NCBI RefSeq assembly: GCF_003019035.1
Contig: NZ_CP027447.1
Source of the DNA: Escherichia coli
Lineage (GTDB): Bacteria; Pseudomonadota; Gammaproteobacteria; Enterobacterales; Enterobacteriaceae
Strand: one strand, 5' to 3'
Length of the DNA: 64,000 bases
This document shows, piece after piece, positions 1 through 64,000 of the stretch. A program made the translations under genes and the position numbers. The notes under the pieces were generated by a model that was not told where the DNA came from, ran no database searches, and saw only the letters and a program-made list of their open reading frames with translations. Positions within the stretch are counted from its first letter, which is position 1. Every line of letters begins with the position of its first letter.

Positions 1-1
1 G

Positions 2-634
2 GAGCTGCGCGTTGAAACCATATCCTGCTGGCTGGCCCGCACAATTATTCAGACAAAGCACTATTCCCGCCGTTTTGTGAATAACTCTTACCTCCACCTG
101 GGAGTGTTCAGCGGACGCGATCTGGTTGGCGTTCTCCAGTGGGGATATGCCCTTAACCCCAACTCAGGTCGTCGTGTCGTGCTTGAAACGGATAACCGGG
201 GCTATATGGAGTTGAATCGCATGTGGCTACACGACGACATGCCCCGCAACTCTGAATCACGGGCCATCAGCTACGCGCTGAAAGTTATCAGATTACTGTA
301 TCCGTCAGTGGAGTGGGTTCAGTCCTTTGCTGACGAACGCTGCGGACGCGCAGGCGTTGTGTATCAGGCGTCGAATTTTGATTTTATTGGCAGCCATGAA
401 AGCACGTTCTACGAGCTGGATGGTGAGTGGTATCACGAGATAACGATGAACGCAATTAAGCGCGGTGGACAACGAGGCGTGTATTTACGGGCTAATAAAG
501 AGCGTGCCGTGGTGCACAAATTTAATCAGTATCGCTACATCAGGTTCCTGAACAAGCGAGCAAGGAAGCGACTAAATACTAATCTATTCAGGATCCAACC
601 ATATCCAAAATCAACTCTGACTAGTATCAAATAA
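2..634 (+). CDS. Prophage protein, 5' partial (frame is open from the window start); tentatively Mom-like (GNAT-fold DNA-modification family)
   Basis: Frame open from nt 2 with no upstream stop, so the N-terminus lies outside the window; last large rightward ORF before the Mu-type end, which is where mom sits in Mu. Family assignment is from memory only. Confidence 0.35.
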
Positions 635-769
635 CTTATTTATTCCTGCTGAAAAGCAGCTCCTCATGGCATAAAATTGTTCACGTGAGTTTAAAATGAC
701 CAAATGGCAGTACAGTATTTGGTCATTTTATGGGGTGAATTTTAAAGTCAAAACGATGGTAAGGTGCAT

Positions 770-1105
770 ATGAAAAAAATACTCATAGCAGTACTACTTT
801 GCTTTGGTGTTCTTTCTGCTAATCAGGCAATAGCGGCTGTTACCTTAAGCGGTAAGTATCCTGCATGCATATCTGCTAATGAATTCGAGCGATTAAGCTC
901 AATTTTGCAACACGAAGATCAAGAGGCGTTTGAAGAGATCTTTAAGACATCATGCTTTATGCCTAAAAAGGGGGTTAAAGTTGATAAAGTTGTTTCTATG
1001 GGGTGGACCAGTGGAGTTGCGCATGTCAAAGTTTATGTAAAAGGCAATCTTTACGATCTTTGGACTAACACCGAAAATCTTCAGTCCGAGAAGGCTGGTA
1101 AATAA
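770..1105 (+). CDS. Small secreted hypothetical protein (about 111 aa) with N-terminal signal peptide; candidate prophage cargo gene
   Basis: ATG at 770 preceded by TAAGG about 7 nt upstream; N-terminus MKKILIAVLLCFGVLSANQAIA is signal-peptide-like; sits between the last phage ORF and the Mu-type end. Confidence 0.5.
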   Translation: MKKILIAVLLCFGVLSANQAIAAVTLSGKYPACISANEFERLSSILQHEDQEAFEEIFKTSCFMPKKGVKVDKVVSMGWTSGVAHVKVYVKGNLYDLWTNTENLQSEKAGK

Positions 1106-1330
1106 CGCTGTAATCAACGTGTAATCACATCTCCTACCAGCTATCGCCTGATAAAGTTAGGTGATAGCTATTTCAATACTCTCTAGTTTCACTGAAAGCA
1201 CGAAACTTAATACCTCCATTCCAGATTGCTTAATAATCGAGCATTTTTATCTTGAATGTTTTTGCGCGCTTTATCAGCCATACCCTAAGTGATCCCCATG
1301 TAATGAATAAAAAGCAGTAATTAATACTGC

Positions 1331-1407
1331 TGTTTCATTTGAAGCGCGAAAGCTAAAGTTTTCGCATTTATCGTGAAACGCTTTCGCGTTTTTCGTGCGC
1401 CGCTTCA
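1331..1407 (+). repeat. Mu attR-like end: three MuA-binding-site-like repeats (R3 1331-1352 inverted, R2 1358-1380, R1 1381-1407)
   Basis: TGTTTCATTTGAAGCGCGAAAG (1331-1352); reverse complements read TTTCACGATAAATGCGAAAAC and TGAAGCGGCGCACGAAAAACGCGAAAG; all share a ...CGAAA... core. Confidence 0.7.
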
Positions 1408-1706
1408 TTCAGGGTGAACGTCCACTCTTTTTGATCGTCAGACGCTTTCCAGCTACTTGCCAGATCGCCTTCAACGTCGGTTGAGCCTTTATCACCGTCC
1501 GTTTTGTACTGAACCAGTCGCTGATAAGACGGGTAGGTCACTGTCCAGTCGTTATTATCAATTGTCACCGCTGGGTCGAGGGTTTGTGGGTCGGCAGCTT
1601 TACCGATCACCAGCATATCTTTCGGTACGGCGGCGTGCGCAACCGGCATTGTTGTGGCAAGGACGATCGCGAGCAATGTAGGACGAAACAAAATCGATCT
1701 CTTCAT
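1368..1706 (-). pseudogene. ddpA: ddpA 5' fragment (D,D-dipeptide periplasmic binding protein), truncated by the prophage insertion
   Basis: Begins MKRSILFRPTLLAIVLATTMPVAHAAVPKDMLVIGKAADPQTLDP... (DdpA N-terminus); frame runs into the Mu end and stops after 12 foreign codons; full DdpA is about 516 aa. Confidence 0.8.
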
Positions 1707-1719
1707 GACAGTTTCCTGA

Positions 1720-2301
1720 TTAACTGGCGTGCTGTGTGCCAGGGGATATAAAACAGGTGAATTGATCAGCGAGTAGTGGGTAACTCGCTGCCTGGGGTAA
1801 TTCGAAGTGCCACCATTCGCTCGGGATACCGACAAAGCCACCGCCAGTCATAATCGCATTCAGCAACAGCCGATTGCGCTGAGCGGCTGGCGGGACGGAA
1901 GGGTGATAAGCATGGGAACGTTCGTGCATTTCATCGAACTCTGCACCCATATCCAGTATGTTCCCGTGCTCATCACGAAGCGTCAGGTCGATCGCTGTGC
2001 CACGGCTGTGATTAGAACCGACCGCCACATCAACAACATATTGCGGGTCTGGGCAGGCTTGCCACAACATCGCCTGTGCTTGTTGTGGGCGATACGCATC
2101 GTAAATCACCAGTTGTAAGCCTGACAGCTGGGCGATACTGATACTTTTCGCCAGCGCAGTAATCGCATCCTTGTGTAACAGACAACGCGCTTGCTGATAA
2201 ATAGCTTTGCCTGTGATGTTATCAGCACAGGCGTATTTCAATTCGATCTCCAGATCAGGGAAGATCACGGCTAAATCAACCAGTTCGGTGGTATCCGACA
2301 T
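1720..2301 (-). CDS. ddpX: D-Ala-D-Ala dipeptidase
   Basis: 193-aa ORF matching E. coli DdpX; 13 nt upstream of the ddpA start. Confidence 0.92.
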   Translation of the reverse strand: MSDTTELVDLAVIFPDLEIELKYACADNITGKAIYQQARCLLHKDAITALAKSISIAQLSGLQLVIYDAYRPQQAQAMLWQACPDPQYVVDVAVGSNHSRGTAIDLTLRDEHGNILDMGAEFDEMHERSHAYHPSVPPAAQRNRLLLNAIMTGGGFVGIPSEWWHFELPQAASYPLLADQFTCFISPGTQHAS

Positions 2302-2558
2302 AAACGGTTCCTGTATAAGACAAAAATTGCTGCGCTTTCCGCTTATGCAGATCTCATGCCACGCCGGGATAAGCGCCAGAATGCTGGCTTAAAGTTATAT
2401 TTTTTAACTTTTGATCAACATTTGTGCATCGTAATGCAGTTTTGGTGCAAGAGGGGAAGTTAAGGAAGGAATCTCCCGGAATCGTAGCTGAAATCACAGT
2501 ATTTAAGTGACAGTGTCACGTTAAAGGAAAACCCGCGAGTGCGGGCGAGAGGAATTTG

Positions 2559-4958
2559 TCAGATTTTCAGCGGTAACACGCTGCTCATCCAGCCTGGAAT
2601 TTCTTCGGCGGGCAGGGGGCGGGAAAAGAAATATCCCTGAATAACGCGACAGTGGATCTTGCGTAGCATCTCAAATTGCTCTTTGGTTTCGACGCCTTCC
2701 GCCACGACGGTTAAATTAAGGCTTTGCCCAATGCTGGTAATGGCTTCAAGTAAGGCAAGGATGCGTTTTTCGGTCAGACAACGATCGACAAAACTTTTGT
2801 CAATTTTGATTTCCGTTACTGGAAGACTGACTAAGCGGGATAATCCGGAAAAGCCCGTGCCAAAATCATCTACCGATAAACCCACGCCCATATCGCGCAG
2901 GATCTGAATGCGTTTAAAGATTTCGGTATCGTGTTCCATCATCATGCTTTCCGTGATTTCCACCGTCAGCTGGTGGCCGTTAATACCCCAGGCTTGCATT
3001 GCATCAGACACCTGATTAGGCAGCTGATTACTGCGAAAGTGCAGCGCCGACAAGTTCACGGATAACGCCGGGATATGAATATTCTGGCTACGCCATTCTG
3101 CTAACTGACGGCAAGCTTCCGCGATGACCCAGCGTCCAATATTTTCGATTTCACCGATCTCTTCTGCGAGAGGAATAAACCGTGAAGGGGGCACATGACC
3201 ATGCAGGGGATCGTGCCAGCGAGCAAGGGCTTCGATGCCGTACAGTTCACCCGTTTCTGCGAAGATTTGTGGCTGGTAAACCAGTTTCAGTTGGTTATTG
3301 CTAATTGCTTCTTTCAGCGCCGCGCCTAAAACCAAACGCTCTTTTACCATTTCGTTCATCGCCGGGCTGAAGAACTGCCAGCCGTTACCGCCATTTTTGC
3401 GAATAAAATCCATTGCATTGTGAGCAGTGGAGAGCAGGTAATCGCGGTTTTTACCCACGTCGTAGCTGATGCCAATGCTCAAGGTGAGCGGGAATGGTTT
3501 ATCGTCAATCATTATCGGCTTGCTGACCACATTCCGTAGCTCATCGGCGATCTGCGTAATGTTACTGACGTCGTTTTCCAGGCTCACGAGGACAAACTGC
3601 GTACCTTCGATACGACAGAGATATTGATCCGGTTTGAGTTTTTCACGAAAGCGATTGACCACTTCCAGCAATGCCTGATCGGCCCACGCATAGCCAAGGC
3701 TATCAATCACATCCTGAATATGGTCAACACCGATGAGATACACCACCGGAGAGACGGCTTTGTCGACCAGGTCATCGAGGTAATTGTGCAGGTTATTGCG
3801 ATTTGGCAGACCGGTCATCGGATCAAATTGGATGAGTTGTTCAATATGCTGACGGCTTTTTTCCTGTTCCAGCGCCAGCGCGGCCATATGCTGGCTAATA
3901 TCTGCCACGCGTTCGATAAAGGCGCTGGTTTCTGCTCCTGACGAGGTTTTAATTTGCAGGATCCCCGCCGGCGCACCATCACGCTGACGAATGGTCGCTG
4001 ACCAGCTTTGCGCATTTTGAACTTCTGCACCGTGCGAAGATGACGCCCAGTGTATCGGCATCCCGTTGCGCAGCGCGAACAGCGAAACATGCGATTCGTT
4101 GAGTACAGATTCGATGTTACGACAAATGATTTCCCCCATTTCATGAAATGGCGGGCTGCTGCACATGGCGGCGAGAATATTGCCTTCAAGCTGGCGGATT
4201 TGCCGTTCTTCGGTGATATCCGAGAAGGTCATTACCAGGTTCTGCAGATGCGCGAGCACGTCATAAACCGGGCTGATAGAGGCTTTAATCCAGATTTTTT
4301 CACCGGTGCGCGTCAACAGCAGAAATTCATCCTGATCGCGGGCGGTTTTCCATAGCAACTGTTGTAAACGAATGCGGTTATCGGCAGGGAATTCAGGAAT
4401 GTTCAGGAGTGTATCGGGCTGCATACCGCTGGCTTCGCTAATGCAGTAACCAAACATTTCGGTAAATGCGCGATTGCACTGCACAATATGGCGTTCCGGA
4501 TCGAGGACAATCACCGGTCGGTCGAGATGGTCAACAGCAATAATCAATTGTCGGGTCTGTTCTTTTTGCGCCATTTCTACGCTGGCATCCCGTACCAGCG
4601 CCAGGTAATAAACTTTCCCCTCGGCGCTCACTTTCGATAGCGCAAAACGGGTCCAGATTTTACTGCCGTCTTTTTTCTCCAGCTGCAGCTCCCGACTCAT
4701 CCCCTCGACGCGCGCTTTACCGCCTTCACGGTTATGACGAATGTATTCAGGATGCGCAGGACGCAAATCCCGCGGAATCAGCATATCAATGTTATTGCCA
4801 ATGACTTCTTCACGTTTGTACCCCCAGAGCTTCTCTGCGGCGGGGTTGAAAAACATCACTTCATCATTTTCGTTAATTAACACCGCGCCCATCATATTTT
4901 GCTCAAGGGCGGGGAAAAAAATGCCATCGGCGGCATTATCCGCATCGGTTAGCTTCAT
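2559..4958 (-). CDS. dosP: Oxygen-sensing c-di-GMP phosphodiesterase (heme PAS + GGDEF-like + EAL)
   Basis: Matches DosP from MKLTDADNAADGIFFPALEQ; the supplied ORF has an 8-codon upstream extension. Confidence 0.92.
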   Translation of the reverse strand: MKLTDADNAADGIFFPALEQNMMGAVLINENDEVMFFNPAAEKLWGYKREEVIGNNIDMLIPRDLRPAHPEYIRHNREGGKARVEGMSRELQLEKKDGSKIWTRFALSKVSAEGKVYYLALVRDASVEMAQKEQTRQLIIAVDHLDRPVIVLDPERHIVQCNRAFTEMFGYCISEASGMQPDTLLNIPEFPADNRIRLQQLLWKTARDQDEFLLLTRTGEKIWIKASISPVYDVLAHLQNLVMTFSDITEERQIRQLEGNILAAMCSSPPFHEMGEIICRNIESVLNESHVSLFALRNGMPIHWASSSHGAEVQNAQSWSATIRQRDGAPAGILQIKTSSGAETSAFIERVADISQHMAALALEQEKSRQHIEQLIQFDPMTGLPNRNNLHNYLDDLVDKAVSPVVYLIGVDHIQDVIDSLGYAWADQALLEVVNRFREKLKPDQYLCRIEGTQFVLVSLENDVSNITQIADELRNVVSKPIMIDDKPFPLTLSIGISYDVGKNRDYLLSTAHNAMDFIRKNGGNGWQFFSPAMNEMVKERLVLGAALKEAISNNQLKLVYQPQIFAETGELYGIEALARWHDPLHGHVPPSRFIPLAEEIGEIENIGRWVIAEACRQLAEWRSQNIHIPALSVNLSALHFRSNQLPNQVSDAMQAWGINGHQLTVEITESMMMEHDTEIFKRIQILRDMGVGLSVDDFGTGFSGLSRLVSLPVTEIKIDKSFVDRCLTEKRILALLEAITSIGQSLNLTVVAEGVETKEQFEMLRKIHCRVIQGYFFSRPLPAEEIPGWMSSVLPLKI

Positions 4959-4982
4959 AATTACCTCTGCATCCTGACGCAT

Positions 4983-6365
4983 CTAAAGACTGGCTTTCCA
5001 GAGTTCAACACGGTTTCTACCTCGTCTTTTGGCGATATACAGAGCTTCATCGGCTATTTGAATGAGGCGCTCATAGTCAGGATGACCATTAAACATGGCG
5101 GCACCGATGGAAAGTGAGAGGGCAATATCTTCGCCGTTTGCGGCTTTCAGTTTGGTTTTCTCCACCCGACTGCGAATACGTTCTGCGGTACGTAACGTTT
5201 CGTTTTCCGAAGCTTCAGTCAAAACAATGATAAATTCATCGCCCCCGTAGCGGAAAACATAATCACTACTGCGGACGTTGTCATAAAAGGCCTGAGAGAC
5301 TTTACGCAGAATTTCATCGCCAGTGTTATGGCCCCACGTATCGTTAATCTCTTTGAATTTATCAACGTCAATAATCAGCACTGACAGCGGTGTACCGGTC
5401 CGGTTGGCATGGGCAATTTCGCGTTTGAAGATCGTCGGCAGGAAACGGCGGTTAAGTAATTTCGTCAGTACATCCATACCGACTTCGTGGCGCGATACTT
5501 CTTCAAACAATTCACGCAACAAGGTAATAATTTGCGATACGGTATTTCTTATCTGTAATAAAAATTTCACCCGTAAACTTCTGTTATTCAAATTCCTGGT
5601 GTTACGCATGGTTTGATTGAAAATACCGTCGAAATCCTGAATCAGACGGGAGATATGGCCCACTTCGGCTATGCCGCTAAAATAATGTCGACCTTTATGG
5701 TTAAACCACAGGCCAAAATCAGCCTGGCTTAAAGGCAAACTACTGCCTAAATCAGAATCCAGCAGGACTTTATAGATAATATCTATTTCCCATGAAAGTA
5801 TTGAGGCTATTTGCCGTTCTTTTTCTTCTTCGGCGTTTTCCAGTAACGAGAAGATACGATAGTTTTCATCTTCCTTTGAGGCACTACTGTCACTAAAGGT
5901 AAACGCGCGGGTCATCACCTCCATAGCGATATCAATACTGTTAATAGAGAAATGGTAGACCTGAAGTTTTTCTGCGGCGGAATAATCCGAAGAGAAGATT
6001 ACCGGATAGAGGATTTTTTTCAGCACCCGAAACCCCATCTCGACAATTTCTACCGGAATTCCTATGCGGGCATGCACTTCCGCGACGGTATGCTGGATTT
6101 GTATTAGCCTTTCGACATCGTCAACCTGGGCAGAAAGCACGTTAATAATCCAGCGTTCCATCGCACTTTTCAACTGCCGCTCAACTTGTTCATTACTCAA
6201 GAATTCTTCGGCATGCGGGTCGATGCGGACAATTCGATAAAACTCAATACTCAGATAATGAGCATGCGCAACGGCAATTTCCGCGGCTTTAGCACGAATG
6301 AGCGGATCTGCTTGTTCGACAAGCCCGGTCCACTCATCTTTCATTCTTTTAAAATACATCTCCAT
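4983..6365 (-). CDS. dosC: Oxygen-sensing diguanylate cyclase (globin sensor + GGDEF)
   Basis: 460 aa, contains RYGGDEF; immediately upstream of dosP on the same strand. Confidence 0.93.
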   Translation of the reverse strand: MEMYFKRMKDEWTGLVEQADPLIRAKAAEIAVAHAHYLSIEFYRIVRIDPHAEEFLSNEQVERQLKSAMERWIINVLSAQVDDVERLIQIQHTVAEVHARIGIPVEIVEMGFRVLKKILYPVIFSSDYSAAEKLQVYHFSINSIDIAMEVMTRAFTFSDSSASKEDENYRIFSLLENAEEEKERQIASILSWEIDIIYKVLLDSDLGSSLPLSQADFGLWFNHKGRHYFSGIAEVGHISRLIQDFDGIFNQTMRNTRNLNNRSLRVKFLLQIRNTVSQIITLLRELFEEVSRHEVGMDVLTKLLNRRFLPTIFKREIAHANRTGTPLSVLIIDVDKFKEINDTWGHNTGDEILRKVSQAFYDNVRSSDYVFRYGGDEFIIVLTEASENETLRTAERIRSRVEKTKLKAANGEDIALSLSIGAAMFNGHPDYERLIQIADEALYIAKRRGRNRVELWKASL

Positions 6366-6689
6366 AATTCACACCCTTATAAGGCTGGGAAAGCAGACGG
6401 AATCAAAACGAAACGCAACGTGCGAGATCGACTAACTGCACCATACTCTCCTGAAATATGAAGATATACTGAAAACAAATAAGCGACTTAGGACAGTTTC
6501 AATCTACGCTACTGTTCTTCAGAAGAGTATAGCCCATCGTAATTATTTTTCGGTGACAGCGAATATCGTATGTTTTTTCATGTTCATACTTTTTTTAGGG
6601 GATTTATGACTGTTTAACTAAGTGTGGTTAATTGCGTAGTTAATTTGACTTAAGTAAGCATGATTACTAGTGGGATATTTCAAGAGGGT

Positions 6690-6719
6690 AACAAGCCGGG
6701 GGGAAAGCACCGGCTTGTT
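6690..6719 (-). terminator. Stem-loop downstream of yddW
   Basis: AACAAGCCGG ... CCGGCTTGTT 10-bp inverted repeat. Confidence 0.5.
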
Positions 6720-6738
6720 ACAAAGTAAGAATGGGAGT

Positions 6739-8058
6739 TTAACTGCCCCAACGACTTTGCAGATAGCTGACCGCTTGTTGAGTCTGTGGCTTATTCAGAT
6801 AGTCCTCACGGAACAAGATTGTGCCGCTAATTTCTGGCACGGCATCGTTAAGATCGAGCTGCTTTTTCAGTTCCGGTACGCCGCCGTTAATCATCCAGTC
6901 TGGCTCTATCTTTGAAGGTTCTCCTACTTTATAGAAGGCGATACCGATATACAGGCGGGTCCTGGTCGGTTTAACGACATCCGCCCACCATTTTGCCAAC
7001 ACGTCATAACGCGCGGCACTCCGTGAGAACGGCCAGTAAATTTGGGGAGCAATGTAATCCAGCAACCCTTGTTCCACCCATCGACGGGTATCAGCGTAGG
7101 ATTCGTCATAGGCTGCCGCGCCTCGGGTATCGGAACCGAGCGGATCGTGTGATCGGTTACGCCACACGCCTGCCGGGCTAACGCCAAATTCGACTTCCGG
7201 CTTAATGCTTTTAATGGTGTGCGATACCTTCGCAATTAACTGCTGAGTATTGTTGCGCCGCCAGTCTGCTTTTGACGCAAATGCGCCGCCGTATTTGCGG
7301 TACGTTTCATTATCATTTAGCCGTGAAGCTGGCGACTCAGTATAGAAATAGTCGTCAAACTGCACGCCATCTACCGGATAGCGGGAAACCACTTCCACAA
7401 CTATTGATGTGATCCAGTCCTGAACCTCAGGTATGCCCGGGTCGAGGACAAAGCGATCGCCGGACGTTCTGATCCAGTCGCGGTGTTGCACATAGACGCT
7501 CGCCGGTTGTTGAGACAGGGTGCTATTCAGTTCCCTGATAGTACCGGGCTTCGTATTAACCGATACGCGATAGGGGTTAAACCATGCGTGTACTTTCATC
7601 CCACGCTTGTGGGCTTCGTCGAGCATAAATTGCAGCGGATCGTAACCCGGATTTTCACCAATCTTACCGGTCATAAGATCGGACCACGGCAAAATTTTCG
7701 ATGGCCACAGGGCGGTACCATCCGGCTTGACCTGGAAAAAGACCGTGTTTATGCCGAGACGTTGCAGATGATCCAGTTTGTCGATCATCGCCTGTTGTTG
7801 TACACGTGCCCGGCTGGCGGGGTTACTAATGTTAACCGAGGATACCGGTGGCCAGTCGAGGCGAGACACCGTGGCCAGCCAGATGCCACGCATCGGTTGT
7901 GACGATTGTTGCGTCGTGGCTGGTGGCTTTGAACCCGCTGGTGGTGTCACCATGGACTCTGGAGGCGTGCTTTTACAACTACACAGTAAAAGTGCCAGTG
8001 CAACCAGTATCGCTGGTCTTCTAATCGCTAATTTCTCGTTTCGGGAGCAGATATCCAT
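6739..8058 (-). CDS. yddW: Lipoprotein YddW (glycoside-hydrolase-like family)
   Basis: 439-aa ORF; N-terminal signal with LLLCSC lipobox-like motif. Confidence 0.88.
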   Translation of the reverse strand: MDICSRNEKLAIRRPAILVALALLLCSCKSTPPESMVTPPAGSKPPATTQQSSQPMRGIWLATVSRLDWPPVSSVNISNPASRARVQQQAMIDKLDHLQRLGINTVFFQVKPDGTALWPSKILPWSDLMTGKIGENPGYDPLQFMLDEAHKRGMKVHAWFNPYRVSVNTKPGTIRELNSTLSQQPASVYVQHRDWIRTSGDRFVLDPGIPEVQDWITSIVVEVVSRYPVDGVQFDDYFYTESPASRLNDNETYRKYGGAFASKADWRRNNTQQLIAKVSHTIKSIKPEVEFGVSPAGVWRNRSHDPLGSDTRGAAAYDESYADTRRWVEQGLLDYIAPQIYWPFSRSAARYDVLAKWWADVVKPTRTRLYIGIAFYKVGEPSKIEPDWMINGGVPELKKQLDLNDAVPEISGTILFREDYLNKPQTQQAVSYLQSRWGS

Positions 8059-8135
8059 ATGTGCTGGTTTCCGGTAAACAGATGTGCGCTCATTCTCGTA
8101 CTTATCCCGGTTAAGTCAATACGACAGCAAGCACG

Positions 8136-8163
8136 AAAAAGGGAGCGATGAATTATCGCTCCC
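8136..8163 (-). terminator. Rho-independent terminator after gadC
   Basis: GGGAGCGAT-GAATT-ATCGCTCCC hairpin followed by a T-run on the minus strand. Confidence 0.7.
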
Positions 8164-8188
8164 TTATCTTATAACCATTCAGACATGG

Positions 8189-9724
8189 TTAGTGTTTCTT
8201 GTCATTCATCACAATATAGTGTGGTGAACGTGCACGCGGGTGCAGGAAGAAGTGACCTTTTGGTGCGTTCTGACTGTTGATTGGCTCCAGAGTAACGCCG
8301 GTATTCCCTTTGCCTTTACGATCATGAACAGCATAGAGAATAAAGGGCAGGGCAAGTACCACCAGGAAACTCACGACCAGTAATTCAACATACATATCAG
8401 TAGAGTCACCCTGGATGTTATCCGGCGGCAGGAAGGAAACAATAAACGCCATAATTGAAGTCAGCAGACCGACAATAGCCACGACCAGTTTCACCCCTTT
8501 ACCACCAGGGATATTAAATGTGCGTTTTAAGTCAGGATGTTTGAGAACCAACACAATGTAGCCAATAAACAGCATGAAATAAGCACACAGATAAATCACC
8601 ACCGTCAGCGCCAGTGCGATCAGGAAGGACATGTTGTTACCGCCACCGGTATTGGTGAGGATGATCAACGCGATAGAAGTAATCACCAGCTGCGAAATGA
8701 CCAGCGTTACCGGTACGCCATTTTTGTTCATTTTAGCGAATGCTGCTGGCAGCAGGTTTTTCTGCGCTGTGACATACATCCCGCGAGAAGGACCAACAAT
8801 CCAGGAAGCGATTTCCGCCAGAACACCCAGCAACAGCAGTGCGGAGATCACGCGAACCGTCCACTCAATTTCCGGTGCCACATGTGACATCAGAACGGTA
8901 AAGGTTTGCATTACCCCTGCGGAGAGGTTGATTTCATTACCCGGAATGACCATCGCAATAGACAAACCGCCAACAGAGCTTAAGCAGATTGCCGCCACCA
9001 TCAGTAGTAACATAGCCAGTGGATAGTCGCGCCCGGGGTTGCTCATTTCATTGACGTGGGTTGCGGAAGCTTCAACGCCCATATAACTCAAAATGAAGGC
9101 AACAAATACAACCAGAGTGCCCACTTTAGAGAAGTCAGGGAAGAAGGTCTTCGCATCCATTTCGATAGCAACGGGGGCACCGGAGTGCAGATAAATAGCC
9201 GCTAATGCGATCAAAATAAATGCAGGTAACAGGATACCGGCGAAGAAGCCAACTTTAGCAATTCGCGCCGTGTATTTCGTGCCACCAAACTGCGTTAATG
9301 CCAGCGCCCAAAGAATGATGAGTGCTGCAATAGTTTTGGTAATGGGGTCTTCATTCAGAGCTGGCCATTTCAGGATGTAGGAGAGTGCCCCTAACACGAA
9401 ATAGAGCATCGGAATAAAACCAATGGCGATTTGCAGATAGCCAAATGAGATCGCTGCAAATCCCCATCTCGGCCCCAGAGTATTTGATACCCAGGCGAAG
9501 ACGCCACCTTCTTCCCAGCCGTCGACGGTAGCCATTTCCGCAGCACAAAGTCCCACGGGAATAAACCATAAAATCCCGCCTAATAGCAGGAAGAAGACTA
9601 ATGAAAAGCCCGATGTTGCGAAGGTAGGGTATTCATAAACAGCCATTACCATCGATGCCGTTATGGCAAAGAATCCGAGTAATGTGAGCTGCTTAGCTTT
9701 ACCTGTCTGTACTGATGTAGCCAT
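8189..9724 (-). CDS. gadC: Glutamate:GABA antiporter
   Basis: 511-aa polytopic membrane protein matching GadC; directly downstream of gadB. Confidence 0.93.
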
Positions 9725-9833
9725 ATTATCCCCCTAAAACGGTATTCCTGTCGGAACCGCACCTGTTTTGTTCTGAAGCGTATTCAGAACAATATTTTCC
9801 GTTGCTAATGCCAGTGAACAGACTTTGGAAATT

Positions 9834-9859
9834 GTCCCGAAACGGCTTCGTTTCGGGAC
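9834..9859 (-). terminator. Stem-loop in the gadB-gadC intergenic region
   Basis: GTCCCGAAACG-GCTT-CGTTTCGGGAC, 11-bp perfect stem. Confidence 0.6.
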
Positions 9860-9879
9860 ACCGTTACCGTTAAACGTTA

Positions 9880-11280
9880 TCAGGTGTGTTTAAAGCCGTT
9901 CTGCTGGGCAATACCCTGCAGTTTCGGGTGGTCGCTGAGATATTTCAGGGAGGCTTTGTAGTCTTCCAGCAACAGTTCAGCAAAGTCCATTTCGAAGCCG
10001 CGACGACACATAATGCGCATCACCACGATGTCGGTGGCTTCACCGCCGAGAGTGAAGGCCGGAACCTGCCAGCCGCGCAGACGCAGACGTTCAGAGAGGT
10101 CGTACAGGGTGTATCCCGGATCTTCACCATCTTTCAGTTTGAAGCAAACCGCCGGGATGCCTTCGTCCGGGCGACCGGTACAGATGAACTCATACGGCCC
10201 CAGTTTGGCGATTTCATCCGCCAGATAAGCGGCAACCTGGTAGGAAGCGTTCTGTACTTTGGTATAGCCTTCACGACCGAGGCGCAGGAATTCATAGTAC
10301 TGTGCAATCACCTGACCCGCCGGGCGGGAGAAGTTGATGGCGAAAGTACCAATCTGACCGCCGAGGTAGTCAACGTTGAACACCAGTTCCTGCGGCAGCG
10401 CTTCTTCATCACGCCAGATAACCCAGCCGCAGCCCAGCGGAGCCAGACCGAATTTATGGCCTGAAGCACTGATCGATTTCACACGCGGCAGGCGGAAGTC
10501 CCAGACGATATCCGGAGCGACGAACGGTGCCAGGAAGCCACCGCTGGCAGCGTCGATGTGCATGTCGATGTCGATACCGGTGTCGGCCTGGAATTTATCC
10601 AGCGCATCGTGCAGCGGCTGCGGGAACTCATAGTTACCGGTATAGGTCACGCCGAAAGTCGGCACCACGCCGATGGTATTTTCGTCGCAGGCTTCAATCA
10701 TGCGTTTCGGGTCCATAAACAACTGACCGGGGCGCATAGGGATCTCACGCAACTCCACATCCCAGTAGCGGGCGAATTTATGCCAGCAGATTTGTACCGG
10801 ACCGCACACCAGGTTTGGTTTATCCGTTGGCTTACCTGCAGCTTCCATACGCTTGCGCCAACGCCATTTCATCGCCATCCCGCCAAGCATACAGGCCTCG
10901 GAAGAACCAATGGTGTTGGTGCCAACGGCCTGACCATTTTTCGGTGCAGGCGCATGCCACAGATCGGCAACCATGTTTACGCAACGCAGGTCGATGGCTG
11001 CGGATTGCGGATATTCTTCTTTGTCGATCCAGTTTTTGTTAATGGATAAATCCATCAACTTGTGGACGTTTTCGTCGTCCCAGGTCTGGCAGAAAGTGGC
11101 CAGGTTCTGACGAGCGTTGCCATCAAGATATAATTCGTCATTGATAATCTGAAATGCGACATCGTCGCGCATTTCGTGCAGCGGAAAACGTTTTGATTCT
11201 GCGATAGTGGAAATAGACTTTGCACCAAAACGTGAATCGAGTAGTTCCGACCTTAAATCCGTTACTTGCTTCTTATCCAT
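9880..11280 (-). CDS. gadB: Glutamate decarboxylase beta
   Basis: Matches GadB from [21 protein letters not shown] (466 aa); the supplied ORF has a 23-codon upstream extension. Confidence 0.93.
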
Positions 11281-11359
11281 TTTAAACTCCTTAAAATGAT
11301 TGGATCGCATTAAAAAAGTAGGATTTATCGATAAAGTAAGCAAGTGCAAAGGACTCGTG

Positions 11360-11379
11360 TTTAAATAACAAAATCCTAA
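11360..11379 (-). promoter_or_regulatory. GAD box (GadE binding site) upstream of gadB
   Basis: Reverse complement reads TTAGGATTTTGTTATTTAAA, which is the GAD-box sequence as I recall it. Confidence 0.6.
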
Positions 11380-11611
11380 TGTTATTTATCGCGAGATATT
11401 ATGTGAATTATATTTTATCATTGAAAATCAATATATTACTGAATTCTTGGGTGGTGGCAAGGTGTTTTATGCTGTTATTTTTATGCACTTTCTACGCCTC
11501 CTGAATTATCACGTAAAAATCAGACCTTAAAATATCACTATTAGCACTCGGCTATTATTTTGAACGCATTTATAAAATTATTACATAAAAATGGCGAATA
11601 TTGCTAAAATC

Positions 11612-11640
11612 CCCGCCAACGAGGTGTTGACGGGGCTGTG
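11612..11640 (-). terminator. Stem-loop downstream of pqqL
   Basis: Imperfect hairpin CCCCGCCAAC...GTTGACGGGG followed by a T-rich run on the minus strand. Confidence 0.45.
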
Positions 11641-11641
11641 A

Positions 11642-14437
11642 TTATTTTGGCAATAATACTCCGGTATAGGTATTCACCGGATGAGAAAGATATTGTTTAA
11701 CGGCAGTGTTAACATTCTCTACCGTCATTTGTTTCAATAATTGCTCCTGCTCAGTCCATGCTGCAGGATCGTCATATTGAATAAGACTATTTACAATGGT
11801 GTTCGCTAATTGTTGAACGCTACGCTGTTGGATATCGAGGCTGCGCTGAACGTTTTGCTGGTATTCATTCAGTTCTTGCTCACTGATCCCTTTAGCCAGA
11901 CGCTTAACCATCACTTCATTCGCTAACGTTAACAGTTCATCATGTCGTTCTGGTTGACAAGTAAAAGCCAGCAAATGACTGATATCTTTGGCCTGAGGAT
12001 CAACCGAGAGACGAGAAGAAACGCTGTATGCTCCAGATGCCTGTTCACGAATATTAACGCGTAGATCTTTTGCCAGTGCGACGTTAAAAGCATCGAGCGC
12101 CATACGCGTCTCCAGATTTACAGGTGTCCGGGAATCATAACGCTTCCACTGTGAAACCTGTGCCACAGGTTCATTTTGTTCTTTTACAGTAACCGATGCG
12201 TTGTCCGTCGCGCGAGTTAATGGTTTACCTGCGGCTAATGGCGAATCAGAGTGTTTGATTGATCCTAAGTAACGCGTAATTAACGCCACGAGTTTGTCTT
12301 CTGCGACATTACCGACAATGACAAACGTGATATCCGCTGGAGATGAAAACAACTGGCGATCGGCAGCCAGCGCATCTGCGGCAGTAAACTGTGCAATCTG
12401 ATTTTCTTGCGGTAATTTCGTGCGGTTATCAGCATAGCGCGTCTCATACATCTGCTGGGCGAATTTCTCCGCTGGACGCTGGTCGAGCGTTTTCAACGCC
12501 TGAATTTGAGCATTTTGTAGCGATGCCCAAATATTATCGTTAATCGTGCTGTGGGTGATTCGCTGGTTAATCAACTGGAAACCAGGTTCAGGGTTATTAG
12601 TCCGCGCGCTAACAGAGAGCAATGTATTCATGCCACTGACTTTACTGCTCATGGTTACCGAGTTTTCCGCACTCCAGCGTTTCAGGCTGGAAGAGGAGAG
12701 TTCACCAACGCCGCTTCCGCTTACTGCTTTATTTGCCAGCGCGATAAGTGATTTTTGCTGCGCAGGGAAACTTAAATCGCCTTTATTAGATACGGCAGTA
12801 ATTTGTAGCTTTTGCTCTTCACCCGCGGATTTTGCCAGAATAACCCTGGCACCATTGGAAAGTGTTAATGATGTCAGATTCTCAGCCAGCGTTTCTTTGC
12901 TGCTAATTTCCGCCTGTGGGTCAGCGTCTACTGTTAACGATAAATTTCTGCCTGGGAAGATGTAAGCTGCCAGCTTTTTGTTGGCGTACTCTTTTTCCAG
13001 CGCCAGGATAGCCGCAGGAGACAATGCTTTTTTGGCGGCAACTTCATTGTTTACCATTTGCTCCCAAAATGCGTCCTGGTTCTTTCTTAACTGCTGCCAT
13101 TTTTCCGCCAGACTTTGCACGGTAATTTGCTGCCACAGACGTTTCGAAAGTTGATATGTCTCTTCCGGCGACAAGAACGGCGTATTATTTAATGAGCTGG
13201 ATGCCAGGCGACTGGTCAGCATACGTAAATCACGCTCAGCTTGCTGATCAACCGCATTTTTCAGCCAGGTAAGGCGGGTAGATTTAACATCATCGAGTTC
13301 TTCAGCAGAAAAGCCATGCTGATCAATGGTTGCCAACTCTGCCATTAATGCATTCGCAGCATCCTGCATATTATCGTCTTGTGCATTTACACGGAAAAAC
13401 AGCGACTGATAATCGGGTGCAATTTTGACGCTGCGCGCAGTGCCGCCAGAAATAGTCTTCAACTCGCCCGACTGTATGCGTTCTTGCAGACGTTGGTTGA
13501 ACAGCTGAACTAACATGCTCCATTCAGCTTGTTCGATAAAGCTTTGCTCATCGCTCACTTGCACCATTGGCAGGCGATAATAGAGTGCGATGCCGTTCAC
13601 CCGGTTTTCTTTATCATTGATGATATTAAAGCGCAGGTGGTTTTCGGCTTTTGTCGGCCAGACGCGATTTTCAGCTGCTTTGTTAGCCGGAAGCTTACTT
13701 AAATTATCCTTTATCAGCGCCAGCGCTTCTTTACTGTCGATATCGCCGACCACAATAAAGGTCATATTATTTGGTTGATACCAGCGTTGATAAAATTGGC
13801 GCAATTGTGCCGGTGTGACCGTGGCGACGGTATCCATCAGGCCGATAGGTTCACGGTCTAAATTACGGGTATTTGCCAGCAGGAAAGGGCGGCGCGCCTG
13901 AGAGGTGCGCCATTTCGCATCCTGATGGGCACGCCATTCCTCAGTAATTACGCCGCGTTCAGCGTCTACTTCGAGTTTTTCAAAGGTTGCGGCATTACTC
14001 CATTCACTGAAGATTGCCATCACTTGTTGCAGATTTTGTTTCTGCGTAGTCGGCAAACTCACCTGATACACTGTTTCGTCATAGCTGGTATAGGCATTAA
14101 CATCGCGACCAAAACGCAGGCCCATTGACTCAAATGTTTCGATGACTTTATTACCCGGCCATGTTTTTGTGCCGTTAAACATCATATGTTCTACAAAATG
14201 AGCCACGCCGCGCTCATTGTCCTCTTCCTGCAATGAACCGGTATGAATTTGCAGCCATAAATTTACCTGATCCTTTGGTTGAGCATGCGGATAAATCATA
14301 TATCGCAAGCCATTGTCCAGTTGCCCGGTAATTAACTTTTCATCCTGCGGTAAGGCGGCGGCAATCAGTCGCCCGGGGAGCAACAGAGTTGCCACTAACG
14401 TCAGTAAGAAACAGAGGTTTCTCATAATTATCTCCAT
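11642..14437 (-). CDS. pqqL: Periplasmic M16-family zinc protease
   Basis: 931-aa ORF with signal peptide and HFVEH zinc-binding motif; matches PqqL. Confidence 0.9.
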   Translation of the reverse strand: MEIIMRNLCFLLTLVATLLLPGRLIAAALPQDEKLITGQLDNGLRYMIYPHAQPKDQVNLWLQIHTGSLQEEDNERGVAHFVEHMMFNGTKTWPGNKVIETFESMGLRFGRDVNAYTSYDETVYQVSLPTTQKQNLQQVMAIFSEWSNAATFEKLEVDAERGVITEEWRAHQDAKWRTSQARRPFLLANTRNLDREPIGLMDTVATVTPAQLRQFYQRWYQPNNMTFIVVGDIDSKEALALIKDNLSKLPANKAAENRVWPTKAENHLRFNIINDKENRVNGIALYYRLPMVQVSDEQSFIEQAEWSMLVQLFNQRLQERIQSGELKTISGGTARSVKIAPDYQSLFFRVNAQDDNMQDAANALMAELATIDQHGFSAEELDDVKSTRLTWLKNAVDQQAERDLRMLTSRLASSSLNNTPFLSPEETYQLSKRLWQQITVQSLAEKWQQLRKNQDAFWEQMVNNEVAAKKALSPAAILALEKEYANKKLAAYIFPGRNLSLTVDADPQAEISSKETLAENLTSLTLSNGARVILAKSAGEEQKLQITAVSNKGDLSFPAQQKSLIALANKAVSGSGVGELSSSSLKRWSAENSVTMSSKVSGMNTLLSVSARTNNPEPGFQLINQRITHSTINDNIWASLQNAQIQALKTLDQRPAEKFAQQMYETRYADNRTKLPQENQIAQFTAADALAADRQLFSSPADITFVIVGNVAEDKLVALITRYLGSIKHSDSPLAAGKPLTRATDNASVTVKEQNEPVAQVSQWKRYDSRTPVNLETRMALDAFNVALAKDLRVNIREQASGAYSVSSRLSVDPQAKDISHLLAFTCQPERHDELLTLANEVMVKRLAKGISEQELNEYQQNVQRSLDIQQRSVQQLANTIVNSLIQYDDPAAWTEQEQLLKQMTVENVNTAVKQYLSHPVNTYTGVLLPK

Positions 14438-14481
14438 GCGAAAACCGGGCGAATTTACCCGGTTAAGTAAAATCCGAACTA

Positions 14482-16854
14482 TTAAAATTTCATGCTGACA
14501 TCAAGCCAGAAAGTACGGCCACTGGCGTAGGTCGCCACACCGGTATTCGTTGTATCAACAGCGGTTTTGCTATCCAGTACATTGAGAATATCGGCACTGA
14601 ACGTCAGGTTTTGTTGTTTCAGAAATTGTGGCGTCCAGGACAAGCGGGTGTCCCAGGTCAGGCTGCTATCCAGTTTTTCGTCAACATACTGCTTGTAATC
14701 TGAATATTCGCTGATGTATTGCGCATTCGTCTTACCCAGGATAATGCGAGCTTTACGCGCTTCTTGCCAGGTCAGCGTATTCGCCCACACCAACCCGTTC
14801 GGTTGATGCGTGAAATCCATGTTTAAGGAGATCTTTAGTGGATTATTAAAATCCGCCACTGGAACGCTATCGTAAGAGACCAGATTACCGTTATAAACCA
14901 CCTGGTTATCACCGGTATTGCTCTCCTCATAACCATTGTTTAACGACAAGTTGCCCTTGCTCTTGATATAGCTAAAGACAATTTGCGGGTTAATATCTAC
15001 CTGGCTGATATGCAGGGGTTCGGCCAGTTCAAAACTGAGGTTGAACGAATGCGTTTTGGTTTTGCCGTCGTTGTTATATTCAGTAATGGTGGTTTTAGTC
15101 GCGCTGTCGGTACGACTGCTTTTGCTGATTTGATCATGCGCTTCACGGTAAACATAGTTTGCGCGCGCAATAACGTTCTTACTGATTTTTTGCTGCAATC
15201 CCATTGCCAGTTCATCGTTATAAGGCGTTTTCAAATCCTGATAACGCGTCAGGGTTTTATTGCCTGATACCGATTCCGTCCAGCTATTGCGAATATCACG
15301 TAATCCCATATCAAGAATATTCCCGCCATAGTAACGGTTATAACCTGCGGTAATCATTGAGGTTTGATCAGCAAAAATATCCCATTCCGTCATAAAACGC
15401 GGGGAGATATTGTGGTTTGACAGATAGTTGTCATAGTCATACCGCACGCCGGGCATTAATGACACATTACGCCAGCTAATGCGATCCGCCATATACAGCG
15501 TGTAGTTGTCAATTCCCAGGCTGCCTTTACCTTTATGGTAAATGGTATGGTTAGTTTTCTTTCCGGCAGCATTAATCACATAGGATTCAGACTGGTTATG
15601 GCGTTCAGTCCATGCATCGGAATAGATGTATTCCGCGCCGAAGTAGGGTTGATGCGAAACATTACCCACGGTGAATTTTTGCCAGTCCAGGCGTGTTTTG
15701 AAGGTGTAATTATCTACAGCCTGGGAAATGTGTCCTAATCCGCCACGGGTGCAACGCCCTGAAATATCACCATATGTACATGAAAGTTCGGTGTACCAGA
15801 TGTCATGATCGTGACGGGTATAATCACTAATATGATCCCAACCAACGGTGGTACGCAGTTTGGCCCATGCGAGCTGGGTATCCATATCCCATGCCAGACC
15901 ATAGGATTTATTACCCATTTCGCGATCAGACTCCGGGAAGGTGCTGGTATTATAATCACGGCTGGAGCCGGTATATTTTAAGGTTAAATCGTGGGTAAAG
16001 CGGTCGCTGGCAAACCAGGTAAATTTGCTCAATGCAGTATCGATAACGTTTTTATACTGTGCCCGGCCGGCGACAATGCCGTCATTCGAAACATAATCCG
16101 CGCGGGTGATATCAGACTGGCGGCGCGATAAACCGGCGGTAACGCCAAAGTTATCAGCGAGTTCCTGATTAAACGACAAGGTATAAAAGTTCTTTTTAAA
16201 ATCTGGAGAGTAATAAGTACTTCCTGAAGAACCTTGATTAAATGCGCTCTTGTTATTCTCATCGATATGCGATGTTAACCAGTCCGAACGCGTAGTGCGA
16301 TAACCCAGTTTCACGCTGCTATCATCAGCGTTGAAGCGTTTGATCTTTGCATCAATTACCCCGCCATTGAAGCGACCAAATTCAACCGGCACAAAACTGT
16401 CATAAAGCGTCACATTGTCCAGTAAGCTGACATCAAGATAATAGCCCTGTGACATCCCGCTAATATTGGTTGCACTACTGGCATCGGACTCATTCGCTGG
16501 GTTCAGGTTATTCGTTGCACTAATGCCATCAATCAAATAGGCATTCTGGTAGGGCGACGCACCGTGAATAGAGATTTTCTCCGGGCGAATATCTCCCTGG
16601 TTCAATGAGGTACTTTGCGTTGAATCCATGCGTACCGCAGGGTTGGTTCTCAGCAGATCGCTGATATTGCCATTCCCGGTCGGTAAACGCTCGATGCTTT
16701 CACTGGTGTAATGCGTGTTGCCGTTTACGGGTACAGGGACAGGAGCATAGACCGTCATCTCTTCAAAAACATGCATGTACATATTTTTGTCATCGACGGC
16801 CTGCGCTACATCAGCGCCACATAAAATGACGCCAGGAATAAGAACTCGCTTCAT
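14482..16854 (-). CDS. yddB: TonB-dependent outer-membrane receptor
   Basis: 790-aa ORF with signal peptide and C-terminal aromatic residue (…DVSMKF); matches YddB. Confidence 0.9.
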   Translation of the reverse strand: MKRVLIPGVILCGADVAQAVDDKNMYMHVFEEMTVYAPVPVPVNGNTHYTSESIERLPTGNGNISDLLRTNPAVRMDSTQSTSLNQGDIRPEKISIHGASPYQNAYLIDGISATNNLNPANESDASSATNISGMSQGYYLDVSLLDNVTLYDSFVPVEFGRFNGGVIDAKIKRFNADDSSVKLGYRTTRSDWLTSHIDENNKSAFNQGSSGSTYYSPDFKKNFYTLSFNQELADNFGVTAGLSRRQSDITRADYVSNDGIVAGRAQYKNVIDTALSKFTWFASDRFTHDLTLKYTGSSRDYNTSTFPESDREMGNKSYGLAWDMDTQLAWAKLRTTVGWDHISDYTRHDHDIWYTELSCTYGDISGRCTRGGLGHISQAVDNYTFKTRLDWQKFTVGNVSHQPYFGAEYIYSDAWTERHNQSESYVINAAGKKTNHTIYHKGKGSLGIDNYTLYMADRISWRNVSLMPGVRYDYDNYLSNHNISPRFMTEWDIFADQTSMITAGYNRYYGGNILDMGLRDIRNSWTESVSGNKTLTRYQDLKTPYNDELAMGLQQKISKNVIARANYVYREAHDQISKSSRTDSATKTTITEYNNDGKTKTHSFNLSFELAEPLHISQVDINPQIVFSYIKSKGNLSLNNGYEESNTGDNQVVYNGNLVSYDSVPVADFNNPLKISLNMDFTHQPNGLVWANTLTWQEARKARIILGKTNAQYISEYSDYKQYVDEKLDSSLTWDTRLSWTPQFLKQQNLTFSADILNVLDSKTAVDTTNTGVATYASGRTFWLDVSMKF

Positions 16855-16891
16855 TTATTTATATCTCCGTACAGCAGGGCTTTTATTGTTT

Positions 16892-18577
16892 TTATAAAAC
16901 CGCGCTAATGTCACAAATATCATCGGCCAGGTTCCAGACACCGGGTTGATGTGTAACCATAATGACGCCGCTTGTGGGGAGTTTTTCTCGCACTAAACGC
17001 AGTAAGCGGATTGCCTCTTGTTCCTCAAGATGAGAGGTAGTTTCGTCAAGAAATATCCATTTCGGACGTCGTAAAATTAATCGAGCCAGGGCGATACGTT
17101 GTTTTTCGCCGCTGGAAAGAATATCTCCCCAGCGATCGTGGTCATGAATACGCGCAGCCAATTTCCCCAGTCCAACCTGATGCAGTACTTCACTCAACGA
17201 TTTATCGTCTACGGACAGGGGAAGTGCTTTACAAATAATCTCTTTCAGTAAGCCGGTTTTGATTAACGGTGTTTGTGACACATACCAACTGTCAGCAGGA
17301 GAAGAAATATCACCTTTAAACCACGGCCAGCAGTGGGATAATGTTTTAAGCAGTGTGGTTTTTCCCGCACCAGAGTAACCTTTCAGCAATAGCCATTTGC
17401 CTGGCAAAACATGAAAGTTCAGGTTCTCTAATATGATCTTATTATCAGGAGTACGAATACTCGCGTCAGCCACTTGTACCGCATGTTGGCAATTTTTAGG
17501 CTTATTCGTAGGGCGCTGTTCGGTGAGTTGATGGAACTCATACAAGCGATCGATAACCGCAGCCAGTTCAGCAAGTTCATCATATTTATAAATAAACCAG
17601 CTTAAATTGTTCGATACCAGCATAAATGCCTGGCGCGATTTCATCAGTCCGCCCAGATTGATCTGTCCGCTAATAAACTGCGGCAATAACAGAAAGTAGG
17701 GAAGAACGCTAAGCGAGCGCGAATAAATATTCTGCCAGTAATCAAGCCACCGCTGACGATTCATTAAACGATGCCAGTTCTCTTTAATGGTATGAAAATT
17801 TTCGCTCAACTCCTGGCGTTGTAGAGACTCAGCATTGCTTAGCGCAATCAGTTCTGCCTGCTTATTATGCTGCACAAGATTAGTTCGAAATGTCGCTTCG
17901 CTACGTTGTTTTTCCACATTAAGCGGACGAATACGTTTACCAACCTTATGGGTAAATAAAGTTCCACCGATCACAATGAGCACGACGGTATAGACCATAT
18001 ACCCCTGGATATTCCATTCAGTTCCACCAACAGTGAATGAGAGCGTACCCGCGCTTTGCCAAAGAATAACGGTAAAGGTGATCAGCATGCTAAGTGACTG
18101 GATGAAGCCAAATGAAAGACTGAGCGTTTTGCTGATCAGTAAGAGAATGTCTTCAGCGATACGTTGGTCAGGGTTATCTGTATTTTTATGCTCGCCGTAG
18201 ATCTGCGTGAAGTAGTAGTTTTTATCTGCAAACCAGCGATTAAGGTAGTAATCTGTTAACCATTCGCGCCAGCGAATAGTCAGTAGTTTAATTAACCATG
18301 TTTTGTTTACGGATATTAATACAAAGATCCCCAGCAGGGCAGGGAACCAAAGGACAAGCTGCCAAAGCTTATCAGTTTCTTTCTGGCTTAGCGCATTGAA
18401 AAAATCATTATTCCAGTCGTTTAACCAGACCTGAATTTTAACCACGCCAAGGATCATGGCGAGGATAATAATGATTAACAACACTGAAGTTTTATTATTC
18501 TTACGCAGCCAAAAGGGCTTCAGCAGACAGAGATACTTTGCTATCAACATACAAAACGTAATGGGAATGGTTATCAT
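16892..18577 (-). CDS. yddA: ABC transporter, fused permease/ATPase
   Basis: 561-aa ORF; Walker A GYSGAGKTT and ABC signature LSSGEKQR. Confidence 0.9.
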   Translation of the reverse strand: MITIPITFCMLIAKYLCLLKPFWLRKNNKTSVLLIIIILAMILGVVKIQVWLNDWNNDFFNALSQKETDKLWQLVLWFPALLGIFVLISVNKTWLIKLLTIRWREWLTDYYLNRWFADKNYYFTQIYGEHKNTDNPDQRIAEDILLLISKTLSLSFGFIQSLSMLITFTVILWQSAGTLSFTVGGTEWNIQGYMVYTVVLIVIGGTLFTHKVGKRIRPLNVEKQRSEATFRTNLVQHNKQAELIALSNAESLQRQELSENFHTIKENWHRLMNRQRWLDYWQNIYSRSLSVLPYFLLLPQFISGQINLGGLMKSRQAFMLVSNNLSWFIYKYDELAELAAVIDRLYEFHQLTEQRPTNKPKNCQHAVQVADASIRTPDNKIILENLNFHVLPGKWLLLKGYSGAGKTTLLKTLSHCWPWFKGDISSPADSWYVSQTPLIKTGLLKEIICKALPLSVDDKSLSEVLHQVGLGKLAARIHDHDRWGDILSSGEKQRIALARLILRRPKWIFLDETTSHLEEQEAIRLLRLVREKLPTSGVIMVTHQPGVWNLADDICDISAVL

Positions 18578-18788
18578 TAGCGAAAATTTATTGTGCCATC
18601 CAATGATTATCTATGGCAATGATATACTGATGAAATTTATTTAAGTATCATTTAACAATATGAAATATAAAGAAATATTTCATTTTCAGTGGTTATGGTT
18701 ATGCTATTGATAATCAAGGGTATTGCTAATGCCCTGACGCATACCTCGTAAGCCAGGATTTTCGCAAAGGAAGATGATGAAGACGAAA

Positions 18789-18814
18789 CACCCGACAGGA
18801 ATTTATGTCGGGTG
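18789..18814 (-). terminator. Stem-loop downstream of ydeM
   Basis: CACCCGACA ... TGTCGGGTG inverted repeat. Confidence 0.45.
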
Positions 18815-18867
18815 CCTTGTTAAGGTCATAAGAAGGAGGCTAAGAATGGAGCTAAGGGGGAGCGTTA

Positions 18868-20025
18868 TTAATTATTCTCCATTTGTTTTGCAACATCCAT
18901 AATGTGGTAAAGCGGTACTCTGTTCTTAGCTAACTCCACCATGGCGTTCATATAAGGTACCATGGTTGAAAAAAGGATTTTATAACCTTCGCAAAAATAG
19001 GAAACAGTCTCATTGTTTACTTTAGTAATACGATGCTTAGGGCAACCACCATTGCAGATAGGTTTATATGCACATTGCTGACATTTCGCTGAAATCCGTT
19101 TTTTTTGCGCTGTCAGTTGAACACTGTTCATCGTTTTGAGTTCAGATTTATTAATGTTTCCAATTTTGTACTGTGGATAGACAAAATGATCGCATTCGTA
19201 AATATCTCCATTACTTTCAACAACCAGATTATCCTTGCAGGATTCCTGGAAAATACAACTGGTATGCCCATTCCCCAAAAAACGGCTGACAAAGCTTTCA
19301 AACTGACGGATGAAAATTTCACCCACATCGTTTTTAACCCATTGCATAAAAATGGTTGACATAAACTTGCCATAAGCCGTGGGAGGCACAGAAAAATCAA
19401 TGATACGGAATGTGTTCTCACTATGACCACTGAAATCAATATTCGGCGTCCCGGTTTCTAGCAATTCGATAAATTGCATATGTTTACTGCCGATAGATTT
19501 TAAAAAATGATAAACCTCATGAGGGTAATGGACATTAACGTTATTAATGACGGTTAACGTATTAAACTCTACTTGATATGATTTCAGACGCTCGATGGCT
19601 GCTATCACTTTTGCAAAAGTACCGTTGCCTGAATTACTGCGTCTGTAACGGTCATGTAGCTCCTGGGGGCCATCGATCGAGATACCAACCAGAAACTCAT
19701 GTTCTTTGAGAAAGGCACACCATTCATTATTCAATAAAATGCCATTCGTTTGTAATGCATTAAAAATACGTTTTTGGCCTGCATAGCGTTGTTGATAGTG
19801 AATAACTTTACGGAAAAAATCCAGGCCAGCCAGAGTGGGTTCACCCCCTTGCCAGGTAAAATAGACCTGATTGCCAGACGCTGCGATATATTGTTTGATG
19901 AACTCTTTCAGAGTGCTGTCATCCATCCATTTTTCATGAGTAAACTGCGACTCTTTTTCAAGGTAAAAACAGTAATCACATTTGAGATTACATTGAAAAC
20001 TGGAGGGCTTGGCTGTAACGTGCAT
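18868..20025 (-). CDS. ydeM: Radical-SAM anaerobic sulfatase-maturating enzyme homolog
   Basis: CNLKCDYC radical-SAM motif near the N-terminus; matches YdeM (about 385 aa); start chosen at MHVTAK. Confidence 0.85.
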
Positions 20026-20076
20026 CGCTATCTCGCTCAATAAGGCGGCGGAAAAATCCGCCGCATGAAGGTTTAG

Positions 20077-21759
20077 TTATTTCGCTTCGCTTAGTGCTTT
20101 CTTGATATTGTTAAACTTCTCCTGATTTACCTCGCTAAGCGGTGGTTGGCTGCTGTCGATAAACTCTCTTACCACGCCTTGCATCTCTTTAACGACCTGC
20201 GGATTGGCGGCCGCAAGGTTATCTTTTTGCTGTAGATCCGTCAGTTTGTATAGACCTAACTGATTGTTTTCTACTGTATAGACTAGCGAATAATCGTTAT
20301 TTCTCACCGTATAAGAGAATTGGCTTAAATCCTCGGTGTTGGGGTTATGCGGGTAATCGTCTGACTGATGGCGGACAAATTTGTGGTAATTATCCCAGAA
20401 GGGAATATTTTCCTCATCAAACCAGTGAGAATAAGAGGTTATCCAGGTCAGATTTTTATGTGGCTCGCCTTGTTTCTTATCTTGCAACCACGGCAGCAAG
20501 GAAACGCCATCCAGCTTAAGGTCTTTTGGAATGCTGATATCGGCTGCATCAAGAGCTGTCGGGTAGAAATCCATTGCGGAAATCAGCTTGTCATAATTAC
20601 CGGGTTGAAGTTTTCCTTTCCACCACATAAACATTGGGGTGTGAGTACCGCCAGGATAAGTCTGACTCTTATAGCCTTTTTGCGCCCCGTTCAGCGGCAG
20701 AGGACCATCGATAACCGCACCATTATCGGAGGTAAAGAGAATAATAGTATTGTCATACTGTCCGTTTTTCTTCAGTTGTTCGAGAATGCGTTTTACACCC
20801 TGATCAACAGAATAAACGGAAGCGTAGTAGTTATCTGCTGTTTGACTACCGGTATTAAATTGCTTCTGATATTGCTCCGGTGCAGGATTATCATTTGGCA
20901 GGTGCGGAGCATTATAAGCCAGGTAAAGCATAAAAGGCTGGTCAAGTGTTTTGGCACGATCAACAACGCCAATTGCCTCATCGGTTAACTGATCGCTGAT
21001 ATAACCTTTTGCTGGGACGCGTTCACGGTTTTTGAACAGTGAAGGGGAGTTGTAATATGCCGTTCCTGCAGCGTGGAATCCCATAAAGTAATCAAAGCCA
21101 CGGTTTTGAGGTTGCCATTCTTCCGCAGAAAATGTGGTGAAGTTGTCATGATAGTCACGCGTTTGTTTATCTTCCGGTACCGGCACATTACTGATTTTTG
21201 ACAAGTGCCATTTACCTACTGCTGCAGTGTAATAACCATGATTCTGGAATAATTCAGGCAAGAAAGTTTCTGTTAGCGGAATACCATCCTGAGCATCGGT
21301 ATTGGAATAGACACCAAAGCGGGCGGGCGCTCGACCGGTCATTATTGCGGCGCGGGAGGGGCCGGAAACACCGTGCGCCACATAGCCGTTAGTAAAACGT
21401 ACGCCTTCATCCATTAATGAAAGGAGCGTCGGCGTTGATTTTTGCGCAGCTTCAATGGCTTTATCTATCCCTATTTTGTAGGTATCGACAACTTCACGAT
21501 TTTCCATTGTTTTTGGGTCAAAAGATCCCTTATCAAAAGGAAGTTGTCCATAACCAAGATCATCCATGGTCAGTACGATAATATTTGGCTTTCCTTTGGT
21601 ACTGTATTCAGTCGGCGTAAAGTCTGAGAAAGCAACGTTTGTTTTGGTTGCTTTCAGCTTTACATCATCTGCCGCATGAGCAGCAAATGCAGCCATACCA
21701 GATGCCAGTATCAAAGATATCGAGGTACTTACGACACTTTTCTTTAATGCAGACTTCAT
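20077..21759 (-). CDS. ydeN: Sulfatase (putative periplasmic)
   Basis: 560 aa from MKSALKK with signal peptide; the supplied ORF has a 60-codon upstream extension. Confidence 0.85.
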   Translation of the reverse strand: MKSALKKSVVSTSISLILASGMAAFAAHAADDVKLKATKTNVAFSDFTPTEYSTKGKPNIIVLTMDDLGYGQLPFDKGSFDPKTMENREVVDTYKIGIDKAIEAAQKSTPTLLSLMDEGVRFTNGYVAHGVSGPSRAAIMTGRAPARFGVYSNTDAQDGIPLTETFLPELFQNHGYYTAAVGKWHLSKISNVPVPEDKQTRDYHDNFTTFSAEEWQPQNRGFDYFMGFHAAGTAYYNSPSLFKNRERVPAKGYISDQLTDEAIGVVDRAKTLDQPFMLYLAYNAPHLPNDNPAPEQYQKQFNTGSQTADNYYASVYSVDQGVKRILEQLKKNGQYDNTIILFTSDNGAVIDGPLPLNGAQKGYKSQTYPGGTHTPMFMWWKGKLQPGNYDKLISAMDFYPTALDAADISIPKDLKLDGVSLLPWLQDKKQGEPHKNLTWITSYSHWFDEENIPFWDNYHKFVRHQSDDYPHNPNTEDLSQFSYTVRNNDYSLVYTVENNQLGLYKLTDLQQKDNLAAANPQVVKEMQGVVREFIDSSQPPLSEVNQEKFNNIKKALSEAK

Positions 21760-22080
21760 AAATGTTCCTCTTCTTATTGTACTTAATTCCAAAGTAATTT
21801 TACGAAGAGAAATAAGTGGATGTAAGTGAAGTGAGTCACATAAAGAGATAGCAGATTTAGCTAAAAAAAGAGAAATAACAGTCCATAAACTGTTGACATT
21901 ACTTTCTGTTCTACTAAGTAATTTCTCGTTGATAAACAACTAATCTATTGATATTTAACAAATTATTTAATTTCACCGACAAAATACCGAATTGAGATCA
22001 TAAATAATCATGCAACGGGTTATGCAAATGCATAAATATGTGATGGCTGTCACTTATTTATTTCAAGAAATATATCACCT

Positions 22081-22113
22081 AAAAACAACGCGGGGCAGGG
22101 AATGGCTGCCCCA
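22081..22113 (-). terminator. Rho-independent terminator after ydeO
   Basis: GGGGCAG-GGAATGG-CTGCCCC hairpin with a T-run on the minus strand. Confidence 0.7.
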
Positions 22114-22160
22114 TTTAATTCTTACGCAGCGTGTGTGGTTGACTACTCGTTAGCAAATAA

Positions 22161-22922
22161 TCAAATAGCTAAAGCACTCATCGTGTTGTCCGTGTTCATA
22201 CCGGTGTGCCTTTGACAACGGTACTCCTTAGAAACTCTCTTTGGACTGTTGCCGAAATGTTTGCGGAACGCATAAATAAAATAAGATGTACTCGCATAAC
22301 CACATTGTTCGGCAATTTTATTGACTGAACCTTCTACGCGTATCAAATTTTTTGCGTGCTGCATTCTGGCATCTAAAAGAATCTGTGAGAATGTCGTTTG
22401 CTCTTGCTTTAGTTTTTTCTTCAACAGGCTTTCACTGATGTACAGGCAGTCACAAATATCTTTCAGCTTCCATGGGTGCGCCAGCTTCATGTTGACAATA
22501 TTTCTCACTTTCCCGGAAACGGATAGCACACCGTTAGTTAATAGTGTAATGAAACCTTTGCATGCGGCAAAAATAGACAGGCAAGAAAAAAGCAAAAGTT
22601 CTGAAAAATTATGATGATTGCGTTCTTCCGAGTTGAGATAAGCAATCATTTCATTAAGCAATCCAGTCGGTACATTTGAAGCACGTAAAAACTTCGCAGG
22701 AACAGGCACCGTCACTGTCTGGATGTTAGTGCATTGTAGATATTTTTTAATGGTATTTTCATTAAATCCGATTTCTTTAAAATGCCGCTCATAAGGTTCA
22801 AAATGTGTACGAACAGCGTTATCTACCATCAGGATCTCGCCGTCAGAGAAGGCGTAATCTTTATCTAAAATGTTAGCGTTGAAAGCATGATGAATAAATA
22901 TAACAGAACAAACGAGCGACAT
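22161..22922 (-). CDS. ydeO: AraC-family acid-resistance regulator
   Basis: 253-aa ORF with C-terminal AraC-type HTH; downstream of safA. Confidence 0.9.
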   Translation of the reverse strand: MSLVCSVIFIHHAFNANILDKDYAFSDGEILMVDNAVRTHFEPYERHFKEIGFNENTIKKYLQCTNIQTVTVPVPAKFLRASNVPTGLLNEMIAYLNSEERNHHNFSELLLFSCLSIFAACKGFITLLTNGVLSVSGKVRNIVNMKLAHPWKLKDICDCLYISESLLKKKLKQEQTTFSQILLDARMQHAKNLIRVEGSVNKIAEQCGYASTSYFIYAFRKHFGNSPKRVSKEYRCQRHTGMNTDNTMSALAI

Positions 22923-22995
22923 TTTATCTCCTTAAAACAATAAAGTTTTATCGATACCTTTTAAACATTTCACATTTATAATTTGCTGTTTATTT

Positions 22996-23193
22996 TCAGT
23001 CTTGCAAACTATTGATAATGAAATGTGTAAGATCTCTTGCAATGCGACCCATTTCTGAAATACTCAGCTGATCAATTGCCGAAAAAATGGCTATCAACGT
23101 AAGTGTCAGTAATAAGACAACCACAATTACAGACATGATTTCTTTATAGTTGTCTCTTTGCGTGATTTTGTTTTTCACTGTGGTCGCATGCAT
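22996..23193 (-). CDS. safA: EvgS/PhoQ two-component connector small membrane protein
   Basis: 65-aa ORF matching SafA, with a single transmembrane segment. Confidence 0.85.
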   Translation of the reverse strand: MHATTVKNKITQRDNYKEIMSVIVVVLLLTLTLIAIFSAIDQLSISEMGRIARDLTHFIINSLQD

Positions 23194-23304
23194 TTCAAAT
23201 ATGTTTATTTAGCGGATAACGTTAAAAATCGTAAATCAGTATGCTTAATATAACAGGCTGGATAAAAGAGGAAATAGGACTGGTGCTTCAGTACTGAGCG
23301 GAGT

Positions 23305-23320
23305 TTCTTACAGCTGTAGG
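23305..23320 (-). promoter_or_regulatory. Candidate EvgA box upstream of safA-ydeO
   Basis: TTCTTACAGCTGTAGG, an imperfect inverted repeat resembling the EvgA consensus; the same core recurs upstream of ydeP. Confidence 0.5.
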
Positions 23321-23440
23321 CAGAAGTTTATATCTTATAGTATGTAGTTTAATTTAATCCATATGAGCAAATTGCGTGATAATAGTCAATGAGGAATTCT
23401 TCTGCTGTGCGGATGACAGCAGAAGAAATGAGAAGAGGCA

Positions 23441-25720
23441 TTAATTTGATGGTTCTAATTCAACCGGAATACTTTTATAGCCAGGAATGCCACTTAATGG
23501 ATCGTGGTTATCAAGTGTTAGCATGTGATTCGATTCTGGAAAATAGGTCACCAGTGAGCGGTCAGCCATAGGGTAAATGACCACTTTTAATCTATCCATG
23601 CGGCGTGAGCTTCGCTTACCGTCTGGCGTAAGCGCAATAAGATTAACTCTTTCGCCGTTTTTTACACGGCAAATTTTAGCTTGTTTAGCACTCATAAAGA
23701 CCACATCTCGTTGACCGAATACCCCTCGATAGCGATCATCCATACCATAAATCGTCGTGTTGTACTGATCGTGACTGCGTACTGTCGCCATGACTAGCTT
23801 ACTGTTAAACGCTGAAGAGGGATCTTCTAACAGCCCTTTACTGGTAATGAAATTAGCCTTACCTGACGGCGTCATCCAGCGCCTTTCAGCAGCTGCATTT
23901 ATCAGGTGAAAACCACCGGGATGACGGATGCGCTGGTTATAGTCGGCGAACTCTGGCAGCACAGCTTCAATGTCATTGCGAATGCGATCATAATCTTCCA
24001 CCAGATACTCCCAGGCTACCACGCTCTGGGGTAGTGCTGCCTGCGCGATTCCCGCGACCACTGCACACTCTGATTTCAGCATTACACCGGCGGGTTTTAA
24101 CACACCACGCGAGGCATGAATCATCGACATTGAATCTTCAACGGTTACCGCCTGCGCACCGCTTTTTTGCATGTCAATCTCGCTACGTCCCAGAACCGGC
24201 AGAATATAGCTATGCCGTGCGGTCAGCAGATGAGAGCGGTTAAGCTTAGTGGCTACGTGTACCGCCAAATCTAATTGCGTTAACGGTACAGCGCTCGCTT
24301 CCCGATCTGGCATTGCCAGCGCAAAGTTGCCCCCCATGCAGATCAATGCTCGAGCTTGCCCCGTACATATTGCTTGCATGCTGGCAATTGCAGCATGTCC
24401 AGGTGCATGAGGTGGGGTGAAACCATAGCGCTCACCCAGGCGAGCCAGAAACTCTGCAGACGGTTTCTCGGTGATACCGACGGTTCGGTCGCCCTGTACA
24501 TTAGAGTGACCTCGTAGTGGGCAGATGCCCGCACCAGGCTTGCCAATGTTACCTTTCATCAACAGCAGATTGACCAGTTGCTGTACATTCTGGGTACCAT
24601 GTTCGTGCTGAGTGATCCCCATTCCGTAACAGATAATGGTGCGTTCGGCAGCGGCATATGCATCAGCCAGTTCGGCGATTTGAGTCTGACTTAGTCCAGA
24701 AATACGCTCGATATCTTTCCACTCGGAATTGAGAACGTCACGGCGTAGCTCGTCAAAGCCGACGGTATGCGTTTGAATAAATTCGTCATCCAGCAATGAG
24801 GGCCGACCTGCGGCGCTTGCAGCATCATCGCGCTCAATTAACAGGCGCATCATCCCCTTGAGCAACGCCATATCACCACCAATGCGCACGTTGTAGTAGG
24901 CACTGGCCAACTGAGTCTCAGAGTTCGTCAGCATTTCAAACGGGTTTTGCGGTGCGGTAAATCGCTCCAGGCCACGTTCCTGTAGAGGATTGATGGCGAT
25001 CATTTTCGCTCCCCGTTTCACTAAAGCGCGCAACGAAGTCAACATGCGAGGGTGGTTTGTACCAGGGTTATGCCCAATGCAAATGACTAAATCGCATTTC
25101 TCAAAGTCTTCCAGCAACACGGTCCCTTTACCTACACCGATACTCGCTGCCAAACCCACACTGGTCGGTTCATGGCACATGTTGGAGCAGTCGGGGAAGT
25201 TATTGCTCCCGTATTCACGGGCAAAAAGCTGATAAAGAAAGGCAGCTTCATTGGAAGTGCGGCCCGAAGTATAGAATTCAACCTGATTGGGATCACTATA
25301 GCTTTGAAGGCGTTCGCCAATTTCGTCGAAAGCTTGTTGCCAGCTTAATGGCTTGTAACAGTCGCTGACGGCATCATATTTCAAAGGCTGGGTGAGACGC
25401 CCCGCAGCCTCAAGCTCGTGATCTCCCCAGGTAAGTAATGATTGAACCGTATTCTCAGCAAAGAAAGAGGCATTTACCTGCTTATCCGTGACTTCCCAGG
25501 CGATTGCTTTTGCGCCGTTTTCACAAATGTCGAATGACGCACTGTGCTTAGGATCTGGCCATGCACAACCCGGACAGTCAAAGCCCTCTGGCTTATTCAT
25601 GTCAAACATGGCAATAACATCCTGGCGTATATCCATCTGCTTACGTACTGCATTCGCTACGGATTTAACAGCACCCCAACCACCGGCAGCCCCCTGGTAG
25701 GATTCAATTTTTTTCTTCAT
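23441..25720 (-). CDS. ydeP: Molybdopterin-family oxidoreductase (acid resistance)
   Basis: 759-aa ORF matching YdeP. Confidence 0.9.
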
Positions 25721-25962
25721 CTACTTATCCTGTGTGGAAATGAATTATTAGGATTTGTAATAGCGATGATGCACAGTATATACAAAGGGATTATCGTCAA
25801 TATGGATATATAAGAGTAGGGGACTACTCTCTTTCTATTTTAATCTATTATCGTTAAACAAAAGATTAAATACGATAAATTAAGCATCATCTCTCATAGT
25901 GTTTAAATTAACATATTTTTCAATATAAAAAATAAGACTCTGGCTTCAATTGTGCGCGGATT

Positions 25963-25979
25963 TTCTTACAGATGTAGGA
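25963..25979 (-). promoter_or_regulatory. Candidate EvgA box upstream of ydeP
   Basis: TTCTTACAGATGTAGGA, the same core as the safA site. Confidence 0.5.
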
Positions 25980-26052
25980 TAATAGCCTTCACAAAATAAT
26001 TATCCGCGCAATTTTCGTGAATGGAGCGCATAGACTAAGGTCAAAATCACAA

Positions 26053-26967
26053 TTATTCATAGATAAAAGTGACACCAATGACTGACTGGACGGTTCCGGC
26101 TGCAACCTTGTTTCCTGTTTGTCCATAGGTTGCGCTTAAACCCAGAGGTACTTTGCTTTTATTTACTGTCCCCAGGGAGACGTTTTCTCCCGTAGCCAGT
26201 ATTTTTCCATTACGCATCAGAGAGACACCCACTCCCGATGCTTTTGTTGCATCTGGTGCTGTGTTAGCAAACACTTGTCTGGCACTGTCAGTGGTAGCAC
26301 CCGAAAGATAAAATGAGAGCTTTTGTTCACTTGAGCAATATACGCCAAGGGGTATTTCTGCGCTTCCAGGAAAGTCAGGGAGATTCACGGTGACATTACG
26401 ACTATCAACGGTGCAGCCGCCTGTTGGCATAACAACACTGTTATTTGAAATAATATTCCACGTAAAATTACGCGGATTTCCGCTTCCTAACGTGGCAATT
26501 TTATACATATGAATACGGGCAATAACTTCCCCAGCTTTTATGACAACTCCACCGGCCGCACCGACTGGGGTAATATAGAGTTTTAACGGTAATGGCATCG
26601 GTGTCTTATCACCAATATCTAATACATTAGTATTTGTCGTCAACGGGAAGGGGTAGGTCACATTATTCCAGTACAGCGATCCTTTATATGACTGTAGGGA
26701 GCCTGCGAAAGCTGAGCCTTGTACCAGGTTTATATGATCAGTGTCGTACCAGCCGCCGTAATCATTCCAGCAACTTATATGCTGAGACAAGTCTACAACC
26801 AGATTCTGGCCCGGTTGTATTACAGGGTCGAGATTAACATAAACAGAGGTTGTACCTGCTCCAATACTTGACCCGCCATCGACATTACAACTGAAGGCAA
26901 AAACTTTGCCTGCCATTAATAGAAGATAAATACTGAACAGAACCTTTATACTGAATGTTTTACCCAT
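26053..26967 (-). CDS. ydeQ: F9 (Fml-type) fimbrial tip adhesin, FimH-like
   Basis: 304 aa, alignable along its length with FimH as I recall it (…VYVNL.PV…GQNLVVDLS……VTFIY). Confidence 0.85.
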
Positions 26968-27025
26968 GATATATCCTAAGGTTAAAAAATTGATTTAAAT
27001 AGAGGCAAAAAAAATCAAATTGATG

Positions 27026-27529
27026 TTATTGCCAGGTATAGATCACATTGATTAGCGACTCGATCGTTCCCTGGCTTGCGTTTCCATTCACCGTGATAGC
27101 TCTTGCCTTAAGTGGAAACTGTGCATTACGAGTGATCTCATCAACAATAACCGTTTTGCTATCGCCATTTTTTAACGTCGCATCCTGGTCATCCCTTAGC
27201 TCTATCTGAATATTTTCGGCAGTACCTTCATTTTTGTAATAACCCGTATTGTCAGTTGAACCTGTCACGATTGCCGTCACTGCACTTGTTTCAATCGGAC
27301 AATCGGTTAATGACAAAGTAATATTGTGCCAGCCAGATGCAGAACCAGGTTGTTGCAGATTGCGTGTATAAAGATCCCCGAGATTAACGTTAGCTTCTTT
27401 GGTTTGAATAGTGCATGGTTTAGCGACTACCCGACCATTAACAGTGATAGTGACATCGGCGGCCTGGAGAGTTGCTGTGAATAATGTGCAAAACGTAGCT
27501 AACAGGAACCTCTTGTGAAGTCTTTTCAT
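27026..27529 (-). CDS. ydeR: Fimbrial minor subunit (FimG-like)
   Basis: 167-aa ORF with signal peptide; pilin-like. Confidence 0.85.
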   Translation of the reverse strand: MKRLHKRFLLATFCTLFTATLQAADVTITVNGRVVAKPCTIQTKEANVNLGDLYTRNLQQPGSASGWHNITLSLTDCPIETSAVTAIVTGSTDNTGYYKNEGTAENIQIELRDDQDATLKNGDSKTVIVDEITRNAQFPLKARAITVNGNASQGTIESLINVIYTWQ

Positions 27530-27541
27530 ATCTGACTCTGA

Positions 27542-28072
27542 TTATTGAAATTCAAGGGTAAAGGTTGCCGAAGCGCTCACCAGTCCAGGATTGACGGACT
27601 TCTGAGTTGACTTCAAACGAGCGGAGTAAGGCAAAATATTGTTCTGTTCTGGTACCAATGGGATCCACTGCATCCCGGCATGAAGGTCATTCAATTTCAC
27701 CGGACGCATATTTCCGTCCAGTATTTCTATACCCAAACCGGAGGCCGTATTGCTTCCTTCATCCAGTTTCAACAGAGTATTATTTTCTGCATCCTCAATA
27801 CCGTTAAATGCAACCCGAACTCCCGTTGTCCCTTTGCTGCATTCACTTAATGTAATCTGAAAAGGGACGGCTGGACTTGTGCTACCGGTCGTTGGAAATT
27901 GTCTGGCACTGTTTTTTTGGAGATCTACGGTAAAATTAAGCGAATCCGATGAGACTGTGCAGCCATAATCGAGGACGCGCCCGCTAATTTTAATAACGCT
28001 ATCTGCAGATAAAGCAGAATAGGTGGTTAACCCCAGACATAAACCGAGGAAAATAATGTTATTGTATTTCAT
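27542..28072 (-). CDS. ydeS: Fimbrial minor subunit (FimF-like)
   Basis: 176-aa ORF with signal peptide; pilin-like. Confidence 0.85.
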   Translation of the reverse strand: MKYNNIIFLGLCLGLTTYSALSADSVIKISGRVLDYGCTVSSDSLNFTVDLQKNSARQFPTTGSTSPAVPFQITLSECSKGTTGVRVAFNGIEDAENNTLLKLDEGSNTASGLGIEILDGNMRPVKLNDLHAGMQWIPLVPEQNNILPYSARLKSTQKSVNPGLVSASATFTLEFQ

Positions 28073-28085
28073 AATCTATTGTTCC

Positions 28086-30737
28086 TTAGCGACAGATTGC
28101 TGTCTGCTGGTTCAGTAAGGTACCAGGAGAAACTTCAGGAAGCTTGTACTCGACAATACAGTTTGAGTTTTTATCTTTGCCCCATGAAACCTGTAATTTC
28201 CCTGACTGTGGAAGTCCAGTCAGATAAACCTGACCGTTTTCCGCGACAATGCTGCCATTTTTATTCTCTCCATGTGTGACAATTGCACCGAATGGAACGC
28301 TCTTATTACCGTACTTCAACGTCATTAATACTTTCCCGCCGATTTGTGCATTAAATGTTGCTCTGGCAATAGCACCGTGAGTTGGGATGACAGTGACAAC
28401 GGTTTCATCCAGTTCAACATTATCTGCAAGGGAATTCGCGTTAAGAGCGACACGATTTTCTCTATATTCTGTCGCAAATGGTAATATGGCATAGCCACGC
28501 CAGTCGGTATGAATTCCGGTCTGGTTCTCTATTTTGACATTATCAGCGCCAGGAGCCTTAACCAGAACCATTGTGTCGCCCAGCGGCTGTCCAAAGGTGA
28601 TGCCATCAGCATGAGCAATAATCCCACCACTCATTCCGTAATAAATCTGGCTGCTGTCACCACTCCGACTGTAACCGACATTCGTATTACCGTAAGCTCC
28701 ACGATAATTAAGAGAACTGTAACCACTGGTGCCAGACGATGTATTACCCCCTTGGGTGTTACCGACCTGAACGCTATAATTCAGGTTATTATCCGGCAGC
28801 AGAGTGCCATAAACCCCTGATAGGTTGGTCATGCCGCCTTTCAAATCGTTTGACATACTGTAACTGGCGTTTGAATTACGAAATGCCGACTGACTGTCTG
28901 TACGCATCCAATGACTGAAGGGAACATTAAGCGTAAAAGCAAGTAAATGATCCCGATCGTTTTGCCATATATTATTGGAATAGCTGTAATTCAGCGAAGT
29001 CGTAATATCACCAAACGGCACATTTAATCCAAATGATATTTGCTGGTCGCTGCGTGACGTGTTCCAGTAACTTTGGCGACTGGCACTGAAAAATGTCGTA
29101 CCGTAATGTCCAAGCTGCTGAGAGATGCTTATTTGTTCCTGACCACGCTTACTGTAAAACAGATTAAAATAATCAATAAATAGTGTCTGCTCATTGCTGT
29201 CTCCGGTAGGAGGCTTGACGGTGTAACCACTCATTCGACTGTATGCACTGTCGGATAAGTTATAAAAACCTTGCGTAGAATAGCGATATCCTGCGACCTG
29301 GATATTGGTTCCCGTCTGGTAGAAGGATTTGCTGTAGACGGATTTAACCGATTGCCCGCTGTGACGGGTGCCATCTGCAAGTGTCGTATTGGCCTGCGTG
29401 ATATCGAAAGAAAAGGCACCAAAAAGTCCTAAATCTTTACCAATACCAAGGTTGAAGGCCTGATATTCTTCTGCAATTTGTATTCCGCCATAAGGTGTCC
29501 AGTTTCCTTTCAGACCATGCATCAAGCTTGCTTGTACGAACTTGGGGGAGCTTTGCAGGTTATTTCCACTACGATATTCCCCCATGGCAAGCGCATAACG
29601 CGTATATCCAGCACGTTGGAGAACCGGAACAGACGAATAAGGAACATATAATGTCTGAATACTGCCGTCTGCCTCTTTTATAGTTACTTGCAGATCACCA
29701 CCATTGGCCGCAGAGTTGATATCATCAATAGTAAAAGGGCCGGGTGGAACAGTAGTCTGATAAACATCGTATCCGTTCTGTTTTACACTCACTTGTGCGG
29801 TGCCACGGGCAATACCATGAATCACCGGAGCGAAACCATGTTGGCTATCGGGCAACATCGCTTCTGTTGAATTTATTTTTAGGCCACGAAAGTTCACACT
29901 ATCAAAAATATCGCCATCGGTATAACTATCACCTACCGTTAAGCGTGAGCGTAAGGGAATAATGTCACGTTCAGCCGACGTATTGATATGCTGCCATTTA
30001 TTGCTGTCAGATGAATTGCTACTCCCACTGTTATAACTCCACGTTGAGTTATCGCGCAGTCGCCAACTACCAATGTTGATGCCACTCTGTAAATTCAAAT
30101 ATGCATAGTTGGATTTTCCAGCATTATGGTTACTACGATTATTAATAGAATTACCATTAAAACTATAGTTTAGAAGCCCAGCATTTATTCCTTCTTCCCA
30201 CAGATCAGGAGAAACATAGCCGCGAGCCATTCTGCCAACATATATTTGCGGAACGGAGAGTGACAGATGTTGCTGACCAACATCAAACTCAGATGATGCG
30301 TCAGCCAAACGATCCTGGAGTGGTGTGCATGCGCTGTTGTCCGGCACATGTTTTTCTGCCGAATGTTCCTTGTTGTCTAATAATGCTGATTTTTTTATGC
30401 CAAGACTGACAAGAAGGTCTGTACTCAGGCATGGGATGAGATCTGCGTTATTATCATCTGCAATAAAAGTAATATCCCGACTAGTCATAAATTCGTCGTT
30501 CAAATAAATGTCGACCCGATATGTACCAGGTGGTGCCTCGCGCCCCTTAGTAAAGGCGGATAAATCGACAGATTCAGCAAGATCATTGCTTAAAAACCGT
30601 GGATTAAAATAATACTCTGCGTCAACGGGAAATACCGCAGTTGCTAAGCCAAGGGCAATGGTAAGCCGTGCAAAGCGAGGCAGTAGTAACACCTGATGCA
30701 TACGATATGCCTTAAATGCGGCACGAAAGGCTGTCAT
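28086..30737 (-). CDS. ydeT: Fimbrial usher, full length (FimD-like); ydeT is a fragment in K-12
   Basis: 883 aa, collinear with FimD (…YFNPRFL… to …CR); exact start uncertain (M1 or M13). Confidence 0.85.
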   Translation of the reverse strand: MTAFRAAFKAYRMHQVLLLPRFARLTIALGLATAVFPVDAEYYFNPRFLSNDLAESVDLSAFTKGREAPPGTYRVDIYLNDEFMTSRDITFIADDNNADLIPCLSTDLLVSLGIKKSALLDNKEHSAEKHVPDNSACTPLQDRLADASSEFDVGQQHLSLSVPQIYVGRMARGYVSPDLWEEGINAGLLNYSFNGNSINNRSNHNAGKSNYAYLNLQSGINIGSWRLRDNSTWSYNSGSSNSSDSNKWQHINTSAERDIIPLRSRLTVGDSYTDGDIFDSVNFRGLKINSTEAMLPDSQHGFAPVIHGIARGTAQVSVKQNGYDVYQTTVPPGPFTIDDINSAANGGDLQVTIKEADGSIQTLYVPYSSVPVLQRAGYTRYALAMGEYRSGNNLQSSPKFVQASLMHGLKGNWTPYGGIQIAEEYQAFNLGIGKDLGLFGAFSFDITQANTTLADGTRHSGQSVKSVYSKSFYQTGTNIQVAGYRYSTQGFYNLSDSAYSRMSGYTVKPPTGDSNEQTLFIDYFNLFYSKRGQEQISISQQLGHYGTTFFSASRQSYWNTSRSDQQISFGLNVPFGDITTSLNYSYSNNIWQNDRDHLLAFTLNVPFSHWMRTDSQSAFRNSNASYSMSNDLKGGMTNLSGVYGTLLPDNNLNYSVQVGNTQGGNTSSGTSGYSSLNYRGAYGNTNVGYSRSGDSSQIYYGMSGGIIAHADGITFGQPLGDTMVLVKAPGADNVKIENQTGIHTDWRGYAILPFATEYRENRVALNANSLADNVELDETVVTVIPTHGAIARATFNAQIGGKVLMTLKYGNKSVPFGAIVTHGENKNGSIVAENGQVYLTGLPQSGKLQVSWGKDKNSNCIVEYKLPEVSPGTLLNQQTAICR

Positions 30738-30778
30738 TATTAATTCCGATTGAGTTTATTATTAATTAGGTCACTGGC

Positions 30779-31498
30779 TTACTGCATGGTTGCCTTAATA
30801 CGCGGAGTTAATGCACCGTAATCATTGATCGTCTGAAAACTGATATCCCCGGTTGCAACATGCGGGATATCCACCGATACTTCACCTTTTGGCGGCACCA
30901 TGGTGTTTGGGAGATTGCTATTTCCTGCTTTCATATTTGTTACGGTAATGAAGTAGGGCGTTGGATTAATAAGAGTGAGTTTGCTACCGCTGCGACGAAA
31001 CCGAAGCATTGCTGGCGCTTCTTCAGGTGCCATTGCCAGGTTCGTGGGGCGATAAAACATTTTTATGCGGCTAATAATTGCCAGCTGTAATGAATTCTCA
31101 TTCTTCTGGTCTTTTTCCATAGCAGGAATAGCTTTAACATTAACCCAGAACAGGCTTTCACGGTCGCCTGGTAACTGATGATTAGTGGCGTTGATTATCC
31201 GCAGCGTATTCTCTTTTTTACCTTGCATGGAAAAAAGCGGTGGGGTAATGACAAACTGGGTGTCTTTTTGGTCACCTGCATTTTCTATCCATGACTGAAT
31301 GAGATAGACACTGGCAGGATCATTATTCGTGACAGGCAATAAAACCTGTTTCTGGTTTGCCGGATAAATTACCCGCGTCGCACCAAGTGCGACAGCTGCG
31401 TTGGCAATGGTGCTATGGCAAGCAAAGAGCAATAAAAGTAACACTGTCGCCATAAAGGAAACAGAGTAGGGGGTACGCGTAGTTTGCATCTGATGCAT
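30779..31498 (-). CDS. Periplasmic fimbrial chaperone (FimC-like)
   Basis: 239-aa ORF with signal peptide and PapD-like features; absent from K-12 at this locus. Confidence 0.85.
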   Translation of the reverse strand: MHQMQTTRTPYSVSFMATVLLLLLFACHSTIANAAVALGATRVIYPANQKQVLLPVTNNDPASVYLIQSWIENAGDQKDTQFVITPPLFSMQGKKENTLRIINATNHQLPGDRESLFWVNVKAIPAMEKDQKNENSLQLAIISRIKMFYRPTNLAMAPEEAPAMLRFRRSGSKLTLINPTPYFITVTNMKAGNSNLPNTMVPPKGEVSVDIPHVATGDISFQTINDYGALTPRIKATMQ

Positions 31499-31851
31499 TC
31501 TCCATGTGTTAAGAGGATAAGCGGGAAAACCGTTACATCAGACAATCAGTAAATGTTGCTAATACATTGGCGACTCGCCGGGTTTCCAGACTTAATGCGT
31601 TTGTAATAAATGTTGGTTCTCTTTTAATAGGAAAACCTTGCTACAAAGTAAATATTTTAAATAACAGTAAGTTTAACTACTGTTGTTTATTGATCGTTTA
31701 GATATTATGTGATTTTTTCATACCGCTCCAAAACACAAACTATTCCTCATTAATAATGAGATGAACATTGGTGAATTGCTCGGGTGTGCGTAGCCATGCC
31801 ACACACACCCTGTTTCAATTTCAGATGACGTATAGCCACCTTAAGATTGAA

Positions 31852-32415
31852 TTATAGATATTGAACTTTGAAGGTCGCATCTGCGTTTGCAGTACCAGCT
31901 ACTGACTGCCCGAGAGCAATATATCGAGCCTGGAACGGCAATATATTCGTGCCATCAATCAAGTCAGTTTTAGCGCTAAAAGTGGCACCATCAAGTATTA
32001 ATACCTCCCCCGTACGGTCCAAAATTTGAATACCAACATTTTGGGCAGAGCCTGCCGCTGAACTCTGCAGCGCTAACGTATCGTCATTACTGGTGACAGT
32101 AGTACCCAGGAATGCAACAGCTGCATTACTGGAAACATTGGTATCACAATCATTCAACTTGATATTGAAGCCAACGGCAGAGCTGAGGTCACCCGCTTTA
32201 GCCAGGCGAGAAGAACGGACCTGACCCAGCTCAACCGTTTGGTTCATTGATTCTGAATCAATCGCACAAGCGGCATTTACCACTTCACCTTTAAAATGAA
32301 TAACACCGCCATTAACAGTGGTCGTTACTGATTCATCACCCTCGGCTGCGCTTACCGCAGCAGACGACATCGCCAACACAGAAACGACAATCATACCGAC
32401 ATGTTTGAGTTTCAT
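31852..32415 (-). CDS. F9 major fimbrial subunit (FimA-like)
   Basis: Start taken at [23 protein letters not shown] (signal peptide); C-terminus …[10 protein letters not shown] is pilin-like. Confidence 0.8.
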
Positions 32416-32848
32416 AATTCTCCAAAATTTATATTTAAGTAGCTGAATAAAGAAAGTTAACAATCAAGTCATTCTGTTATTGCTTATAAAACAAGAATCA
32501 TTCTTGATGGGATATTGCCCTGAGAATATAGTTTCCGGGGTTATTACATTTCACGAAGAACGATAATATCTTTAAATTACAAGGACACCTAATCACAACA
32601 AGTTTATTGCAGCACTTGTTGTAGAGAGTATTTGCAAAGACATTTTATGTCGCTAAATAACATGACAATTTCATTATGCATGTTATTTATAAACCGTGAC
32701 TAAACAGAATATTATTGCGAACAAGGGAAGTGTCAGGAAAGGTCAAGAGCGACCAATGGCTTATATGGCTATAAATCATTAGCTATAGTTAATGTTTGCC
32801 TGGTGTAACTAACACGGAATTGCTCTAAACAGATAAGTGCAGGGTTTA

Positions 32849-33103
32849 TTAAAGCTGACCGACAGACTTTCTTAACCTGGTAATATCTCTCTTAGGTGAC
32901 TCTCCAAACATCCGCGAATATTCCCGACAGAAATGGGATAAGCTTTCGTAACCGACAACATAGGCTGCAGTGGTGACATCGTAATGTTCATTCAGCATCA
33001 GTCGCCTGACTTCATTGAGGCGTAGCCATTTCTGATACCGGAGTGGACTCATTCCCGCAAGCTGTCTGAAGTGTTGATGGAAAGAGGGGGTGTTCATTTG
33101 CAC
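32849..33103 (-). pseudogene. yneL: AraC-family regulator remnant (HTH domain only)
   Basis: 84-aa ORF containing only an AraC-type HTH; no intact N-terminal domain upstream. Confidence 0.65.
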
Positions 33104-33383
33104 GCGGTTTGCCAGCCTGACTCTTCAACGCAGGGAAGATGCGGCAAACGGCAAACCTGCATACCAGCCAGCCTATATCCGGTATGCACAGGCCAATCAT
33201 GAAAGAGGAGAGGCTTTATGTTCTGGAACCCTGAAGTAATAACGACGACCGAAAAATCGCTTCGCATCACTCAAATTACATTTAACATAATATACATTAT
33301 GCGCACCAACATAAACCAAGGGAGAATCCAGTCGTTGGCGGTCATGATTGTCCTGCTCATTAACAACGGCCAAACCCCATATC

Positions 33384-34706
33384 TTACTTAATACCGTATT
33401 CTCGGCTTAACCGACGGTGCAACCTTAACACATTGGTTTCAACTGCCGTCACCACGTTCTCCGGAAAATCTGTCGGTAATGAAGTCTTCACATGATCCAG
33501 TGCTGCCGGAATCATTCTGGCAAAGTCACTCAGGATTTCATGCATCTGCACTTGCGGAAATTTCAGCACCTTTGCTGTCGCCAGAAAATGTCGCGGATAA
33601 ATTTTATCGATTGCCGTTTTTTTGCCTTTGGATGCGTTAAGCCCCATTGCCAGTTTGAGATCGCTGATGTGTATTCCTGCGCCACCCAATACCGGAAATG
33701 CTGAAATGATGTCGTAAAATGGCGTGAGTCGATAACTGCCGCCAGCCTGAATAAATACGGAGAAGTTTTTTGCATGGCCATCCGTTGCGCCAATCAACCA
33801 CTGGAAGACCTGGAATTTCATAAAATCATAACGATCTTTCAGCGCCTCGCTGGACCCCATCAAAAAAGCCATGATCCGCGCGATGCCTGGGCCTCCATCT
33901 GATTCATATTTCACCGATGAAGGTAAACCAAATGTCTGACACATATCCTCCTGTGGCAAGCGAAGTAAAACCGTTCGCTCAGTATTCCAACGCCTGTCAA
34001 AACGTTCGACCGCTAACGCGCGCACATTTCCCGCTTTAATGATTTCTGCGTCCGGCACATTCAACCCAAGTTCTTTCGCCAGCAGCAGACAGTAATACTC
34101 ATTATCAACGCTTTGGCTGAGATCGAGCGTCGCATTGGGCTGCCTGATTTCGCCAATCGGTAATTTAATGATGTGCGTCGTCGGCGTTATTCCTTTCGGA
34201 ATGCACCAGTCATTGCCTATTCTGAGCAGTGCTGTCTTCTCCTGTGCGCCAGCAACCGAGATGCGAAAGTCATTTTCTTCTCTAATCATGCCTAGCGGGA
34301 TATCTGCTTTATAAGCCGTTAATACTTCTTCAAGTCTGGCTTCAGTAAGCTTTTCCCATGCCATTATCGGACGCGTTACGGTTTCGTCTTCGGGTATTAA
34401 CGTCACAGCACCAACGCTGTCTCGCCCTATTTCTGACAATAAATCAAACGGTTGTCTGGATTTAGCATGATAACGTTTAACGATCCGGTCACGTACAATC
34501 GGGCTATCGGGTAGCAGGTTATCGAAGAAGTTAAATACAGCATCAGAGGTGATATTCCCCCTCTGCAATGGCAGCGAAAGTGATAACGGTCTGGCATAAC
34601 GGTTGGCTAACCACTCCGGTGCATACTTAAAGGTGTGCGCGCCGTTGGCTAACTTCGTTAACTCGCCTACCCGCTGGTTGTTCATCCAGGTGACAAGTTT
34701 AGGCAT
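33384..34706 (-). CDS. hipA: HipA serine/threonine kinase toxin
   Basis: 440 aa from MPKLVTWMNNQRVGEL; start overlaps the hipB stop by 1 nt. Confidence 0.95.
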   Translation of the reverse strand: MPKLVTWMNNQRVGELTKLANGAHTFKYAPEWLANRYARPLSLSLPLQRGNITSDAVFNFFDNLLPDSPIVRDRIVKRYHAKSRQPFDLLSEIGRDSVGAVTLIPEDETVTRPIMAWEKLTEARLEEVLTAYKADIPLGMIREENDFRISVAGAQEKTALLRIGNDWCIPKGITPTTHIIKLPIGEIRQPNATLDLSQSVDNEYYCLLLAKELGLNVPDAEIIKAGNVRALAVERFDRRWNTERTVLLRLPQEDMCQTFGLPSSVKYESDGGPGIARIMAFLMGSSEALKDRYDFMKFQVFQWLIGATDGHAKNFSVFIQAGGSYRLTPFYDIISAFPVLGGAGIHISDLKLAMGLNASKGKKTAIDKIYPRHFLATAKVLKFPQVQMHEILSDFARMIPAALDHVKTSLPTDFPENVVTAVETNVLRLHRRLSREYGIK

Positions 34707-34972
34707 TACCACTCCAGATCTTGCTGTTCTGTTGATTCTGGCGAGGCATTTTTCGTGTCGCATAGCGTCATTGAGAGTTCAAGCGACTGTAAAATCTTAA
34801 AAAATGTCGTGAGCGTGGTATTGTCAGGGTTGTTTTCGAAATTGGAAATTGTCGCCTGCTTAATACCGATTTTTTTCGCCAGCTCGCTCTGCGTCCAGCC
34901 ATTTTGCTGACGAACCAGTTTCATTGCATTCGCTAATTGCGTTGGGTTATAGATCTTCTGAAAGCTCATCAT
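34706..34972 (-). CDS. hipB: HipB antitoxin (Cro/C1-type HTH)
   Basis: 88 aa from MMSFQKIY. Confidence 0.93.
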   Translation of the reverse strand: MMSFQKIYNPTQLANAMKLVRQQNGWTQSELAKKIGIKQATISNFENNPDNTTLTTFFKILQSLELSMTLCDTKNASPESTEQQDLEW

Positions 34973-34983
34973 GTCATACGTCC

Positions 34984-35097
34984 ACAGCATATTTATCCGC
35001 TCAAGGGGATATTATCAGTTTTATCCTTTAGTGGGGATAAAGTCAATCAGGAAACACATCTTATCCGCTCTACGGGATAAACACTGTGATATCCGCG
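34984..35097 (-). promoter_or_regulatory. hipBA promoter with four HipB operators (TATCC-N8-GGATA)
   Basis: Perfect TATCC-N8-GGATA at 34984-35001, 35012-35029, 35052-35069 and 35080-35097. Confidence 0.9.
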
Positions 35098-35182
35098 ATC
35101 GCGGATAAAAAGGAGGATTTAAAAGTCGTTTGAAGTCGGCAATATTAAGCCGCATGCATCTTCGACATGCGGCTTATACGGT

Positions 35183-38100
35183 TTACCAGCTATATTTCAC
35201 ACCCAGCATGCCCTGAGTATCGCTATAGCCTTTATCACCTAGTTGCACACCGACATTCCCCCACAGGCTAAGGTTGTTATTTACTTTCGCCTCAACCCCG
35301 GTACGTACTTCACCGAGATTACGCGCACCATCACGGCTTACGTTTTGACCATTCATCTTCACGGCGTAGACTTTGCTGTTGTTGATCCAGTTCGCTTCAA
35401 TGTAAGGCTGGAACTCACGCTGTTTACCATTGTCACGCTGGTGATGACTGTTCTGGTAGGTTTTCACCCCAAGTCGTGTTTGCACGTTTCCGTCTCCTTC
35501 CGTTTCAATGCGTGTTCCGTCTTTCCGGGTATGGTCAGAATCTTTCACACCCATCCAGGTGATTTGTACCTGTGGCTGGACGTACCAGGTATTCAGCGTC
35601 CCTTCGCTGCCGCTAAATGTTCCCGCTTCAAAGGTATACCCACCCTCAACAGAGGCCGTCACACCGCGAGAATCATAGTCGTCAGCAGAACGGTTATCGG
35701 AACTGACGCTGTTATCAAACCAGTTATACAGCGCCCAGCTGTCAACATAAGCGCCGGTCTTATTCGCATCGTTCTGATACCAGGTCGCGTACAGTCCTGC
35801 GCTGTAACCGCTGATGCGCCCATCCGATTTATAACCCACATGATTACTCTGAGTATTACTGTGCTGATTGGCATAGCCTGCCATCACGCCGAGATGCCAG
35901 CGATCCTGCGCGTTGCTACTCCACTGCGCCAAATCGCCGCCTAGCTGCAATACATAGCGGTTAGCCTGAGTATTTAGCTGACCATCACCGGTCCTGAAAC
36001 GTTCGTGCCCTCCGACATGACGCATCCATATACTGGTTGCCGAATCCTGAACTCGCAGTGAATCTGTATACTGCGGCTCACCCAGACGGTCGTGTAAGCG
36101 ATGGCTAAACAGCGAGTTGGCTGCGGCAATGTTGCTGATATAGCTTCCGGCCTCCGGGCGATAAACTGATGGGCCTTCCGGATCCACAACAGGGGGATTA
36201 TTGATGGGATCGGGTGTATCCGCTGGCGTTACGCCGTCCCATTTACTGGTCAGATACCAGTTTTTCTCGTCATTCCCCTTCCCTTTAGCCAGCGTGTAGA
36301 CGTAAGCCCCAGCTTCGACAGTTCCGGTGGTCAGCGCGAAGTTACCTGCAGAATTACCGCCAACCTCAATGAGTTCAATACCGTTGACCGTTTGTGCACC
36401 GACGCCGCCAATGTTATTAACCCGAACGCGGGTATTGCCCTGCGTATCACCTTTTACGTTCATTTTATCCGTGGGGGAATTATCGCTACCCAGCGTCGCG
36501 TTGAACGTCATCAGGCCATTGTTTCCGGTATAGTTACCGTTAACGGTCAGTACATTCCCCGGTTTCCCCCCTTCGCTGTTCATTTGAACCGTGCCACCAT
36601 TCTCCAGGTTACCGCCGACAGTGGTTTTAGCGACACGCAGTGTCCCCCCAGGCATAACGTTCACATCACCTGCAGTGGTGACATTTCCCGACATCACACC
36701 GCTGTTATGGATATTAATGTGCTGACTTGCCATATTAATGGCAGAGTCGGAACCGAAAGCAATTTCACCACCCACGATATCCGTCGTACCCTGGTACGCC
36801 GCGGAATCGTTGTTAAGAGTCAGGATCCCGGACCCCAGTTTTGTCACACCGCCGCTACCGGTGATACTGTGCGTCATCGCCCAGCTACGCTCAGTGGAGA
36901 TGGTGAGCAGGCCATTATTGATAACGGAAGCATCACCCAGGTTTTTCTGCTCGTTGACGCTGAGCGCGCTGCCTGTATCAATGTTGAATTGCCCCACAAA
37001 GCGGCTATTATCGCCATCCAGCTCTACGTCTGTCCTGGCGGTTGCGCTCACGATACCCTTCCCGCTTATGCTATTACGCAGTTCGCCGGTCACGTTTTTT
37101 AGCGTTAACAGACCGTCATTGGCAATATTTCCTCTGCCTAACCCCTGCGTATTATCGAGGCTGACTTCCGCATTTGGGCTAACGCTGGTTAACGCATTGT
37201 AGCGTGCATTAAGCCCCTCGATAGCCAGCGTTCCCCCTGTAACATTCAGGTTTCCGCCACCTGTCAGTTCACCCTGACTGATCCCACCTTTATTCACCGT
37301 CAGCGACCCTTCTTTGAACAAAACAGTCGAACCCATCTGCCCGGTGAATGTCTCTACCGTCTGCGTCGATCCATTAAGATCGACGATGGCCGCGTTGCTG
37401 ATGTTCAGTTCCCGGGTGTTGCCCAGCGCGCCATCCGCATCGGTACGTAATGTCCCCATCTGAACGTAGGTTGCCCCCTGATAGTCGTTCTGACCGTTGG
37501 AAAGCGAAACCTGTCGCACCGTATTGATTGCCAGATCCCCTTCACCACCGATTTTTGCCGACATATCGGCCGTTGCGCCATAGGCTCCGCCATGTTCGGC
37601 TAATGTCAGCTTTTGCCCACCATGGATGTTCAGCGCTTTCAGCCCATAGTTAACGTACAAACCATCACCTGGTGCGGTCGTGAGGCGGAATCCATAATCA
37701 CCCTCGGCGACCACCGTTCCGTTTTGCGCAATGTGTAACGTTTTGTCCGCTTCCACCTCGTCGCCCTGTAAATCACGTAACGTTAATGAGCCACCCGACC
37801 CAATAACCGTTTGCGCCTTCACCAGTTGAACGCCGACATGGTTATCATCGTGTTCCAGCAAATTGAGCGTCGTCAGAGGGTTATTCGCCATGGGATCATT
37901 CCACGGTTTAGGCACGTCGATAAGCACGTCGCCCGTCCCGTTTACCTGATAGTTACGGCCTTTCCAGGTGTAGTCACCCGCGCCGACAGCCAGCGTATCG
38001 ACGCTGATATATCCCTCCGCAAGCGTCGCAGCAGGTATATCCGTATCGAAAGTGAGCGTACCGCCATTCATGGCTAGTCCACCAATGGATTGCTCTCCCA

Positions 38101-40603
38101 CGTTTACCGATGTGGTATTTTCACTGTCAGACTGAAGCATCGCGTGAGTAAGCGCAGCGGTGTTGTCGCGTTCCAGTGTGAAGGTACTGTCTTTCAGTTG
38201 GACAACACCGGCGAATTCAGTTCCTGTTGCATGGGTAAAGCCAAACATTTTGTCGGAGGATGACAGCTGCACTCGCATCAAGCCATCGCCTTTGAGCGCA
38301 TTGGTCAGCGTGTAATCTCCTGCGCTGTTCGTTGATGCGAGAATGTCGAGCGTACCGGGGCTTGCAATGGTGACTTCACTCGAACCCATGCCCGTTACCC
38401 CATCTGCCGTATGTGACGCAATGGTCAGGAGGCCGTCATTGACCAGCGTTTTACCGCTATAAGTATTCCCTGCATTGAACACCGTATGGCCTGCATCATG
38501 TATCACTTTTCCGTCTTTATCGTCACCCGTAATCAGCATATCGACCTGGTAGCCGGCATCACTGTTATTGGTATGATTAAAGACAAAAACACCTTCGCCA
38601 GAACCAAACTCTACTTTCGTCGCGTTGGCGATAAACCCGGCATCTGCCGCCGCCTCACCGTGAGCAGCACCAATGTTTAGCGTTCCTACAGCAGGTTCAA
38701 AAAGACCTAAGTAAACTTCGCCACCTTCGACATTCAGCGTGCCGTTATTCGTCAGGGTTAACGTACCCGTACCAGACGTCCCTACATTCATATTGAATGT
38801 TTCAAGAAGAGAGTTCTGCCCATCCACCCGCACGTCGCCCTTACTTTTGTCATTCAGAGCTATCTGTGTATCACGCGCTTTAACTATACCTCCGGTGGTA
38901 ATATTCAGTTCACCCGTACCTAATACACCGACCTGTAGCAATTGGGCGTTAGTAGATGACGTTTTTAAATTCCAGAGACTATCCGTTGAAATATTAACTA
39001 TCCCCTTACCGGAGGCATTTCCTCCGATAAATCCATAGCCCGTTGAATTAAGGGTGGCACCATTACTGACATTTACGATGCCGCTACCAAAATTACCGAC
39101 ATTGATACCTACAGTATCGAACGATGATGTCGCATCCATCAGGTTCAGTGTGCCGATACCGCTTGCTTTATCGCCCAAAAAAGTAATATTTTGCGATACG
39201 AACTTACCGCCATCGCTGATATTGAGGTTTCCGACGCCCGCAACACCAATGGTGGTGTAGACATTCTTATTGACCTCCCATATCCCCCCCGTGGTGATGC
39301 TAACCTTCCCGACGCCGGTTTCTCCATAACCGAGTGAACTTCCTCCGTTGCTGACAACAAGCCCCTCATTACTGATATTCATTTCGCCGTGGCCGTCATA
39401 ACCAAGATTAGTTCCGAGATTAGTGATAACGGAGTTCTTATCCTTAACAGTAATGTTGCCTGTGCCTGTTTCTTTCATCCCCGCAGTGATAATTCCCGAA
39501 TCTACTTTGCCTTCACTAGAGACATTAAGTTCACCGTCGCCAGCATCACCGATATAGATATAGCGGAAAGCTTCGCCCGTTCCGAGGAAATTCCAATGCC
39601 CTTTATCGGTCACGTTGACGACACCGTGGGAACCGTCCTGAACGCCCACCAATGAATATTCTTTGTTATTAATCAGTCCATTATTGGAAATATTGACTTT
39701 GCCATTACCGAAATATCCATTATAGAGTCTGCGTACCGTGATGACAGAGTCTTGATCCTGCACATTCAGGGTTCCGATACCGGTGGCATTGCCTCCGATA
39801 ATCGTATTTTCAGCCGTAATTAGCCCACCCTCGCGAATAGTCGCTTCCCCAGTTCCTTGATTACCAATTTGAAATTCAATTGAGGAATCGTTATTTTTTA
39901 TTAGCCACTCACCGCCCTTTTCAACGACAACCTTACCATTACTGTTCGCTTGATATCCTACAGTGGCGACTATTGAACTCGTGACGTAACCCTTATCCGT
40001 AATATTTAATGAGCCCGTACCGTAACTCCCTATTTCGAATAATTCGGTCGTCAGAACCGAGTCCTCTCCCTCAACATTAACCGTCCCGACGCCTCCTGTC
40101 GAAGAACCTATCCTTAAATATCCTCCGTCAACGTGACCCTTCTGTTTAATATTCAGCGTCCCCGTTCCGGATTGACCCACATTTAAAGGCCTTGCATTAT
40201 TTCCGCTATCATACAATCGCCAGGTCCCACCCAAAACATTAACGGTGCCCTCCGAGTCCTCATTAGCGCCAATGACGCTGGTAGTAATAGTGGTTAAGGA
40301 AGCATTACCGCCAGCCAAAATATTAAGCACTCCAGTGCCATACCAGCCAACCAGGTAGGCATCATAAGCAACATCAGTATCAATATTGGTAATCTGACCA
40401 TTATCAACTTCCAGACTCGCACCAGACGCTGAACCGCTTAGTGCCAGCAAAACACCCAGCGTCAATCTACTGAGTTTCGTTGTCAGTCCAGAGGATTTAC
40501 GCAAATTAACCGTCGATGTTTTACCTACCCTGCGAGTTAATTCAGAGCAGGCCTGAAATACCTGTAGAGTGCAATTCCATATCACGCGATAGATTCTATT
40601 CAT
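35183..40603 (-). CDS. yneO: AIDA-type autotransporter adhesin, intact 1806 aa (yneO/ydeK pseudogene locus in K-12)
   Basis: Extended signal peptide MNRIYRVIWN…; repetitive glycine-rich passenger; C-terminal beta-domain ending …GVKYSW. Confidence 0.85.
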   Translation of the reverse strand: MNRIYRVIWNCTLQVFQACSELTRRVGKTSTVNLRKSSGLTTKLSRLTLGVLLALSGSASGASLEVDNGQITNIDTDVAYDAYLVGWYGTGVLNILAGGNASLTTITTSVIGANEDSEGTVNVLGGTWRLYDSGNNARPLNVGQSGTGTLNIKQKGHVDGGYLRIGSSTGGVGTVNVEGEDSVLTTELFEIGSYGTGSLNITDKGYVTSSIVATVGYQANSNGKVVVEKGGEWLIKNNDSSIEFQIGNQGTGEATIREGGLITAENTIIGGNATGIGTLNVQDQDSVITVRRLYNGYFGNGKVNISNNGLINNKEYSLVGVQDGSHGVVNVTDKGHWNFLGTGEAFRYIYIGDAGDGELNVSSEGKVDSGIITAGMKETGTGNITVKDKNSVITNLGTNLGYDGHGEMNISNEGLVVSNGGSSLGYGETGVGKVSITTGGIWEVNKNVYTTIGVAGVGNLNISDGGKFVSQNITFLGDKASGIGTLNLMDATSSFDTVGINVGNFGSGIVNVSNGATLNSTGYGFIGGNASGKGIVNISTDSLWNLKTSSTNAQLLQVGVLGTGELNITTGGIVKARDTQIALNDKSKGDVRVDGQNSLLETFNMNVGTSGTGTLTLTNNGTLNVEGGEVYLGLFEPAVGTLNIGAAHGEAAADAGFIANATKVEFGSGEGVFVFNHTNNSDAGYQVDMLITGDDKDGKVIHDAGHTVFNAGNTYSGKTLVNDGLLTIASHTADGVTGMGSSEVTIASPGTLDILASTNSAGDYTLTNALKGDGLMRVQLSSSDKMFGFTHATGTEFAGVVQLKDSTFTLERDNTAALTHAMLQSDSENTTSVNVGEQSIGGLAMNGGTLTFDTDIPAATLAEGYISVDTLAVGAGDYTWKGRNYQVNGTGDVLIDVPKPWNDPMANNPLTTLNLLEHDDNHVGVQLVKAQTVIGSGGSLTLRDLQGDEVEADKTLHIAQNGTVVAEGDYGFRLTTAPGDGLYVNYGLKALNIHGGQKLTLAEHGGAYGATADMSAKIGGEGDLAINTVRQVSLSNGQNDYQGATYVQMGTLRTDADGALGNTRELNISNAAIVDLNGSTQTVETFTGQMGSTVLFKEGSLTVNKGGISQGELTGGGNLNVTGGTLAIEGLNARYNALTSVSPNAEVSLDNTQGLGRGNIANDGLLTLKNVTGELRNSISGKGIVSATARTDVELDGDNSRFVGQFNIDTGSALSVNEQKNLGDASVINNGLLTISTERSWAMTHSITGSGGVTKLGSGILTLNNDSAAYQGTTDIVGGEIAFGSDSAINMASQHINIHNSGVMSGNVTTAGDVNVMPGGTLRVAKTTVGGNLENGGTVQMNSEGGKPGNVLTVNGNYTGNNGLMTFNATLGSDNSPTDKMNVKGDTQGNTRVRVNNIGGVGAQTVNGIELIEVGGNSAGNFALTTGTVEAGAYVYTLAKGKGNDEKNWYLTSKWDGVTPADTPDPINNPPVVDPEGPSVYRPEAGSYISNIAAANSLFSHRLHDRLGEPQYTDSLRVQDSATSIWMRHVGGHERFRTGDGQLNTQANRYVLQLGGDLAQWSSNAQDRWHLGVMAGYANQHSNTQSNHVGYKSDGRISGYSAGLYATWYQNDANKTGAYVDSWALYNWFDNSVSSDNRSADDYDSRGVTASVEGGYTFEAGTFSGSEGTLNTWYVQPQVQITWMGVKDSDHTRKDGTRIETEGDGNVQTRLGVKTYQNSHHQRDNGKQREFQPYIEANWINNSKVYAVKMNGQNVSRDGARNLGEVRTGVEAKVNNNLSLWGNVGVQLGDKGYSDTQGMLGVKYSW

Positions 40604-41132
40604 ATAAACGCTCCATATACAAACAATACAGCCACGAAAGAGATGAGTCGCCAGACATTAAAAATGAAACTTATTAAATTGTCAGAGGTCTGTATTGAGT
40701 GTTAGTTGGAGATGGGAAGGTGTCAATTTGGCTAATTTGCTAATGCTTTCGAATTGATAGATTAAAAATTGCATAGTTCTTATTTTATTTAAAAATGAAC
40801 TATGAGTTATTGTTGCTTAATAAGAAAAATGTTTCTTTCAATAAGAAAATTACCATCATCATATTTAACAAAGAATAGCACCAATTGCTAAAAAAGAACT
40901 CTATTAAAACTCTTTTTCATTCATTTATGCTTTTAGGAATATTCGCTATAAAATAAGGGTTATGCTTAATGCTTTAAGAAAAATAGCAATTTCCCCTTGA
41001 ATATAGTACTGGCGATGGAACGATGAATCTGCAAGCTGGCATTTAACAAGCCAGTTCTAAAAGAAGGGAAATAAGAATAACTATACTCAAAAACTAACAG
41101 CCACGGTCATCATGATGTGGCTGTCAATGAAA

Positions 41133-42725
41133 CTATAACCCAGGCGCTTTCCATAACGACGTCGTCAGTCCATGATCAACCAGCCCCAGCTGATCCTGAT
41201 AAACTGCCTGCCACTTATCGCGTGAATCCTGATAAAGTTCATGCTTTTCTGGGTCTGGTGTGTGCGTCCGTTCCCAGCGAACCAGGCGTTCTCCGGTTTC
41301 TGCCATTGATGAAAAAATTCCGGCACCGACGCCAGCTGCAATGGCACATCCTAATGCAGTGGCTTCTTTGACCACCGGAATATTGACGGGTAATCCCGAG
41401 ACATCAGCGAGAATTTGACTCCATAATTTCCCTTTTGAACCTCCGCCTGCAAAGACCAGAGCGGTGGGATGAATATTCGAAAAATCAGCAATTTGCTGCA
41501 AGTTACACGCTGATACAATCGCCGCATTTTCTTCCAGCGCACGGAACAATGTCGCTTTGTTACATTTATCCGGGTCAATGGACAAGTTAATAAAGGAAGG
41601 CGCAGCGTGATACCAGGTTTTAAAGCGCATTCTGTCGGAGAATATCGGCATTACGCCCCACGACCCAGGCGGCACCCGACTGGCCATCTCTTCAAGCAGC
41701 GTATAGGTGTCGATGCCTAAACGTTCGGCAATCAGTTTTTCTTCGGCACAGAAAGCATCGCGGAACCAGCGCATGGTGAGTCCGGTAAAAAAGCTTATAG
41801 ATTCAGCTTGTACCATGCCAGGAATAACATGGGGATTAACGCGCACGTTCATTTCTGGGTCTGTCACCGGCGCGGCTAAGTTTACAACTTGCTGCCAGAA
41901 TGTACCGCCAAGAACCGCGGTTTGTGCCGGACGGACAACGCCTAACCCCAGGCAACCAAGCTGCACGTCACCTCCTCCAACGACCACCGGAGTGCCCGCC
42001 TTCAGACCGCAGAGTTCCGCCGCTTGTGAACTTACCACGCCCAGCAATGTGCCGGTTTCTTTGACAGGAGAAAGAATATCGGCCCGCAGTCCGGCCATAT
42101 CCAGCAATGCAGGTTTCCAGTCACGGGTGGTTAGATCAAGAAGTCCCGTGGTGCCAGCGTTAGAGGGATCCACCGCCAGTTCGCCGCTGAGCATATAGGC
42201 CAGCCAGTCGCTGATCATGGTGATGGTCGACGCCTGTCGGTAGATATCGGAACGATGGTGCGCCAGCCAAAGTAATCTGGGGATGGCGCTTAAAGCCAGC
42301 GTTTGCCCGGTCGCTCGATAAACTTTGTTTTCAAAGGTATTGTTGTGCAGTTCTTTAAGTTCGCTAACTTCGCGCGCCGCTCTGGCATCCACATTGGCGC
42401 AGGCCCAGATCGGTGTTCCATCATTGTTATATAAAACAATGCCTTCACGCATCGAACATGCCGAAACGGCAGCGATATACTCCGGGGCTATGCCGGCGTT
42501 GTGCAGCGCCTGGCGCATACACTCACACGCCAGTTGCCAGTTTTTGTTGAGATCAAATTCCATAGAACCAGGAACGTCCGGTACTGCCAGGTGCCGCCAC
42601 TCCGCCTGTCCCACGGCTATTTGATTGCCTTCCAGGTCGAATATCACAGCCCGAATACTTCCGGTACCTGCATCCAGCGCCATCAGGTAATACTTTGATT
42701 CTGAAGGGGTAAAGAGTCGAGCCAT
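41133..42725 (-). CDS. lsrK: Autoinducer-2 kinase
   Basis: 530-aa FGGY-family kinase matching LsrK. Confidence 0.93.
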
Positions 42726-42803
42726 TAGATTATCCTCGGCTTATGCGTTCTGTCTGTTCCTCTATACGTTCTCCATCATTCCCGGTAATAAGGTCATGCA
42801 AAT

Positions 42804-43757
42804 TTAACTACGTAAAATCGCCGCTGCTGTATCCTGATCGGTAACCAGTGCGTTGATATAACCGCCTTTCATTGCAGCGGCAATGGCTTCGGCTTTATTT
42901 TCTCCCCCTGCCACGCCAACCCGGACGGGTATGGTCTTCAGCGCGCTTAAAGGTAAGCCAATCAGTTCGTTATGTATTTTAATATCCGTGACAACGTCAC
43001 CTTTTGCATCAAAAAAGTAGCCTAAAATGTCGCCAACCGCCCCTTTTCGACCAATCATTAACTGTTCGCCCTGGCTGATATAGCCGGAGCGAATGATTGT
43101 TGCGTCGTCTTGTTGACTCACAGCCCCAATGCCGACAATCGCTACATCCGCTGCTTGCGCGGCTAGCAGAACATCTTTGACGCAATTTTCATTTTTTAGC
43201 GTACGGGCAATGTCAGCGGAGGATGCCCGCAACGGAGCCGGAATAATATTCACACTGCACGCCGCGTTAAGCTGCCCGATACCCGTCATATAAGAACCGA
43301 CTCCACCGGAGAGCGTGACCAGGCGAATTTGCTGTGACGAAATAAAACCACTTAAGCGTTGCAGCGTATTCATGGTTGCCTCGCCAAAACCAATCGCCAG
43401 CATCTGTTGTGGTTGAAGTAAACTCATCAACATATGCGCCGCGCCTATACCTAGTCGCCCGCCGACATCAGCATCCGCAAGCCCTGGGATCACCCGGACA
43501 TGTTGCAGCGAAAACTGACGACGTAATTGTGTTTCATATTCCAGACAGCCTTCAAAGCGAGAATTAATCTGTACGCGAATAATGCCGGATTGATGCCCTT
43601 TCTCCAGTAATCGCGACACTTTCAAACGGGTCAGGCCGAGACGATCGCTGATCTCACTCTGGGTCAGCCCGTCGTGGTAGTAAAACCACGCAATCCGCGC
43701 GACCTGTTCTTCTTCACACATTCCCTGTTCTGAAATTACCGAATCGTTGATTGTCAT
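42804..43757 (-). CDS. lsrR: lsr operon repressor
   Basis: 317-aa ORF matching LsrR. Confidence 0.93.
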
Positions 43758-43773
43758 AATTCATTCTTCACTT

Positions 43774-43974
43774 TGAACATACTTAAATCTTTAATGCAAT
43801 TGTTCAGTTCTTGCGCATTTATATCTGTGATGGCAACCACAGTTTGACTCTATGAGCATGAACAAACGCAACCGTGAAAATCAAAATAGCATAAATTGTG
43901 ATCTATTCGTCGGAAATATGTGCAATGTCCACCTAAGGTTATGAACAAATTAAAAACAGAAATACATTTGTTCA
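43774..43974. promoter_or_regulatory. Divergent lsrR/lsrA promoter region with two TGAACA…TGTTCA inverted repeats (candidate LsrR operators) and a CRP-like site
   Basis: TGAACA (43774-43779) / TGTTCA (43801-43806); TGAACAAAT (43942-43950) / ATTTGTTCA (43966-43974); TGTGATGGCAACCACAG between them. Confidence 0.55.
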
Positions 43975-44005
43975 AAACTCACCTGCAAAACTGAACGGGG
44001 GAAAT

Positions 44006-45541
44006 ATGCAAACGAGTGATACCCGCGCGTTACCGCTACTTTGCGCCCGCTCGGTTTATAAACAGTATTCAGGAGTTAATGTCCTGAAAGGCATCGATTT
44101 TACGTTGCATCAGGGGGAGGTCCACGCCCTGCTCGGCGGCAATGGTGCCGGTAAATCGACGTTAATGAAGATTATTGCCGGTATTACCCCTGCTGATAGC
44201 GGTACGCTGGAGATTGGGGGCAACAACTACGTCAGATTAACGCCAGTTCATGCTCATCAGCTGGGCATTTATCTCGTTCCCCAGGAACCGCTGCTTTTTC
44301 CAAGCCTGTCGATAAAAGAAAACATCCTGTTTGGTCTGGCAAAAAAACAGCTCTCCATACAGAAAATGAATAACTTGCTGGCGGCGCTGGGCTGCCAGTT
44401 TGATCTGCATAGTCTGGCAGGATCGCTGGATGTCGCCGATCGCCAAATGGTGGAAATCCTCCGCGGGCTGATGCGCGATTCGCGAATTCTGATCCTCGAT
44501 GAACCTACCGCCTCGCTTACTCCCGCCGAAACCGAACGTTTGTTTATTCGCTTGCGGGAGCTGCTTGCTACTGGCGTGGGTATTGTTTTTATCTCGCATA
44601 AGCTGCCGGAAATTCGCCAGATTGCCGACCGAATTAGCGTGATGCGCGACGGAACCATCGCCTTAAGCGGCAAAACCAGCGAACTGTCTACCGACGACAT
44701 TATTCAGGCCATTACGCCAGCGCTACGGGAAAAATCGCTCTCTGCCAGCCAAAAATTATGGCTGGAATTACCTGGCAACCGCCCACAACATGCCGCGGGA
44801 ACGCCGGTGCTGACACTGGAAAATCTGACCGGCGAAGGTTTCAGGAATGTCAGCCTGACGCTCAATGCCGGAGAAATTCTGGGCCTGGCTGGGCTGGTGG
44901 GAGCCGGACGCACAGAACTGGCCGAGACGCTCTATGGTCTGCGTACTTTGCGTGGCGGACGCATTATGCTGAATGGTAAAGAGATCAATAGATTATCCAC
45001 CGGAGAACGTTTACTGCGCGGTCTGGTTTATCTGCCGGAAGATCGCCAGTCATCCGGACTTAATCTCGATGCTTCACTGGCGTGGAACGTCTGCGCCCTT
45101 ACTCATAACCTTCGTGGATTCTGGGCGAAAACCGCGAAAGATAATGCCACCCTGGAACGATATCGTCGGGCGCTGAATATTAAATTTAACCAACCGGAAC
45201 AAGCTGCGCGGACCTTATCCGGCGGCAACCAGCAAAAAATCCTGATTGCCAAATGCCTGGAAGCCTCGCCGCAAGTATTGATTGTCGATGAGCCGACGCG
45301 CGGCGTGGATGTCTCGGCGCGTAATGATATCTACCAACTGTTGCGCAGCATCGCCGCACAGAATGTGGCTGTGCTGCTTATCTCCTCTGATCTCGAAGAG
45401 ATCGAACTGATGGCAGATCGCGTGTATGTGATGCATCAGGGCGAAATTGCCCACTCTGCACTGACCGGGCGCGATATTAATGTCGAGACCATTATGCGCG
45501 TTGCCTTCGGCGATAGTCAGCGTCAGGAGGCGTCATGCTGA
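44006..45541 (+). CDS. lsrA: AI-2 ABC transporter ATPase (two ABC domains)
   Basis: 511-aa ORF with Walker [10 protein letters not shown]. Confidence 0.93.
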
Positions 45542-46563
45542 AATTTATTCAGAACAACCGTGAAATCACGGCACTGCTGGCGGTGGTGCTGCTGTTTGTA
45601 TTACCCGGTTTTCTCGACCGTCAGTATTTAAGTGTGCAAACGCTGACCATGGTTTATAGCAGCGCGCAAATCCTGATCCTGCTGGCAATGGGCGCGACGC
45701 TGGTAATGCTTACGCGCAATATTGATGTTTCAGTGGGTTCGATTACCGGAATGTGCGCGGTGCTGTTGGGGATGTTACTGAACGCGGGGTATTCACTACC
45801 TGTTGCTTGTGTCGCGACTTTACTGCTTGGTTTGCTCGCGGGATTTTTCAACGGTGTCCTGGTCGCGTGGCTAAAGATCCCTGCCATTGTTGCCACCCTT
45901 GGCACGTTAGGGTTGTACAGAGGCATCATGTTGCTGTGGACTGGCGGTAAATGGATTGAGGGATTACCCGCCGAACTGAAACAACTCTCCGCCCCGCTGC
46001 TGTTTGGCGTTTCCGCGATTGGTTGGTTGACGATAATTCTGGTGGCATTTATGGCCTGGCTGCTGGCAAAGACGGCGTTTGGACGCAGTTTTTATGTCAC
46101 GGGCGATAATTTACAGGGCGCTCGTCAACTGGGCGTTCGTACGGAAGCCATTCGCATTGTGGCATTTTCGTTGAACGGCTGCATGGCGGCACTGGCGGGA
46201 ATTGTGTTTGCTTCGCAGATTGGTTTTATCCCCAACCAGACCGGTACCGGGCTGGAGATGAAAGCAATTGCAGCCTGCGTGCTGGGCGGCATTAGTTTGC
46301 TCGGCGGTTCCGGCGCGATCATCGGTGCGGTACTCGGTGCATGGTTCCTGACGCAGATCGATAGTGTACTGGTGCTGTTGCGCATTCCGGCATGGTGGAA
46401 TGATTTTATCGCGGGCATGGTTCTGCTGGCGGTGCTGGTGTTTGATGGACGCCTGCGTTGTGCGCTGGAACGTAATCTGCGGCGGCAAAAATATGCCCGC
46501 TTTATGATGCCACCGCCATCCGTTAAACCCGCTTCGTCAGGTAAAAAACGGGAGGCCGCGTAA
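45535..46563 (+). CDS. lsrC: AI-2 ABC transporter permease
   Basis: 342-aa membrane protein; overlaps the lsrA stop. Confidence 0.93.
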
Positions 46564-47555
46564 TGCGTATTCGCTACGGTTGGGAACTGGCTCTTGCCGC
46601 ACTGCTCGTTATTGAGATTGTTGCATTTGGTGCAATTAACCCGCGGATGTTAGATCTCAATATGTTGCTGTTCAGCACCAGTGACTTTATCTGCATTGGC
46701 ATTGTCGCCCTACCGCTGACGATGGTGATTGTCAGTGGTGGGATCGATATTTCGTTTGGTTCGACCATCGGCCTCTGCGCCATTGCATTGGGCGTACTGT
46801 TTCAAAGTGGTGTGCCGATGCCGCTGGCGATTCTTCTGACCTTACTGCTCGGCGCATTGTGCGGGTTGATCAACGCCGGATTAATTATCTATACCAAAGT
46901 TAACCCGCTGGTGATTACGCTTGGCACGCTGTATCTGTTTGCCGGAAGCGCCCTGCTGCTTTCCGGGATGGCCGGAGCGACGGGGTACGAAGGTATTGGT
47001 GGATTCCCGATGGCGTTTACAGATTTCGCTAACCTGGATGTGCTGGGACTCCCCGTTCCGCTGATTATCTTCCTGATATGTCTCCTCGTTTTCTGGCTCT
47101 GGCTGCATAAAACCCATGCCGGACGTAACGTGTTTTTAATTGGGCAAAGCCCGCGTGTGGCGGTTTATAGCGCGATTCCAGTTAACCGCACCTTGTGTGC
47201 GCTCTATGCCATGACGGGGCTGGCGTCTGCGGTCGCCGCTGTGCTGCTGGTATCGTATTTTGGTTCAGCACGTTCCGATCTCGGTGCGTCGTTTCTGATG
47301 CCCGCCATCACCGCCGTAGTGCTCGGCGGTGCCAATATTTATGGTGGTTCTGGTTCCATTATCGGCACCGCCATTGCGGTTTTATTAGTGGGATATTTGC
47401 AACAAGGTTTGCAAATGGCAGGAGTGCCAAATCAGGTGTCCAGCGCCCTTTCCGGTGCGCTACTTATCGTCGTTGTCGTAGGTCGTTCCGTTAGCCTGCA
47501 TCGCCAGCAAATTAAAGAGTGGCTGGCGCGTCGGGCCAATAACCCATTGCCATAA
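46563..47555 (+). CDS. lsrD: AI-2 ABC transporter permease
   Basis: 330-aa membrane protein. Confidence 0.93.
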
Positions 47556-47566
47556 AGGATATCTTC

Positions 47567-48589
47567 ATGACACTTCATCGCTTTAAGAAAATCGCCTTAA
47601 TTAGCGCGCTTGGCATTGCCGTAATCTCTATGAATGTGCAGGCGGCAGAGCGTATTGCATTTATTCCCAAACTGGTTGGCGTAGGATTTTTTACCAGCGG
47701 TGGCAACGGCGCACAACAAGCTGGTAAAGAGCTGGGCGTTGATGTGACCTACGACGGGCCGACAGAACCCAGTGTTTCTGGTCAGGTACAGTTGATTAAT
47801 AACTTCGTCAATCAGGGTTATAACGCCATTATCGTTTCTGCGGTTTCGCCTGATGGCTTGTGTCCGGCACTGAAACGCGCCATGCAACGTGGTGTGAGAG
47901 TGCTGACCTGGGACTCTGATACTAAACCGGAGTGCCGCTCTTACTACATTAATCAGGGAACGCCCGCCCAGTTGGGAGGTATGTTGGTGGATATGGCGGC
48001 GCGTCAGGTGAATAAAGACAAAGCCAAAGTCGCGTTTTTCTACTCAAGCCCCACCGTTACGGACCAAAACCAGTGGGTGAAAGAAGCGAAAGCGAAAATC
48101 GCCAAAGAGCATCCAGGCTGGGAAATTGTCACTACGCAGTTTGGCTATAACGATGCCACTAAATCATTACAAACCGCAGAAGGAATATTAAAAGCGTATA
48201 GCGATCTCGACGCTATTATCGCCCCCGATGCCAATGCCCTGCCCGCTGCCGCACAAGCCGCAGAAAACCTGAAAAATGACAAAGTTGCGATTGTCGGATT
48301 CAGTACGCCAAACGTGATGCGTCCATATGTGGAACGCGGCACGGTGAAAGAATTTGGCCTGTGGGATGTGGTTCAGCAAGGCAAAATATCAGTTTATGTC
48401 GCGGATGCATTATTGAAAAAAGGATCAATGAAAACGGGCGACAAGCTGGATATTCAGGGCGTAGGTCAGGTGGAAGTCTCGCCAAACAGCGTTCAGGGCT
48501 ATGACTACGAAGCGGATGGTAATGGCATCGTACTGTTACCGGAGCGCGTGATATTCAACAAAGAGAATATCGGCAAATACGATTTCTGA
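47567..48589 (+). CDS. lsrB: AI-2 periplasmic binding protein
   Basis: 340-aa ORF with signal peptide. Confidence 0.93.
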
Positions 48590-48615
48590 TGTGCATTACT
48601 TAACCGGAGTACGTT

Positions 48616-49491
48616 ATGGCAGATTTAGACGATATTAAAGATGGTAAAGATTTTCGTACCGATCAACCGCAACAAAATATCCCTTTTACCCTGAAAGGTT
48701 GCGGTGCACTGGATTGGGGAATGCAGTCACGCTTATCGCGGATATTTAATCCGAAAACGGGTAAAACCGTGATGCTGGCCTTTGATCATGGTTATTTTCA
48801 GGGGCCGACTACCGGACTTGAACGCATTGATATAAATATCGCCCCGCTGTTTGAACATGCCGATGTATTAATGTGTACGCGCGGCATTTTGCGCAGCGTA
48901 GTCCCCCCTGCGACCAATAAGCCGGTGGTACTGCGGGCGTCAGGTGCGAACTCTATTCTGGCGGAATTAAGTAATGAAGCCGTGGCGTTATCGATGGATG
49001 ACGCCGTGCGCCTGAACAGTTGCGCGGTGGCGGCGCAGGTTTATATCGGCAGCGAATATGAACATCAGTCGATCAAAAATATTATTCAGCTGGTCGATGC
49101 CGGAATGAAAGCGGGAATGCCGACCATGGCCGTGACTGGTGTGGGCAAAGATATGGTGCGCGATCAGCGTTATTTCTCGCTCGCGACTCGAATCGCCGCT
49201 GAAATGGGGGCGCAGATTATCAAAACTTATTATGTCGATAAAGGTTTTGAACGGATTGTTGCCGGATGTCCGGTACCCATTGTTATTGCTGGCGGTAAAA
49301 AGTTACCGGAGCGCGAGGCGCTGGAAATGTGCTGGCAGGCTATCGATCAGGGCGCTTCTGGTGTGGATATGGGGCGTAATATTTTCCAGTCTGACCATCC
49401 GGTGGCGATGATGAAAGCCGTACAGGCGGTGGTACACCATAACGAAACGGCTGATCGGGCATATGAACTCTATCTGAGTGAAAAACAGTAA
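48616..49491 (+). CDS. lsrF: P-DPD thiolase (aldolase-like)
   Basis: 291-aa ORF matching LsrF. Confidence 0.92.
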
Positions 49492-49514
49492 CTGCGGATT
49501 TAAGGAGAAGAATT

Positions 49515-49805
49515 ATGCACGTCACACTGGTTGAAATTAACGTTCATGAAGACAAGGTTGACGAGTTTATCGAAGTTTTTCGCCAGAACCACCTGGGCTC
49601 GGTACAGGAAGAAGGCAATTTGCGCTTCGATGTCTTACAGGACCCGGAAGTGAATTCGCGCTTTTATATCTACGAAGCTTATAAAGATGAAGACGCAGTG
49701 GCGTTCCATAAAACCACGCCCCACTACAAAACCTGTGTCGCAAAACTGGAAGCTTTAATGACCGGGCCGCGTAAAAAACGTCTGTTCAATGGATTGATGC
49801 CGTGA
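49515..49805 (+). CDS. lsrG: P-DPD isomerase
   Basis: 96-aa ORF matching LsrG. Confidence 0.92.
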
Positions 49806-49861
49806 GGCGAATTTATCAGTTTTATCTACACTAGGGGTAACGCGCTGACGGGAGTAAAAAT

Positions 49862-50620
49862 ATGTCTGACTGGAACCCCTCTTTATATCTGCACTTTGCC
49901 GCTGAACGATCGCGTCCGGCGATGGAGCTGCTTGCCAGAGTGCCGCTGGAGAATATCGAATACGTTGCCGATCTTGGCTGTGGCCCAGGTAACAGCACCG
50001 CACTGCTGCATCAACGTTGGCCTGCGGCCAGGATAACAGGCATCGACTCGTCTCCGGCGATGATTGCTGAAGCGCGCAGTGCTTTGCCAGACTGCCAGTT
50101 CGTGGAAGCAGACATCCGCAACTGGCAACCGGAACAGGCACTCGATCTGATTTTTGCTAATGCCTCACTGCAATGGCTGCCCGACCACTACGAATTGTTC
50201 CCTCATCTGGTTTCTTTACTTAATTCGCATGGTGTGTTGGCAGTACAGATGCCAGATAACTGGCTAGAGCCAACCCATGTGCTCATGCGCGAAGTCGCCT
50301 GGGAACAAAATTATCCGGATCGCGGGCGTGAGCCGCTGGCTGGCGTTCATGCTTACTACGATATTTTGAGCGAAGCCGGATGTGAGGTCGATATCTGGCG
50401 AACCACTTACTATCACCAGATGCCGTCGCACCAGGCGATTATCGATTGGGTGACCGCCACTGGATTACGTCCGTGGTTACAGGATCTGACCGAGAGCGAA
50501 CAGCAGCATTTTCTTACGCGCTACCATCAGATGCTGGAAGAGCAGTATCCACTGCAAGAGAACGGAGAGATACTGCTGGCATTTCCGCGTCTGTTTATTG
50601 TTGCCCGCCGTACGGAGTAA
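49862..50620 (+). CDS. tam: trans-Aconitate 2-methyltransferase
   Basis: 252-aa ORF with SAM motif LGCGPG. Confidence 0.92.
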
Positions 50621-50623
50621 TTA

Positions 50624-51538
50624 TCACGTCAGCTGGTAATGGCGATCGGGAAGAATTTTCGCTGGAATTTCTGCTTCATCGTTCATCTGTAACAGGTCAA
50701 TTTCAATAGCGTTGCAGATGGCATCCAGCGGTAAGTCATTGTTTTCAGTACCGAAGGGATCTTCCAGTTCTTCCGCCAGACAATCCAGCGAAATAAAAGT
50801 GTAGGAAATCAGCACAGAGATAAAAGGCGTCATGTAATGCAGGTCCACGACCAGCGCAAACGGCAGCATGATACAAAACAGATAAACGGTACGATGCAAA
50901 ATCAGGGTGTAGGCAAAGGGAATTGGCGTATAGGCAATGCGCTCGCAGCCTGCCAGAACCGCTGAAATATCATTAAGCCGATCGTTGAGGCTAATAAACA
51001 GGATATCTGAAAGCTGCCCATTGCGGCGCTGAACCGCCAACCACTCCCCCATTATTAACAAGATGCGGTTAGCTGGAGAGTTCGAAGCCAGTACACGCTG
51101 AAGATCTTCCGTCTTGAGATAATGAGCCAGCACTTCCGCCTGTGGCTGTTTGCGTAATGTCATGCGCAAACAGTGGGCGAAGGCGATTTGCAGCCGGGCA
51201 AACTCCCTTACACTTGCCGAATCCGGTAATGTCGTTTTTACCTCGCGCAGTAACGACCGCGAGGCAATCATCAACTGCCCCCAAAGTTTTCGCGCTTCAA
51301 CGTAACGGGCGTAACCGGCATTATTACGAAAACCAAGAAAAATGGCGATGGCGACACCGAGAATGCTGAACGGTGCGAGGGTGAATTTAATGCCCAAATG
51401 CGTGTACCAGGGCAGCATGAAAATAACAGCGATCGAAAAGAGAAAATTGAGTAGTAAGCGCGAGGATATCTTGGATAATACTGAACCGTGCCAGACAAAA
51501 ATACGGCGCAGCCAGTGTTGTTGTGGACGAACAATCAT
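50624..51538 (-). CDS. yneE: Bestrophin-family membrane protein
   Basis: 304 aa from MIVRPQQHWL; the supplied ORF has a 17-codon upstream extension. Confidence 0.85.
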   Translation of the reverse strand: MIVRPQQHWLRRIFVWHGSVLSKISSRLLLNFLFSIAVIFMLPWYTHLGIKFTLAPFSILGVAIAIFLGFRNNAGYARYVEARKLWGQLMIASRSLLREVKTTLPDSASVREFARLQIAFAHCLRMTLRKQPQAEVLAHYLKTEDLQRVLASNSPANRILLIMGEWLAVQRRNGQLSDILFISLNDRLNDISAVLAGCERIAYTPIPFAYTLILHRTVYLFCIMLPFALVVDLHYMTPFISVLISYTFISLDCLAEELEDPFGTENNDLPLDAICNAIEIDLLQMNDEAEIPAKILPDRHYQLT

Positions 51539-51734
51539 GGTTATCTTCAGGCGTGGAAAAGTCGCCCTATTAAACGTGATTACGATCACATTCTCAAGAC
51601 ACTACTTACAAATTACCTACAAGCTTACAACATTAACAGGTGCTGCATGTAGCACCTGTTAATGATAAAGGCACATAGGATGTTGTAACTAATATAGTGA
51701 AATAAGAAACCCGGTCGAAACCGGGTTCAGAGTA

Positions 51735-53186
51735 TTAGCACAACGGACGTACAGCTTCGCGCATTCCTTTTTCGAGAATCGCATCCAGGTCATTAGCCAC
51801 CTGCTCGACCAGACCAGGCACTTGCGTCAGGTCCTGCTCCCAGTGGTCTTTTTCAGCCAACACAATAGCAACCAGTTCCTGGGTGCCGATAACACGGTCA
51901 CGATGCTGGCTCCAGAGTTGCTGATAACGTTCCAGCCAGTGGGCATCGTCCTGTACCGGATATGTTTCTCCATTACGCTCACCGCGATAAAACGCAATCA
52001 ATGCCGCTAATGCGAAAGTAAGGCGCGCCGGAAGTGTGCCGTTTGCCTTCTGCCCTGCCAGCAGCTGCGGCAGGATACGGGTGCGGAACTTGGTCATACC
52101 GTTAAGCGCGATAGACAGCAGCTGATGCTTAATGTACGGATTACGGAAACGTCCGGTGACTGCACTGGCGAAAGATTCCAGTTCATCACGAGGCAAATCC
52201 AGTACCGGAATAATCTCTTCGTAGATGGCTTTTTCAACGAATGCACAAATTTCAGCATCGTTCATCGCTTCACCTACGGTATCCAGCCCTGCCTGGAACG
52301 CCACCGGCACCAGCGCGGTGTGCGCACCGTTGAGGATTGCCACTTTGCGTTCTTTATACGGTTTAATATCGTCAACAATCAGCACGTTGAGCGGATATTT
52401 GTCCAGACGCAGTTCAGTCGCTAAGGATTTCGGCCCCTGAATCACAAACAGGTAAAAGTGTTCAGCGGTGTCGAGGAAACCATCGTGATAACCCAGTTCT
52501 TCTTCCAGTTTAGCCACTTCATCACGCGGATAGCCGGTAACGATACGGTCCACCAGCGTAGAACAGAAGCTGTTAGCCTGATCCAGCCATTGAATAAATG
52601 CTTCTGGCAGTGCCCACTCTTGCGCATAGCGCAGCACCAGTTCACGCAACGCGTCGCCATTGTAGTCGATCAACTCACACGGGATGATGATCCAACCTTT
52701 ATCCAGCGCACCGTTGAAATGGCTAAAACGTTCGAACAGCAGACGGGTCAGTTTTGCCGGATAACTTACCGCTGGCGCGTCATCGAATTTATCGCCCGCA
52801 TGGTAGCTGATACCCGCTTCGGTGGTGTTAGAGAAAACAAAGCGCATTTCCGGGTTGTGCGCCAGTTTCAGGAATTCATCGTATTCACTGTAGACGCTGA
52901 TTTCACGATTAACAGAGCGAATCAGACGTGCGTCGCTGACCGCTTCCCCCTTCTCGTTCAGACCACGGATAATGGTGGTGTACAGACCATCCTGCGTGCT
53001 CAGTGACGGCGGGAATGAAGTTTCAATCGGACGAACAACGACCACGCCAGAATTCAGATCGGTGTGCTCATTCAGGAGATCGATTTGCCAGTCAACAAAG
53101 GCGCGCAGGAAGTTACCTTCACCAAACTGAATGATACGTTCTGGATACTGTGCACCGGGAAAATCGCGACGATTTAGTGTTTTCAC
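51735..53186 (-). CDS. uxaB: Altronate oxidoreductase (tagaturonate reductase)
   Basis: 483-aa ORF matching UxaB. Confidence 0.92.
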
Positions 53187-53413
53187 AATGGGTTCCCTTC
53201 TGATTAGTCATACAACCTGTTTGAATTGGTACGACAGGTTAGCAAACTTTAATACGCCGAACCCCTGTTTTGATCAACTCCTGATGATTAATGAGCAGTT
53301 TTATGAGAAAAGTGTGGCGCGGATCATGGTTTAATCGAGGAACTACGCCTTTTATTCGCTCAATAAAGTGGTAGAACACATTCCATTTAAATCGCTGTGA
53401 ATGAATAAAGATG

Positions 53414-54832
53414 TCAGACAACTTCCTCACCGTAACGCATAGTGCTGGTACGGTTGCGCCCATCTTTCTTCGAGCGATACAGACATGTATCGGCTTCGAC
53501 CATCAATTTATTAAAGTCATCGGTCAGCGTTCGGTACGATGCGCAACCACTACCGACGCCAATACTTACCGTGAGATAAAGCGTTTTTTGTTGCCAGGTG
53601 AACGGTTGCAGTTCAACGCCTTTACGGATTTTTTCCGCCATTAGCAGACCATCGACAGGATTCACCGATGGCACTGCAACAGCAAATTCCTCGCCGCCCA
53701 TTCGCGCCACCAGCCCCTTATCACCGACAATCTTCTGAATATGCTGGGCAAACACGCTTAACACTTTATCGCCACATTCATGTCCATAGTTATCGTTAAT
53801 GCTTTTGAAATAGTCGATATCAAGCAGCATGACAGTCAGATGTTGTGTCTGTTTCAGCGATGGACTTTTCAGCGCCTCATAAAGACCGGACCGTGAGTAA
53901 ACCTGAGTCAGAAAATCAAAGTCGGCTCGCAGCGCAACTTGCTTCATTAGCGAATTGATCGCTGCCACGCTAAAAGAAACCATAATTGGGCATATCGCCA
54001 TCGTGGCAATACCGAGACGTGCGGAGAACATTTGCGGAATGGAGAACGGCGAACCGACCGAGATATCAATCACCGAATTTGCCACCATTACGATTTCCAC
54101 CGCACCGGTGACAAAGGTCAACAGACATGTTACCTGCGGCGTATAGCGCACTGCACACCAGATTAATGCAGGCAGCGGGAACGCCAGACTCCCCGCTCCG
54201 CCAATGACTACCGAGGCAATAACCGACACAATAAGCGCGATAGCGGGCATCATCTGTTCTGCTTTAAAGCGCGGCAGCACTCCAGGAATTGCCAACGTCA
54301 GCATACAAGGCACGATCAACACGCCCGTTGAGAATTGCTCACTGAACCAGTCGGCAAGCAAAGGCCAGAAATCCAGACTATCAATACTGACCGAACCAAT
54401 CGCCCCGACAATAGCGCATAATAATGCGGCAATCAGACAGTAATTAAATAGCCGTAAGGCACTTACTGGCTCGTACTTATTTTTCCCCAGACGCTTATCC
54501 CGCGCGACCAGTAAGGCGACGGTAACAATAAACATCATATTGGAGAAATTGATAGCCAGTGAAACCAGCCCCCATTCGGTGGTTATGGCATCATAAACCA
54601 GCATCGCCACATAACTGATCGCATAGTAATGCAGTCGATTAAGCCAGACATAGCGGGCAAACACCCCCGCCATTACGCCATTCAGCGGCCAGAAAAGAGA
54701 AAGTTCGTGAACCAGCCGTAACTCTGCACCAATAAAATAGAACAGCGTGGTTAGCGCAAAAATAGCGATGCTATTACGTAGCAGATGACCTTCCTGGAAC
54801 AAACGGAAAGTTGAAATGGGCTGTACATGCAT
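53414..54832 (-). CDS. yneF: Membrane-anchored diguanylate cyclase (GGDEF)
   Basis: 472-aa ORF with N-terminal multi-transmembrane region and C-terminal GGEEF motif; start uncertain (I recall the K-12 annotation as shorter). Confidence 0.8.
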   Translation of the reverse strand: MHVQPISTFRLFQEGHLLRNSIAIFALTTLFYFIGAELRLVHELSLFWPLNGVMAGVFARYVWLNRLHYYAISYVAMLVYDAITTEWGLVSLAINFSNMMFIVTVALLVARDKRLGKNKYEPVSALRLFNYCLIAALLCAIVGAIGSVSIDSLDFWPLLADWFSEQFSTGVLIVPCMLTLAIPGVLPRFKAEQMMPAIALIVSVIASVVIGGAGSLAFPLPALIWCAVRYTPQVTCLLTFVTGAVEIVMVANSVIDISVGSPFSIPQMFSARLGIATMAICPIMVSFSVAAINSLMKQVALRADFDFLTQVYSRSGLYEALKSPSLKQTQHLTVMLLDIDYFKSINDNYGHECGDKVLSVFAQHIQKIVGDKGLVARMGGEEFAVAVPSVNPVDGLLMAEKIRKGVELQPFTWQQKTLYLTVSIGVGSGCASYRTLTDDFNKLMVEADTCLYRSKKDGRNRTSTMRYGEEVV

Positions 54833-54970
54833 TAATTATCTGTCCATACAATTGCGGGTGGCAATTATCTCAACGTAATAAGTAAATTCTTATAAAGGAT
54901 AGCATGTTCGCTGACAGCGGCGGCAAATAAAGATACCTAATGAATGCCATTTTATCGATTTCCGTAATTA

Positions 54971-55330
54971 TCATGGCTGATTCATCTGTATAACCAGCCA
55001 GTGATAGATTACCGTCACAATATAACGTTGTTGCTCCTCACTTAACGCTTCCCCCTGAGGAATGTTATGCCACTTAGCCAGACAACCGCGACAACAGGTC
55101 GCGGTGGCGTGTTGAGCGATAAAAACCGGATGCCCGCGCATGGGGGTTTGCTTACCGTCGTTAGCCGGTAATGCCGGAGCAAGACGTTTAGCGACAAAAT
55201 CTGCCGCATGTTGTTCAATGACTGGCGCGCCTTTCTCCAGACAATACTGACGCTCTTTCACACCCAAACGAAAGCGAGAGCGAAATTTTGAACGGGATAA
55301 ACGCGCGAAGAGTGGATCGAGAGACTGCAT
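54971..55330 (-). CDS. yneG: Conserved protein YneG
   Basis: 119-aa ORF whose start overlaps the glsB stop. Confidence 0.85.
   Translation of the reverse strand: MQSLDPLFARLSRSKFRSRFRLGVKERQYCLEKGAPVIEQHAADFVAKRLAPALPANDGKQTPMRGHPVFIAQHATATCCRGCLAKWHNIPQGEALSEEQQRYIVTVIYHWLVIQMNQP

Positions 55331-64000: not shown

Follow-up and report, generated by a model that had tools for sequence, protein, structure and literature searches.

Right end of a probable Muvirus prophage, with an accessory gene next to mom, within the ddpA gene of an Escherichia coli lineage

Features of the locus

The stretch of E. coli DNA analyzed here (the window; 64,000 nucleotides of contig NZ_CP027447.1, assembly GCF_003019035.1) begins within a phage gene and passes, after 1.4 kb of phage sequence, into the host chromosome. 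The phage portion consists of the 3' part of mom, whose start lies upstream of the window, followed by a cargo segment and then by the attR end. The host portion opens with ddpA, on the minus strand, and has the gene order dosC-dosP-ddpX-ddpA, syntenic with the annotated ddp region. DdpA is the periplasmic D,D-dipeptide-binding protein of the ddpXABCDF operon, and its gene is non-essential in E. coli. The features around the junction are listed in Table 1; a search of the whole window against Rfam returned nothing at gathering thresholds.

Table 1. Features at the phage-host junction (positions refer to the window)
Feature	Position	Strand	Remarks
mom, 3' part (210 codons and stop)	1-634	+	PHROG 1384, "Mom-like DNA modification protein", E = 1.4e-80
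Cargo ("moron") segment, 664 bp, AT-rich	610-1273		Insertion at the extreme 3' end of mom; no counterpart in Mu and SfMu
Sigma-70-like promoter match, CTGAAA-17-TAAAAT	649-677	+	Consensus match only; upstream of the cargo ORF
ORF111 (111 aa and stop)	770-1105	+	AAGGTG Shine-Dalgarno 3 nt upstream of ATG
Possible fossil Mu-type right end	1185-1273	+	MuA-consensus site, R2-like stretch, R1-like tail
Leftover last codons and stop of Mu/SfMu-type mom, TCAGCCATACCCTAAGTGA	1274-1292	+	Now non-coding; partly repeats 595-609
Hairpin AGCAGTAATTAATACTGCT	1313-1331		Terminator pattern on both strands; between mom and R3; common to Mu and SfMu
Candidate MuA site R3	1331-1352	+	0 mismatches to 22-bp consensus; 55 bp from end; inverted relative to R1 and R2
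Candidate MuA site R2	1359-1380	-	2 mismatches to 22-mer consensus; 27 bp from end
Candidate MuA site R1	1381-1407	-	0 mismatches to 17-mer consensus at 1381-1397; carries the terminal CA
Fusion ORF, 112 aa (DdpA 1-99 with signal peptide, junction Asn, 12 phage codons, stop)	1368-1706	-	
TTCAG, predicted copy of the 5-bp target duplication	1408-1412		First five host bases; empty site in SCU-301 gtcc/ttcag/ggtg
ddpA 5' fragment, 299 nt (99 codons and 2 nt of 516 codons)	1408-1706	-	100% to SCU-301 ddpA (L005 3001-3299)
ddpX (D-Ala-D-Ala dipeptidase), intact	1720-2301	-	First gene of ddpXABCDF; still linked to the promoter

The host side of the junction

The genome of E. coli SCU-301 provides the empty site, with an intact ddpA of 516 codons (...gcattgtcc/ttcagggtgaacg). 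It is 100% identical to the window over 1408-2400, including ddpA and ddpX, and aligns with positions 1405-64000 at 99.990% identity and with no gaps. An earlier note, made from the DNA letters, had read ddpA on the minus strand from 1408 and had its frame crossing the junction and stopping 12 codons into the phage. Both points are borne out: the stop lies at 1368-1370 and the phage-encoded tail of the fusion product is EAAHEKRESVSR. The same note had ddpX and the start of ddpA cut off from the rest of the operon, which is correct as to an insertion in ddpA but not as to the ~112 codons allotted to the ddpA fragment, since the 112 residues are those of the fusion ORF in its entirety. A literature search on ddpA and prophage found nothing relevant.

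The phage right end

The last phage base is 1407, and the phage sequence closes with ...GTTTTTCGTGCGCCGCTTCA; the terminal 5'-...CA-3' occupies 1406-1407 (...GCCGCTTCA, 1399-1407). By blastn, the terminal 134 bp (1274-1407) are 100% identical to the right end of phage SfMu, 98.5% to that of Mu and ~82% to that of D108, in agreement with the assignment of the sequence up to 1407 to a Mu-family end in the earlier note. The same 1407 bp recur in ten other assemblies with 0-9 mismatches, and all ten copies stop at the same base (...CGCTTCA) and continue into ten different, unrelated host loci. Together with the uninterrupted ddpA of a near-isogenic genome, these sibling copies uphold the proposal that a Mu-like phage transposed here. 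Mu tail, baseplate, gin, com and mom genes lie upstream in the sibling assemblies. For the insertion in ddpA itself, contigs assembled from the Sequence Read Archive (SRA) add 575-577 bp of phage, through com into gin, and com (Zn_ribbon_Com) and the gin C-terminus (HTH_7) are found upstream of mom in contigs L017-L021. A gin-com-mom module is thus situated directly inside the right end, with mom in the window and com and gin in the contigs of the same insertion.

The candidate MuA sites R1 and R2 are direct 22-bp repeats that abut the end, whereas R3 is inverted, and the distances of R2 and R3 from the end (27 and 55 bp) are identical to those in Mu and SfMu. A 17-mer MuA consensus, taken from the D108 record, has four matches in the window against 0.95 expected, a count reached by 0 of 100 shuffles, and the 22-mer consensus has four matches against 0.19 expected. 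With a spacing as in Mu and with counts well above those of shuffles, the arrangement of three repeats as R1, R2 and R3 (two direct, one inverted), which the earlier note had described, holds. A MuA-like match at 22668-22689 (three mismatches) was dismissed as within chance expectation. The hairpin between mom and R3 sits inside the 134 bp that are identical to SfMu.

Comparison with known phages

The closest similarities of the phage portion are divided among several Mu relatives. Positions 1-609, within mom, are 98.0% identical to SfMu (NC_027382) and 96.4% to Mu (NC_000929) by blastn, and positions 1-644 are 97.8% identical to PhiR68_1 (PV340575) and 95.0% to D108 (NC_013594); from ~595 the mom 3' end follows the D108/PhiR68_1 type, not the Mu type. 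SfMu has the same gene order, gin-com-mom-attR, and the same terminal 134 bp with R1-R3 and the post-mom hairpin, but it has no gene between mom and attR, its mom stop lying 115 bp from the end, whereas here 664 bp with ORF111 stand at the mom 3' end and the last Mom residues are D108-type. Repressors of the SfMu type are not inducible by heat (PMC4406740). Mu likewise has the terminal CA but is without the cargo segment and without the MuA-like site at 1185-1206; the difference from Mu in the right end is one extra small gene. D108 and PhiR68_1 share the extended mom 3' end, to 644, and also have an extra gene in the slot between mom and attR. That gene, however, is gp56 ("D108-specific protein", 148 aa, with a signal-peptide-like N-terminus), which is unrelated to ORF111 (BLASTP E = 0.18). 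The segment 645-1321 is absent from both phages, and their attR is 82-84% identical to 1322-1407. Because this slot is filled in D108 by an additional gene of unrelated sequence, the extra ORF represents a known type of variation.

By these sequence comparisons, the phage is a natural mosaic of a D108-type mom 3' end, a 664-bp AT-rich cargo segment and a terminal 134 bp identical to SfMu. Such a composition accords with the suggestion in the earlier note of a Mu relative rather than Mu itself, and the extra small ORF that it had placed just inside the end is found again as ORF111 (770-1105), in a segment that has no counterpart in Mu and SfMu.

The cargo segment and ORF111

The GC content of the cargo segment is 33-41%, as against 51-54% in mom and ddpA, and blastn searches with 645-1273 gave no match in 50,697 phage records or in 5,426 complete RefSeq E. 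coli genomes. A Sec-type signal peptide is predicted at the N-terminus of the ORF111 product (MKKILIAVLLCFGVLSANQAIA/A), two of whose Cys residues are invariant, and its predicted fold consists of two helices and a small SH3-like beta-barrel. ORF111 had no family match in Pfam, PHROGs, NCBIfam or PADLOC and no match in a profile search of the PDB, and a Foldseek search against AFDB50 returned uncharacterized proteins only. StxB was rejected as its identity, in view of a match confined to the signal peptide and a score of 14.8 bits against a cut-off of 201. The sigma-70-like promoter match upstream of the ORF is no evidence by itself, because the promoter scan yielded one site against 2.3 expected in shuffles, which is no better than chance; a hairpin at 1139-1169 is without a T-run.

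The relatives of ORF111 that were looked up are 50-72% identical to it, and all of them lie between ogr and att of P2-like phages (Peduoviridae; 50-70% identity in eight contexts), as exemplified by gp54 of Yersinia phage vB_YenM_42.18. DNA homology to the P2-like loci is limited to the ORF itself (756-1083). In the P2-like phages, as in the phage described here, the ORF111-type gene is the last before the prophage-host junction, although the P2-like phages are of another family and have a tyrosine integrase at att, as opposed to transposition here. Patchy presence among collinear phages, atypical GC content and a position between the last core gene and att were all observed for the cargo segment. 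ORF111 is most likely a moron that would be expressed from the prophage.

Insertion into ddpA

We consider it very probable that window positions 1-1407 are the right end (attR side) of a Muvirus prophage that was transposed by MuA into codon 100 of E. coli ddpA. An insertion of this type is an ordinary, well-understood event. In Mu, MuA tetramers bind R1-R3 and L1-L3 and nick after the terminal CA. In the present case, MuA tetramers would have bound R1, R2 and R3 at this end and L1-L3 at the other and nicked after the CA at 1407; the phage 3' ends would then have been joined to target phosphates staggered by 5 bp, and repair would have duplicated these 5 bp, the predicted duplication being TTCAG. 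This pentamer fits four of the five positions, including the central YSR, of the Mu target consensus CYSRG (PMC7350765). The eleven copies lie at eleven different loci, and the flanking pentamer fits the central YSR in nine of the eleven, against 1/8 by chance. Both ends of the element are seen in a sibling copy that is internally deleted (L016), where they read TGTATTGATTCACTTGAAGTACG... and ...CGCTTCA and are flanked on both sides by the 5-bp duplication ATGGC. The 1.4 kb of phage in the window contains none of the genes for the DDE transposase A, the ATPase B, the repressor c and ner, and no left end with L1-L3. The L016 copy includes the left end, an L1 site and a Mu-type repressor (HTH_Tnp_Mu_1), and its left end, TGTATTGATTCACTTGAAGTACG, presumably matches the start of the Mu left end.

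A simple insertion would give a left junction of the form ...AAATTTAGCATTGTCCTTCAG/TGTATTGATTCACTTGAAGTACG..., in which ...GCATTGTCCTTCAG and ddpA from codon 100 onward would precede the left end, with ddpBCDF beyond. The gene ddpX would probably remain on the operon promoter, and of DdpA a stub of 99 residues would be left, followed by a 13-residue tail encoded by the junction and the phage. The prophage would part the rest of ddpA and ddpBCDF from the promoter, and loss of the D-Ala-D-Ala dipeptide transporter would be expected to follow from this separation. Exact look-up of the predicted 369-aa C-terminal DdpA product retrieved entries from other lineages only, where point mutations split ddpA, and a predicted 69-aa ORF across the left junction was not on record by exact look-up.

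Alternative interpretations

The element might instead be a defective remnant, reduced by internal or Mu-mediated adjacent deletion to its right-hand part (gin-com-mom-cargo-attR). An inducible phage would then be lacking, and the ddpA 3' part and the target duplication might be lacking as well. The short length of phage sequence in the window, the fact that the contigs of this insertion break off in gin, and the existence of an internally deleted copy of the same lineage (L016, with ~7.7 kb between its ends) are all compatible with such a remnant. Contig breaks in gin, however, are expected of short-read assemblies at the invertible G segment and so say nothing on deletion; a full late region lies upstream in nine of the ten sibling loci; and the right end is 100% identical to that of SfMu, a functional phage, as well as to copies in many other places, which argues for recent mobility. 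Exact searches for the left junction gave 0 matches in IMG/VR and in JGI metagenomes, but these negatives carry no weight because the right junction, which is certain to exist, also gave 0 matches in both. We regard a remnant as quite improbable. Commercial MuA kits make use of the 50-bp R1-R2 end, and the same 50 bp occur in the record of a T7-like Proteus phage, apparently as a kit remnant; laboratory strains such as S17-1 carry Mu. A mini-Mu or Mud construct, a MuA-transposon library preparation or a chimeric assembly might accordingly be suspected. The similarity to Mu-type phages nevertheless extends far beyond 50 bp, taking in R3, the mom remnant, a natural cargo segment and mom, and the sequence is SfMu-like and D108-like, not that of laboratory Mu cts62. 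Moreover, four SRA contigs from separate assemblies run across the junction and match the window along as much as 9.9 kb with 0-2 mismatches, and 57 collection blocks contain the fusion protein in exact form. The recurrence of the junction and of its fusion protein in independent material speaks against an artefact, and this exceedingly improbable explanation was rejected.

A further question concerns how the cargo segment came to lie where it does, and here the stretch 1185-1273 bears on the matter. The site at 1185-1206 is a strong MuA-consensus site (two mismatches to the 22-mer, against an expectation of 0.19 sites of this kind across the window) that is absent from SfMu, D108 and PhiR68_1 as well as from Mu. 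It is followed by a degenerate R2-like stretch (1241-1258) and an R1-like tail, TTTTTGCGCGCTTTA (1259-1273). In global alignment with the real attR, 1185-1273 scores z = 4.6-5.2, a significance that rests on simple (mononucleotide) shuffles. The last 19 nt of Mu/SfMu-type mom start directly at 1274, so that mom is represented twice, by the D108-type sequence at 595-644 and by the SfMu-type tail at 1274-1292. One Mu-like phage may accordingly have inserted in, or recombined with, the mom 3' end of another. In that event 1185-1273 would be the donor's right end, now dead, and the recipient's working end would be 1274-1407. Against such an origin, insertion of Mu into Mu is extremely rare owing to Mu genome immunity: self-insertions were absent from the wild type, and 90 million reads obtained without MuB contained 85 of them (PMC7350765). 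The putative fossil ends in TTTA, not CA, the spacing between its R3-like and R2-like elements is 34 nt as against 6, and the pentamer at 1274, TCAGC, is a poor fit to CYSRG. No donor phage with an end of this type was found, either among phages by blastn of 645-1273 or in IMG/VR, where the exact site 1186-1205 had 0 matches. The resemblance of 1185-1273 to a second, dead right end is suggestive only, and an origin of the cargo segment in two Mu-like phages is possible but, in our estimation, somewhat unlikely.

Implications

With the preferred reading, that of a Muvirus prophage transposed into ddpA, the phage appears to be a natural Muvirus variant, common in public assemblies, that combines ends of the SfMu type with a mom tail of the D108 type and a new cargo gene. 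Apart from annotation, the finding is of little consequence, and the additional MuA-like site is of minor interest for the evolution of Mu ends. For the host, the insertion is a marker of a clonal E. coli lineage that keeps DdpX but in which the Ddp transporter for D-Ala-D-Ala dipeptides would be knocked out. A more speculative proposal, to which we assign a rather low likelihood, is that the ORF111 family comprises uncharacterized secreted proteins (two helices and an SH3-like barrel), encoded by the last gene before the host junction in P2-like phages and in this Mu-like lineage. Under that proposal the protein could be a new periplasmic factor for lysogenic conversion or superinfection exclusion, and 1185-1273 could record a rare Mu-into-Mu insertion or end capture that moved the cargo gene. 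The cargo protein, which is found on more than 600 contigs in public assemblies, is a candidate for screens of prophage accessory genes, being conserved, predicted to be secreted, and common to P2-like and Mu-like phages.

Similarity of the phage right end to Mu-type phages

The last bases of the phage part (1-1407) read ...GTTTTTCGTGCGCCGCTTCA, and comparison of the window with 50,697 phage records by megablast and blastn returned, with one exception, matches to Mu-type phages only. The region was divided by its pairwise blastn coordinates against Mu, SfMu, D108 and PhiR68_1 (see the table), and the translation of 1-631 corresponds to the PHROG "Mom-like DNA modification protein" (E = 1.4e-80). 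The closest known system is SfMu at the phage ends and D108 at the mom tail. These alignments bear out the earlier note, which had proposed a Mu-family prophage end, and its view that this is a Mu relative rather than Mu itself, with an extra small ORF inside the end, agrees with a segment that Mu and SfMu lack and that contains such an ORF (ORF111, 111 aa). For 645-1273 there was no DNA match among the phage records, nor among 5,426 complete RefSeq genomes of E. coli.

The exceptional record is the T7-like Proteus phage vB_PmiA_PM1 (PQ065999.1; Autographiviridae), where a 50-bp stretch at 42010-42059, ~130 bp from the terminus, matches the R1-R2 end of Mu (window 1358-1407) at 100% identity. 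Rather than biology, it most likely reflects sequence left behind by MuA-transposon library preparation.

Features of the phage right end and the adjoining host DNA, in window coordinates
Feature	Position	Strand	Comment
mom, Mu/SfMu match	1-609		96.4% Mu, 98.0% SfMu
mom, D108/PhiR68_1 match	1-644		95.0% D108, 97.8% PhiR68_1
Segment without Mu or SfMu counterpart	610-1273		pairwise comparison
ORF111	770-1105	+	111 aa
Terminal segment	1274-1407		100% to last 134 bp of SfMu; 98.5% Mu
D108/PhiR68_1 end match	1322-1407 only		82-84%
R3	1331-1352		0 mismatches to 22-mer consensus
R2	1359-1380		2 mismatches to 22-mer consensus
ddpA 5' fragment	ATG at 1706	-	299 nt = 99 codons plus 2 nt
Host genes	1405-64000		ddpX, dosPC, gadBC, pqqL-yddAB, ydeMNOP, fimbrial genes, hipBA, 5.4-kb autotransporter, lsr operon, marRAB, PTS/beta-glucosidase cluster

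The three terminal repeats had been taken for MuA sites, two direct and one inverted, and that description is correct: R1 and R2 form a direct 22-bp repeat, R3 is inverted, and R2 is 27 bp and R3 55 bp away from the terminus, distances identical to those in Mu and SfMu. A 17-mer MuA consensus taken from the D108 record places sites at 1336-1352 (+), 1359-1375 (-) and 1381-1397 (-), with four matches in the whole window against 0.95 expected, a count that no shuffle attains; the 22-mer consensus behind the R3 and R2 matches in the table is that of the Mu literature. A single MuA-consensus match in host DNA (22668-22689, 3 mismatches) was rejected as a MuA site, being within chance expectation and lacking partner sites.

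The insertion and its siblings

SCU-301, a near-isogenic E. coli, matches window 1405-64000 at 99.990% identity (6 mismatches, no gaps) and carries an intact ddpA of 516 codons. Its empty site reads ...gcattgtcc followed, at the insertion point, by ttcagggtgaacg, so that host sequence begins at 1408, from which ddpA aligns on the minus strand as had been claimed; the 5' part of ddpA is followed on that strand by ddpX, dosP and dosC. The rest of 1405-64000 is ordinary E. coli chromosome, and an Rfam search of the window gave no hit at gathering thresholds.

Ten sibling assemblies, located via the ORF111 protein, all conserve the 1407 bp (0-9 mismatches, no gaps) and terminate ...CGCTTCA, beyond which the host DNA is a different sequence in each; upstream, nine of the ten carry Mu baseplate and tail-fibre genes, an invertible tail-fibre segment, gin, com and mom. 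The Mu target consensus is 5'-CYSRG (PMC7350765); the flank in the window, TTCAG, agrees with it at 4/5 positions, and the central YSR is matched by 9 of 11 flanking pentamers, as against 1 in 8 by chance. One internally deleted sibling of ~7.7 kb (GCA_047908855.1; positions 2891-10638 of locus L016) has both ends in one locus and keeps the repressor, ner-like, gemA and mor genes plus gin-com-mom-ORF111. Its left end starts TGTATTGATTCACTTGAAGTACG..., and ATGGC flanks it on both sides, which shows the Mu-type 5-bp duplication for this phage lineage. The element behaves like phage Mu in all testable features of Muvirus membership, namely the terminal CA, the R1-R3 geometry, the gin-com-mom module and scattered sites with Mu target preference, with the fifth, the duplication, present in a sibling copy. 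It is a variant with SfMu-closest ends, a D108-closest mom tail and a cargo gene of its own.

That the junction is an artefact was considered and rejected: the 112-aa fusion protein has exact matches in 57 assembly-collection blocks, and four separately assembled contigs from different SRA runs span the junction, showing 0-2 mismatches across as much as 9.9 kb, so that the insertion is fixed and marks a natural lineage. The same four contigs add 575-577 bp of phage, through com, and break in gin, as expected from the invertible G segment, which short reads cannot resolve. All Logan SRA contigs with the ddpA::Mu junction (L017-L021) break off inside gin or at the border of the G segment, which fits such a segment and possibly a mixed G(+)/G(-) population.

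Disruption of ddpA

The junction codon becomes Asn, after which the phage supplies 12 codons (EAAHEKRESVSR) before a stop at 1368-1370, exactly where the frame had been said to end. The figure of ~112 codons for the ddpA fragment must be corrected to that in the table, 112 aa being the length of the whole fusion ORF. The insertion would leave ddpX joined to the operon promoter and would sever ddpA' and ddpBCDF. Other E. coli assemblies (L022-L026, e.g., GCA_000407965.1 KE136762.1) have ddpA split into ORFs of 83 and 369 aa with no phage, and 401 collection blocks list the 369-aa product; ddpA has therefore been inactivated independently and looks dispensable.

The mom-attR interval and its cargo gene

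The interval between mom and the right end (attR) is a variable slot, which is empty in Mu and SfMu, holds gp56 ("D108-specific protein") in D108 and PhiR68_1, and here holds ORF111, unrelated to gp56. The cargo segment is AT-rich, with a GC content of 33-41%, compared with ~52% in mom and ddpA. An identical ORF111 protein occurs in >600 contigs and, in all ten that were read, lies directly 3' of mom in a Mu-like prophage. Homologues of 50-72% identity were found, and the eight looked up (from Citrobacter, Kosakonia, Enterobacter, two JGI metagenome samples, one SRA assembly and Yersinia phage vB_YenM_42.18) all lie between ogr and att of P2-like prophages or phages, a position analogous to that seen here, as the last gene before the host junction; DNA homology to the P2-like loci is limited to the ORF itself. 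We read ORF111 as a moron cassette usually at home in P2-like phages and captured by one Mu-like lineage, its candidate function being that of a prophage-expressed periplasmic accessory protein. The gp56 of D108/PhiR68_1 (in D108, L003 1198-1644) and ORF111 both have a signal-peptide-like N-terminus, and the slot may therefore favor small exported proteins.

A fourth MuA-type site (AGTTTCACTGAAAGCACGAAAC, 1185-1206) lies in the cargo segment in R3 orientation, with 2 mismatches to the 22-mer; 0.19 sites this close to consensus are expected in the whole window, and none corresponds to it in Mu, SfMu, D108 or PhiR68_1. It is followed by degenerate R2-like and R1-like stretches that terminate TTTTTGCGCGCTTTA at 1273 (z = 4.6-5.2 when aligned to the real attR), and from 1274 by the final 19 nt of a Mu/SfMu-type mom. 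Together these features tentatively suggest that the right end of a donor Mu-like phage, now dead, became fused into the tail of mom in an SfMu-like recipient, a history that we nonetheless consider rather unlikely: the stretch has no terminal CA, its site spacing is unlike that of the real end, blastn against phage records and a scan of IMG/VR for the exact site found no donor, and genome immunity makes Mu self-insertion very rare (PMC7350765). A defective or rearranged element is improbable; it is given some room by the fact that the window does not reach the left end, the transposition genes A and B, the rest of ddpA or the TTCAG duplication. Scanning IMG/VR and the JGI metagenomes for the junctions gave no hit, even for the right junction, which certainly exists, and exact-protein look-ups for left-junction products found nothing or matched unrelated ddpA pseudogenes.

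Significance

Mu-like prophages in E. coli, their ends and their gene-disrupting insertions are textbook matter, and what merits a second look is confined to the cargo gene and the possible fossil end.

Follow-up and report, generated by a model that had tools for sequence, protein, structure and literature searches.

Gene Order at the Prophage Right End

The stretch of Escherichia coli DNA analyzed here (64,000 nucleotides of contig NZ_CP027447.1, assembly GCF_003019035.1; hereafter, the window) opens inside the right end of a Mu-type transposable prophage. On the plus strand, it carries the 3′ 633 nt of the gene mom (2–634), a 670-bp segment that is absent from phages Mu and SfMu (604–1273), and the Mu right end proper, attR (1274–1407). 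Position 1408 begins the E. coli chromosome, where a truncated ddpA is followed by ddpX, dosP, and dosC, all encoded on the minus strand.

The mom frame runs without a stop from the window edge to the TAA codon at 632–634, for a total of 210 residues. These correspond to Mom residues 39–241 plus a seven-codon extension, STLTSIK, while the first 38 mom codons and the com gene lie upstream of the window. The full-length protein would thus have 248 residues, against 241 in Mu Mom. Position 1 of the window is equivalent to Mu 35990, the Mu mom gene being located at 35877–36602. An ORF listing assigned the start to a GTG at position 77; however, the true start is an ATG 112 nt upstream of position 1, as seen in a public contig (L014, described below). 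The original prediction had rightly noted that this ORF begins outside the window. It had also described it as the last large rightward ORF before a Mu-type right end, and here the agreement was partial: the right end is real, but a 111-aa ORF (770–1105, plus strand) intervenes.

Identification of the Terminal ORF as mom

The original prediction had considered the ORF product a possible Mom-like DNA-modification enzyme and had proposed a profile-HMM search, which might have assigned it to an unrelated family. Instead, the search returned the Pfam family Mom (PF25680) with E = 1.6e-75 and a score of 253.7 bits (cutoff, 27.1 bits), covering model positions 1–202 of 202. The fragment also matched PHROG 1384, "Mom-like DNA modification protein" (E = 1.4e-80), and, in a phmmer search of the PDB, the entry 8BV8, "Methylcarbamoylase mom" (E = 1.2e-137). 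At the nucleotide level, the mom portion is 97.0% identical to Mu and about 98.3–98.6% identical to SfMu. No NCBIfam model matched the Mom fragment, probably because that library does not include a Mom HMM, and PADLOC gave no match for it either.

Over the aligned residues 39–241, 200 of 203 positions are identical to Mu Mom. The changes are K232N, K235R, and V236I, plus the seven-residue tail STLTSIK, with no others; the alignment to 8BV8 shows one extra difference, due to the fact that the crystallized protein is an engineered S124A variant. The three substitutions and the tail arise from a divergent stretch at 571–644 (plus strand), recognized by alignment and blastn, which comprises a mom 3′ end of the type found in phage D108 and the first bases past the stop codon.

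The residues reported to be essential or important in Mom are R111, S124, D149, R151, H58, Y59, Y159, W48, and W181 (PMC13219725). All of them could be mapped onto the ORF. The codons for the essential catalytic residues are conserved within the span 218–340 (R111 at 218–220, S124 at 257–259, D149 at 332–334, and R151 at 338–340, plus strand), as are those for W48 (29–31), H58/Y59 (59–64), Y159 (362–364), and W181 (428–430), also on the plus strand. An HTH-like insertion, formed by Mom residues 175–209, is required for activity, as its deletion abolishes function, and has been proposed to bind DNA (PMC13219725). Its coding region (410–514, plus strand) specifies the same sequence as in Mu.

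Two further features attributed to the protein from the letters alone held up. The product was said to be basic, and the fragment indeed has a pI of 10.0, with 33 Lys and Arg residues against 19 Asp and Glu residues in 210 amino acids. Its motifs were deemed compatible with a GNAT fold, and the Mom crystal structure does display this fold (8BV8; PMC13219725). The sequence identity to Mu Mom and 8BV8 is enough to assign this fold to the product. Judged by its sequence, the ORF at 2–634 is mom itself, not merely a Mom-like gene. In other words, the initial guess was right, and the finding is an ordinary one, since the gene is already known.

The Upstream Region in Public Contigs

The sequence preceding the window was recovered through exact-protein look-ups, in public assemblies, of the 111-aa ORF product and of a second protein, encoded across the junction between ddpA and the Mu end. 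This route was needed because none of the complete E. coli RefSeq genomes spans the whole junction (from mom through the 111-aa ORF and attR to ddpA), and because the segment 604–1273 had no counterpart among 5,426 complete E. coli genomes, nor among 50,697 phage records, the latter even at blastn sensitivity.

Two contigs with the same Mu::ddpA junction matched the window with one mismatch over 9,927 bp (L014) and none over 5,834 bp (L017). The former reaches 577 bp upstream of position 1 and, in that portion, shows a single mismatch to Mu, located in gin. As for the com-like partner that had been suggested as a check, the contigs with the same insertion do contain com: in L014, it starts at −221 relative to position 1 and encodes a 62-aa protein identical to Mu Com, carrying the PF10122 domain (Zn_ribbon_Com). 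A search for Dam-methylation sites, also suggested at the outset, revealed three clustered GATC sequences upstream of mom, at −330, −312, and −299, as in Mu. Hence, in contigs bearing the same insertion, the com partner and a predicted Dam-sensitive regulatory region are present, and both are the same as in Mu. The lack of a com-like gene upstream, which the original prediction had named as a refuting result, was thus not observed.

Prophage Insertion into ddpA

The attR segment (1274–1407, plus strand) was recognized from its identity to Mu and SfMu and from its MuA sites. Compared with the last 134 bp of these phages, it is 98.5% identical to Mu and 100% identical to SfMu, and it terminates with ...CGCCGCTTCA at position 1407. 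It opens with a leftover Mu-type mom 3′ end, inclusive of the TGA stop (1275–1292). Matches to the MuA-binding consensus provide predicted sites R3 (1336–1352, plus strand), R2 (1359–1375, minus strand), and R1 (1381–1397, minus strand). The whole window contains four such matches, whereas chance alone would give 0.95.

We also noted the remaining match, CATTTGAAGCACGTAAA (22673–22689, plus strand; one mismatch), which is isolated and far from the prophage end. It is probably a chance occurrence.

Alignment to an intact ddpA placed the Mu/host boundary exactly at 1407/1408. In many genomes the alignment starts at 1397, which would render the junction ambiguous, but the comparison with intact ddpA shows that this is a chance partial match and that true ddpA homology starts from 1408. 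The host bases adjoining attR are TTCAG, which fits the NYSRN target preference of Mu.

By this insertion, the prophage knocks out ddpA, which encodes the component that binds the substrate in the D-Ala-D-Ala dipeptide transporter. What is left of ddpA forms an ORF that runs into the Mu end (1368–1706, minus strand; host sequence from 1408, stop codon at 1368–1370). The resulting ddpA–Mu fusion product, 112 aa long, is particular to this insertion, and the exact protein occurs in 57 public assembly blocks; the insertion is therefore common to one clone or lineage. Near-identical prophages (99.8–100% over positions 1–1407) were found at eight different chromosomal sites among the loci shown, two of them being 100% identical to the window over that stretch and the others exhibiting two or three differences. 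The occurrence of the same prophage end at eight sites points to a lineage that may be actively transposing.

A Cargo Gene between mom and attR

Mu and SfMu align to the window only at 1–603 and 1274–1407, thus delimiting the additional 670-bp segment (604–1273, plus strand). The segment begins within the last mom codons, and this is why the C-terminus of the encoded Mom differs from that of Mu. On either side of it, the mom 3′ end occurs in imperfectly repeated form, with one copy, CAACCATATCCAAAA, at 596–610 and the other, CAGCCATACCCTAAGTGA, at 1275–1292, the latter being the Mu-type end with its TGA stop. This arrangement suggests that the cargo may have been acquired by recombination at or near the short mom 3′-end homology.

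The segment contains the 111-aa ORF mentioned above (770–1105, plus strand), hereafter the cargo gene, which is preceded by a putative AAGG ribosome-binding site 5 nt upstream and encodes a protein with a predicted N-terminal signal peptide. Folding of the RNA corresponding to 632–772 yielded a terminator-like hairpin between mom and the cargo gene (693–729, plus strand), with a 13-bp stem, AAAATGACCAAAT / ATTTGGTCATTTT. A second terminator-like hairpin (1139–1169, plus strand), with an 11-bp stem, AGCTATCGCCT / AGGTGATAGCT, followed by ATTTC, was obtained past the cargo ORF by folding 1100–1280. Both stems are perfect or near-perfect. A consensus terminator scan of 560–1420 called neither hairpin; its terminator-like calls all fell within the MuA-site repeats of attR and were treated as repeat artefacts. 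The promoter consensus scan of the same region gave one weak promoter-like site (649–677), and Rfam detected no family in positions 1–8000 of the window.

The cargo protein belongs to no Pfam, PHROG, NCBIfam, or PADLOC family. An StxB match (E = 0.026), returned when the cargo and Mom proteins were searched against NCBIfam and PADLOC, involved the signal peptide only and was discarded as meaningless. The cargo protein and its relatives form about a dozen 90%-identity clusters in Enterobacteriaceae, all annotated as "hypothetical", and share two invariant cysteines. An AlphaFold2 model (overall pLDDT 77.5, about 90 in the mature domain) predicted two helices packed against an SH3-like barrel.

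An exact match to the cargo protein occurs in 926 public assembly blocks. In all eight loci shown, a Mu-like prophage ends with gin–com–mom followed by this ORF, each time at a different chromosomal site. Homologs with 63–70% identity occur in Citrobacter, Kosakonia, and Enterobacter, where each is the final gene of a P2-like prophage and comes after ogr (positions 4001–4321 in each of the loci L018, L021, and L022). In these prophages (P0007, P0004, and P0002) the homologous gene is likewise terminal, at the prophage–host junction, and bracketed by hairpins as in the window, but the phage type is different (P2-like, not Mu-like) and the flanks of the gene are unrelated to those found here. 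When the Mu and P2-like contexts are compared, the coding region alone is conserved, with 71–73% nucleotide identity.

From this comparison, the cargo gene appears to be mobile across temperate phages of unrelated types, settling at a prophage end. Because its homologs end P2-like prophages, we regard its behavior as moron-like, and the predicted hairpin-bracketed layout would be typical of a moron. If expressed from the prophage, the cargo protein could be an undescribed periplasmic factor for lysogenic conversion or superinfection exclusion. The presence of a secreted-protein cargo gene beside mom is the one mildly new point of the locus.

Comparison with Other Mu-like Phages

In phage Mu, the same gene (Mom, NP_050657, Mup55; structure 8BV8) is found in the same place, in the order gin–com–mom–attR, and the shared features include the com overlap, the catalytic residues, the HTH-like insertion, and the GATC/Pmom upstream sequence. 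The window departs from Mu in the three substitutions and seven added residues of Mom, and in the 670 bp that precede attR. Among sequenced phages, none comes closer over the body of mom than Shigella phage SfMu (Mom, YP_009152241), whose right end is also fully identical to ours in the last 134 bp; however, unlike the window, its Mom has the short, Mu-type C-terminus, and attR follows mom with no cargo in between.

The extended, D108-type mom 3′ end is instead shared with D108, PhiR68_1, and the Yersinia phage vB_YpM_3, at approximately 85–89% identity out to position 644, so that the likeness runs about 10 nt past the mom stop. The D108-type layout, too, is as in the window, namely, mom, a small protein with a signal peptide, and attR. 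The details differ, in that the D108 Mom tail reads SSSD in place of STLTSIK, and the D108 cargo is gp57, a 148-aa "D108-specific protein" with a signal peptide (L011, 1370–1816), compared to the 111-aa protein of the window. A relationship between these two cargo proteins was considered and rejected (BLASTP E = 0.18).

In Muvirus genomes, the interval between mom and attR has the look of a site for variable cargo, occupied by gp57 in D108-type phages, by the 111-aa ORF here, and by nothing in Mu and SfMu. The cargo homologs hold an equivalent position in P2-like prophages, and one might speculate that the mom–attR junction is a slot into which small secreted-protein morons are swapped, although we regard this generalization as rather doubtful.

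Probable Activity of the Encoded Mom

The mom gene has been known for more than 40 years, and the structure and chemistry of its product have now been solved. In the account of Silva et al. (2026), Mom acts as a dimer with a GNAT fold and uses Gly-tRNA(Gly) as the donor of glycine, which it attaches to the N6 of adenine in dsDNA, within a loose SASNY context (PMC13219725); the glycylated adenine then rearranges on the base to give 6-NcmdA, which protects from restriction. In vitro, 6-NcmdA was made only with purified Mom, dsDNA, tRNAGly, glycine, GlyRS, and ATP (PMC13219725). This mechanism supersedes a radical model based on acetyl-CoA and Fe (Karambelkar et al. 2020, PMC7261163). As to regulation, mom is subject to the activator C, to Dam and OxyR acting at the promoter, to Fis, and to Com for translation, and it is toxic on overexpression (PMC3378877). 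Its expression is toxic and is limited to late lytic growth (PMC7261163).

Taking the chemistry and the regulation from this literature, and given the gene identity, the intact catalytic residues, and the Mu-like com and regulatory region, we infer that the present copy is functional. The stretch 2–634 very probably belongs to the mom gene of a Muvirus prophage, which entered ddpA by transposition, and the product of this gene would be active, late in the lytic cycle, as a glycyl-transferring Mom. In the lysogen, mom expression would be held off, as the weak Pmom would require the phage late activator C, and OxyR would repress this promoter unless the three upstream GATC sites were Dam-methylated. 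Translation of mom would in turn require Com, the zinc-ribbon protein from the overlapping upstream gene. Late in lytic growth, dimeric GNAT-fold Mom would take glycine from host Gly-tRNA(Gly) and attach it to adenine N6 in the double-stranded DNA of the phage, in the loose SASNY context. The glycyl-dA intermediate would then rearrange on the base to 6-NcmdA (N6-carbamoylmethyl-adenine), blocking many restriction enzymes.

The C-terminal changes could conceivably have made the gene an inactive relic, as could a defect elsewhere in the prophage, whose remaining parts (the C gene, the transposase, and the left end) fall outside the window. The loss of one lysine and the addition of seven residues do affect a basic tail that has been proposed to bind DNA (PMC7261163). 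Nevertheless, the ORF is intact and retains all functional residues, com and the regulatory region are the same as in Mu, and a similar extended tail occurs in D108 and PhiR68_1, which are isolated phages and viable. Furthermore, the same variant is found at many chromosomal sites with 0–3 mismatches per 1,407 bp, suggesting recent transposition, so that we consider a relic very unlikely. The same changes, which are the sole differences from Mu Mom and cluster at the basic C-terminus, might alternatively shift the sequence preference or the efficiency of the enzyme, and hence give a restriction-evasion spectrum unlike that of Mu. This, too, we judge very improbable, because the changed residues are terminal and peripheral, whereas in the regions proposed to bind DNA, namely, the HTH-like insertion and a positively charged cleft, the sequence does not differ from that of Mu.

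A different objection concerns the chemistry, irrespective of the variant. If Mom were a GNAT enzyme dependent on acetyl-CoA and Fe2+/3+, it would carry out a radical methylcarbamoylation and no tRNA-dependent glycyl transfer. Mom was indeed found to bind both acetyl-CoA and iron, with binding mutants losing activity (PMC7261163), and some RefSeq records are still named "Mom family adenine methylcarbamoylation protein". The sequence cannot discriminate between the two models; however, a Gly-tRNAGly-dependent reconstitution without acetyl-CoA or iron has been reported (PMC13219725), and the current RefSeq name is "tRNA(Gly)-dependent adenine aminoacyltransferase Mom". We therefore deem the acetyl-CoA/iron mechanism extremely unlikely, and retain glycyl transfer as the activity of the enzyme encoded here.

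The prediction that the lysogen itself might carry Mom-type adenine modification, and thereby resist some restriction systems, must be revised in one respect. Given that mom is expressed only in the late lytic phase (PMC7261163, PMC3378877), it is the phage DNA that would be modified and not the lysogen chromosome. Beyond a correct annotation, the importance of the gene in this strain is small; still, if the phage were induced, its DNA should bear hypermodified adenines of the Mom type and be refractory to many restriction enzymes.

Follow-up and report, generated by a model that had tools for sequence, protein, structure and literature searches.

The right end of a Mu-like prophage is joined to codon 100 of ddpA, downstream of an intact ddpX, in a sublineage of Escherichia coli

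Introduction

In a 64,000-nucleotide stretch of Escherichia coli DNA (NCBI RefSeq assembly GCF_003019035.1, contig NZ_CP027447.1; hereafter the window), the D-Ala-D-Ala dipeptidase gene ddpX is followed by a shortened ddpA open reading frame that ends at the edge of a prophage. A sequence-only reading had taken this arrangement as a ddp operon reduced to ddpX and a ddpA stub, with the transporter genes separated from them by the whole prophage. The locus raises the question of what kind of element interrupted ddpA, at which nucleotide it did so, and what became of the operon on either side of the break.

Results

The element joined to ddpA ends in the right terminus of phage Mu

The window covers the final 1,407 bp of the prophage. 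It begins inside mom, and the prophage left end lies ~35.5 kb outside it; a contig of the same lineage (L050) provides 8.85 kb of the same prophage copy. The features on the prophage side of the window were as follows.

1-634, plus strand: mom (DNA-modification gene of Mu), 3' part, with its start beyond the window edge (Pfam PF25680 Mom, 221.7 bits).
635-1273: AT-rich cargo segment, ~640 bp long, separating mom from the conserved Mu right end (GC 37-40% versus 49-56% in the flanks).
770-1105, plus strand: ORF111, 111 aa with a signal-peptide-like N-terminus, a candidate moron.
1274-1407, plus strand: Mu-like prophage right end (attR, where Mu has its MuA binding sites), terminating ...CGCCGCTTCA.
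1313-1331: hairpin, terminator-like on both strands and followed on the minus strand by a TTTTTATTCAT T-run (consensus scan).

The mom DNA was found to be 95-98.6% identical to mom of Mu, SfMu and D108. The full-length gene (238 aa), with com and gin just upstream, was read in two contigs of the same lineage (L004 and L050), such that the Muvirus right-end gene set gin-com-mom is present, mom in the window and com and gin in these contigs. The last 134 nt of the prophage (1274-1407) were 98.5% identical to the end of phage Mu, and the terminal 27-mer of Mu, TGAAGCGGCGCACGAAAAACGCGAAAG, was detected as an exact match at 1381-1407, where none is expected by chance. The terminal sequence recognised by MuA (...GTTTTTCGTGCGCCGCTTCA-3') was likewise present at the right end. 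Over the shared parts, the prophage was 98.6% identical to SfMu and 97% identical to Mu. By these likenesses in sequence, the element is classed as a Mu-like transposable phage of the genus Muvirus, with the Shigella phage SfMu and Mu as its closest relatives. Since its right end is a Mu terminus, entry by transposition into an arbitrary target is indicated rather than site-specific integration.

The break in ddpA falls after nucleotide 299

The position of the break was determined from an alignment of the window, two intact ddpA alleles and the phage Mu right end, and the following features were placed on the host side of the junction and across it.

1408-1412: TTCAG (CTGAA on the ddpA sense strand), the first host bases and the predicted right-hand copy of a 5-bp target-site duplication.
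1408-1706, minus strand: ddpA stub, nt 1-299 (99 codons plus 2 nt), residues 1-99 as in SCU-301 DdpA.
1368-1706, minus strand: chimeric 112-codon open reading frame of DdpA(1-99) plus 13 Mu-derived codons (NEAAHEKRESVSR), with a TAA stop at 1370-1368.

By this approach, the break was located at 1407|1408. The records of Mu (36,717 bp) and SfMu (37,146 bp) both finish exactly at window position 1407, and thus ddpA retains 299 nt. The ddpA ATG is at 1706, thirteen bases downstream of ddpX, and residues 1-99 are identical to those of the 516-aa DdpA of strain SCU-301, with divergence from residue 100 onward. The earlier description of ddpA as truncated by a prophage end is therefore confirmed, but the cut that it had placed after about 112 codons lies after 99 codons and 2 nt, as the last 13 codons of the open reading frame are Mu DNA.

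Of this family-5 periplasmic substrate-binding protein, the stub encodes the signal peptide and ~75 residues from the start of the mature part. The SBP_bac_5 model (PF00496) scored 22.4 bits on it, under the cut-off of 32.4 and short of a complete domain, and the DppA and NikA models scored far under their cut-offs. No match to ddpB-F or to the rest of ddpA was detected within the window. An intact ddpXABCDF operon, in the sense of a sigma54 promoter followed by six contiguous genes, was thus not present, ddpA being interrupted at nt 299.

The same type of phage occupies many sites

The pentamer TTCAG is present as one copy in the intact ddpA (the empty site) of SCU-301 and E7-1N7, and on the ddpA sense strand (CTGAA) it agrees with the Mu target consensus CYSRG at four of the five positions (PMC7350765). 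In ten other genomes (L026-L035), the identical right terminus was followed by ten different host sequences, and ten left ends were similarly preceded by ten different host sequences. Other genomes carried the same phage at no fewer than 20 distinct loci. Mu-like right ends were detected in 103 of the 5,426 complete E. coli genomes and, among the matches listed, every annotated context was different. Right flanks, left flanks and complete-genome contexts were thus all those of near-random insertion without an att site.

Two copies of the same phage type were read with both of their flanks. A full-length copy of 36,888 bp in CAXJTI010000001.1 (L027, L042) has TCGGG on both sides, and this related copy carries c, ner, A and B at its left end; a second copy (L035) is flanked on both sides by ATGGC. 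In addition, prophages that occupy two different chromosomal positions in other strains matched the right 8.85 kb of this one at 99.99% identity, and hence the phage has been mobile recently.

As a separate observation, eight contigs (L004-L008, L051-L053) were found to end at gin or the invertible G segment, about 1-4 kb to the left of window position 1. These assembly breaks are consistent with the presence of both G orientations in the sequenced populations, i.e., with an active Gin invertase.

Simple insertion is favored over insertion with an adjacent deletion

The reading that we favor as very probable is that a Mu-like transposable phage transposed into the ddpA coding sequence, with its right end joined to ddpA nt 299. 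A simple insertion would have duplicated the 5-bp TTCAG, would have a left junction of ...TTGTCCTTCAG|TGTATTGATTCACTTGAAG in the orientation of the window and, by the way Mu transposes, would have left the remaining ddpA codons and ddpBCDF ~37 kb off, beyond the left end.

The left junction was sought by several routes. When GTDB representative genomes and IMG/VR were scanned for exact patterns of the right and left junctions (the left pattern being ...GTCCTTCAG|TGTATTGATTCAC...), neither junction was found in either collection. A single match to the left pattern in a JGI metagenome (L036) was rejected as an unrelated, AT-rich chance match. Open reading frames predicted to span the left junction, built with the left ends of SfMu, Mu and the L035 copy, had no record on exact look-up, and a homology search with the predicted left-junction open reading frame returned Mu-left-end fusions at other host genes only. 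When the predicted 3' fragments of ddpA (369 and 318 aa) were looked up, the only lineages retrieved were those with ddpA split by point mutations beside ddpX. For the alleles of the c repressor, DdpC and MaeA, which are common, the longest-contig blocks that were read did not include the contigs of this lineage.

That no route led to the left junction would also be expected if the insertion had been accompanied by an adjacent deletion or rearrangement that left the rest of ddpA, and ddpBCDF in part or in full, missing or relocated; Mu promotes adjacent deletions and inversions. We regard such an event as unlikely. The misses have technical grounds: the alleles used are common, the blocks returned were the 24 with the longest contigs, and pseudogenes called by PGAP have no entries. 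In contig ABNBRD020000018.1 (74.9 kb), the final 17 kb were read; another 57.5 kb lie beyond this part and suffice for the rest of the 36.9-kb prophage and ~29 kb of host DNA. The clean 5-bp duplications that flank the same phage type elsewhere also speak against an accompanying rearrangement.

ddpX and its promoter are retained and are directed into the prophage end

The host features from ddpX outward were as follows.

1720-2301, minus strand: ddpX, D-Ala-D-Ala dipeptidase and VanX homologue, intact (NCBIfam NF007557 equivalog).
2346-2361, minus strand: sigma54 -24/-12 element TGGCATGAGATCTGCA, ~45 nt upstream of the ddpX ATG (pattern match).
2421-2451, minus strand: TGCACC...TGCA...TGCAC repeats upstream of the sigma54 element, a putative NtrC binding region (read from the sequence).
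2531-2546, minus strand: GC-rich hairpin and T-run, read as the terminator of the dosCP operon, which sets the ddpX promoter apart from dosCP (consensus scan).
2559-4982, minus strand: dosP (NF008467, 1643 bits).
4983-6365, minus strand: dosC.

The ddpX product (193 aa) scored 331.3 bits by profile search against NF007557 (cut-off, 176), with residues 1-189 of the 193 matched, and was 100% identical by sequence comparison to DdpX of SCU-301 and E7-1N7, both of which have an intact operon. From 1408 to 11600, the window differs from SCU-301 by five bases, and a single one of these (at 2434) lies in the 257-bp region upstream of ddpX (2302-2558). With a reference-identical DdpX and one SNP in its upstream region, the proposal that ddpX and its promoter region are intact holds. 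The pattern TGGCAY-N5-YTGCW has a single match in the 64-kb window, that at 2346-2361 on the minus strand. The repeats at 2421-2451 we take to be NtrC sites from the consensus of this regulator.

The label of stationary-phase promoter given to this region proved incomplete. Dependence on RpoS has been reported for strain EDL933, in which ddpXA is listed among the RpoS-dependent genes (PMC2907692), but experiments have confirmed the documented ddpX promoter as a target of RpoN/NtrC (sigma54), and under nitrogen limitation ddpX is up 104-fold and ddpF 2.2-fold (PMC8743547). As to direction, the earlier reading was correct that the operon promoter is directed into the prophage end, as transcription runs from ddpX through the stub to the Mu right end.

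The SNP at 2434 falls within the putative NtrC region. It is an A in the window and in L006-L008, L049 and L051-L053, and a G in the Mu-bearing contigs L004, L005 and L050 as well as in sister strains whose ddpA is intact. The position varies inside the Mu-bearing sublineage, and the change therefore arose after the insertion.

Transcription entering from the ddpX promoter probably ends within the Mu terminus

Transcription from the ddpX promoter runs antisense to ORF111 and mom. A candidate stop that it would meet is the hairpin read from 1331 to 1313, with an RNA fold of -14.1 kcal/mol (z = -4.05), which sits 77-95 nt inside the Mu end and thirty-seven nt beyond the stop of the fusion open reading frame, in the Mu-homologous end segment. 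This hairpin is predicted to terminate transcripts arriving from ddpX, and it might belong to the native mom terminator region of Mu. Its position that close to the end makes long read-through into the prophage doubtful. The ddpX promoter would still give DdpX and a 112-residue DdpA-Mu fusion peptide without a binding domain, and the transcripts would most likely stop at the hairpin or, via Rho, in the untranslated antisense region.

A functional role for this arrangement was also considered, in which antisense transcription from the ddpX promoter modulates ORF111, mom or the accessibility of the MuA sites at the phage right end and ties them to the nutrient status of the host, or in which the exported fusion peptide is itself active. 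The geometry is right for such a role, with the promoter pointed at the phage end and antisense to ORF111 and mom, and the insertion is old enough to have internal SNPs, one of them in the putative NtrC region; if read-in did matter, this post-insertion SNP might reflect selection on it. We nevertheless judge a functional role very improbable, since a terminator-like hairpin stands between the promoter and the phage genes, Mu inserts nearly at random and hence its position here is fortuitous, and the fusion has no binding domain.

The junction is inherited within one sublineage

The distribution of the junction was examined in public assemblies. The exact 112-aa fusion product was present on 57 contigs. 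An identical 41-nt junction was found in five independent NCBI assemblies (L049-L053) and in Logan assemblies of different runs (L004-L008). These contigs were 99.98-100% identical to the window, with the exception of L051 (99.5%), and two of them (L049 and L053) were 100% identical over 14,958 bp. Blocks with the DosP allele of the window numbered 141, and 23 long contigs were read from them: 11 carried the insertion and 12 an intact ddpXABCDF. Sister genomes with the same DosP allele (L047, L048 and SCU-301) have ddpA-F intact. None of the 5,426 complete RefSeq E. coli genomes has the ddpA::Mu junction. Taken together, the independent assemblies and the sisters with an intact operon reveal that the insertion is real, inherited and confined to a sublineage that has SCU-301 among its sisters. 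The junction, on 57 contigs, may serve as a marker of this lineage.

Two further explanations for the junction can be set aside as having next to no probability. The first, a chimeric join of the Mu end and ddpA made in one assembly, would fit the absence of the junction from complete RefSeq genomes, but is refuted by the independent NCBI and Logan assemblies that share the same 41 nt and by the number of contigs with the fusion open reading frame. The second, site-specific integration of a temperate phage in the lambdoid manner with ddpA as its attachment site and a recurrent, phage-determined stub, goes back to the earlier treatment of the junction as a generic prophage boundary and fails because the end is a Mu terminus recognised by the transposase, the same phage lies at many other loci and the ddpA insertion is seen in one lineage only.

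Outside the ddp region, gadB (window 10348-11068) was found to hold four of the five differences from SCU-301. This cluster may have arisen by gene conversion with the paralogue gadA.

An AT-rich cargo segment distinguishes the prophage from reference Mu phages

Mu and SfMu align to window positions 1-644 and 1274-1407 only. The cargo segment between is absent from Mu, SfMu and D108 and had no blastn match among 50,697 phage records or among the 5,426 complete RefSeq E. coli genomes. By contrast, the exact product of ORF111, which is preceded by a sigma70-like promoter at 649-677 (consensus scan), was present on 612 contigs (E. coli and Cronobacter named), in each case flanked by mom and the Mu right end. 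Related forms were found in Shigella (truncated, 67-78 aa) and Salmonella (113 aa), and homologues of 50-72% identity in Enterobacter, Kosakonia, Citrobacter and Klebsiella.

ORF111 had no match in Pfam or NCBIfam, and its PHROG hits were at E>0.1. Its AF2 model has a pLDDT of 77.5 overall and 83-94 in the mature part; the model had no fold match in the PDB and matched several unnamed phage proteins of ~93-114 aa in BFVD (TM 0.54-0.71, E 1e-5 to 1e-3). Rfam had no match in window 1-9000. A widespread group of Mu-like phages thus carries at its right end an uncharacterised gene for a putative secreted protein that is missing from the reference phages, and this by-product of the analysis may be more useful than the ddp finding itself.

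Discussion

Relation of the prophage and the allele to known systems

The prophage resembles Mu and SfMu in its right-terminal sequence, in the order gin-com-mom, in having inserted at a CYSRG-like pentamer within a coding sequence and in an insertion site that differs in every host. It differs from the reference phages Mu, SfMu and D108 in the ~640 bp of AT-rich cargo, with its 111-aa open reading frame, between mom and the right end, and its identity to Mu and SfMu, as compared at the right end only, is 97-98.6% and not 100%.

On the host side, the window shares with the ddpXABCDF loci of K-12 and SCU-301 the ddpX gene, the sigma54 -24/-12 element, the upstream region and collinearity with dosCP. 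Unlike the K-12 operon, ddpA is broken at codon 100 and ddpBCDF are not contiguous with the promoter. DdpX is a housekeeping homologue of VanX, and the VanX model (NF033115) matched residues 92-170 with 94.5 bits. This score is far under the VanX equivalog cut-off of 320 and there is no van gene context; DdpX is therefore not regarded as a resistance determinant.

Expected consequences of the insertion

Under the simple insertion that we favor, ddpBCDF would be severed from their own promoter. The importer is an ABC system that would be non-functional without DdpA, whatever the expression of ddpBCDF. In the intact operon, the ddpB start adjoins the ddpA stop, and hence coupled translation would be lost as well. 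The net result would be a sublineage that lacks Ddp-mediated uptake of D-Ala-D-Ala yet keeps the cytoplasmic dipeptidase.

The weight of this loss can be gauged from the operon in other strains. ddpXABCDF is absent from 1,133 of the 5,426 complete E. coli genomes (21%), and in the operon-less loci that were seen (L058, L060, L061, L063, L066 and L067) dosP directly adjoins osmC. The 4,293 genomes that have the operon hold 4,300 ddp places, and thus a second intact copy is improbable a priori. In other lineages (L009-L023), ddpA is often a pseudogene, in pieces of 83 and 369 aa or 199 and 318 aa or as 137-aa fragments; at 90% identity the cluster of DdpA N-terminal fragments has 169 members, one of which is on 294 contigs. 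The ddp operon is a dispensable accessory locus, and loss of Ddp import is common in nature. The allele in the window shares with other natural loss alleles, whether whole-operon absence or ddpA frameshift or nonsense mutation, the lack of a Ddp importer. It differs from them in having been caused by a transposable prophage (37 kb) instead of by a deletion or point mutation, and in the retention of ddpX.

A strong phenotype is not expected, as the operon is absent from a fifth of complete genomes and often decayed in others. The changed D-Ala-D-Ala salvage phenotype that had been proposed is plausible and, for the former reason, of low consequence. The ddpA::Mu allele, in a dispensable operon, would be neutral or mildly deleterious. 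It is an ordinary case of insertional inactivation by an element of a known kind, adds to the natural gene knockouts made by a Mu-like phage that is currently mobile, and has little significance past the annotation of the strain.

Gene callers were also found to output routinely fusion open reading frames between host genes and the Mu left end that terminate ...VLIHLKYEKKPGGHWIIRDLMGLDLVGLASL (P0031-P0046). Such fusions could be used to mark Mu-like insertion sites and to catalogue them across public assemblies.

Follow-up and report, generated by a model that had tools for sequence, protein, structure and literature searches.

The window analysed here, a 64 kb (64,000 nt) stretch that is E. 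coli chromosome, carries on its minus strand three open reading frames at 11642..14437 (931 aa), 14482..16854 (790 aa) and 16892..18577 (561 aa), and in the ORF listing both these positions and the gaps between them (44 bp at 14438-14481 and 37 bp at 16855-16891) are exactly those given in the initial annotation. Megablast returns 100% identity to E. coli SCU-301, where the genes are annotated pqqL, yddB and yddA and are flanked by gadB and ydeM/yneP, and the strain sequence is ~98% identical to K-12 BW25113. Reading frames of 561-931 aa with the Pfam scores given below are far beyond chance. The shared orientation holds as first described, although the order pqqL-yddB-yddA is that of the plus strand, and transcription runs from yddA through yddB to pqqL. 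An Rfam scan of 11000-19200 at E <= 1 gave no match, and among NCBIfam models none reached its curated cut-off for YddA, YddB or PqqL, with YddB lacking any match.

Upstream, ydeM ends in an intrinsic terminator (18787..18816, minus strand), a GC-rich hairpin (GGCACCCGACA / UGUCGGGUGUU) with a U-rich tract behind it (fold z-score -3.4, 1 of 200 shuffles as stable), which bounds the yddA transcription unit on its upstream side. Between this terminator and yddA lies a candidate sigma-70-like promoter (18590..18619, minus strand), with TTGCCA as -35 element (18619-18614), followed after 18 nt by an extended -10 TGgCACAAT whose hexamer occupies 18595-18590; it has 9/12 matches with the TG, by consensus match only, and is invariant in five diverged E. 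coli strains. The best candidate Fur box, GCTAATGATAACCATTCCC (18563..18581, minus strand), matches GATAATGATAATCATTATC at 15/19 positions and overlaps the annotated yddA ATG. When the 310-bp upstream region was dinucleotide-shuffled, 0.6% of the shuffles reached this score. Across the 64 kb window the site shares first place for Fur-consensus score with a single other, at 34088, which falls within a 459-aa coding ORF and was treated as chance. A weaker Fur-box-like site, GCCATAGATAATCATTGGA (18599..18617, minus strand), sits in the -35/-10 spacer; at 12/19 it is not significant alone, and it is invariant in five E. coli strains.

A Fur box upstream of yddA had been anticipated in the initial annotation, and the putative box of an earlier study (PMC3855560) falls inside the 18563-18581 site. 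Fur regulation of the operon, predicted here in silico from that box, has been found experimentally (PMC4676285, PMC7157518, PMC3855560): Fur binds upstream and represses, placing the genes in its direct regulon in both K-12 and CFT073 (PMC4676285, PMC7157518), and yddAB-pqqL is de-repressed in a fur mutant and induced >30-fold in urine (PMC3855560). Transcript levels in CFT073 did not rise with dipyridyl alone (PMC3855560). The three genes were reported by RT-PCR to lie on a single mRNA (PMC3855560), so that the two properties on which the first proposal depended, co-transcription and iron regulation, both stand. Its further suggestion of a Fur box in 14438-14481 was not borne out, the best matches in 14428-14491 and 16845-16901 both being 10/19 and no better than shuffles; there is thus no sign of an internal Fur-regulated promoter in either gap.

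The yddB-pqqL gap also holds a small hairpin (AACCGGGU / GCCCGGUU; 14443..14464, minus strand) with a 6-nt loop followed by UUCG, which may act weakly as an attenuator or stabiliser, or be functionless. We set the attenuator reading aside: the 81 nt around the hairpin gave a non-significant z of -1.26, and across five strains its one outer-pair substitution is uninformative on covariation. In the RT-PCR of PMC3855560, transcription reads through the gap. The end of the operon is occupied by an intrinsic terminator (11604..11635, minus strand) that begins 7 nt past the pqqL stop, with a 10-bp stem (CCCCGUCAAC / GUUGGCGGGG) that runs into AUUUUAG; 0 of 200 shuffles were as stable (fold z-score -3.7). 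Two start codons deserve comment. RefSeq begins pqqL at 14425, versus 14437 in the ORF listing, and a GGAG lies 7 nt upstream of this second ATG, with which the yddB-pqqL gap becomes 56 bp. The start of yddA is likewise uncertain because three homologues in the alignment begin at the position of Met10, equivalent to an alternative ATG at 18550.

The yddB product (14482..16854, minus strand) belongs to the FusA/YddB clade of TonB-dependent outer-membrane transporters and has a Pfam TonB-dependent receptor Plug match (3.9e-07). Judged by the TonB-box consensus, residues 31-37 (EEMTVYA) are TonB-box-like and have counterparts in homologues, from which we infer that YddB probably carries an N-terminal TonB box; its C-terminus, ...SMKF, supplies a terminal aromatic residue in the final Phe. 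YddB is near-identical to PDB 6OFR. Among solved structures just one other is related to it, the ferredoxin receptor FusA (4ZGV, E 3.7e-80), and its pocket is large and FusA-like at about 28 x 29 A (PMC6793856).

PqqL (11642..14437, minus strand), like FusC a periplasmic M16 zinc protease, belongs to the FusC/PqqL subfamily and has double length in a single chain, combining Peptidase_M16 (3.9e-41) and Peptidase_M16_C (3.2e-54) domains with a signal-peptide-like N-terminus and an intact HxxEH...E active site (HFVEH at 80-84 and E167). It is near-identical to PDB 6OFS/6OFT and also matches the FusC structures 6B03 (E 1.2e-59), 6B05 and 6BRS, all at E about 1e-59. Previous work found it periplasmic, with its signal peptide cleaved, iron-regulated (bipyridyl-induced) and active on short peptides with the motif F/Y-F/Y-V/A, while none of the proteins tested was cleaved, including human ferredoxins, globins and plant ferredoxin (PMC6793856). 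A recent review classes PqqL and FusC as M16B-like, yet as single chains with a hinge (PMC12731061). PqqL resembles pitrilysin (PtrA) and other M16 enzymes in its clam-shell architecture and its HxxEH inverzincin motif, but scores 34 bits against a pitrilysin model cut-off of 765 and, like FusC, is encoded with transport genes. The historical name, given after pqqE/F mutants of Methylobacterium were complemented (cited in PMC3855560), implies instead a protease of PQQ biosynthesis, and the PqqF model gives a weak match. That match, to TIGR02110, is 48.7 bits against a cut-off of 320; moreover E. coli makes no PQQ (PMC3855560), the SCU-301 annotation has no pqq genes in the neighbourhood, and the periplasmic protease (PMC6793856) is encoded instead with a receptor and an ABC transporter. 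We consider this role effectively refuted, with next to no probability left to it.

The third protein, YddA (16892..18577, minus strand), contains ABC_membrane_2 PF06472 (8.9e-44), SbmA_BacA PF05992 (2.5e-34) and ABC_tran PF00005 (5.2e-18) in one chain and is therefore a fused TMD and NBD ABC half-transporter, of the SbmA/BacA/Rv1819c-like (type IV) clade. Its Walker A (GYSGAGKT), signature (LSSGEKQR), Walker B (WIFLDE) and H-loop (VTH) motifs occupy columns that are invariant in the homologue alignment. The PF05992 match lies in the transmembrane domain and links YddA to SbmA, BacA, BclA and M. tuberculosis Rv1819c, the last being its nearest solved structure (6TQE, E 2.3e-67), but YddA retains the ATP-binding domain that SbmA and BacA lack, and it scores 87.6 bits against a cut-off of 492 for the curated SbmA model. 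SbmA has been placed as a descendant of a YddA-like ancestor (PMC13316013). We propose that YddA is the inner-membrane importer of the system. It has also been reported as an ATP-driven multidrug exporter (PMC9728188), in which case its adjacency to yddB and pqqL would reflect shared regulation only. This is suggested by MICs that shift with yddA and by yddA-dependent, vanadate-sensitive ethidium and norfloxacin efflux (PMC9728188), as well as by an exporter-type fold with type IV ABC and ABCD relatives; however, Rv1819c itself imports despite its exporter fold, overexpression in earlier studies gave no drug-resistance phenotype (as summarised by PMC10971958), and Fur repression suits uptake.

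Additional evidence against an exporter comes from distant relatives. The ABC, receptor and double-M16 trio is linked in four of them (L008, L009/L010, L012 and L013), which have unrelated neighbourhoods and shuffled gene order, and the YddA-type ABC gene (33-53% identity) adjoins receptor and protease in 4/4 of the protease-containing relatives. Identities for YddA/YddB/PqqL are 53/61/47, 51/45/40, 36/30/27 and 34/28/25%, so that the three proteins diverge in step. Linkage of the ABC gene with the other two is no looser than that between receptor and protease. A transporter that keeps this company in at least four distant lineages is hard to reconcile with coincidental adjacency, and we regard the exporter explanation as very unlikely. 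The same receptor-protease arrangement was described by Grinter et al. in 2019 (PMC6793856). In the three closest loci (L008, L009 and L010) the best Fur-consensus match, 16/19, is directly upstream of the ABC gene. At a further locus (L011) the receptor is paired with a cytochrome c peroxidase in place of the protease. A TonB gene accompanies the L013 cluster, which we considered as a true Fus orthologue and rejected: its receptor is nearer YddB (3.3e-95) than FusA (9e-66), and on this comparison the cluster reads as another member of the family and not as Fus, so that the homology of YddA to FusD rests on PMC5095587.

Taken together, these data indicate that the region is the Fur-repressed E. 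coli operon yddA-yddB-pqqL, probably encoding a protease-associated import system similar to the Fus system (FusA-FusB-FusC-FusD) of Pectobacterium and Dickeya, in agreement with both the initial annotation's comparison to ferredoxin uptake and the published view (Grinter 2016, 2019). The following features of the Fus-like class are present: a FusA/YddB-clade receptor (4ZGV), a double M16 protease of FusC type (6B03), a fused ABC transporter with YddA as FusD homologue (PMC5095587), kept linkage and Fur regulation, the components lying in one iron-regulated cluster as in Fus. However, the E. coli cluster has no FusB-type dedicated TonB gene between its gadB and ydeM/yneP flanks, its gene order is ABC, receptor, protease, YddB and FusA are only about 24% identical (PMC6793856), plant ferredoxin is not cut by PqqL, and E. 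coli is an animal-gut bacterium whereas the Fus hosts are plant pathogens. The operon is already characterised and nothing here is new as a discovery: Fus homology was first noted in 2016, and Grinter et al. 2019 (PMC6793856) treat the E. coli locus as one of two archetypes of protease-associated import systems, the YddB and PqqL structures being of its proteins. Compared with that published system the window has no distinguishing feature. Gene identity, structures, the location and activity of PqqL, Fur control, co-transcription, the in-vivo fitness role and three-gene linkage are settled by published work or here; we infer protein import, which protein is imported, and the direction and cargo of YddA.

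In such a Fus-like system, scarce iron would take Fur off boxes spanning the promoter and the yddA start, releasing a single mRNA from about 18583 to the terminator at 11604. YddB in the outer membrane would be energised by the cell's general TonB-ExbBD, since the cluster encodes no dedicated TonB, and would bind and translocate a small globular protein or peptide, its pocket being ~28 A wide. PqqL, as a periplasmic clam-shell M16 zinc protease preferring F/Y-F/Y-V/A, would trap and cleave the cargo, and YddA, an ABC transporter that is presumably homodimeric and resembles exporters in fold yet belongs to the SbmA/BacA/Rv1819c importer clade, might then move the freed cofactor or peptide fragments to the cytoplasm. 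Against this scheme stand the normal growth of yddB or pqqL deletions in iron-limited LB, the failure of PqqL to cut ferredoxins and globins, the CFT073 dipyridyl result, the reported drug export by YddA, the missing FusB-like gene, the absence of the operon from ~13% of complete E. coli genomes and the NCBIfam scores below cut-off.

A related explanation is that the cargo is not a folded iron protein but peptides or a small peptide-like or metallophore compound (for example a ribosomally made peptide, a microcin-like molecule or nutrient oligopeptides), trimmed by PqqL in the periplasm and imported by an SbmA-like YddA, with iron control serving niche sensing and not iron supply. It would account for the SbmA_BacA match, for the need of a Burkholderia YddA homologue in lasso-peptide uptake (bioRxiv 10.1101/2022.03.09.483586), for serum being depleted further of amino acids and a dipeptide when yddA is overexpressed (PMC10971958), and for the peptide-only activity of PqqL combined with the unimpaired growth of yddB or pqqL deletions in iron-limited LB (PMC6793856). 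Nevertheless the pocket of YddB is large and FusA-like (PMC6793856), PqqL has the closed-chamber architecture of FusC, and the Fur boxes kept upstream of homologous clusters point to an iron-related role, and we think peptide uptake of this kind unlikely. Somewhat more doubtful is a route serving the gut niche, by which E. coli would take up one particular small protein or peptide from the host or other microbes instead of pirating iron proteins, with YddA importing peptide fragments, possibly cofactor-bearing, as SbmA/BacA/BclA do.

yddAB-pqqL is among the few candidate protein-import machines of E. coli and is a validated fitness factor in mouse bacteraemia, where a defect has been reported (PMC3855560), and its substrate is, as first stated, poorly defined, a December 2025 M16 review giving n/a for PqqL (PMC12731061). 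The tight ABC linkage, the Fur-like sites in relatives and two losses within the species are context for the substrate hunt, not discovery, and the window brings nothing that makes the question more testable. These losses are two clean deletions that leave ~13% of complete E. coli genomes, clinical isolates included, without the operon, which is therefore dispensable in many lineages. If the gut-niche route were true, they could mean that the substrate is absent in some niches, or that there is selection against a toxin-exploitable receptor. Plasmid-borne copies of the operon were mostly chromosomes deposited as plasmids, or fragments.

The minus strand carries pqqL (11642..14437, 931 aa), yddB (14482..16854, 790 aa) and yddA (16892..18577, 561 aa) as three long ORFs separated by gaps of 44 bp and 37 bp, confirming the layout in the initial annotation, and they are transcribed in the direction yddA to yddB to pqqL. 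Pfam places Peptidase_M16 and Peptidase_M16_C in PqqL, a TonB-dependent receptor Plug domain in YddB, and ABC_membrane_2/SbmA_BacA followed by ABC_tran within the single chain of YddA. By megablast against complete E. coli genomes strain SCU-301 matched at 100% identity, and its RefSeq gene order is gadC-gadB / pqqL-yddB-yddA / (yneP) ydeM-ydeN-ydeO. A 41-codon ORF divergent from yddA (18777-18902, plus strand), labelled “hypothetical protein” here and YneP in K-12-like genomes, overlaps the terminator and the final 35 nt of ydeM in antisense orientation, and gave no family match in NCBIfam.

Sequence searches of the PDB identify PqqL as the protein of 6OFS/6OFT and YddB as that of 6OFR. The ferredoxin receptor FusA (4ZGV/9RHR, 3.7e-80) is the sole other solved relative of YddB, and the nearest solved relative of YddA is M. 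tuberculosis Rv1819c (6TQE, 2.3e-67), with ABCD transporters next. For PqqL the recent structure 9LDY (“Peptidase, M16 family”, 1.4e-82) is nearer than FusC, which follows at about 1e-59 (6B03/6B05/6BRS). PqqL contains HFVEH at residues 80-84, E167 and a signal-peptide-like N-terminus, and YddB has an EEMTVYA stretch resembling a TonB box and a C-terminal Phe. In YddA the Walker A (GYSGAGKT), signature (LSSGEKQR), Walker B (WIFLDE) and H-loop motifs are all invariant among the aligned homologues. None of the NCBIfam models for the three proteins reached its curated cut-off; the PqqF model scored PqqL at 48.7 versus a cut-off of 320, and therefore the name pqqL reflects no PQQ role. A function in PQQ metabolism, as the name would imply, is thus poorly supported and in our judgement next to impossible. 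Published work pairs YddB with FusA, PqqL with FusC and YddA with FusD of the ferredoxin uptake system of Pectobacterium/Dickeya (PMC5095587). The locus was rightly read at the outset as a protease-associated TonB-dependent import module. The feature is real, and everything about it is already in the literature.

The genes form one transcription unit, with a single mRNA for yddA, yddB and pqqL detected by RT-PCR (PMC3855560). A strong terminator hairpin lies 3′ of ydeM (18816-18787, z = -3.4) and another 3′ of the pqqL stop (11635-11604, z = -3.7, with 0 shuffles as stable), and between them a consensus scan finds a candidate promoter with -35, -10 and extended -10 elements (18619..18590). Consensus scanning, folding and Rfam gave no convincing promoter, terminator or Rfam element in the yddA-yddB and yddB-pqqL gaps. 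The latter gap does contain a small 8-bp minus-strand hairpin followed by UUCG (14464-14443), nearly invariant across five strains and thermodynamically ordinary, being statistically indistinguishable from shuffles, which might modulate read-through into pqqL.

When the 19-bp Fur consensus was slid across the whole window, a site at 18563-18581 tied for the highest score (15/19); it overlaps the annotated yddA ATG and contains the putative Fur box described in CFT073 (PMC3855560). Among dinucleotide shuffles of the 310-bp region upstream, just 0.6% score as high. The spacer separating the -35 hexamer from the -10 hexamer contains a weaker match (12/19). Five strains show no differences from ~18650 to 18555 and vary farther upstream, although at a species divergence of about 2% this invariance is weak evidence only. 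The initial annotation had proposed looking for a Fur box at 14438-14481, and here the outcome was negative, as neither internal gap exceeds 10/19, which is chance level against shuffles. The window's one other 15/19 match (34088-34106, GACAGTAATACTCATTATC), probably a chance hit, falls within an ORF of 459 aa on the minus strand (33384..34763). Fur binds upstream of yddAB-pqqL, which counts among its direct targets in both K-12 and CFT073, with possible extra positive control by RyhB (PMC4676285, PMC7157518). Transcript levels increase >30-fold in urine, and repression is relieved in a fur mutant; dipyridyl by itself failed to induce the transcripts in CFT073 (PMC3855560); PqqL is induced by bipyridyl and urine (PMC6793856).

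Two start codons deserve comment. UniProt and the initial annotation start pqqL at 14437 (931 aa) whereas RefSeq uses 14425 (927 aa), and a GGAG 7 nt upstream of this second ATG, within the first two codons of the longer ORF, is well placed as a putative ribosome-binding site for it; the yddB-pqqL gap would then be 56 bp. The yddA start is uncertain within 18548-18577: at three distant loci (L010, L012 and L013) the first residue of the YddA homologue aligns with E. coli Met10 (ATG 18550), and no clear Shine-Dalgarno sequence precedes the ATG of either Met1 or Met10. Initiation at Met10 would place the 15/19 Fur box in the leader and off the start codon.

The YddB family is narrow, with protein matches in E. 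coli, in E. fergusonii (87%), at 70, 61 and 57%, at about 45% in Orbaceae of the bee gut, and the remainder at 35% and below. The order ABC, receptor, M16 protease is retained at L008 (YddB identity 61%) and at the Orbaceae loci L009/L010 (45%). In Muribacter muris (L012, 28%) the receptor precedes the protease and the ABC gene is convergent, and at L011 of Oryzisolibacter (30%) the receptor accompanies a cytochrome c peroxidase without protease or ABC gene. At L013 (30%), whose receptor is nearer YddB than FusA, the receptor is followed by ABC and M16 genes; this locus (L013:5465-15306) also encodes TonB, an ECF sigma factor and a FecR anti-sigma, and its receptor bears an STN signalling domain. 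These extras point to cell-surface signalling induced by the substrate in this lineage. Neighbouring genes differ at each locus, and YddA/YddB/PqqL identities fall together (53/61/47, 51/45/40, 36/30/27 and 34/28/25%). The receptor-protease linkage reproduces that of Grinter 2019 (PMC6793856), and the comparison shows that the YddA-type ABC transporter belongs to the module as firmly as the protease. At L008, L009 and L010 the locus-wide best Fur-consensus match scores 16/19 and precedes the ABC gene by 45-90 nt, so that, judging from these matches, iron control appears common to the closer relatives.

Drug efflux has been claimed for YddA (PMC9728188), and another report describes enhanced amino acid depletion and cites earlier studies without a drug phenotype (PMC10971958); the family has been called “of unknown function”, with SbmA derived from a YddA-like ancestor (PMC13316013, 2026). 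An exporter role for YddA is countered by the firm linkage of the ABC gene across relatives, and we consider this poorly supported reading improbable. The best supported model, and we think probably the correct one, is that the operon would be expressed as one Fur-controlled mRNA, that YddB would take up a small protein or peptide in a TonB-dependent manner, that periplasmic PqqL would capture and then cut this cargo, and that YddA would import the product. Established in this picture are the identity of the genes, the structures, localisation, regulation and linkage; entry of a protein and the direction in which YddA transports are the proposed parts. Crystal structures show a YddB pocket of about 28 x 29 Å and PqqL as an open clam shell, and PqqL is periplasmic with its signal peptide cleaved and prefers F/Y-F/Y-V/A at the cleavage site (PMC6793856). 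The main alternative leaves this architecture unchanged and has as cargo a peptide or small ligand rather than a folded iron protein. Human ferredoxins, globins and plant ferredoxin are not cut by PqqL (PMC6793856), and uptake of the lasso peptide ubonodin in Burkholderia needs a YddA homologue (bioRxiv 10.1101/2022.03.09.483586); the homology to FusA and FusC leans towards a protein, and we judge the alternative rather unlikely. The PqqL substrate was still given as n/a in December 2025 (PMC12731061). The mutants grow without defect in iron-limited LB (PMC6793856), and mutants of yddB and pqqL lose in competition during systemic infection of mice (PMC3855560).

Of 5426 complete E. coli genomes, only 4603 match the stretch 11560-18800 over 80% or more of its length. 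Two clean deletions, which are independent events, account for most of the remaining genomes: one joins 12555 to 18856 (12556-18855 gone) and the other 12804 to 18758 (12805-18757 gone), as seen at the junctions L003:9000 and L002:7240 of two E. coli loci. Each junction has a 3-5 nt overlap, and the deletions remove yddA, yddB and the first two-thirds of pqqL, leaving a 3′ pqqL pseudogene. LF82 and the CSF isolate MCJCHV-1 are among the 160 genomes that carry the second junction. The first-type junction query is covered in 726 genomes, which probably include the 160, since in second-type genomes the query halves lie only ~350 nt apart and would be joined by the search; we infer that the first deletion is present in about 566 genomes, and on this count the operon would be lost from about 13% of the complete genomes. 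IS1 and IS4 insertions are seen as well. Several genuine E. coli plasmids of 96-120 kb, from pigs and sediment, carry only a 583-bp piece (18218-18800) adjoining IS elements, comprising the yddA 5′ end, promoter, Fur box and ydeM terminator, which looks like a chromosomal fragment captured through IS activity.

Follow-up and report, generated by a model that had tools for sequence, protein, structure and literature searches.

Sequence analysis of the ydeN-ydeM locus of Escherichia coli: a predicted Ser-type sulfatase and its adjacent radical-SAM maturase

RESULTS

Organization of the locus

The ydeN-ydeM pair spans positions 18868-21759 of the window (the whole stretch of E. coli DNA that was analysed, 64,000 nt), and these outer limits, as given by the ORF listing and RefSeq, match exactly those of an earlier sequence-only reading of the same DNA. 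The gene calls were based on the ORF listing and on how RefSeq annotates two genomes, a 100%-identical strain and a K-12 derivative, and they define two genes:

20077..21759, minus strand: ydeN, precursor of a predicted Ser-type S1 (formylglycine-dependent) sulfatase, 560 aa (Pfam, RefSeq annotation, PDB relatives, AF2/Foldseek)
18868..20025, minus strand: ydeM, predicted radical-SAM/SPASM anaerobic sulfatase-maturating enzyme, 385 aa (TIGR03942, 4K36 alignment, RefSeq annotation)

Transcription runs through ydeN first, then through a 51-nt spacer, and then into ydeM. The sequence-only reading had placed ydeN directly downstream of ydeM, which holds in plus-strand coordinates only; both genes lie on the minus strand, and in the direction of transcription ydeN is the 5′ gene. 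A longer version of the ydeM ORF would start with a TTG at 20040; the annotated start is the ATG at 20025, where all orthologues align. The pair had been described as AT-rich and as lying beside ydeO-safA, and both descriptions are accurate: the GC content is 38.8% in ydeM and 44.3% in ydeN vs 47.2% in the window (32.4% in the ydeO-ydeN spacer), and in the RefSeq annotation ydeO (22161-22922) and safA (22996-23193) directly adjoin the pair. No Rfam family reached its gathering threshold anywhere in the window.

YdeN has the motifs and catalytic residues of a Ser-type S1 sulfatase

Two regions of ydeN are relevant for its assignment:

21673..21759, minus strand: Sec-type signal peptide of YdeN, residues 1-29, cleavage after A-H-A (read from the translation)
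21331..21366, minus strand: formylglycine target motif S132-G-P-S-R-A-A-I-M-T-G-R143 (translation and alignments)

YdeN matched the Pfam family Sulfatase (PF00884) over the full length of the profile (positions 1-301 of 301; E 1.3e-70; 238.6 bits vs a cut-off of 25). Its N-terminus, MKSALKKSVVSTSISLILASGMAAFAAHA followed by ADD, consists of a basic n-region (K2/K6/K7), a hydrophobic core and a cleavage site between AHA and ADD, and neither a twin arginine nor a lipobox was present in this part of the translation. The signal peptide and the sulfatase fold that had been attributed to YdeN are both borne out by these results. The sequence-only reading had also proposed a check for the C/S-x-P-x-R formylglycine motif; it was found complete and in its Ser-type form, and it agrees with the pattern (C/S)-x-(P/A)-x-R followed by x4-T-G. 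Residues S132, G133, P134, S135 and R136 were invariant in an alignment of 18 relatives, and SGPSR was present in 118/118 full-length close homologues, so that all close homologues are Ser-type. S132 aligned with the Cys/FGly position of ZgCgsA (9hh3), and the metal-binding and catalytic set (DD, R, K-x-H, H, DN, K) with its counterparts in 9hh2. Residues D66, D67, S132, R136, K183, H185, H286, D345, N346 and K364 were invariant among the 18 relatives, down to 55% identity. Since YdeN carries no cysteine at all, only Ser132 can become formylglycine. The AF2 model of YdeN was of moderate confidence (pTM 0.80, mean pLDDT 70.7), with pLDDT <50 for residues 1-47 and low confidence also around residues 130-133, and Foldseek matched it with probability 1.00 to >50 S1 structures. 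By domain, motif and catalytic residues, YdeN is assigned to the S1 formylglycine-dependent sulfatases, and a sulfatase activity is predicted for it.

YdeM is predicted to be an anaerobic sulfatase-maturating enzyme

The cluster-binding regions of YdeM are the following:

19969..19992, minus strand: radical-SAM cluster motif C12-x3-C16-x2-C19 (translation; invariant in 16 orthologues)
18991..19257, minus strand: SPASM region, with D279 and the eight cysteines that would ligate two auxiliary [4Fe-4S] clusters (anSMEcpe alignment)

YdeM matched the NCBIfam equivalog TIGR03942 (anaerobic sulfatase maturase) over profile positions 1-362 of 363, at 505.1 bits vs a cut-off of 349.45 (E 1.1e-151), and this was the only equivalog cut-off that it passed. 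Given this E value, the matches to Pfam Radical_SAM (E 1.5e-22) and SPASM (E 3.5e-06) are not due to chance. YdeM fell below the cut-off of NF010321 (257 bits vs 441), another anaerobic sulfatase maturase equivalog which we take to be the clostridial-type anSME model, and below that of a second maturase model, NF010308 (357 bits vs 484); the latter result places YdeM and aslB in distinct subgroups. The CxxxCxxC radical-SAM motif claimed for YdeM can be read in its translation as C12-NLK-C16-DY-C19, and a SAM-binding GGE motif (G60-G61-E62-P63) was also invariant in the 16 orthologues. When YdeM was aligned with anSMEcpe (4K36; E 1.3e-63, residues 4-359), its 11 cluster-binding cysteines and the Asp base were all found to be kept. 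The auxiliary-cluster cysteines C257, C263, C278 and C328, and C315, C318, C324 and C345, fall in the columns of anSMEcpe C255/C261/C276/C330 and C317/C320/C326/C348, and D279, the Asp base that follows the third cysteine, corresponds to D277; the eight cysteines and D279 are invariant in the 16 orthologues. On the basis of its equivalog score, its motifs and its association with a sulfatase, YdeM is assigned as an anaerobic sulfatase-maturating enzyme; conversion of Ser132 is predicted, and we infer that YdeN is the protein in which it modifies this residue. Going by its title, Benjdia et al. 2007 (FEBS Lett 581:1009) reported that aslB/ydeM deletion mutants pointed to a third maturation system, which leaves YdeM a putative maturase in vivo.

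A hairpin separates the two genes

Two hairpins were detected, one between the genes and one after ydeM:

20045..20064, minus strand: intercistronic GC-rich hairpin, GCGGCGGA-UUUU-UCCGCCGC (RNA fold vs shuffles)
18786..18817, minus strand: terminator-like hairpin after ydeM, followed by UUCGUCUUC (RNA fold, -22.1 kcal/mol, z -4.80, 0/200 shuffles)

A consensus terminator scan called neither of them, and both were judged instead by folding against 200 shuffles. The intercistronic hairpin has a stem of 8 bp (-18.7 kcal/mol, z -3.06; 1/200 shuffles equally stable), and on its 3′ side lie the tail CUUAUUG (20038-20044) and then the ribosome-binding region of ydeM. An equivalent hairpin of different sequence was present in the corresponding spacers of all the proteobacterial relatives examined; in 11 of 12 spacers the fold beat 195 or more of the 200 shuffles, and the stems differ in sequence. 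The E. coli tail is a poor U-tract, and clearer U-tracts were found in Leminorella, Grimontia, Citrobacter and Cedecea. The intercistronic hairpin is probably a leaky terminator or an RNA-stabilising element. The spacers of the relatives are too divergent to be aligned without fitting them to the structure.

The upstream region carries a candidate promoter and CRP sites

The following elements were located between ydeO and ydeN:

21797..21826, minus strand: candidate sigma-70 promoter of ydeN, CTTACA, 18-nt spacer, TAAAAT (consensus scan, 9/12 matches)
21766..21772, minus strand: Shine-Dalgarno sequence AAGAGGA of ydeN (read from the sequence; invariant in four Escherichia sequences)
22039..22054, no strand assigned: CRP site TGTGATGGCTGTCACT in the ydeO-ydeN spacer (one mismatch to TGTGA-N6-TCACA)
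21825..21840, no strand assigned: second CRP-like site, TGTGACTCACTTCACT in the minus-strand reading, overlapping the candidate -35 (one mismatch to the consensus)

The block that contains the candidate promoter hardly differs between E. coli and E. albertii, despite a coding dS of 1.4. The K-12/ETEC version of the first CRP site, TGTGATGGATGTCACT, is bound by CRP in SELEX, ChIP-seq and Footprint-seq (PMC3105977, PMC4287617, PMC12871828). The second site, whose centre is ~30.5 nt upstream of the candidate -10, is kept in E. albertii and may likewise be functional. According to two publications, ydeM is co-transcribed with ydeN, and the operon is directly targeted by AraC, and is repressed by AraC with arabinose (PMC10878103, PMC3738151); in the mouse gut, ydeM was up-regulated in an araC mutant (PMC10878103). 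GadX represses ydeN-ydeM (PMC4918353), and in one transcriptome the sulfonated dye FD&C Red 40 induced ydeN and no other gene (PMC10653809). The published regulation by AraC/arabinose, GadX and CRP matches the conditional expression that had been suggested for the pair. A search for the AraC operator TAGC-N7-TCCATA with up to two mismatches gave no hit in the spacer (40 in the whole window vs 50 expected), and with three mismatches it returned weak candidates only, e.g., TAGCTAAATCTGCTATC (21847-21863).

The pair is an old acquisition under strong purifying selection

Among complete E. coli genomes, 5390 of 5426 (99.3%) carry the two genes, and so does E. albertii; their acquisition is therefore old. 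Related loci were compared over a range that reaches from Escherichia to Fusobacterium, and in 21 of the 23 a sulfatase gene is followed by an adjacent maturase gene on the same strand; these loci include Yersinia, Salmonella, Aeromonas, Iodobacter, Grimontia, Psychromonas, Anaerobiospirillum and Fusobacterium. The scan of the genome collection used exact peptide words and gave 16 loci, and it shows presence in those genera, not prevalence. The conserved order and the TIGR03942 match uphold the proposed pairing of a sulfatase with a radical-SAM maturase, as for anaerobic formylglycine generation. The flanks of the cassette differ in every genus and are unrelated to each other, integrase/relaxase genes or IS elements adjoin it in Salmonella and Aeromonas, and its distribution is patchy (Enterobacterales, Aeromonadales, Vibrionales and one betaproteobacterium, at 70-84% identity), all of which supports the view of the sequence-only reading that the pair was acquired. 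A porin gene precedes the sulfatase gene in two loci, and none of the genomes examined had a glycoside hydrolase or sugar transporter gene linked to the cassette.

These loci also bear on the idea that YdeM modifies a peptide other than YdeN, as some SPASM enzymes do, and that its adjacency to ydeN is incidental. RiPP maturase models did match YdeM, all of them below their cut-offs (DynA 220 bits, DarW 166, DarE 157), whereas only the anaerobic sulfatase maturase equivalog was passed (505 bits vs 349). Moreover, the sulfatase adjacent in the 21 loci is Ser-type across phyla, the identities of the sulfatase and maturase proteins drop broadly together (82/68% in Salmonella, 72/52% in Anaerobiospirillum and 54/46-50% in Fusobacterium), and no conserved small precursor-peptide gene was found beside the ydeM homologues in the loci examined. 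We give this idea almost no weight, and keep YdeM as the predicted maturase of YdeN.

Within Escherichia, dN/dS was 0.013-0.026 for ydeN and 0.039-0.058 for ydeM, at dS values of up to 1.4-1.8, and therefore both genes are under strong purifying selection. These values, the retention of the pair in 99.3% of the complete E. coli genomes, the invariant catalytic and cluster residues, and the up-regulation of ydeM in the araC mutant in the mouse gut argue against a silent relic, i.e., a pair that is intact by sequence, yet unexpressed or non-functional in E. coli. Such a relic would fit the AT-rich region (32-44% GC), which is typical of silenced foreign DNA, and the repression of the pair by at least two regulators; an IS2 insertion was found in ydeM of one genome (H10), and a further E. 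coli sulfatase copy has lost its adjacent maturase. It would also fit the dependence on atsB when the Ser-type sulfatase of Klebsiella is to be activated in E. coli. Taken together, we judge a relic to be very improbable, and read the pair as a functional one.

The nearest solved relatives of YdeN are carbohydrate sulfatases

The best PDB matches of YdeN were S1_19 sulfatases (sequence E 3e-52 to 3e-50; Foldseek E 4e-29), with a TM of 0.77-0.79 on the target and an identity of only 25-29% over the whole fold. The next-nearest fold group were the S1_16 4S-Gal/GalNAc sulfatases BT3796 and BT3057 (7OZA and 7OZ9, ranks 25 and 41); the nearest solved relatives were all carbohydrate sulfatases, and the Pseudomonas arylsulfatase ranked 45th in Foldseek. 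The entry 7OZA was deposited as ‘putative secreted sulfatase ydeN’. A likeness of YdeN to the GlcNAc-6-sulfatase BT4656 has been suggested (PMC10878103). As its closest relative, BT4656 (5G2V) was rejected, with fold rank 42, 18% identity and an E of 3e-30 vs 3e-52 for S1_19.

The catalytic motifs of YdeN are identical in the alignment to those of the S1_19 enzymes ZgCgsA (9HH2-4), PsS1_19B (6PSM) and Ps i-CgsB (6B0J), which are carrageenan galactose-4-sulfatases. Unlike the S1_19 enzymes (450-480 residues), YdeN is longer by about 80-110 residues and has an insertion of ~27 residues (82-108) that aligns to none of 9hh2. Furthermore, S1_19 enzymes are Cys-type, marine and encoded in carrageenan loci, whereas YdeN is Ser-type, occurs in gut bacteria and has no glycan locus. 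At 28-29% identity, S1_19 is too distant for its specificity to be transferred to YdeN. BT3796 and BT3057 of Bacteroides thetaiotaomicron act on gut host glycans, and share 20-23% identity with YdeN. The sequence-only reading gave YdeN no known substrate, and this agrees with the literature, where its substrates are not reported (PMC10878103); we found no published report of YdeN activity or of formylglycine detection, the SulfAtlas paper does not mention YdeN, and its UniProt accession gave no mention either. Small sulfated carbohydrates that enter the periplasm are the most likely class of substrate, and as a best guess we would name a unit of 4-O-sulfated galactose or N-acetylgalactosamine that derives from glycans of the host or the diet.

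DISCUSSION

The ydeN-ydeM pair is already known: RefSeq annotates it in every E. coli genome, earlier papers discuss it, and its co-transcription, its repression by AraC with arabinose and by GadX, the binding of CRP upstream and the aslB/ydeM deletion mutants have been published. It represents a textbook-style example of the anaerobic formylglycine route rather than a new kind of biology. The conserved intercistronic hairpin and the S1_19/S1_16 enzymes as the closest solved structures are new here, and are small additions.

We consider it very likely that the whole locus is explained by a ydeN-ydeM operon that encodes a YdeM-matured periplasmic sulfatase, with a ratio of the two products set by the hairpin, and with carbon and acid regulation. 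In this model, a two-gene operon on the minus strand would be transcribed from the AT-rich ydeO-ydeN spacer, and the YdeN precursor, with its Sec signal peptide and still unfolded in the cytoplasm, would be the substrate of YdeM. YdeM would bind three [4Fe-4S] clusters, one for SAM cleavage on C12/C16/C19 and two auxiliary ones in its SPASM domain, and would abstract a hydrogen from the C-beta of Ser132 in S-G-P-S-R, so that C-alpha-formylglycine is generated without oxygen. The matured YdeN would then reach the periplasm, where the hydrated formylglycine would cleave the sulfate ester by the standard S1 mechanism, with a divalent metal held by D66, D67, D345 and N346, and with R136, K183, H185, H286 and a lysine (361/364) also taking part. 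The spacer hairpin, located just before the ydeM ribosome-binding site, would leave more message for the sulfatase than for its catalytic maturase. The published binding of CRP, and repression by AraC/arabinose and by GadX, place ydeNM under the control of carbon source and acid stress.

The pair resembles AtsA/AtsB of Klebsiella pneumoniae, a Ser-type, Sec-exported arylsulfatase with an adjacent cytoplasmic radical-SAM/SPASM maturase that holds three [4Fe-4S] clusters. Like AtsA/AtsB, YdeN has the Ser-type S-x-P-x-R motif and a Sec signal peptide, YdeM is encoded next to it, and the serine would be converted to formylglycine without oxygen. In Klebsiella atsB precedes atsA, and in ydeN-ydeM the sulfatase gene comes first. 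AtsA is said, in the title of Murooka 1990, to be under sulfur and tyramine control, whereas CRP, AraC and GadX bind or regulate ydeNM. The anSME mechanism is covered in a review that also mentions AtsB (PMC7771511). YdeN might serve sulfur scavenging and not carbon foraging, as a broad arylsulfatase/alkyl-ester sulfatase like Klebsiella AtsA that releases sulfate under sulfur limitation, and the same architecture as atsBA, the fact that glycan-degrading genes are linked in no locus examined, and the induction of ydeN as the sole gene by FD&C Red 40 (PMC10653809) speak for it. Against it, the published regulators respond to carbon and acid (CRP, AraC with arabinose, GadX), we found no report of sulfur-starvation control of ydeN, the nearest solved relatives are all carbohydrate sulfatases with the Pseudomonas arylsulfatase only 45th, and two loci have a porin gene ahead of the sulfatase gene, which is consistent with a specific solute being taken up. 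Hence, sulfur scavenging appears unlikely to us, and a sulfatase for small sulfated carbohydrates is preferred.

Like anSMEcpe of Clostridium perfringens (4K36-4K39), YdeM keeps the CX3CX2C motif, the eight auxiliary cysteines and the catalytic Asp. The natural target of anSMEcpe is a Cys-type sulfatase, and the neighbour of YdeM is Ser-type. BT3796 and BT3057 are reportedly (Benjdia 2011) matured by one genome-wide anSME, not by an adjacent one. In E. coli, aslA/aslB is a second pair of a sulfatase and an anSME-like gene, outside the window, and aslB and ydeM have been named together as the two putative anSME genes of this species (PMC8379841; Benjdia et al. 2007).

A bolder joint reading, which we hold only tentatively and think probably wrong as a whole, is that ydeN-ydeM is a self-contained cassette, mobile by horizontal transfer, of a sulfatase plus its private maturase, with a conserved leaky terminator between them that keeps the ratio of sulfatase to maturase high, and with a periplasmic Gal/GalNAc-4-O-sulfatase as its product. 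If true, gut Proteobacteria and Fusobacteria that do not degrade glycans would cross-feed on sulfated fragments (chondroitin, mucin, carrageenan) released by primary degraders, and such cross-feeding would be under the carbon-hierarchy control of CRP/AraC. The substrate of YdeN and the role of YdeM in vivo would tell whether E. coli, and the enteric pathogens with the cassette (Yersinia, some Salmonella, Aeromonas), can desulfate sulfated sugars of the host or the diet in the anoxic gut.

Organization of the ydeN-ydeM locus

The RefSeq annotation of matching E. coli records was transferred onto the window, which placed the genes of the region as follows.

Genes of the region (RefSeq annotation, transferred)
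14482-16854, minus strand: yddB
16892-18577, minus strand: yddA
18868-20025, minus strand: ydeM, 385 aa
20077-21759, minus strand: ydeN, 560 aa
22161-22922, minus strand: ydeO
22996-23193, minus strand: safA
23441-25720, minus strand: ydeP

Both are minus-strand genes, so transcription reaches ydeN before ydeM, which trails it by 51 nt. The sequence-only reading had placed ydeN directly downstream of ydeM, and this is reversed in the biological sense; polarity apart, the rest of its observation was confirmed, and the limits that it drew (18868-21759) coincide exactly with the stop of ydeM and the start of ydeN. The GC content is 38.8% in ydeM, 44.3% in ydeN and 47.2% in the window. The window is chromosomal E. 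coli DNA. Its stretch 18600-22200 shares 100% identity with strain CFSAN061771 and 98.1% with a K-12 derivative, and has matches in 5390 of the 5426 complete E. coli genomes. The finding holds and is not new, the pair being annotated in RefSeq and the subject of regulatory studies. Deletion mutants involving ydeM were reportedly made by Benjdia in 2007. The minor additions made here are the gene polarity, the conservation and mobility of the cassette (sulfatase gene followed by maturase gene on one strand), an intercistronic hairpin and the nearest solved relatives.

Two further observations concern ydeM. The YneP ORF (annotated in RefSeq under this name or as a hypothetical protein; about 18777-18902, plus strand) is convergent with ydeM and overlaps its final 35 nt. 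In one human E. coli isolate (NZ_OW967802.1) an IS2 insertion splits ydeM into two annotated fragments, so that this isolate keeps ydeN intact and is a natural knockout of the maturase.

YdeN carries a complete serine-type formylglycine motif

The 560-aa YdeN protein gave a full-profile match to Pfam Sulfatase (E 1.3e-70). Its translated N-terminus (MKSALKK, a hydrophobic core, then AHA|ADD; no twin arginine, no lipobox) forms a classical Sec signal peptide. The formylglycine target motif had been proposed as the test of the sulfatase assignment, and residues 132-143 read S-G-P-S-R-A-A-I-M-T-G-R, a complete serine-type motif. YdeN has no cysteine at all, which is unusual for a protein of 560 aa, so that Ser132 is the sole possible formylglycine precursor and the Ser-type assignment is unambiguous. 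SGPSR was found in all 118 full-length homologues with at least 70% identity. The metal- and sulfate-binding residues of S1 sulfatases are all there (D66, D67, R136, K183, H185, H286, D345, N346 and K361/K364); they align with the equivalent motifs of ZgCgsA, a solved enzyme of SulfAtlas subfamily S1_19, and, K361 excepted, are invariant among 18 relatives down to 55% identity. The AlphaFold model built from the homologue alignment was moderate (pLDDT 70.7, pTM 0.80), and when this predicted fold was compared with solved structures, S1 sulfatases were matched with probability 1.00. Every S1-sulfatase feature that can be judged from sequence is present in YdeN.

YdeM has the features of an anaerobic sulfatase maturase of the 4K36 type

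YdeM (385 aa) has the C12-x3-C16-x2-C19 motif together with Radical_SAM and SPASM domains, and its residues 4-359 align with 4K36, the solved Clostridium perfringens maturase (E 1.3e-63). The alignment retains all eight auxiliary-cluster cysteines, four for each of two clusters (C257, C263, C278 and C328; C315, C318, C324 and C345), and D279, the Asp that follows the third cysteine. Neither the cluster cysteines nor D279 nor the GGEP SAM-binding motif varies across 16 orthologues. One rival reading is that YdeM is an unrelated SPASM enzyme: RiPP-maturase models also match the protein, every one under its cut-off, and the NCBIfam equivalog TIGR03942 'anaerobic sulfatase maturase' scores 505 bits against a cut-off of 349. 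By family, YdeM is an anaerobic sulfatase-maturating enzyme (anSME) of the 4K36 type, and each trait of this family that can be read from a protein sequence is present. The assumed anSME mechanism comprises three steps, namely generation of the 5′-deoxyadenosyl radical, abstraction of the target C-beta hydrogen and an electron relay via the auxiliary clusters (PMC7771511). In function, ydeN-ydeM would correspond to the AtsA/AtsB arrangement of Klebsiella.

The sulfatase-maturase cassette is conserved and its context changes

The genomic context of relatives was surveyed, and a single genome of each species was scanned for close relatives. A YdeM homologue in the same orientation lay immediately 3′ of the sulfatase gene at 21 of the 23 loci. 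The cassette was found in Enterobacterales (E. albertii, Yersinia pestis, Salmonella enterica, Leminorella, Citrobacter, Cedecea and Mixta), in other Gammaproteobacteria (Aeromonas veronii, Grimontia, Psychromonas and Anaerobiospirillum), in the betaproteobacterium Iodobacter and in Fusobacterium. The two exceptions (L005, 3847-5544; L006, 2729-4426) are a second YdeN-like sulfatase present in some E. coli strains, of 565 aa and 77% identity, with the SGPSR motif, a porin gene directly 5′ and an IS110 transposase 3′. No YdeM homologue was found beside it at either locus, so that this enzyme would need a maturase encoded elsewhere.

The YdeN and YdeM identities drop broadly in parallel (82/68% in Salmonella, 72/52% in Anaerobiospirillum and 54/46-50% in Fusobacterium), and the flanking genes are a different set in each genus. 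The Salmonella cassette (L007, 1537-5843) adjoins a phage-type integrase, a TraI-type relaxase and a UvrD-like helicase, and that of Aeromonas veronii (L004, 327-5210) has IS elements on both sides and a porin gene upstream; these contexts suggest carriage on mobile elements. Genus-specific flanks, the integrase and relaxase, and the IS elements support the proposal that the pair was acquired. Another rival reading holds that the genes are a silent relic. The dN/dS values are 0.013-0.026 for ydeN and 0.039-0.058 for ydeM, at dS values reaching 1.4-1.8 relative to E. albertii; Escherichia acquired the pair long ago and has kept both genes.

The pair also occurs, at 99.8%/99.2% protein identity (YdeN/YdeM) to the window, on a contig assigned to 'Candidatus Nanosynbacter sp.' (JARKOR010000108.1, locus L010); E. 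coli DNA has almost certainly contaminated this metagenome-assembled genome.

A hairpin separates the two genes

The 51-nt spacer contains the following feature.

Intercistronic feature
20045-20064, minus strand: hairpin GCGGCGGA-UUUU-UCCGCCGC, followed by CUUAUUG and then the ydeM start region

A GC-rich hairpin of 8-11 bp, differing in sequence, was present in the spacers of all proteobacterial relatives examined (L003, L004, L007, L008, L011, L013-L016, L019 and L020), usually with a short U-rich tract next and then directly the maturase ribosome-binding site; it was absent from three Fusobacterium spacers of 28-34 nt. When the spacers were compared with 200 dinucleotide shuffles, at most 5 shuffles folded as well in 11 of 12 cases (z -2.3 to -5.1), and the Salmonella spacer folded more weakly (z -1.4). 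With only 15-25 nt between the hairpin and the start codon, a promoter of its own for the maturase gene would not fit, and hence the maturase must come from read-through. The hairpin probably acts as a leaky terminator or as an RNA-stabilising element, so that the sulfatase message would exceed the maturase message. The U-tract of the E. coli hairpin (CUUAUUG) is poor, and a consensus terminator scan did not call this hairpin.

Regulation of ydeNM

The ydeM gene is reported to share its transcript with ydeN, and ydeN is a direct AraC target, and the operon is over-expressed in an araC deletion strain (PMC10878103); AraC is found on this region only when arabinose is present (PMC3738151). The ydeN promoter is also bound by GadX, which reduces transcript levels (PMC4918353). 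CRP is bound upstream of ydeN at TGTGATGGATGTCACT, as detected by SELEX, ChIP-seq (in ETEC) and Footprint-seq, with a Kd estimated by Footprint-seq at about 1.8 nM (PMC3105977, PMC4287617, PMC12871828).

Candidate regulatory elements upstream of ydeN
22039-22054: distal CRP site TGTGATGGCTGTCACT, the window version of the published site
21825-21840: second CRP-like site (predicted), which overlaps the -35 element of the promoter candidate below
21826-21797, minus strand: best ydeN promoter candidate, CTTACA-18-TAAAAT, from a consensus scan

The proximal CRP-like site falls within a block that hardly differs between E. coli and E. albertii. Five near-consensus CRP sites were predicted across the 64-kb window, two of them inside the 400-bp ydeO-ydeN spacer. 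Sulfur scavenging is a further rival reading, and literature searches found no sulfur-starvation regulator of ydeNM. Taken with the carbon and acid regulators, this leans toward a carbohydrate-related role. None of the three rivals alters the overall assessment of the pair.

Within ydeN, TGTCAAAAATCAGTAATG (21186-21203, minus strand) appears in PMC10294691 among the intragenic binding sites of PhoB, many of which, by the title of the paper, are transcriptionally inert.

Nearest solved enzymes and the substrate of YdeN

No substrate of YdeN has been reported (PMC10878103). By sequence, the nearest solved enzymes were the S1_19 carrageenan galactose-4-sulfatases (E 3e-52 to 3e-50) and then an S1_16 enzyme (5e-39). 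The predicted fold left the ranking unchanged, with S1_19 followed by the B. thetaiotaomicron 4S-Gal/GalNAc sulfatases BT3796 and BT3057. At 25-29% identity no specificity is transferable to YdeN, and a 4-O-sulfated galacto-sugar would be our best guess, held with low confidence. The genomes examined had no hydrolase or transporter genes linked to the cassette, and a porin gene was located upstream of the sulfatase in two loci. The GlcNAc-6-sulfatase BT4656, used for comparison in PMC10878103, was rejected as the closest relative, since it ranked 42nd by fold with 18% identity.

Other intact genes in the window

Elsewhere in the window, 28086-30737 (minus strand) encodes an intact fimbrial usher of 883 aa that has PapC_N, Usher and PapC_C domains; for its counterpart in the K-12 derivative, ydeT, the annotation gives an incomplete pseudogene. 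At 35183-40603 (minus strand) lies the gene of an autotransporter, also intact, of 1806 aa with ESPR, Pertactin and beta-domain.

Follow-up and report, generated by a model that had tools for sequence, protein, structure and literature searches.

Two transcription units of the acid-resistance locus ydeP-safA-ydeO in Escherichia coli begin behind similar inverted repeats, and a hairpin lies between them. We asked whether the repeats are operator sites of the response regulator EvgA, why they resemble each other beyond the repeat itself, and what the hairpin may do. The window, by which we mean the whole stretch of DNA analysed, comprises 64,000 nucleotides. The open reading frame list and the RefSeq annotation of E. 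coli SCU-301 agreed on four genes around the repeats:

22161-22922, minus strand: ydeO, AraC-family activator of gadE
22996-23193, minus strand: safA, 65-aa connector that activates PhoQ
23441-25720, minus strand: ydeP, 759 aa, putative acid-resistance oxidoreductase
26053-26967, minus strand: ydeQ

The 4-kb region 22100-26100 was 100% identical to SCU-301, and at least 80% of it was present in 5306 of the 5426 complete E. coli genomes. K-12 MG1655 has the same gene layout as the window. In some E. coli strains, the ydeO-ydeP stretch contains an inserted IS1203 element (IS3 family).

We searched the 64-kb window for the 16-nt core common to the two repeats, TTCTTACAGNTGTAGG. Exactly two copies were found, both given here as plus-strand sequence: 23305-23320 and 25963-25978. 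None occurred in 100 dinucleotide-preserving shuffles. A preliminary description of this DNA had placed the first copy correctly and had run the second one base too far, to 25979. When extended to 18 bp, both copies had one mismatch to TTCYTACANNTGTARGAA, that is, to the inverted-repeat consensus TTCYTACA-N2-TGTARGAA, which we take to be the EvgA box consensus (Masuda & Church 2003; Itou et al. 2009) of the EvgS/EvgA regulon in E. coli. The exact bases protected by EvgA may differ from this pattern. At one mismatch or fewer, the 18-bp pattern was again found exactly twice in the window and never in the shuffles. The two probable boxes are as follows:

25963-25980, minus strand: EvgA box of the ydeP promoter, TTCTTACAGATGTAGGAT on the plus strand and ATCCTACATCTGTAAGAA in gene sense, one mismatch to TTCYTACANNTGTARGAA, 243 nt upstream of the ydeP ATG
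23305-23322, minus strand: EvgA box of the safA-ydeO promoter, TTCTTACAGCTGTAGGCA on the plus strand and TGCCTACAGCTGTAAGAA in gene sense, one mismatch to the consensus, between ydeP and safA and 112 nt upstream of the safA ATG

The region is AT-rich, which is the sole point in favour of chance palindromes in AT-rich intergenic DNA. This view was refuted by the absence of a match in all 100 shuffles, by the conservation of the repeats across lineages and by the presence of the motif at other EvgA operons, both described below, and its probability is practically negligible.

As an independent test, the K-12 regions of other classical EvgA-activated operons were fetched and scanned with the 18-bp pattern. 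Upstream matches were detected at frc/yfdW (no mismatch), yegR and safA (one mismatch each), and emrK and ydeP (two each), and yfdX had two upstream copies with one and three mismatches. Upstream of gadE, no match with fewer than four mismatches was found in the K-12 scan, though gadE is also reported to be EvgA-activated. Inverted repeats bound by EvgA precede yfdX and yfdWUVE, which EvgA thereby induces (PMC3720670), and all directly regulated genes have an EvgA site (PMC4283999). Direct regulation of ydeP by EvgA (PMC8174306, PMC7174508) and direct binding of EvgA to the safA-ydeO promoter (PMC9496106) have been described. The boxes in the window are located upstream of the genes whose EvgA/acid induction is stated in these last three papers.

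We conclude, with a probability of about 90%, that EvgA uses the two repeats as operator sites (EvgA boxes) in the promoters of ydeP and safA-ydeO. The preliminary description had called them EvgA-box-like, and this held up with the single mismatch of each, the motif at other EvgA targets and the published binding. The motif, its statistics, its presence at other EvgA operons, its conservation and the common spacing were observed in this analysis; direct EvgA binding and acid induction at ydeP and safA were taken from the literature. The 18-bp pattern and its position upstream of ydeP and safA (b1500)-ydeO agree with the known EvgA box, which is also found at emrK, yfdX, frc and yegR, and there is no essential difference here. 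Both boxes are already known. The EvgS/EvgA > YdeO > GadE cascade of acid resistance starts at these sites, as does the connection from SafA to PhoQ/PhoP, and recognising them provides the correct regulatory annotation of the locus; their presence brings nothing new. The small additions of this study are the paralogous promoters (~93 bp), the regulon-wide spacing between the box and the −10 element, and a strongly conserved hairpin 3' of ydeP with an inverted loop in a divergent lineage.

The acid network has many regulators, and safA is reported to be PhoP-repressed (bioRxiv 10.64898/2026.05.06.723403). A different regulator, of the LuxR/NarL type or from the acid network (GadE, RcsB, YdeO or PhoP), might bind the repeats in place of EvgA. 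However, the promoters with the motif in the K-12 scan were exactly the direct EvgA regulon, and ydeP is directly controlled by EvgA without control by GadE, GadW, GadX or RpoS (PMC7174508). A PhoP-box scan made for the reported safA repression yielded 199 matches against 174 expected, and the matches near safA were at chance level. Binding by another regulator in place of EvgA is therefore extremely unlikely.

Elsewhere in the window, a perfect PhoP-box-like direct repeat, TGTTTAGTCACGGTTTA, was found on the minus strand at 32690-32706, ~275 nt upstream of a gene start (~32415; ORF 31852-32463). The downstream gene encodes a fimA-like major fimbrial subunit. A copy of the repeat with one mismatch is located at 31684-31700.

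We scanned a genome collection with YdeP and obtained 50 loci from 50 genomes, 387 kb in all. At two mismatches or fewer, the pattern was confined to E. coli-type loci, where it occurred at both places. The closest YdeP homologues found outside E. coli were those of Edwardsiella (84-85% amino acid identity) and Yersinia rohdei (67%) (loci L009-L012). In the same 387 kb, no EvgA box was found near these ydeP homologues or more distant ones, which suggests that ydeP has a horizontal history and was recruited later into the EvgA regulon in Escherichia. Another locus, L007, is a ydeP-safA locus on a contig of a 'Candidatus Nanosynbacter' MAG (JARKOR010000108.1); its YdeP is 100% identical to that of the window, and the locus almost certainly reflects contamination of the bin by E. 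coli.

In K-12, the safA box was identical to that of the window. The K-12 ydeP box, AGCCTACACCTGTAAGAA, is at the homologous place and differed from that of the window at two non-consensus positions, one in the spacer and one an outer base of the distal half-site. We also compared L008, which represents a divergent Escherichia lineage and has a YdeP that is 96% identical. Its boxes are ATCCTACGCCTGTAAGAA at ydeP and CGCCTACAGTTGTAAGAA at safA. Upstream of each box, the L008 sequence has diverged, including a 12-bp indel, whereas the boxes were kept, and so was most of the ~70-90 nt following each box, including AGTCYTATTT and TG-N-TAWWTT. The promoter-proximal half-site TGTAAGAA was invariant at both promoters in all Escherichia copies examined.

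A perfect 9-bp G+C-rich inverted repeat (TGCGCGGAT / ATCCGCGCA) was noted at 25953-25961 and 26002-26010, placed asymmetrically around the ydeP box. It has one change in L008, despite a 12-bp insertion between its arms, and may be due to chance.

The likeness of the ydeP and safA promoters spans ~93 bp (25888-25980 and 23230-23322) and so reaches beyond the 16-bp core. The segments downstream of the boxes are as follows:

25888-25962, minus strand: ydeP promoter module downstream of the box, apparently paralogous to 23230-23304
23230-23304, minus strand: safA promoter module downstream of the box, apparently paralogous to the ydeP module 25888-25962

Without gaps, 45 of the 75 bases were identical between the two modules, compared with 19.8 ± 3.6 in shuffles, and none of 20,000 shuffles reached 45. 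The safA module was the best non-self match of the ydeP module anywhere in the window. The identity of 45 of 75 downstream bases in ungapped register suggests that a whole promoter module was duplicated between ydeP and safA.

The same likeness past the box would be expected if the repeats were alike merely as duplicates of one ancestral promoter segment, with the inverted repeat as a passenger. Against this, the 18-bp pattern is also present at emrK, frc, yfdX and yegR, in otherwise unrelated surroundings, the box was kept in L008 while the adjacent upstream DNA diverged, and direct EvgA binding is reported in the literature. A passenger repeat is thus very unlikely.

Four elements were common to the two promoters. 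Their offsets are given in nt past the promoter-proximal end of the box:

+1 to +10: A-TCCGC-CA
+14 to +20: (T/C)TGAAGC
+24 to +33: AGTCYTATTT
+50 to +58: TGTTA(A/T)(T/A)TT, a putative TG-extended −10

The last of these corresponds to the following positions:

25905-25913, minus strand: putative extended −10 of the ydeP promoter, TGTTAATTT, with TG-N-TAATTT kept in L008
23247-23255, minus strand: putative extended −10 of the safA promoter, TGTTATATT, at offset +50 to +58 as in ydeP, and TGCTATATT in L008

The 5' leader of ydeP used in K-12 starts 178 nt upstream of the start codon (PMC11210196). In K-12, this start has an offset of +66 relative to the box and follows the TAATTT hexamer by 7 nt. 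The ydeP leader in the window has a 1-nt deletion relative to K-12. If the leader start is read as the transcriptional start site, transcription of ydeP in the window would begin at ~25897 with a 177-nt leader. Because the leader start was taken as the start site, the ydeP box is estimated to lie at about −83 to −66, centred near −74.5. From its register with ydeP, the safA start site was predicted at ~23239-23242.

A promoter predicted by a scan for ydeP, TTGAAG-16-TATATT, was rejected, as its −10 is lost in L008 and it does not fit the 178-nt leader. Within the 177-nt ydeP leader, a 7-bp stem-loop, AGAGTAG-TCCC-CTACTCT on the gene strand, was seen at 25813-25830 and is partly kept in L008. 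Upstream of the safA box, the sequence TTAATTTAATCCATATGAG at 23349-23367 on the plus strand, opposite to the genes, matched the −10/start site segment of ydeP, TTAATTTAAACACTATGAG, at 16 of 19 positions; the yegR promoter has TTTAAACACTAGAGAG. TTAATTTAATCCATATGAG could be a remnant or a divergent promoter; chance is also possible.

The spacing was shared across the regulon. A −10-like hexamer was found at +52 to +59 from the box in six of six EvgA promoters, and at least five of the six had T, C, A, T and T at +26, +27, +30, +31 and +32, respectively (TC..ATT, ~−40 to −34). The corresponding TCYTATT-like element (+26 to +32) is at 25931-25937 in ydeP and 23273-23279 in safA, and most EvgA-activated promoters have one at this offset. 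In its place, frc and yfdX have a common sequence, CTCTCTGATT, at +23. The TC..ATT element resembles the TCYTA half-site core and is located 42 bp from the distal half-site.

BvgA of Bordetella, with the half-site TTTCCTA, is the closest well-studied homologue of EvgA. The BvgA-activated fha and ptx promoters share with the EvgA promoters a TTCCTA-like half-site core and a primary inverted repeat far upstream of the −35 region. In EvgA promoters, the further half-site-like TCYTA, 42 bp downstream of the distal half-site and near −40, is also BvgA-like. The two systems differ in that the middle region from the box to the −35 fits the consensus only weakly; cooperative binding of extra EvgA dimers there would be hypothetical. 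A second complete EvgA box in this middle region was rejected as unconvincing: counted by eye, 8-9 of the 16 specified positions matched at ydeP and safA, and 5 of 16 at emrK. By analogy with BvgA, it may be speculated that TCYTATT is a secondary EvgA contact. We propose only tentatively, and with low confidence, that EvgA promoters form a fixed-geometry module consisting of a box at about −74.5, a TCYTATT that follows the distal half-site at exactly 42 bp (four helical turns), and a TG-extended −10 that would do without a −35 contact. Secondary EvgA contacts of the BvgA kind would then extend to the core promoter, and the ydeP and safA promoters would be duplicated copies of the module.

It is established in the literature that EvgS is activated by mild acid, ydeP and safA-ydeO by phosphorylated EvgA, PhoQ by SafA and gadE by YdeO. 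At the two promoters studied here, mild acid would render the sensor kinase EvgS active, and a dimer of phosphorylated EvgA (NarL/FixJ-type) would bind the 18-bp inverted repeat, whose centre lies ~74.5 bp before each start site. EvgA would then switch on promoters in which the −35 is poor and a TG-extended −10 sits at a constant spacing (+53 to +58) from the box. Such activation would be class I-like, from about −74.5 upstream, with a dispensable −35 contact. The products would be an acid-resistance oxidoreductase from ydeP, and a PhoQ-activating connector and an activator of gadE from safA-ydeO.

The remaining element of the locus is the hairpin:

23397-23427, minus strand: hairpin with a perfect 12-bp stem and a 7-nt loop, arms TTCTTCTGCTGT (23397-23408) and ACAGCAGAAGAA (23416-23427)

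A perfect 12-bp hairpin just past the ydeP stop codon had been claimed earlier, and we confirmed that its arms are 100% complementary. On the gene strand, it starts 13 nt after the ydeP TAA (23443-23441). As RNA, the hairpin was calculated at ~−17.5 kcal/mol; an 81-nt segment had an MFE of −17.6, with z = −4.3 relative to shuffles. An Rfam scan of 22000-27000 identified no RNA family, and its one OxyS match, inside ydeQ, was at chance level (E = 0.24).

As a stable stem-loop straight after a stop codon, the hairpin resembles Rho-independent terminators. It differs from them in that 5 of its 12 pairs are G-C, its weak U-tract is not conserved in L008, and the terminator consensus scan did not flag 23397-23427. 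The 3' tail in the window, UUCCUCAUU, is weakly U-rich with 5 U in 9 nt, and that of L008, ACUCGAAUU, has 3 U in 9 nt. A classical intrinsic terminator is doubtful because of the weak U-tail and the result of the terminator scan.

The stem was invariant in six E. coli strains, some of which differ at 4 positions in the 13 nt from stop codon to stem, and the loop orientation in all six is that of the window. In L008 (5294-5324), the stem was invariant too, with both flanks rewritten. The L008 loop, ACGGATG, is the reverse complement of CATCCGC in the window except for one base, and the L008 loop is therefore inverted between the palindrome arms. Loop inversion within E. coli was considered and rejected: about half of the genomes were 90-95% identical at the hairpin, and this was caused by substitutions in the 13 nt between stop codon and stem.

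Both arms are perfectly conserved though the L008 tail is not U-rich, and the L008 loop is inverted, as happens through recombination between palindrome arms. These points would fit a hairpin that acts as DNA, either as a protein-binding palindrome or as a cruciform-prone site upstream of the safA promoter, and not as an RNA 3' end. However, the hairpin is ~170 bp upstream of the predicted safA start site and straight after a stop codon, where hairpins of transcript ends are usually found; it contained no recognisable motif of a known regulator, and no Rfam family matched. A role at the DNA level is therefore unlikely.

We give roughly even odds to the hairpin being the 3'-end stem-loop of the ydeP transcript, where it could protect the RNA or terminate transcription leakily. 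In either role, as a protective stem-loop or as a weak intrinsic terminator, it would set ydeP apart from the safA promoter and allow some read-through. One paper calls ydeP-safA-ydeO an operon, and a leaky or protective 3'-end stem-loop is consistent with this description while safA has an EvgA promoter of its own.

Follow-up and report, generated by a model that had tools for sequence, protein, structure and literature searches.

An intact F9/Fml pilus operon at its usual site in an Escherichia coli genome, with a conserved RNA hairpin after the pilin gene

In a 64,000-nucleotide stretch of Escherichia coli DNA (the window), positions 26053-32702 of the minus strand almost certainly hold an intact F9/Fml chaperone-usher pilus operon at its usual chromosomal site, for which regulation, assembly and a role for an RNA hairpin can be proposed. 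The operon is real and correctly named, yet it is ordinary, because roughly two in three complete E. coli genomes carry an intact copy, and the system is already known and well studied. Indeed, of 5,426 complete E. coli genomes, 3,561 contain 80% or more of the locus, and an earlier study, which also gives the operon order and flanks, reported an intact F9 operon in 60% of strains (PMC3966885).

Results and discussion

Gene content and identity of the operon

Six open reading frames, all on the minus strand and free of internal stops, encode a pilin, a chaperone, an usher, two minor pilins and an adhesin:

31852-32415, minus strand: fmlA, F9 major pilin (c1936/Z2200-type), 187 aa; Pfam Fimbrial, E 6e-31; RefSeq WP_001296758.1
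30779-31489, minus strand: fmlB, periplasmic chaperone, 236 aa from the PGAP start; PapD_N and PapD_C
28086-30737, minus strand: fmlC, full-length outer-membrane usher, 883 aa; PapC_N, Usher (E 2e-199) and PapC_C
27542-28072, minus strand: ydeS, FimF-like adaptor (minor) pilin, 176 aa; Pfam, and NCBIfam FimF at 239 bits (cutoff 200)
27026-27529, minus strand: ydeR, FimG-like adaptor (minor) pilin, 167 aa; Pfam, and NCBIfam FimG at 255 bits (cutoff 220)
26053-26967, minus strand: ydeQ = FmlH (alias FmlD), tip adhesin, 304 aa; signal peptide, lectin domain and pilin domain

Gene content, order and Pfam domains are those of an F9/Fml operon. It is flanked by ydeP on the 3' side and by hipBA on the 5' side, where the region is variable (ydeP and hipA domains were recognized by Pfam). 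The whole locus is 100% identical in DNA to that of E. coli SCU-301, for which the RefSeq annotation reads ydeP-[f9]-yneL'-hipAB. Compared with their counterparts in a CFT073-clone strain and in O157:H7 TX 265-1, the six proteins have equal full lengths, no stops and 97.6-100% amino acid identity: FmlA is 100% identical to the O157:H7 protein and 98.4% identical to the CFT073-clone protein, while FmlB and FmlC (98%), YdeS (99%) and YdeR (98-99%) are similarly close to both.

The first-pass annotation had proposed a complete F9/Fml operon, intact where K-12 keeps remnants, a reading that a frameshift or premature stop in the usher or chaperone gene was to overturn; neither gene contains one, so that objection falls and the proposal stands. 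The identification is fully supported by these comparisons, and nothing was found to count against it. One start codon had to be moved, as the listed reading frame of the pilin reaches a TTG at 32463, which we replaced by the ATG at 32415; GGAG lies just upstream of this ATG, which RefSeq also uses as the start and which fits the leader length of 251 nt in the literature. The fmlB frame has an additional ATG at 31498, which would give 239 aa.

FmlH matches FimH_man-bind (E 6e-78) and a pilin domain in Pfam. Its residues 25-184 are identical at 160 of 160 positions to the FmlH of PDB 6AOW/5LNE, and F1, Y46, D53, K132, N140 and R142 of the galactoside pocket, described for a lectin that binds galactosides and not mannose (PMC5866590), are all present. 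The adhesin bears on whether the locus could instead be the type 1 (fim) operon or a duplicate of it. PGAP indeed annotates the pilin as 'fimA: type 1 fimbrial major subunit FimA', NCBIfam cut-offs for FimA, FimF and FimG are exceeded by the pilin, ydeS and ydeR, and the adhesin has the FimH_man-bind fold. However, its lectin domain is that of galactoside-binding FmlH and not of mannose-binding FimH, the chaperone reaches 258 bits against a FimC cut-off of 327 and the usher 987 against an equivalog cut-off of 995, the site is ydeP-hipBA, and fimI, the fimB/fimE recombinases and fimS-like inverted repeats around the promoter are all missing. The upstream neighbours of the F9 promoter are a yneL remnant and hipA, not fimB/fimE. 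The fim reading is already refuted and retains virtually no probability; the RefSeq name 'fimA' on the F9 pilin is misleading.

The K-12 deletion and the yneL remnant

K-12 does carry remnants only, as had been claimed: relative to the window it has a clean deletion of 3,281 bp (29313-32593), which removes the first 475 codons of the usher gene together with fmlB, fmlA and the greater part of the leader. The breakpoint lies at 29312/29313, and K-12 ydeT corresponds to the C-terminal 408 codons of fmlC.

Next to the operon lies a regulator fragment:

32849-33115, minus strand: yneL pseudogene, C-terminal ~88 codons of an AraC-family regulator; HTH_18; a neighbour and not a demonstrated operon member

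That a yneL remnant adjoins the operon had been seen correctly, since this is an 88-codon C-terminal AraC HTH_18 fragment. In AraC-family models of 280-330 aa its alignment covers the final ~85 residues, and RefSeq describes it as 'missing N-terminus'; a full-length AraC/XylS protein would have an N-terminal sensing/dimerisation domain and two C-terminal HTH motifs. The further suggestion that a local regulator has been lost is not supported. In all E. coli records inspected yneL is a pseudogene without its N-terminus, and the CFT073-clone genome examined lacks it; the CFT073 lineage showed F9 expression at 20 C under H-NS control (PMC3966885). A protein database search for an intact yneL, in E. 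coli or elsewhere, yielded fragments of at most 154 aa for each of the 120 homologues listed. Two records labelled 'transcriptional regulator' were considered as intact yneL, and both proved to be N-terminally truncated pseudogenes.

Promoter and leader

The following elements precede fmlA:

32697-32702, minus strand: -35 hexamer TAGTCA of the f9 promoter, from the promoter-scan match TAGTCA-18-CATAAT; the CFT073 element was mapped by 5'-RACE (PMC3966885)
32673-32678, minus strand: -10 hexamer CATAAT, from the promoter scan; invariant in four aligned alleles
32666, minus strand: probable transcription start G, by homology to the CFT073 5'-RACE; 251 nt upstream of the fmlA ATG
32416-32665, minus strand: AT-rich 5' leader of fmlA, the 251 nt being counted from the +1 G at 32666; GC 30.7%

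In CFT073, 5'-RACE placed the f9 start at a G 251 nt upstream, behind a -35 TAGTCG, an 18-bp spacer and a -10 CATAAT (PMC3966885). The same layout is found here, TAGTCA-18-CATAAT with a G at 32666; the -35 hexamer is one base away from that of CFT073 (TAGTCA versus TAGTCG in the alignment to the CFT073-clone allele), and at -1 of the start the allele carries T, a rare base there. The upstream DNA is AT-rich (GC 32.8%), as stated in the first-pass annotation, but it measures 433 bp to the yneL stop and not about 385 bp, because fmlA starts at 32415. A fimS-like invertible element at the f9 promoter was also considered, and yielded just weak long-range inverted repeats, none of them convincing.

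The checks proposed earlier on H-NS, low temperature and glycan binding already have their results in the literature: in CFT073, f9 is repressed by H-NS and expressed at 20 C, H-NS shifts a fragment that includes the fmlA leader in gels, and F9 glycan binding is published (PMC3966885). The promoter and leader examined here have a GC content of 31-33%, a composition consistent with H-NS-repressed, low-temperature expression. An RNA thermometer in the 251-nt leader was set aside, its fold not being significant (z -1.2) and the SD region being unstructured; the 'temperature-dependent translational control' described elsewhere (PMC7766294) is therefore left with no obvious structural explanation.

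Permanent H-NS silencing, or an impaired promoter, might leave the operon cryptic and without phenotype in this strain; F9 is undetectable at 37 C in wild-type CFT073 (PMC3966885), and the base at -1 is rare here. We consider this unlikely, given the evident purifying selection on all six reading frames (97.6-100% amino acid identity across phylogroups), a core promoter that is otherwise identical to expressed alleles, and the F9 expression seen for CFT073 and O157 at 18-28 C (PMC3966885, PMC7766294).

The fmlA-fmlB spacer and its hairpin

Between the pilin and chaperone genes lie:

31490-31851, minus strand: non-coding fmlA-fmlB spacer, 362 nt; GC 36.5%; occupies the fimI position of fim operons
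31782-31810, minus strand: GC-rich RNA hairpin, 41 nt after the fmlA stop; 13-bp stem, AUG loop, no U-tract

The gap had been given as 353 bp, which is right to the ATG at 31498, while to the annotated ATG at 31489 it is 362 bp. It holds no open reading frame above 44 aa, and 29 of the 30 RefSeq records listed have no annotated feature there. An Rfam scan of 25000-35500 returned just a chance OxyS match (E 0.5), and distant blastn against 5,426 genomes found no paralogous copy of the spacer. The whole spacer is present at 99% identity or more in only 409 of 3,656 cases; outside the hairpin, identity is typically ~95-96% against ~97% for the entire locus, slightly faster divergence than that of coding DNA.

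The stem-loop reported near 31800-31830 is real and overlaps that interval, but its exact site is 31782-31810 and, far from being imperfect, it is nearly perfect, with 13 pairs including two G.U (dG -23.8 kcal/mol, z -6.1, none of 200 shuffles folding equally well). A 31-nt query covering the 29-nt hairpin has an exact match in 3,486 of 3,590 genomes (97%), with one copy per genome. In O145:H28 a U.G pair becomes U-A, and two-sided covariation in the hairpin is absent. It sits in the longest invariant run of a seven-allele alignment, where its invariance is of only modest significance, 17 of the 334 29-column windows being just as invariant. Outside E. coli, a GTDB scan with FmlB for F9 orthologues returned operons of the fim type, none above 69% identity. 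Its one other match was an E. coli contig that had been wrongly placed in a Nanosynbacter MAG.

It is conceivable that the spacer is a decayed, functionless fimI-like gene, in which the hairpin was kept by chance or hitch-hiking. The Kluyvera and Citrobacter fim operons, the nearest outside E. coli (chaperone 61-62% identical), have a gene for a 182-184-aa pilin exactly there, and the slightly faster divergence outside the hairpin would fit decay. Yet no pilin similarity was detected in any frame: translations of all six frames produced no relevant Pfam match at E up to 10, and tblastn of 127 related-locus pilins against the spacer reached, for the best single query, an E of 0.019, which is not significant once all 127 are counted. 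The near-universal identity of the hairpin within a polymorphic spacer, and its place in the longest invariant run, also argue against this origin, which we judge rather unlikely.

Directly 3' of the stem stands GAGCAAUUCACC, not a U-tract, and the terminator scan makes no call there. The hairpin has the GC-rich stem-loop of an intrinsic terminator and lacks the U-tract; it is therefore not a canonical terminator, and simple intrinsic termination is unlikely. The same evidence weighs on a division into two transcription units, in which the hairpin would end a monocistronic fmlA mRNA and a separate promoter in the spacer would drive fmlB-H. A long AT-rich spacer and a strong hairpin would suit such a division, and there is room for a weak or non-sigma-70 promoter; however, across 31490-31851 a promoter scan of both strands at a loose threshold was empty and no terminator-like site appeared, and all f9 genes shifted in the same direction in an APEC pst mutant (PMC2648988). 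Two units are thus very unlikely in our view, and we favour the hairpin as an attenuator or mRNA stabiliser, a plausible role by analogy with other fimbrial operons.

A palindrome at the promoter

The core promoter contains one more element:

32654-32689, no strand assigned: perfect 11-nt inverted repeat TAAATAACATG-N14-CATGTTATTTA, bracketing the -10 hexamer and the transcription start; operator-like in its sequence

The repeat has 1 match in the real sequence and 0 in 100 shuffles. Its arms are invariant in four alleles, and the 44-nt palindrome core shows at most two mismatches in 4,854 of 4,877 records. A degenerate copy lies within the fmlA-fmlB spacer (31658-31689), and the 9-mer common to both F9 palindromes is the 3' half of the GAD box at the nearby gadB promoter. 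One could speculate that the f9 core promoter answers to a dimeric DNA-binding protein besides H-NS, and that the palindromes, the 9-mer shared with gadB and the invariant hairpin form a control module; we give this very little credence. If true, the promoter and the fimI-less spacer module could couple F9 expression to the neighbouring acid-stress regulon. A GadE/GAD-box link for the promoter palindrome was rejected: only the TGTTATTTA half of the 20-bp GAD box (TTAGGAttTTgTTATTTAAa) is shared at the F9 sites, TTAGGA being missing, and the GadEWX ChIP-exo supplements searched contain no ydeT/yneL entry and, in their tables, no site here. An anticorrelation in the APEC pst mutant, looked at in connection with GadE, is merely correlative.

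Proposed working of the operon

Expression, H-NS binding and the transcription start were measured in CFT073 and O157, whereas this strain is known by sequence. From its close homology to the studied strains, transcription would start at a sigma-70 promoter 251 nt upstream of fmlA, and H-NS on the AT-rich promoter and leader would silence it at 37 C, with relief at ~20-28 C. If the established chaperone-usher pathway is followed, FmlB would take up subunits in the periplasm and FmlC would build the FmlA rod via donor-strand exchange, the rod tip being predicted to consist of YdeS (FimF-like), YdeR (FimG-like) and the lectin FmlH. FmlH should bind terminal Gal(beta1-3)GalNAc/GlcNAc glycans, as demonstrated for the identical lectin domain. 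The hairpin 41 nt past fmlA, together with ~290 nt of untranslated RNA, would by analogy most likely raise the pilin-to-machinery ratio; it could do so by protecting the 3' end of an fmlA-only mRNA and/or by partially stopping transcription or mRNA decay before fmlB.

F9/Fml pili have a role in chronic urinary-tract infection, where FmlH is a vaccine and glycomimetic-drug target, as well as in low-temperature biofilm formation and in EHEC attachment to plants and bovine epithelium. These medical and ecological roles are already established for alleles essentially identical to the present one, and the practical value of the analysis is limited to annotation: an intact operon, an unchanged drug-target lectin domain and a pilin start at 32415.

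Comparison with known systems

The closest relatives are the F9/Fml loci of CFT073 (c1931-c1936), UTI89 (fml) and O157:H7 (Z2200-Z2206 / ECs2113-), which share the locus, gene order, flanks and proteins (97.6-100%). The lectin domain of FmlH does not differ from that in the crystal structures, the promoter mapped in CFT073 is retained together with its 251-nt leader, and the differences are merely allelic. The upstream variable region is of the yneL-remnant type, as in O157 and K-12, while the CFT073-clone genome examined has the SDR/LysR/esterase-remnant type. At the K-12 ydeQRST/yneL locus, ydeQ, ydeR, ydeS and the 3' 1.2 kb of the usher gene are ~97-98% identical in DNA, and K-12 also retains the f9 promoter and the first 72 nt of the leader.

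Type 1 fimbriae (fimAICDFGH with fimB/E and fimS) have the same gamma-1 design and order of assembly and tip genes, and FmlH has the fold of FimH (E 1e-81 against full-length FimH); F9 differs in its 362-nt non-coding spacer in place of fimI, its galactoside lectin, and the lack of recombinases and of an invertible promoter.

In pap, fan/K99 and daa, differential mRNA stability or partial termination occurs after the major-subunit gene. The F9 locus resembles such systems in having a strong, species-wide-conserved hairpin 3' of its pilin gene and before the biogenesis genes. A general fimbrial design with a stem-loop after the subunit gene has been described, the stem-loop being a rho-independent terminator (PMC3373541); the F9 hairpin, in contrast, has no U-tract and is followed by ~290 nt of untranslated AT-rich RNA.

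Identity and integrity of the F9 operon

An ORF scan of the window revealed six consecutive, uninterrupted reading frames on the minus strand between positions 26053 and 32415, and the Pfam domains of their products make up the chaperone-usher pilus set.

Genes of the operon, from ORF and Pfam searches
31852-32415, minus strand: major pilin (fmlA), 187 aa, Fimbrial domain
30779-31489, minus strand: chaperone (fmlB), PapD_N and PapD_C domains
28086-30737, minus strand: usher (fmlC), 883 aa, PapC_N, Usher and PapC_C domains
27542-28072, minus strand: small pilin (ydeS)
27026-27529, minus strand: small pilin (ydeR)
26053-26967, minus strand: adhesin (ydeQ, FmlH), 304 aa, FimH_man-bind lectin domain and C-terminal pilin domain

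Downstream lies ydeP; upstream are yneL (an 88-codon fragment with an AraC-type HTH), hipA, hipB and a 1,806-aa autotransporter. E. coli SCU-301 is 100% identical across the whole 7.66-kb stretch and carries the same genes in its RefSeq annotation. When aligned to their counterparts in a CFT073-clone strain ('clone D i14') and an O157:H7 strain, the six proteins had equal lengths, 97.6-100% identity and no internal stops. In particular, the usher, claimed to be full length at 883 aa, has all three of its domains and the same length as the references, and neither it nor the chaperone carries a frameshift or premature stop. Residues 25-184 of the adhesin match the crystallised FmlH lectin domain (PDB 6AOW, 5LNE and others) at 160/160 positions, and the galactoside-pocket residues described by Kalas et al. 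(PMC5866590), namely F1, Y46, D53, K132, N140 and R142, are all present. Gene order, the ydeP and hipBA flanks and the variable 5' region are the same as in the f9 operon of Wurpel et al. (PMC3966885). On these sequence grounds (protein identity, lectin-domain match, gene order and flanks), we therefore identify the locus as the F9/Fml operon. The first-pass annotation, which had proposed a complete F9 (Fml-type) operon, was thus right in its main interpretation, and its observation is confirmed with slightly corrected coordinates. The system is widespread in the species and has been characterised in detail: H-NS silencing, low-temperature expression, glycan binding by the lectin domain and alignment to CFT073/UTI89 and K-12 have all been published (PMC3966885, PMC7766294, PMC5866590).

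PGAP labels the F9 major pilin (31852-32415; RefSeq annotation) 'fimA: type 1 fimbrial major subunit FimA'; the protein scores 174 bits against an NCBIfam FimA equivalog cut-off of 140 bits, which accounts for the label. Likewise, ydeS and ydeR are labelled fimF and fimG in some genomes; this fim-type naming of F9 genes is a systematic misnaming.

Distribution of the locus and its deletion in K-12

Of 5,426 complete E. coli genomes, 5,425 carry at least a portion of the locus and 3,561 have 80% or more of it, a count consistent with the 60% of strains reported intact for f9 in 2014 (PMC3966885). K-12 does carry only remnants, as had been stated: its alignment stops at window position 29312 and restarts at 32594, which corresponds to a clean, single 3,281-bp deletion (29313-32593). 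Lost with it are the pilin and chaperone genes, usher codons 1-475 and most of the leader. What remains of the leader, its first 72 nt, is kept together with the f9 promoter and is fused to the usher remnant ydeT at about codon 476 (compare position 6593 of L002), so that this promoter may continue to drive transcription of the ydeTSRQ remnant.

When FmlB was searched against one genome from each GTDB species, no orthologue turned up outside E. coli. The sole 98% match was on a 25-kb contig (JARKOR010000214.1, L009) of the representative MAG of 'Candidatus Nanosynbacter sp.'. This contig carries the E. coli F9 operon, with the usher split into ORFs of 298 and 579 aa, and is almost certainly mis-binned E. 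coli contamination. The next matches (at most 69%) belong to fim-type operons of Raoultella, Kluyvera, Citrobacter and others. The scan agrees with the literature, in which f9 is confined to E. coli and Shigella.

Promoter and leader

In CFT073, the start site was mapped to a G located 251 nt 5' of the pilin ATG, with a -10 hexamer CATAAT and a -35 hexamer TAGTCG separated by 18 bp (Wurpel et al., PMC3966885); H-NS binds this promoter region, and the operon is repressed at 37 C and expressed at 20 C (PMC3966885).

Promoter elements, by match to the mapped CFT073 elements
32702-32697, minus strand: -35 hexamer, TAGTCA
32678-32673, minus strand: -10 hexamer
32666, minus strand: start-site G

The regulation of f9 is thus known from CFT073, and its elements are, as far as sequence can tell, conserved in the window. 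These elements and the start-site G stand at the published spacing from an ATG at 32415, preceded by GGAG, which is therefore the pilin start, and not the TTG at 32463 of the ORF list and the first-pass annotation. As a consequence, the upstream non-coding DNA, put at about 385 bp, actually extends over 433 bp to the yneL stop; it is indeed AT-rich (32.8% GC, and 30.7% in the leader). RNA folding predicted no significant structure in the 251-nt leader.

At 32667, position -1 relative to the mapped start, the window has a T in place of the C found in nearly all E. coli. The 44-nt promoter core is matched exactly in only 18/4,877 records, and only 2 records reach 99% identity over the whole 7.66-kb locus, so the strain comes from a poorly sampled lineage or its allele is a mosaic.

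The -10 hexamer and +1 are bracketed by a perfect 11-nt inverted repeat, TAAATAACATG-N14-CATGTTATTTA (32654-32689), whose arms do not vary among four alleles and hardly vary across the species. The arrangement resembles an operator for a dimeric protein, although none has been described. The 9-mer of this repeat, TAAATAACA/TGTTATTTA, occurs six times in the window (0.9 expected).

Sites of the 9-mer
11360-11388
31658-31689, one further copy, within a degenerate palindrome in the fmlA-fmlB spacer
32654-32689, the promoter inverted repeat
35275-35283

Two copies upstream of gadB are arranged as TAAATAACA-N9-TGTTATTTA, and the right part of this arrangement is the canonical GAD box TTAGGATTTTGTTATTTAAA, of which the 9-mer is the 3' half. 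The GadE site includes a TTAGGA half (PMC4918353) that the F9 copies lack; no ydeT/yneL site appears in the searchable GadEWX ChIP-exo supplements; and the spacer copy is not invariant, O157 carrying a substitution. In an APEC pst mutant, gadE, gadW and gadX were up and f9 genes down, which is a correlation only (PMC2648988). We therefore consider a dedicated operator at the f9 promoter a low-probability lead.

The yneL remnant and the flanks

The adjacent yneL remnant (32849-33115) had been taken as a sign that a local regulator was lost, a proposal that found no support. The fragment aligns to only the last 85 or so positions of 280-330-aa AraC-family models, and in every record inspected, even the two labelled 'transcriptional regulator', RefSeq flags its N-terminus as missing. 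Among the matches listed from a search of 5.8 billion proteins, its homologues were only fragments of at most 154 aa. Remnants of unrelated genes occupy this position in the CFT073-clone genome, and it is in CFT073 that F9 expression and H-NS control were demonstrated (PMC3966885). According to Wurpel et al., nothing connects these upstream regulators with f9 (PMC3966885), and Holden's group reported minimal expression of an O157-allele reporter and a cluster without a canonical cis regulator (PMC7766294). In one genome, oxidoreductase genes lie next to the remnant, which hints that the original role of yneL was unrelated to F9.

The yneL-hipA spacer (32829-33383) falls into deeply divergent allelic classes, with 80-90% identity in 2,761 records versus at least 95% in about 1,300, and some genomes have oxidoreductase genes or SDR/LysR/esterase remnants in its place: the 5' flank of f9 is a recombination-prone variable region. 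Beyond it, hipA and hipB are intact and overlapping (33384-34990); the O157:H7 record lacks hipB and has a hipA truncated at its N-terminus. At 459 aa, the longest hipA ORF begins 19 codons 5' of the annotated 440-aa start. Further on, the 1,806-aa autotransporter of the ECSE_1600 family (AIDA-type; 35183-40603) is intact; the K-12 and O157:H7 records inspected have it as a pseudogene with a frameshift. At the other end, just 3' of the ydeQ stop, an 8-bp GC-rich inverted repeat, GCGCGGAU ... AUCCGCGC, with an AT-rich loop of about 40 nt (25952-26009) and no T-run after it, may mark the operon 3' end or take part in ydeP promoter control.

The pilin-chaperone gap

The reported length of the fmlA-fmlB gap (31490-31851), 353 nt, holds to the first in-frame chaperone ATG, the annotated start giving 362 nt. 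Searches revealed no ORF longer than 44 aa, no Rfam match, no promoter- or terminator-like site (sequence scan), no paralogue elsewhere in the E. coli genomes searched and no pilin similarity (Pfam at E up to 10; tblastn with 127 pilins). In the nearest relatives, the fim operons of Kluyvera and Citrobacter, a fimI-like gene occupies exactly this position (4423-4977 in locus L028 and 4397-4945 in L032), whereas F9 has no FimI-type subunit gene. FimI is considered necessary for the biogenesis of type 1 pili, which bears on the termination or anchoring of F9 rods.

The stem-loop described in this gap is real: GGGUGUGUGUGGC-AUG-GCUACGCACACCC, at 31810-31782, begins 41 nt 3' of the fmlA stop codon and has 13 predicted pairs (dG -23.8 kcal/mol, z -6.1). 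Among seven alleles from different lineages, it lies within the longest invariant run of the spacer, an invariance matched by 17/334 windows of 29 alignment columns. A 31-nt query covering the 29-nt hairpin was identical in 3,486/3,590 genomes, and the whole spacer was at least 99% identical in only 409/3,656; by these comparisons, hairpin conservation appears to stand out. The one common variant inspected (O145:H28) changes a U.G pair to U-A, and O104:H4 has lost a weaker, AU-rich hairpin directly downstream.

The stem is followed by GAGCAAUUCACC... and not by a U-tract, which rules out a canonical intrinsic terminator; this, together with a lack of two-sided covariation in the hairpin, weakens the reading as an attenuator. 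In pap, fan and daa, pilin excess is obtained by differential mRNA stability or partial termination. In F9, the hairpin would protect the 3' end of an fmlA-only mRNA, and the untranslated, AT-rich 290 nt that follow would promote loss of the distal message through Rho or RNase, a scheme in which we have moderate confidence. The attenuator role first proposed is a plausible hypothesis. A known arrangement in fimbrial clusters is a stem-loop placed after the subunit gene, which allows more pilin than assembly proteins to be made (PMC3373541).
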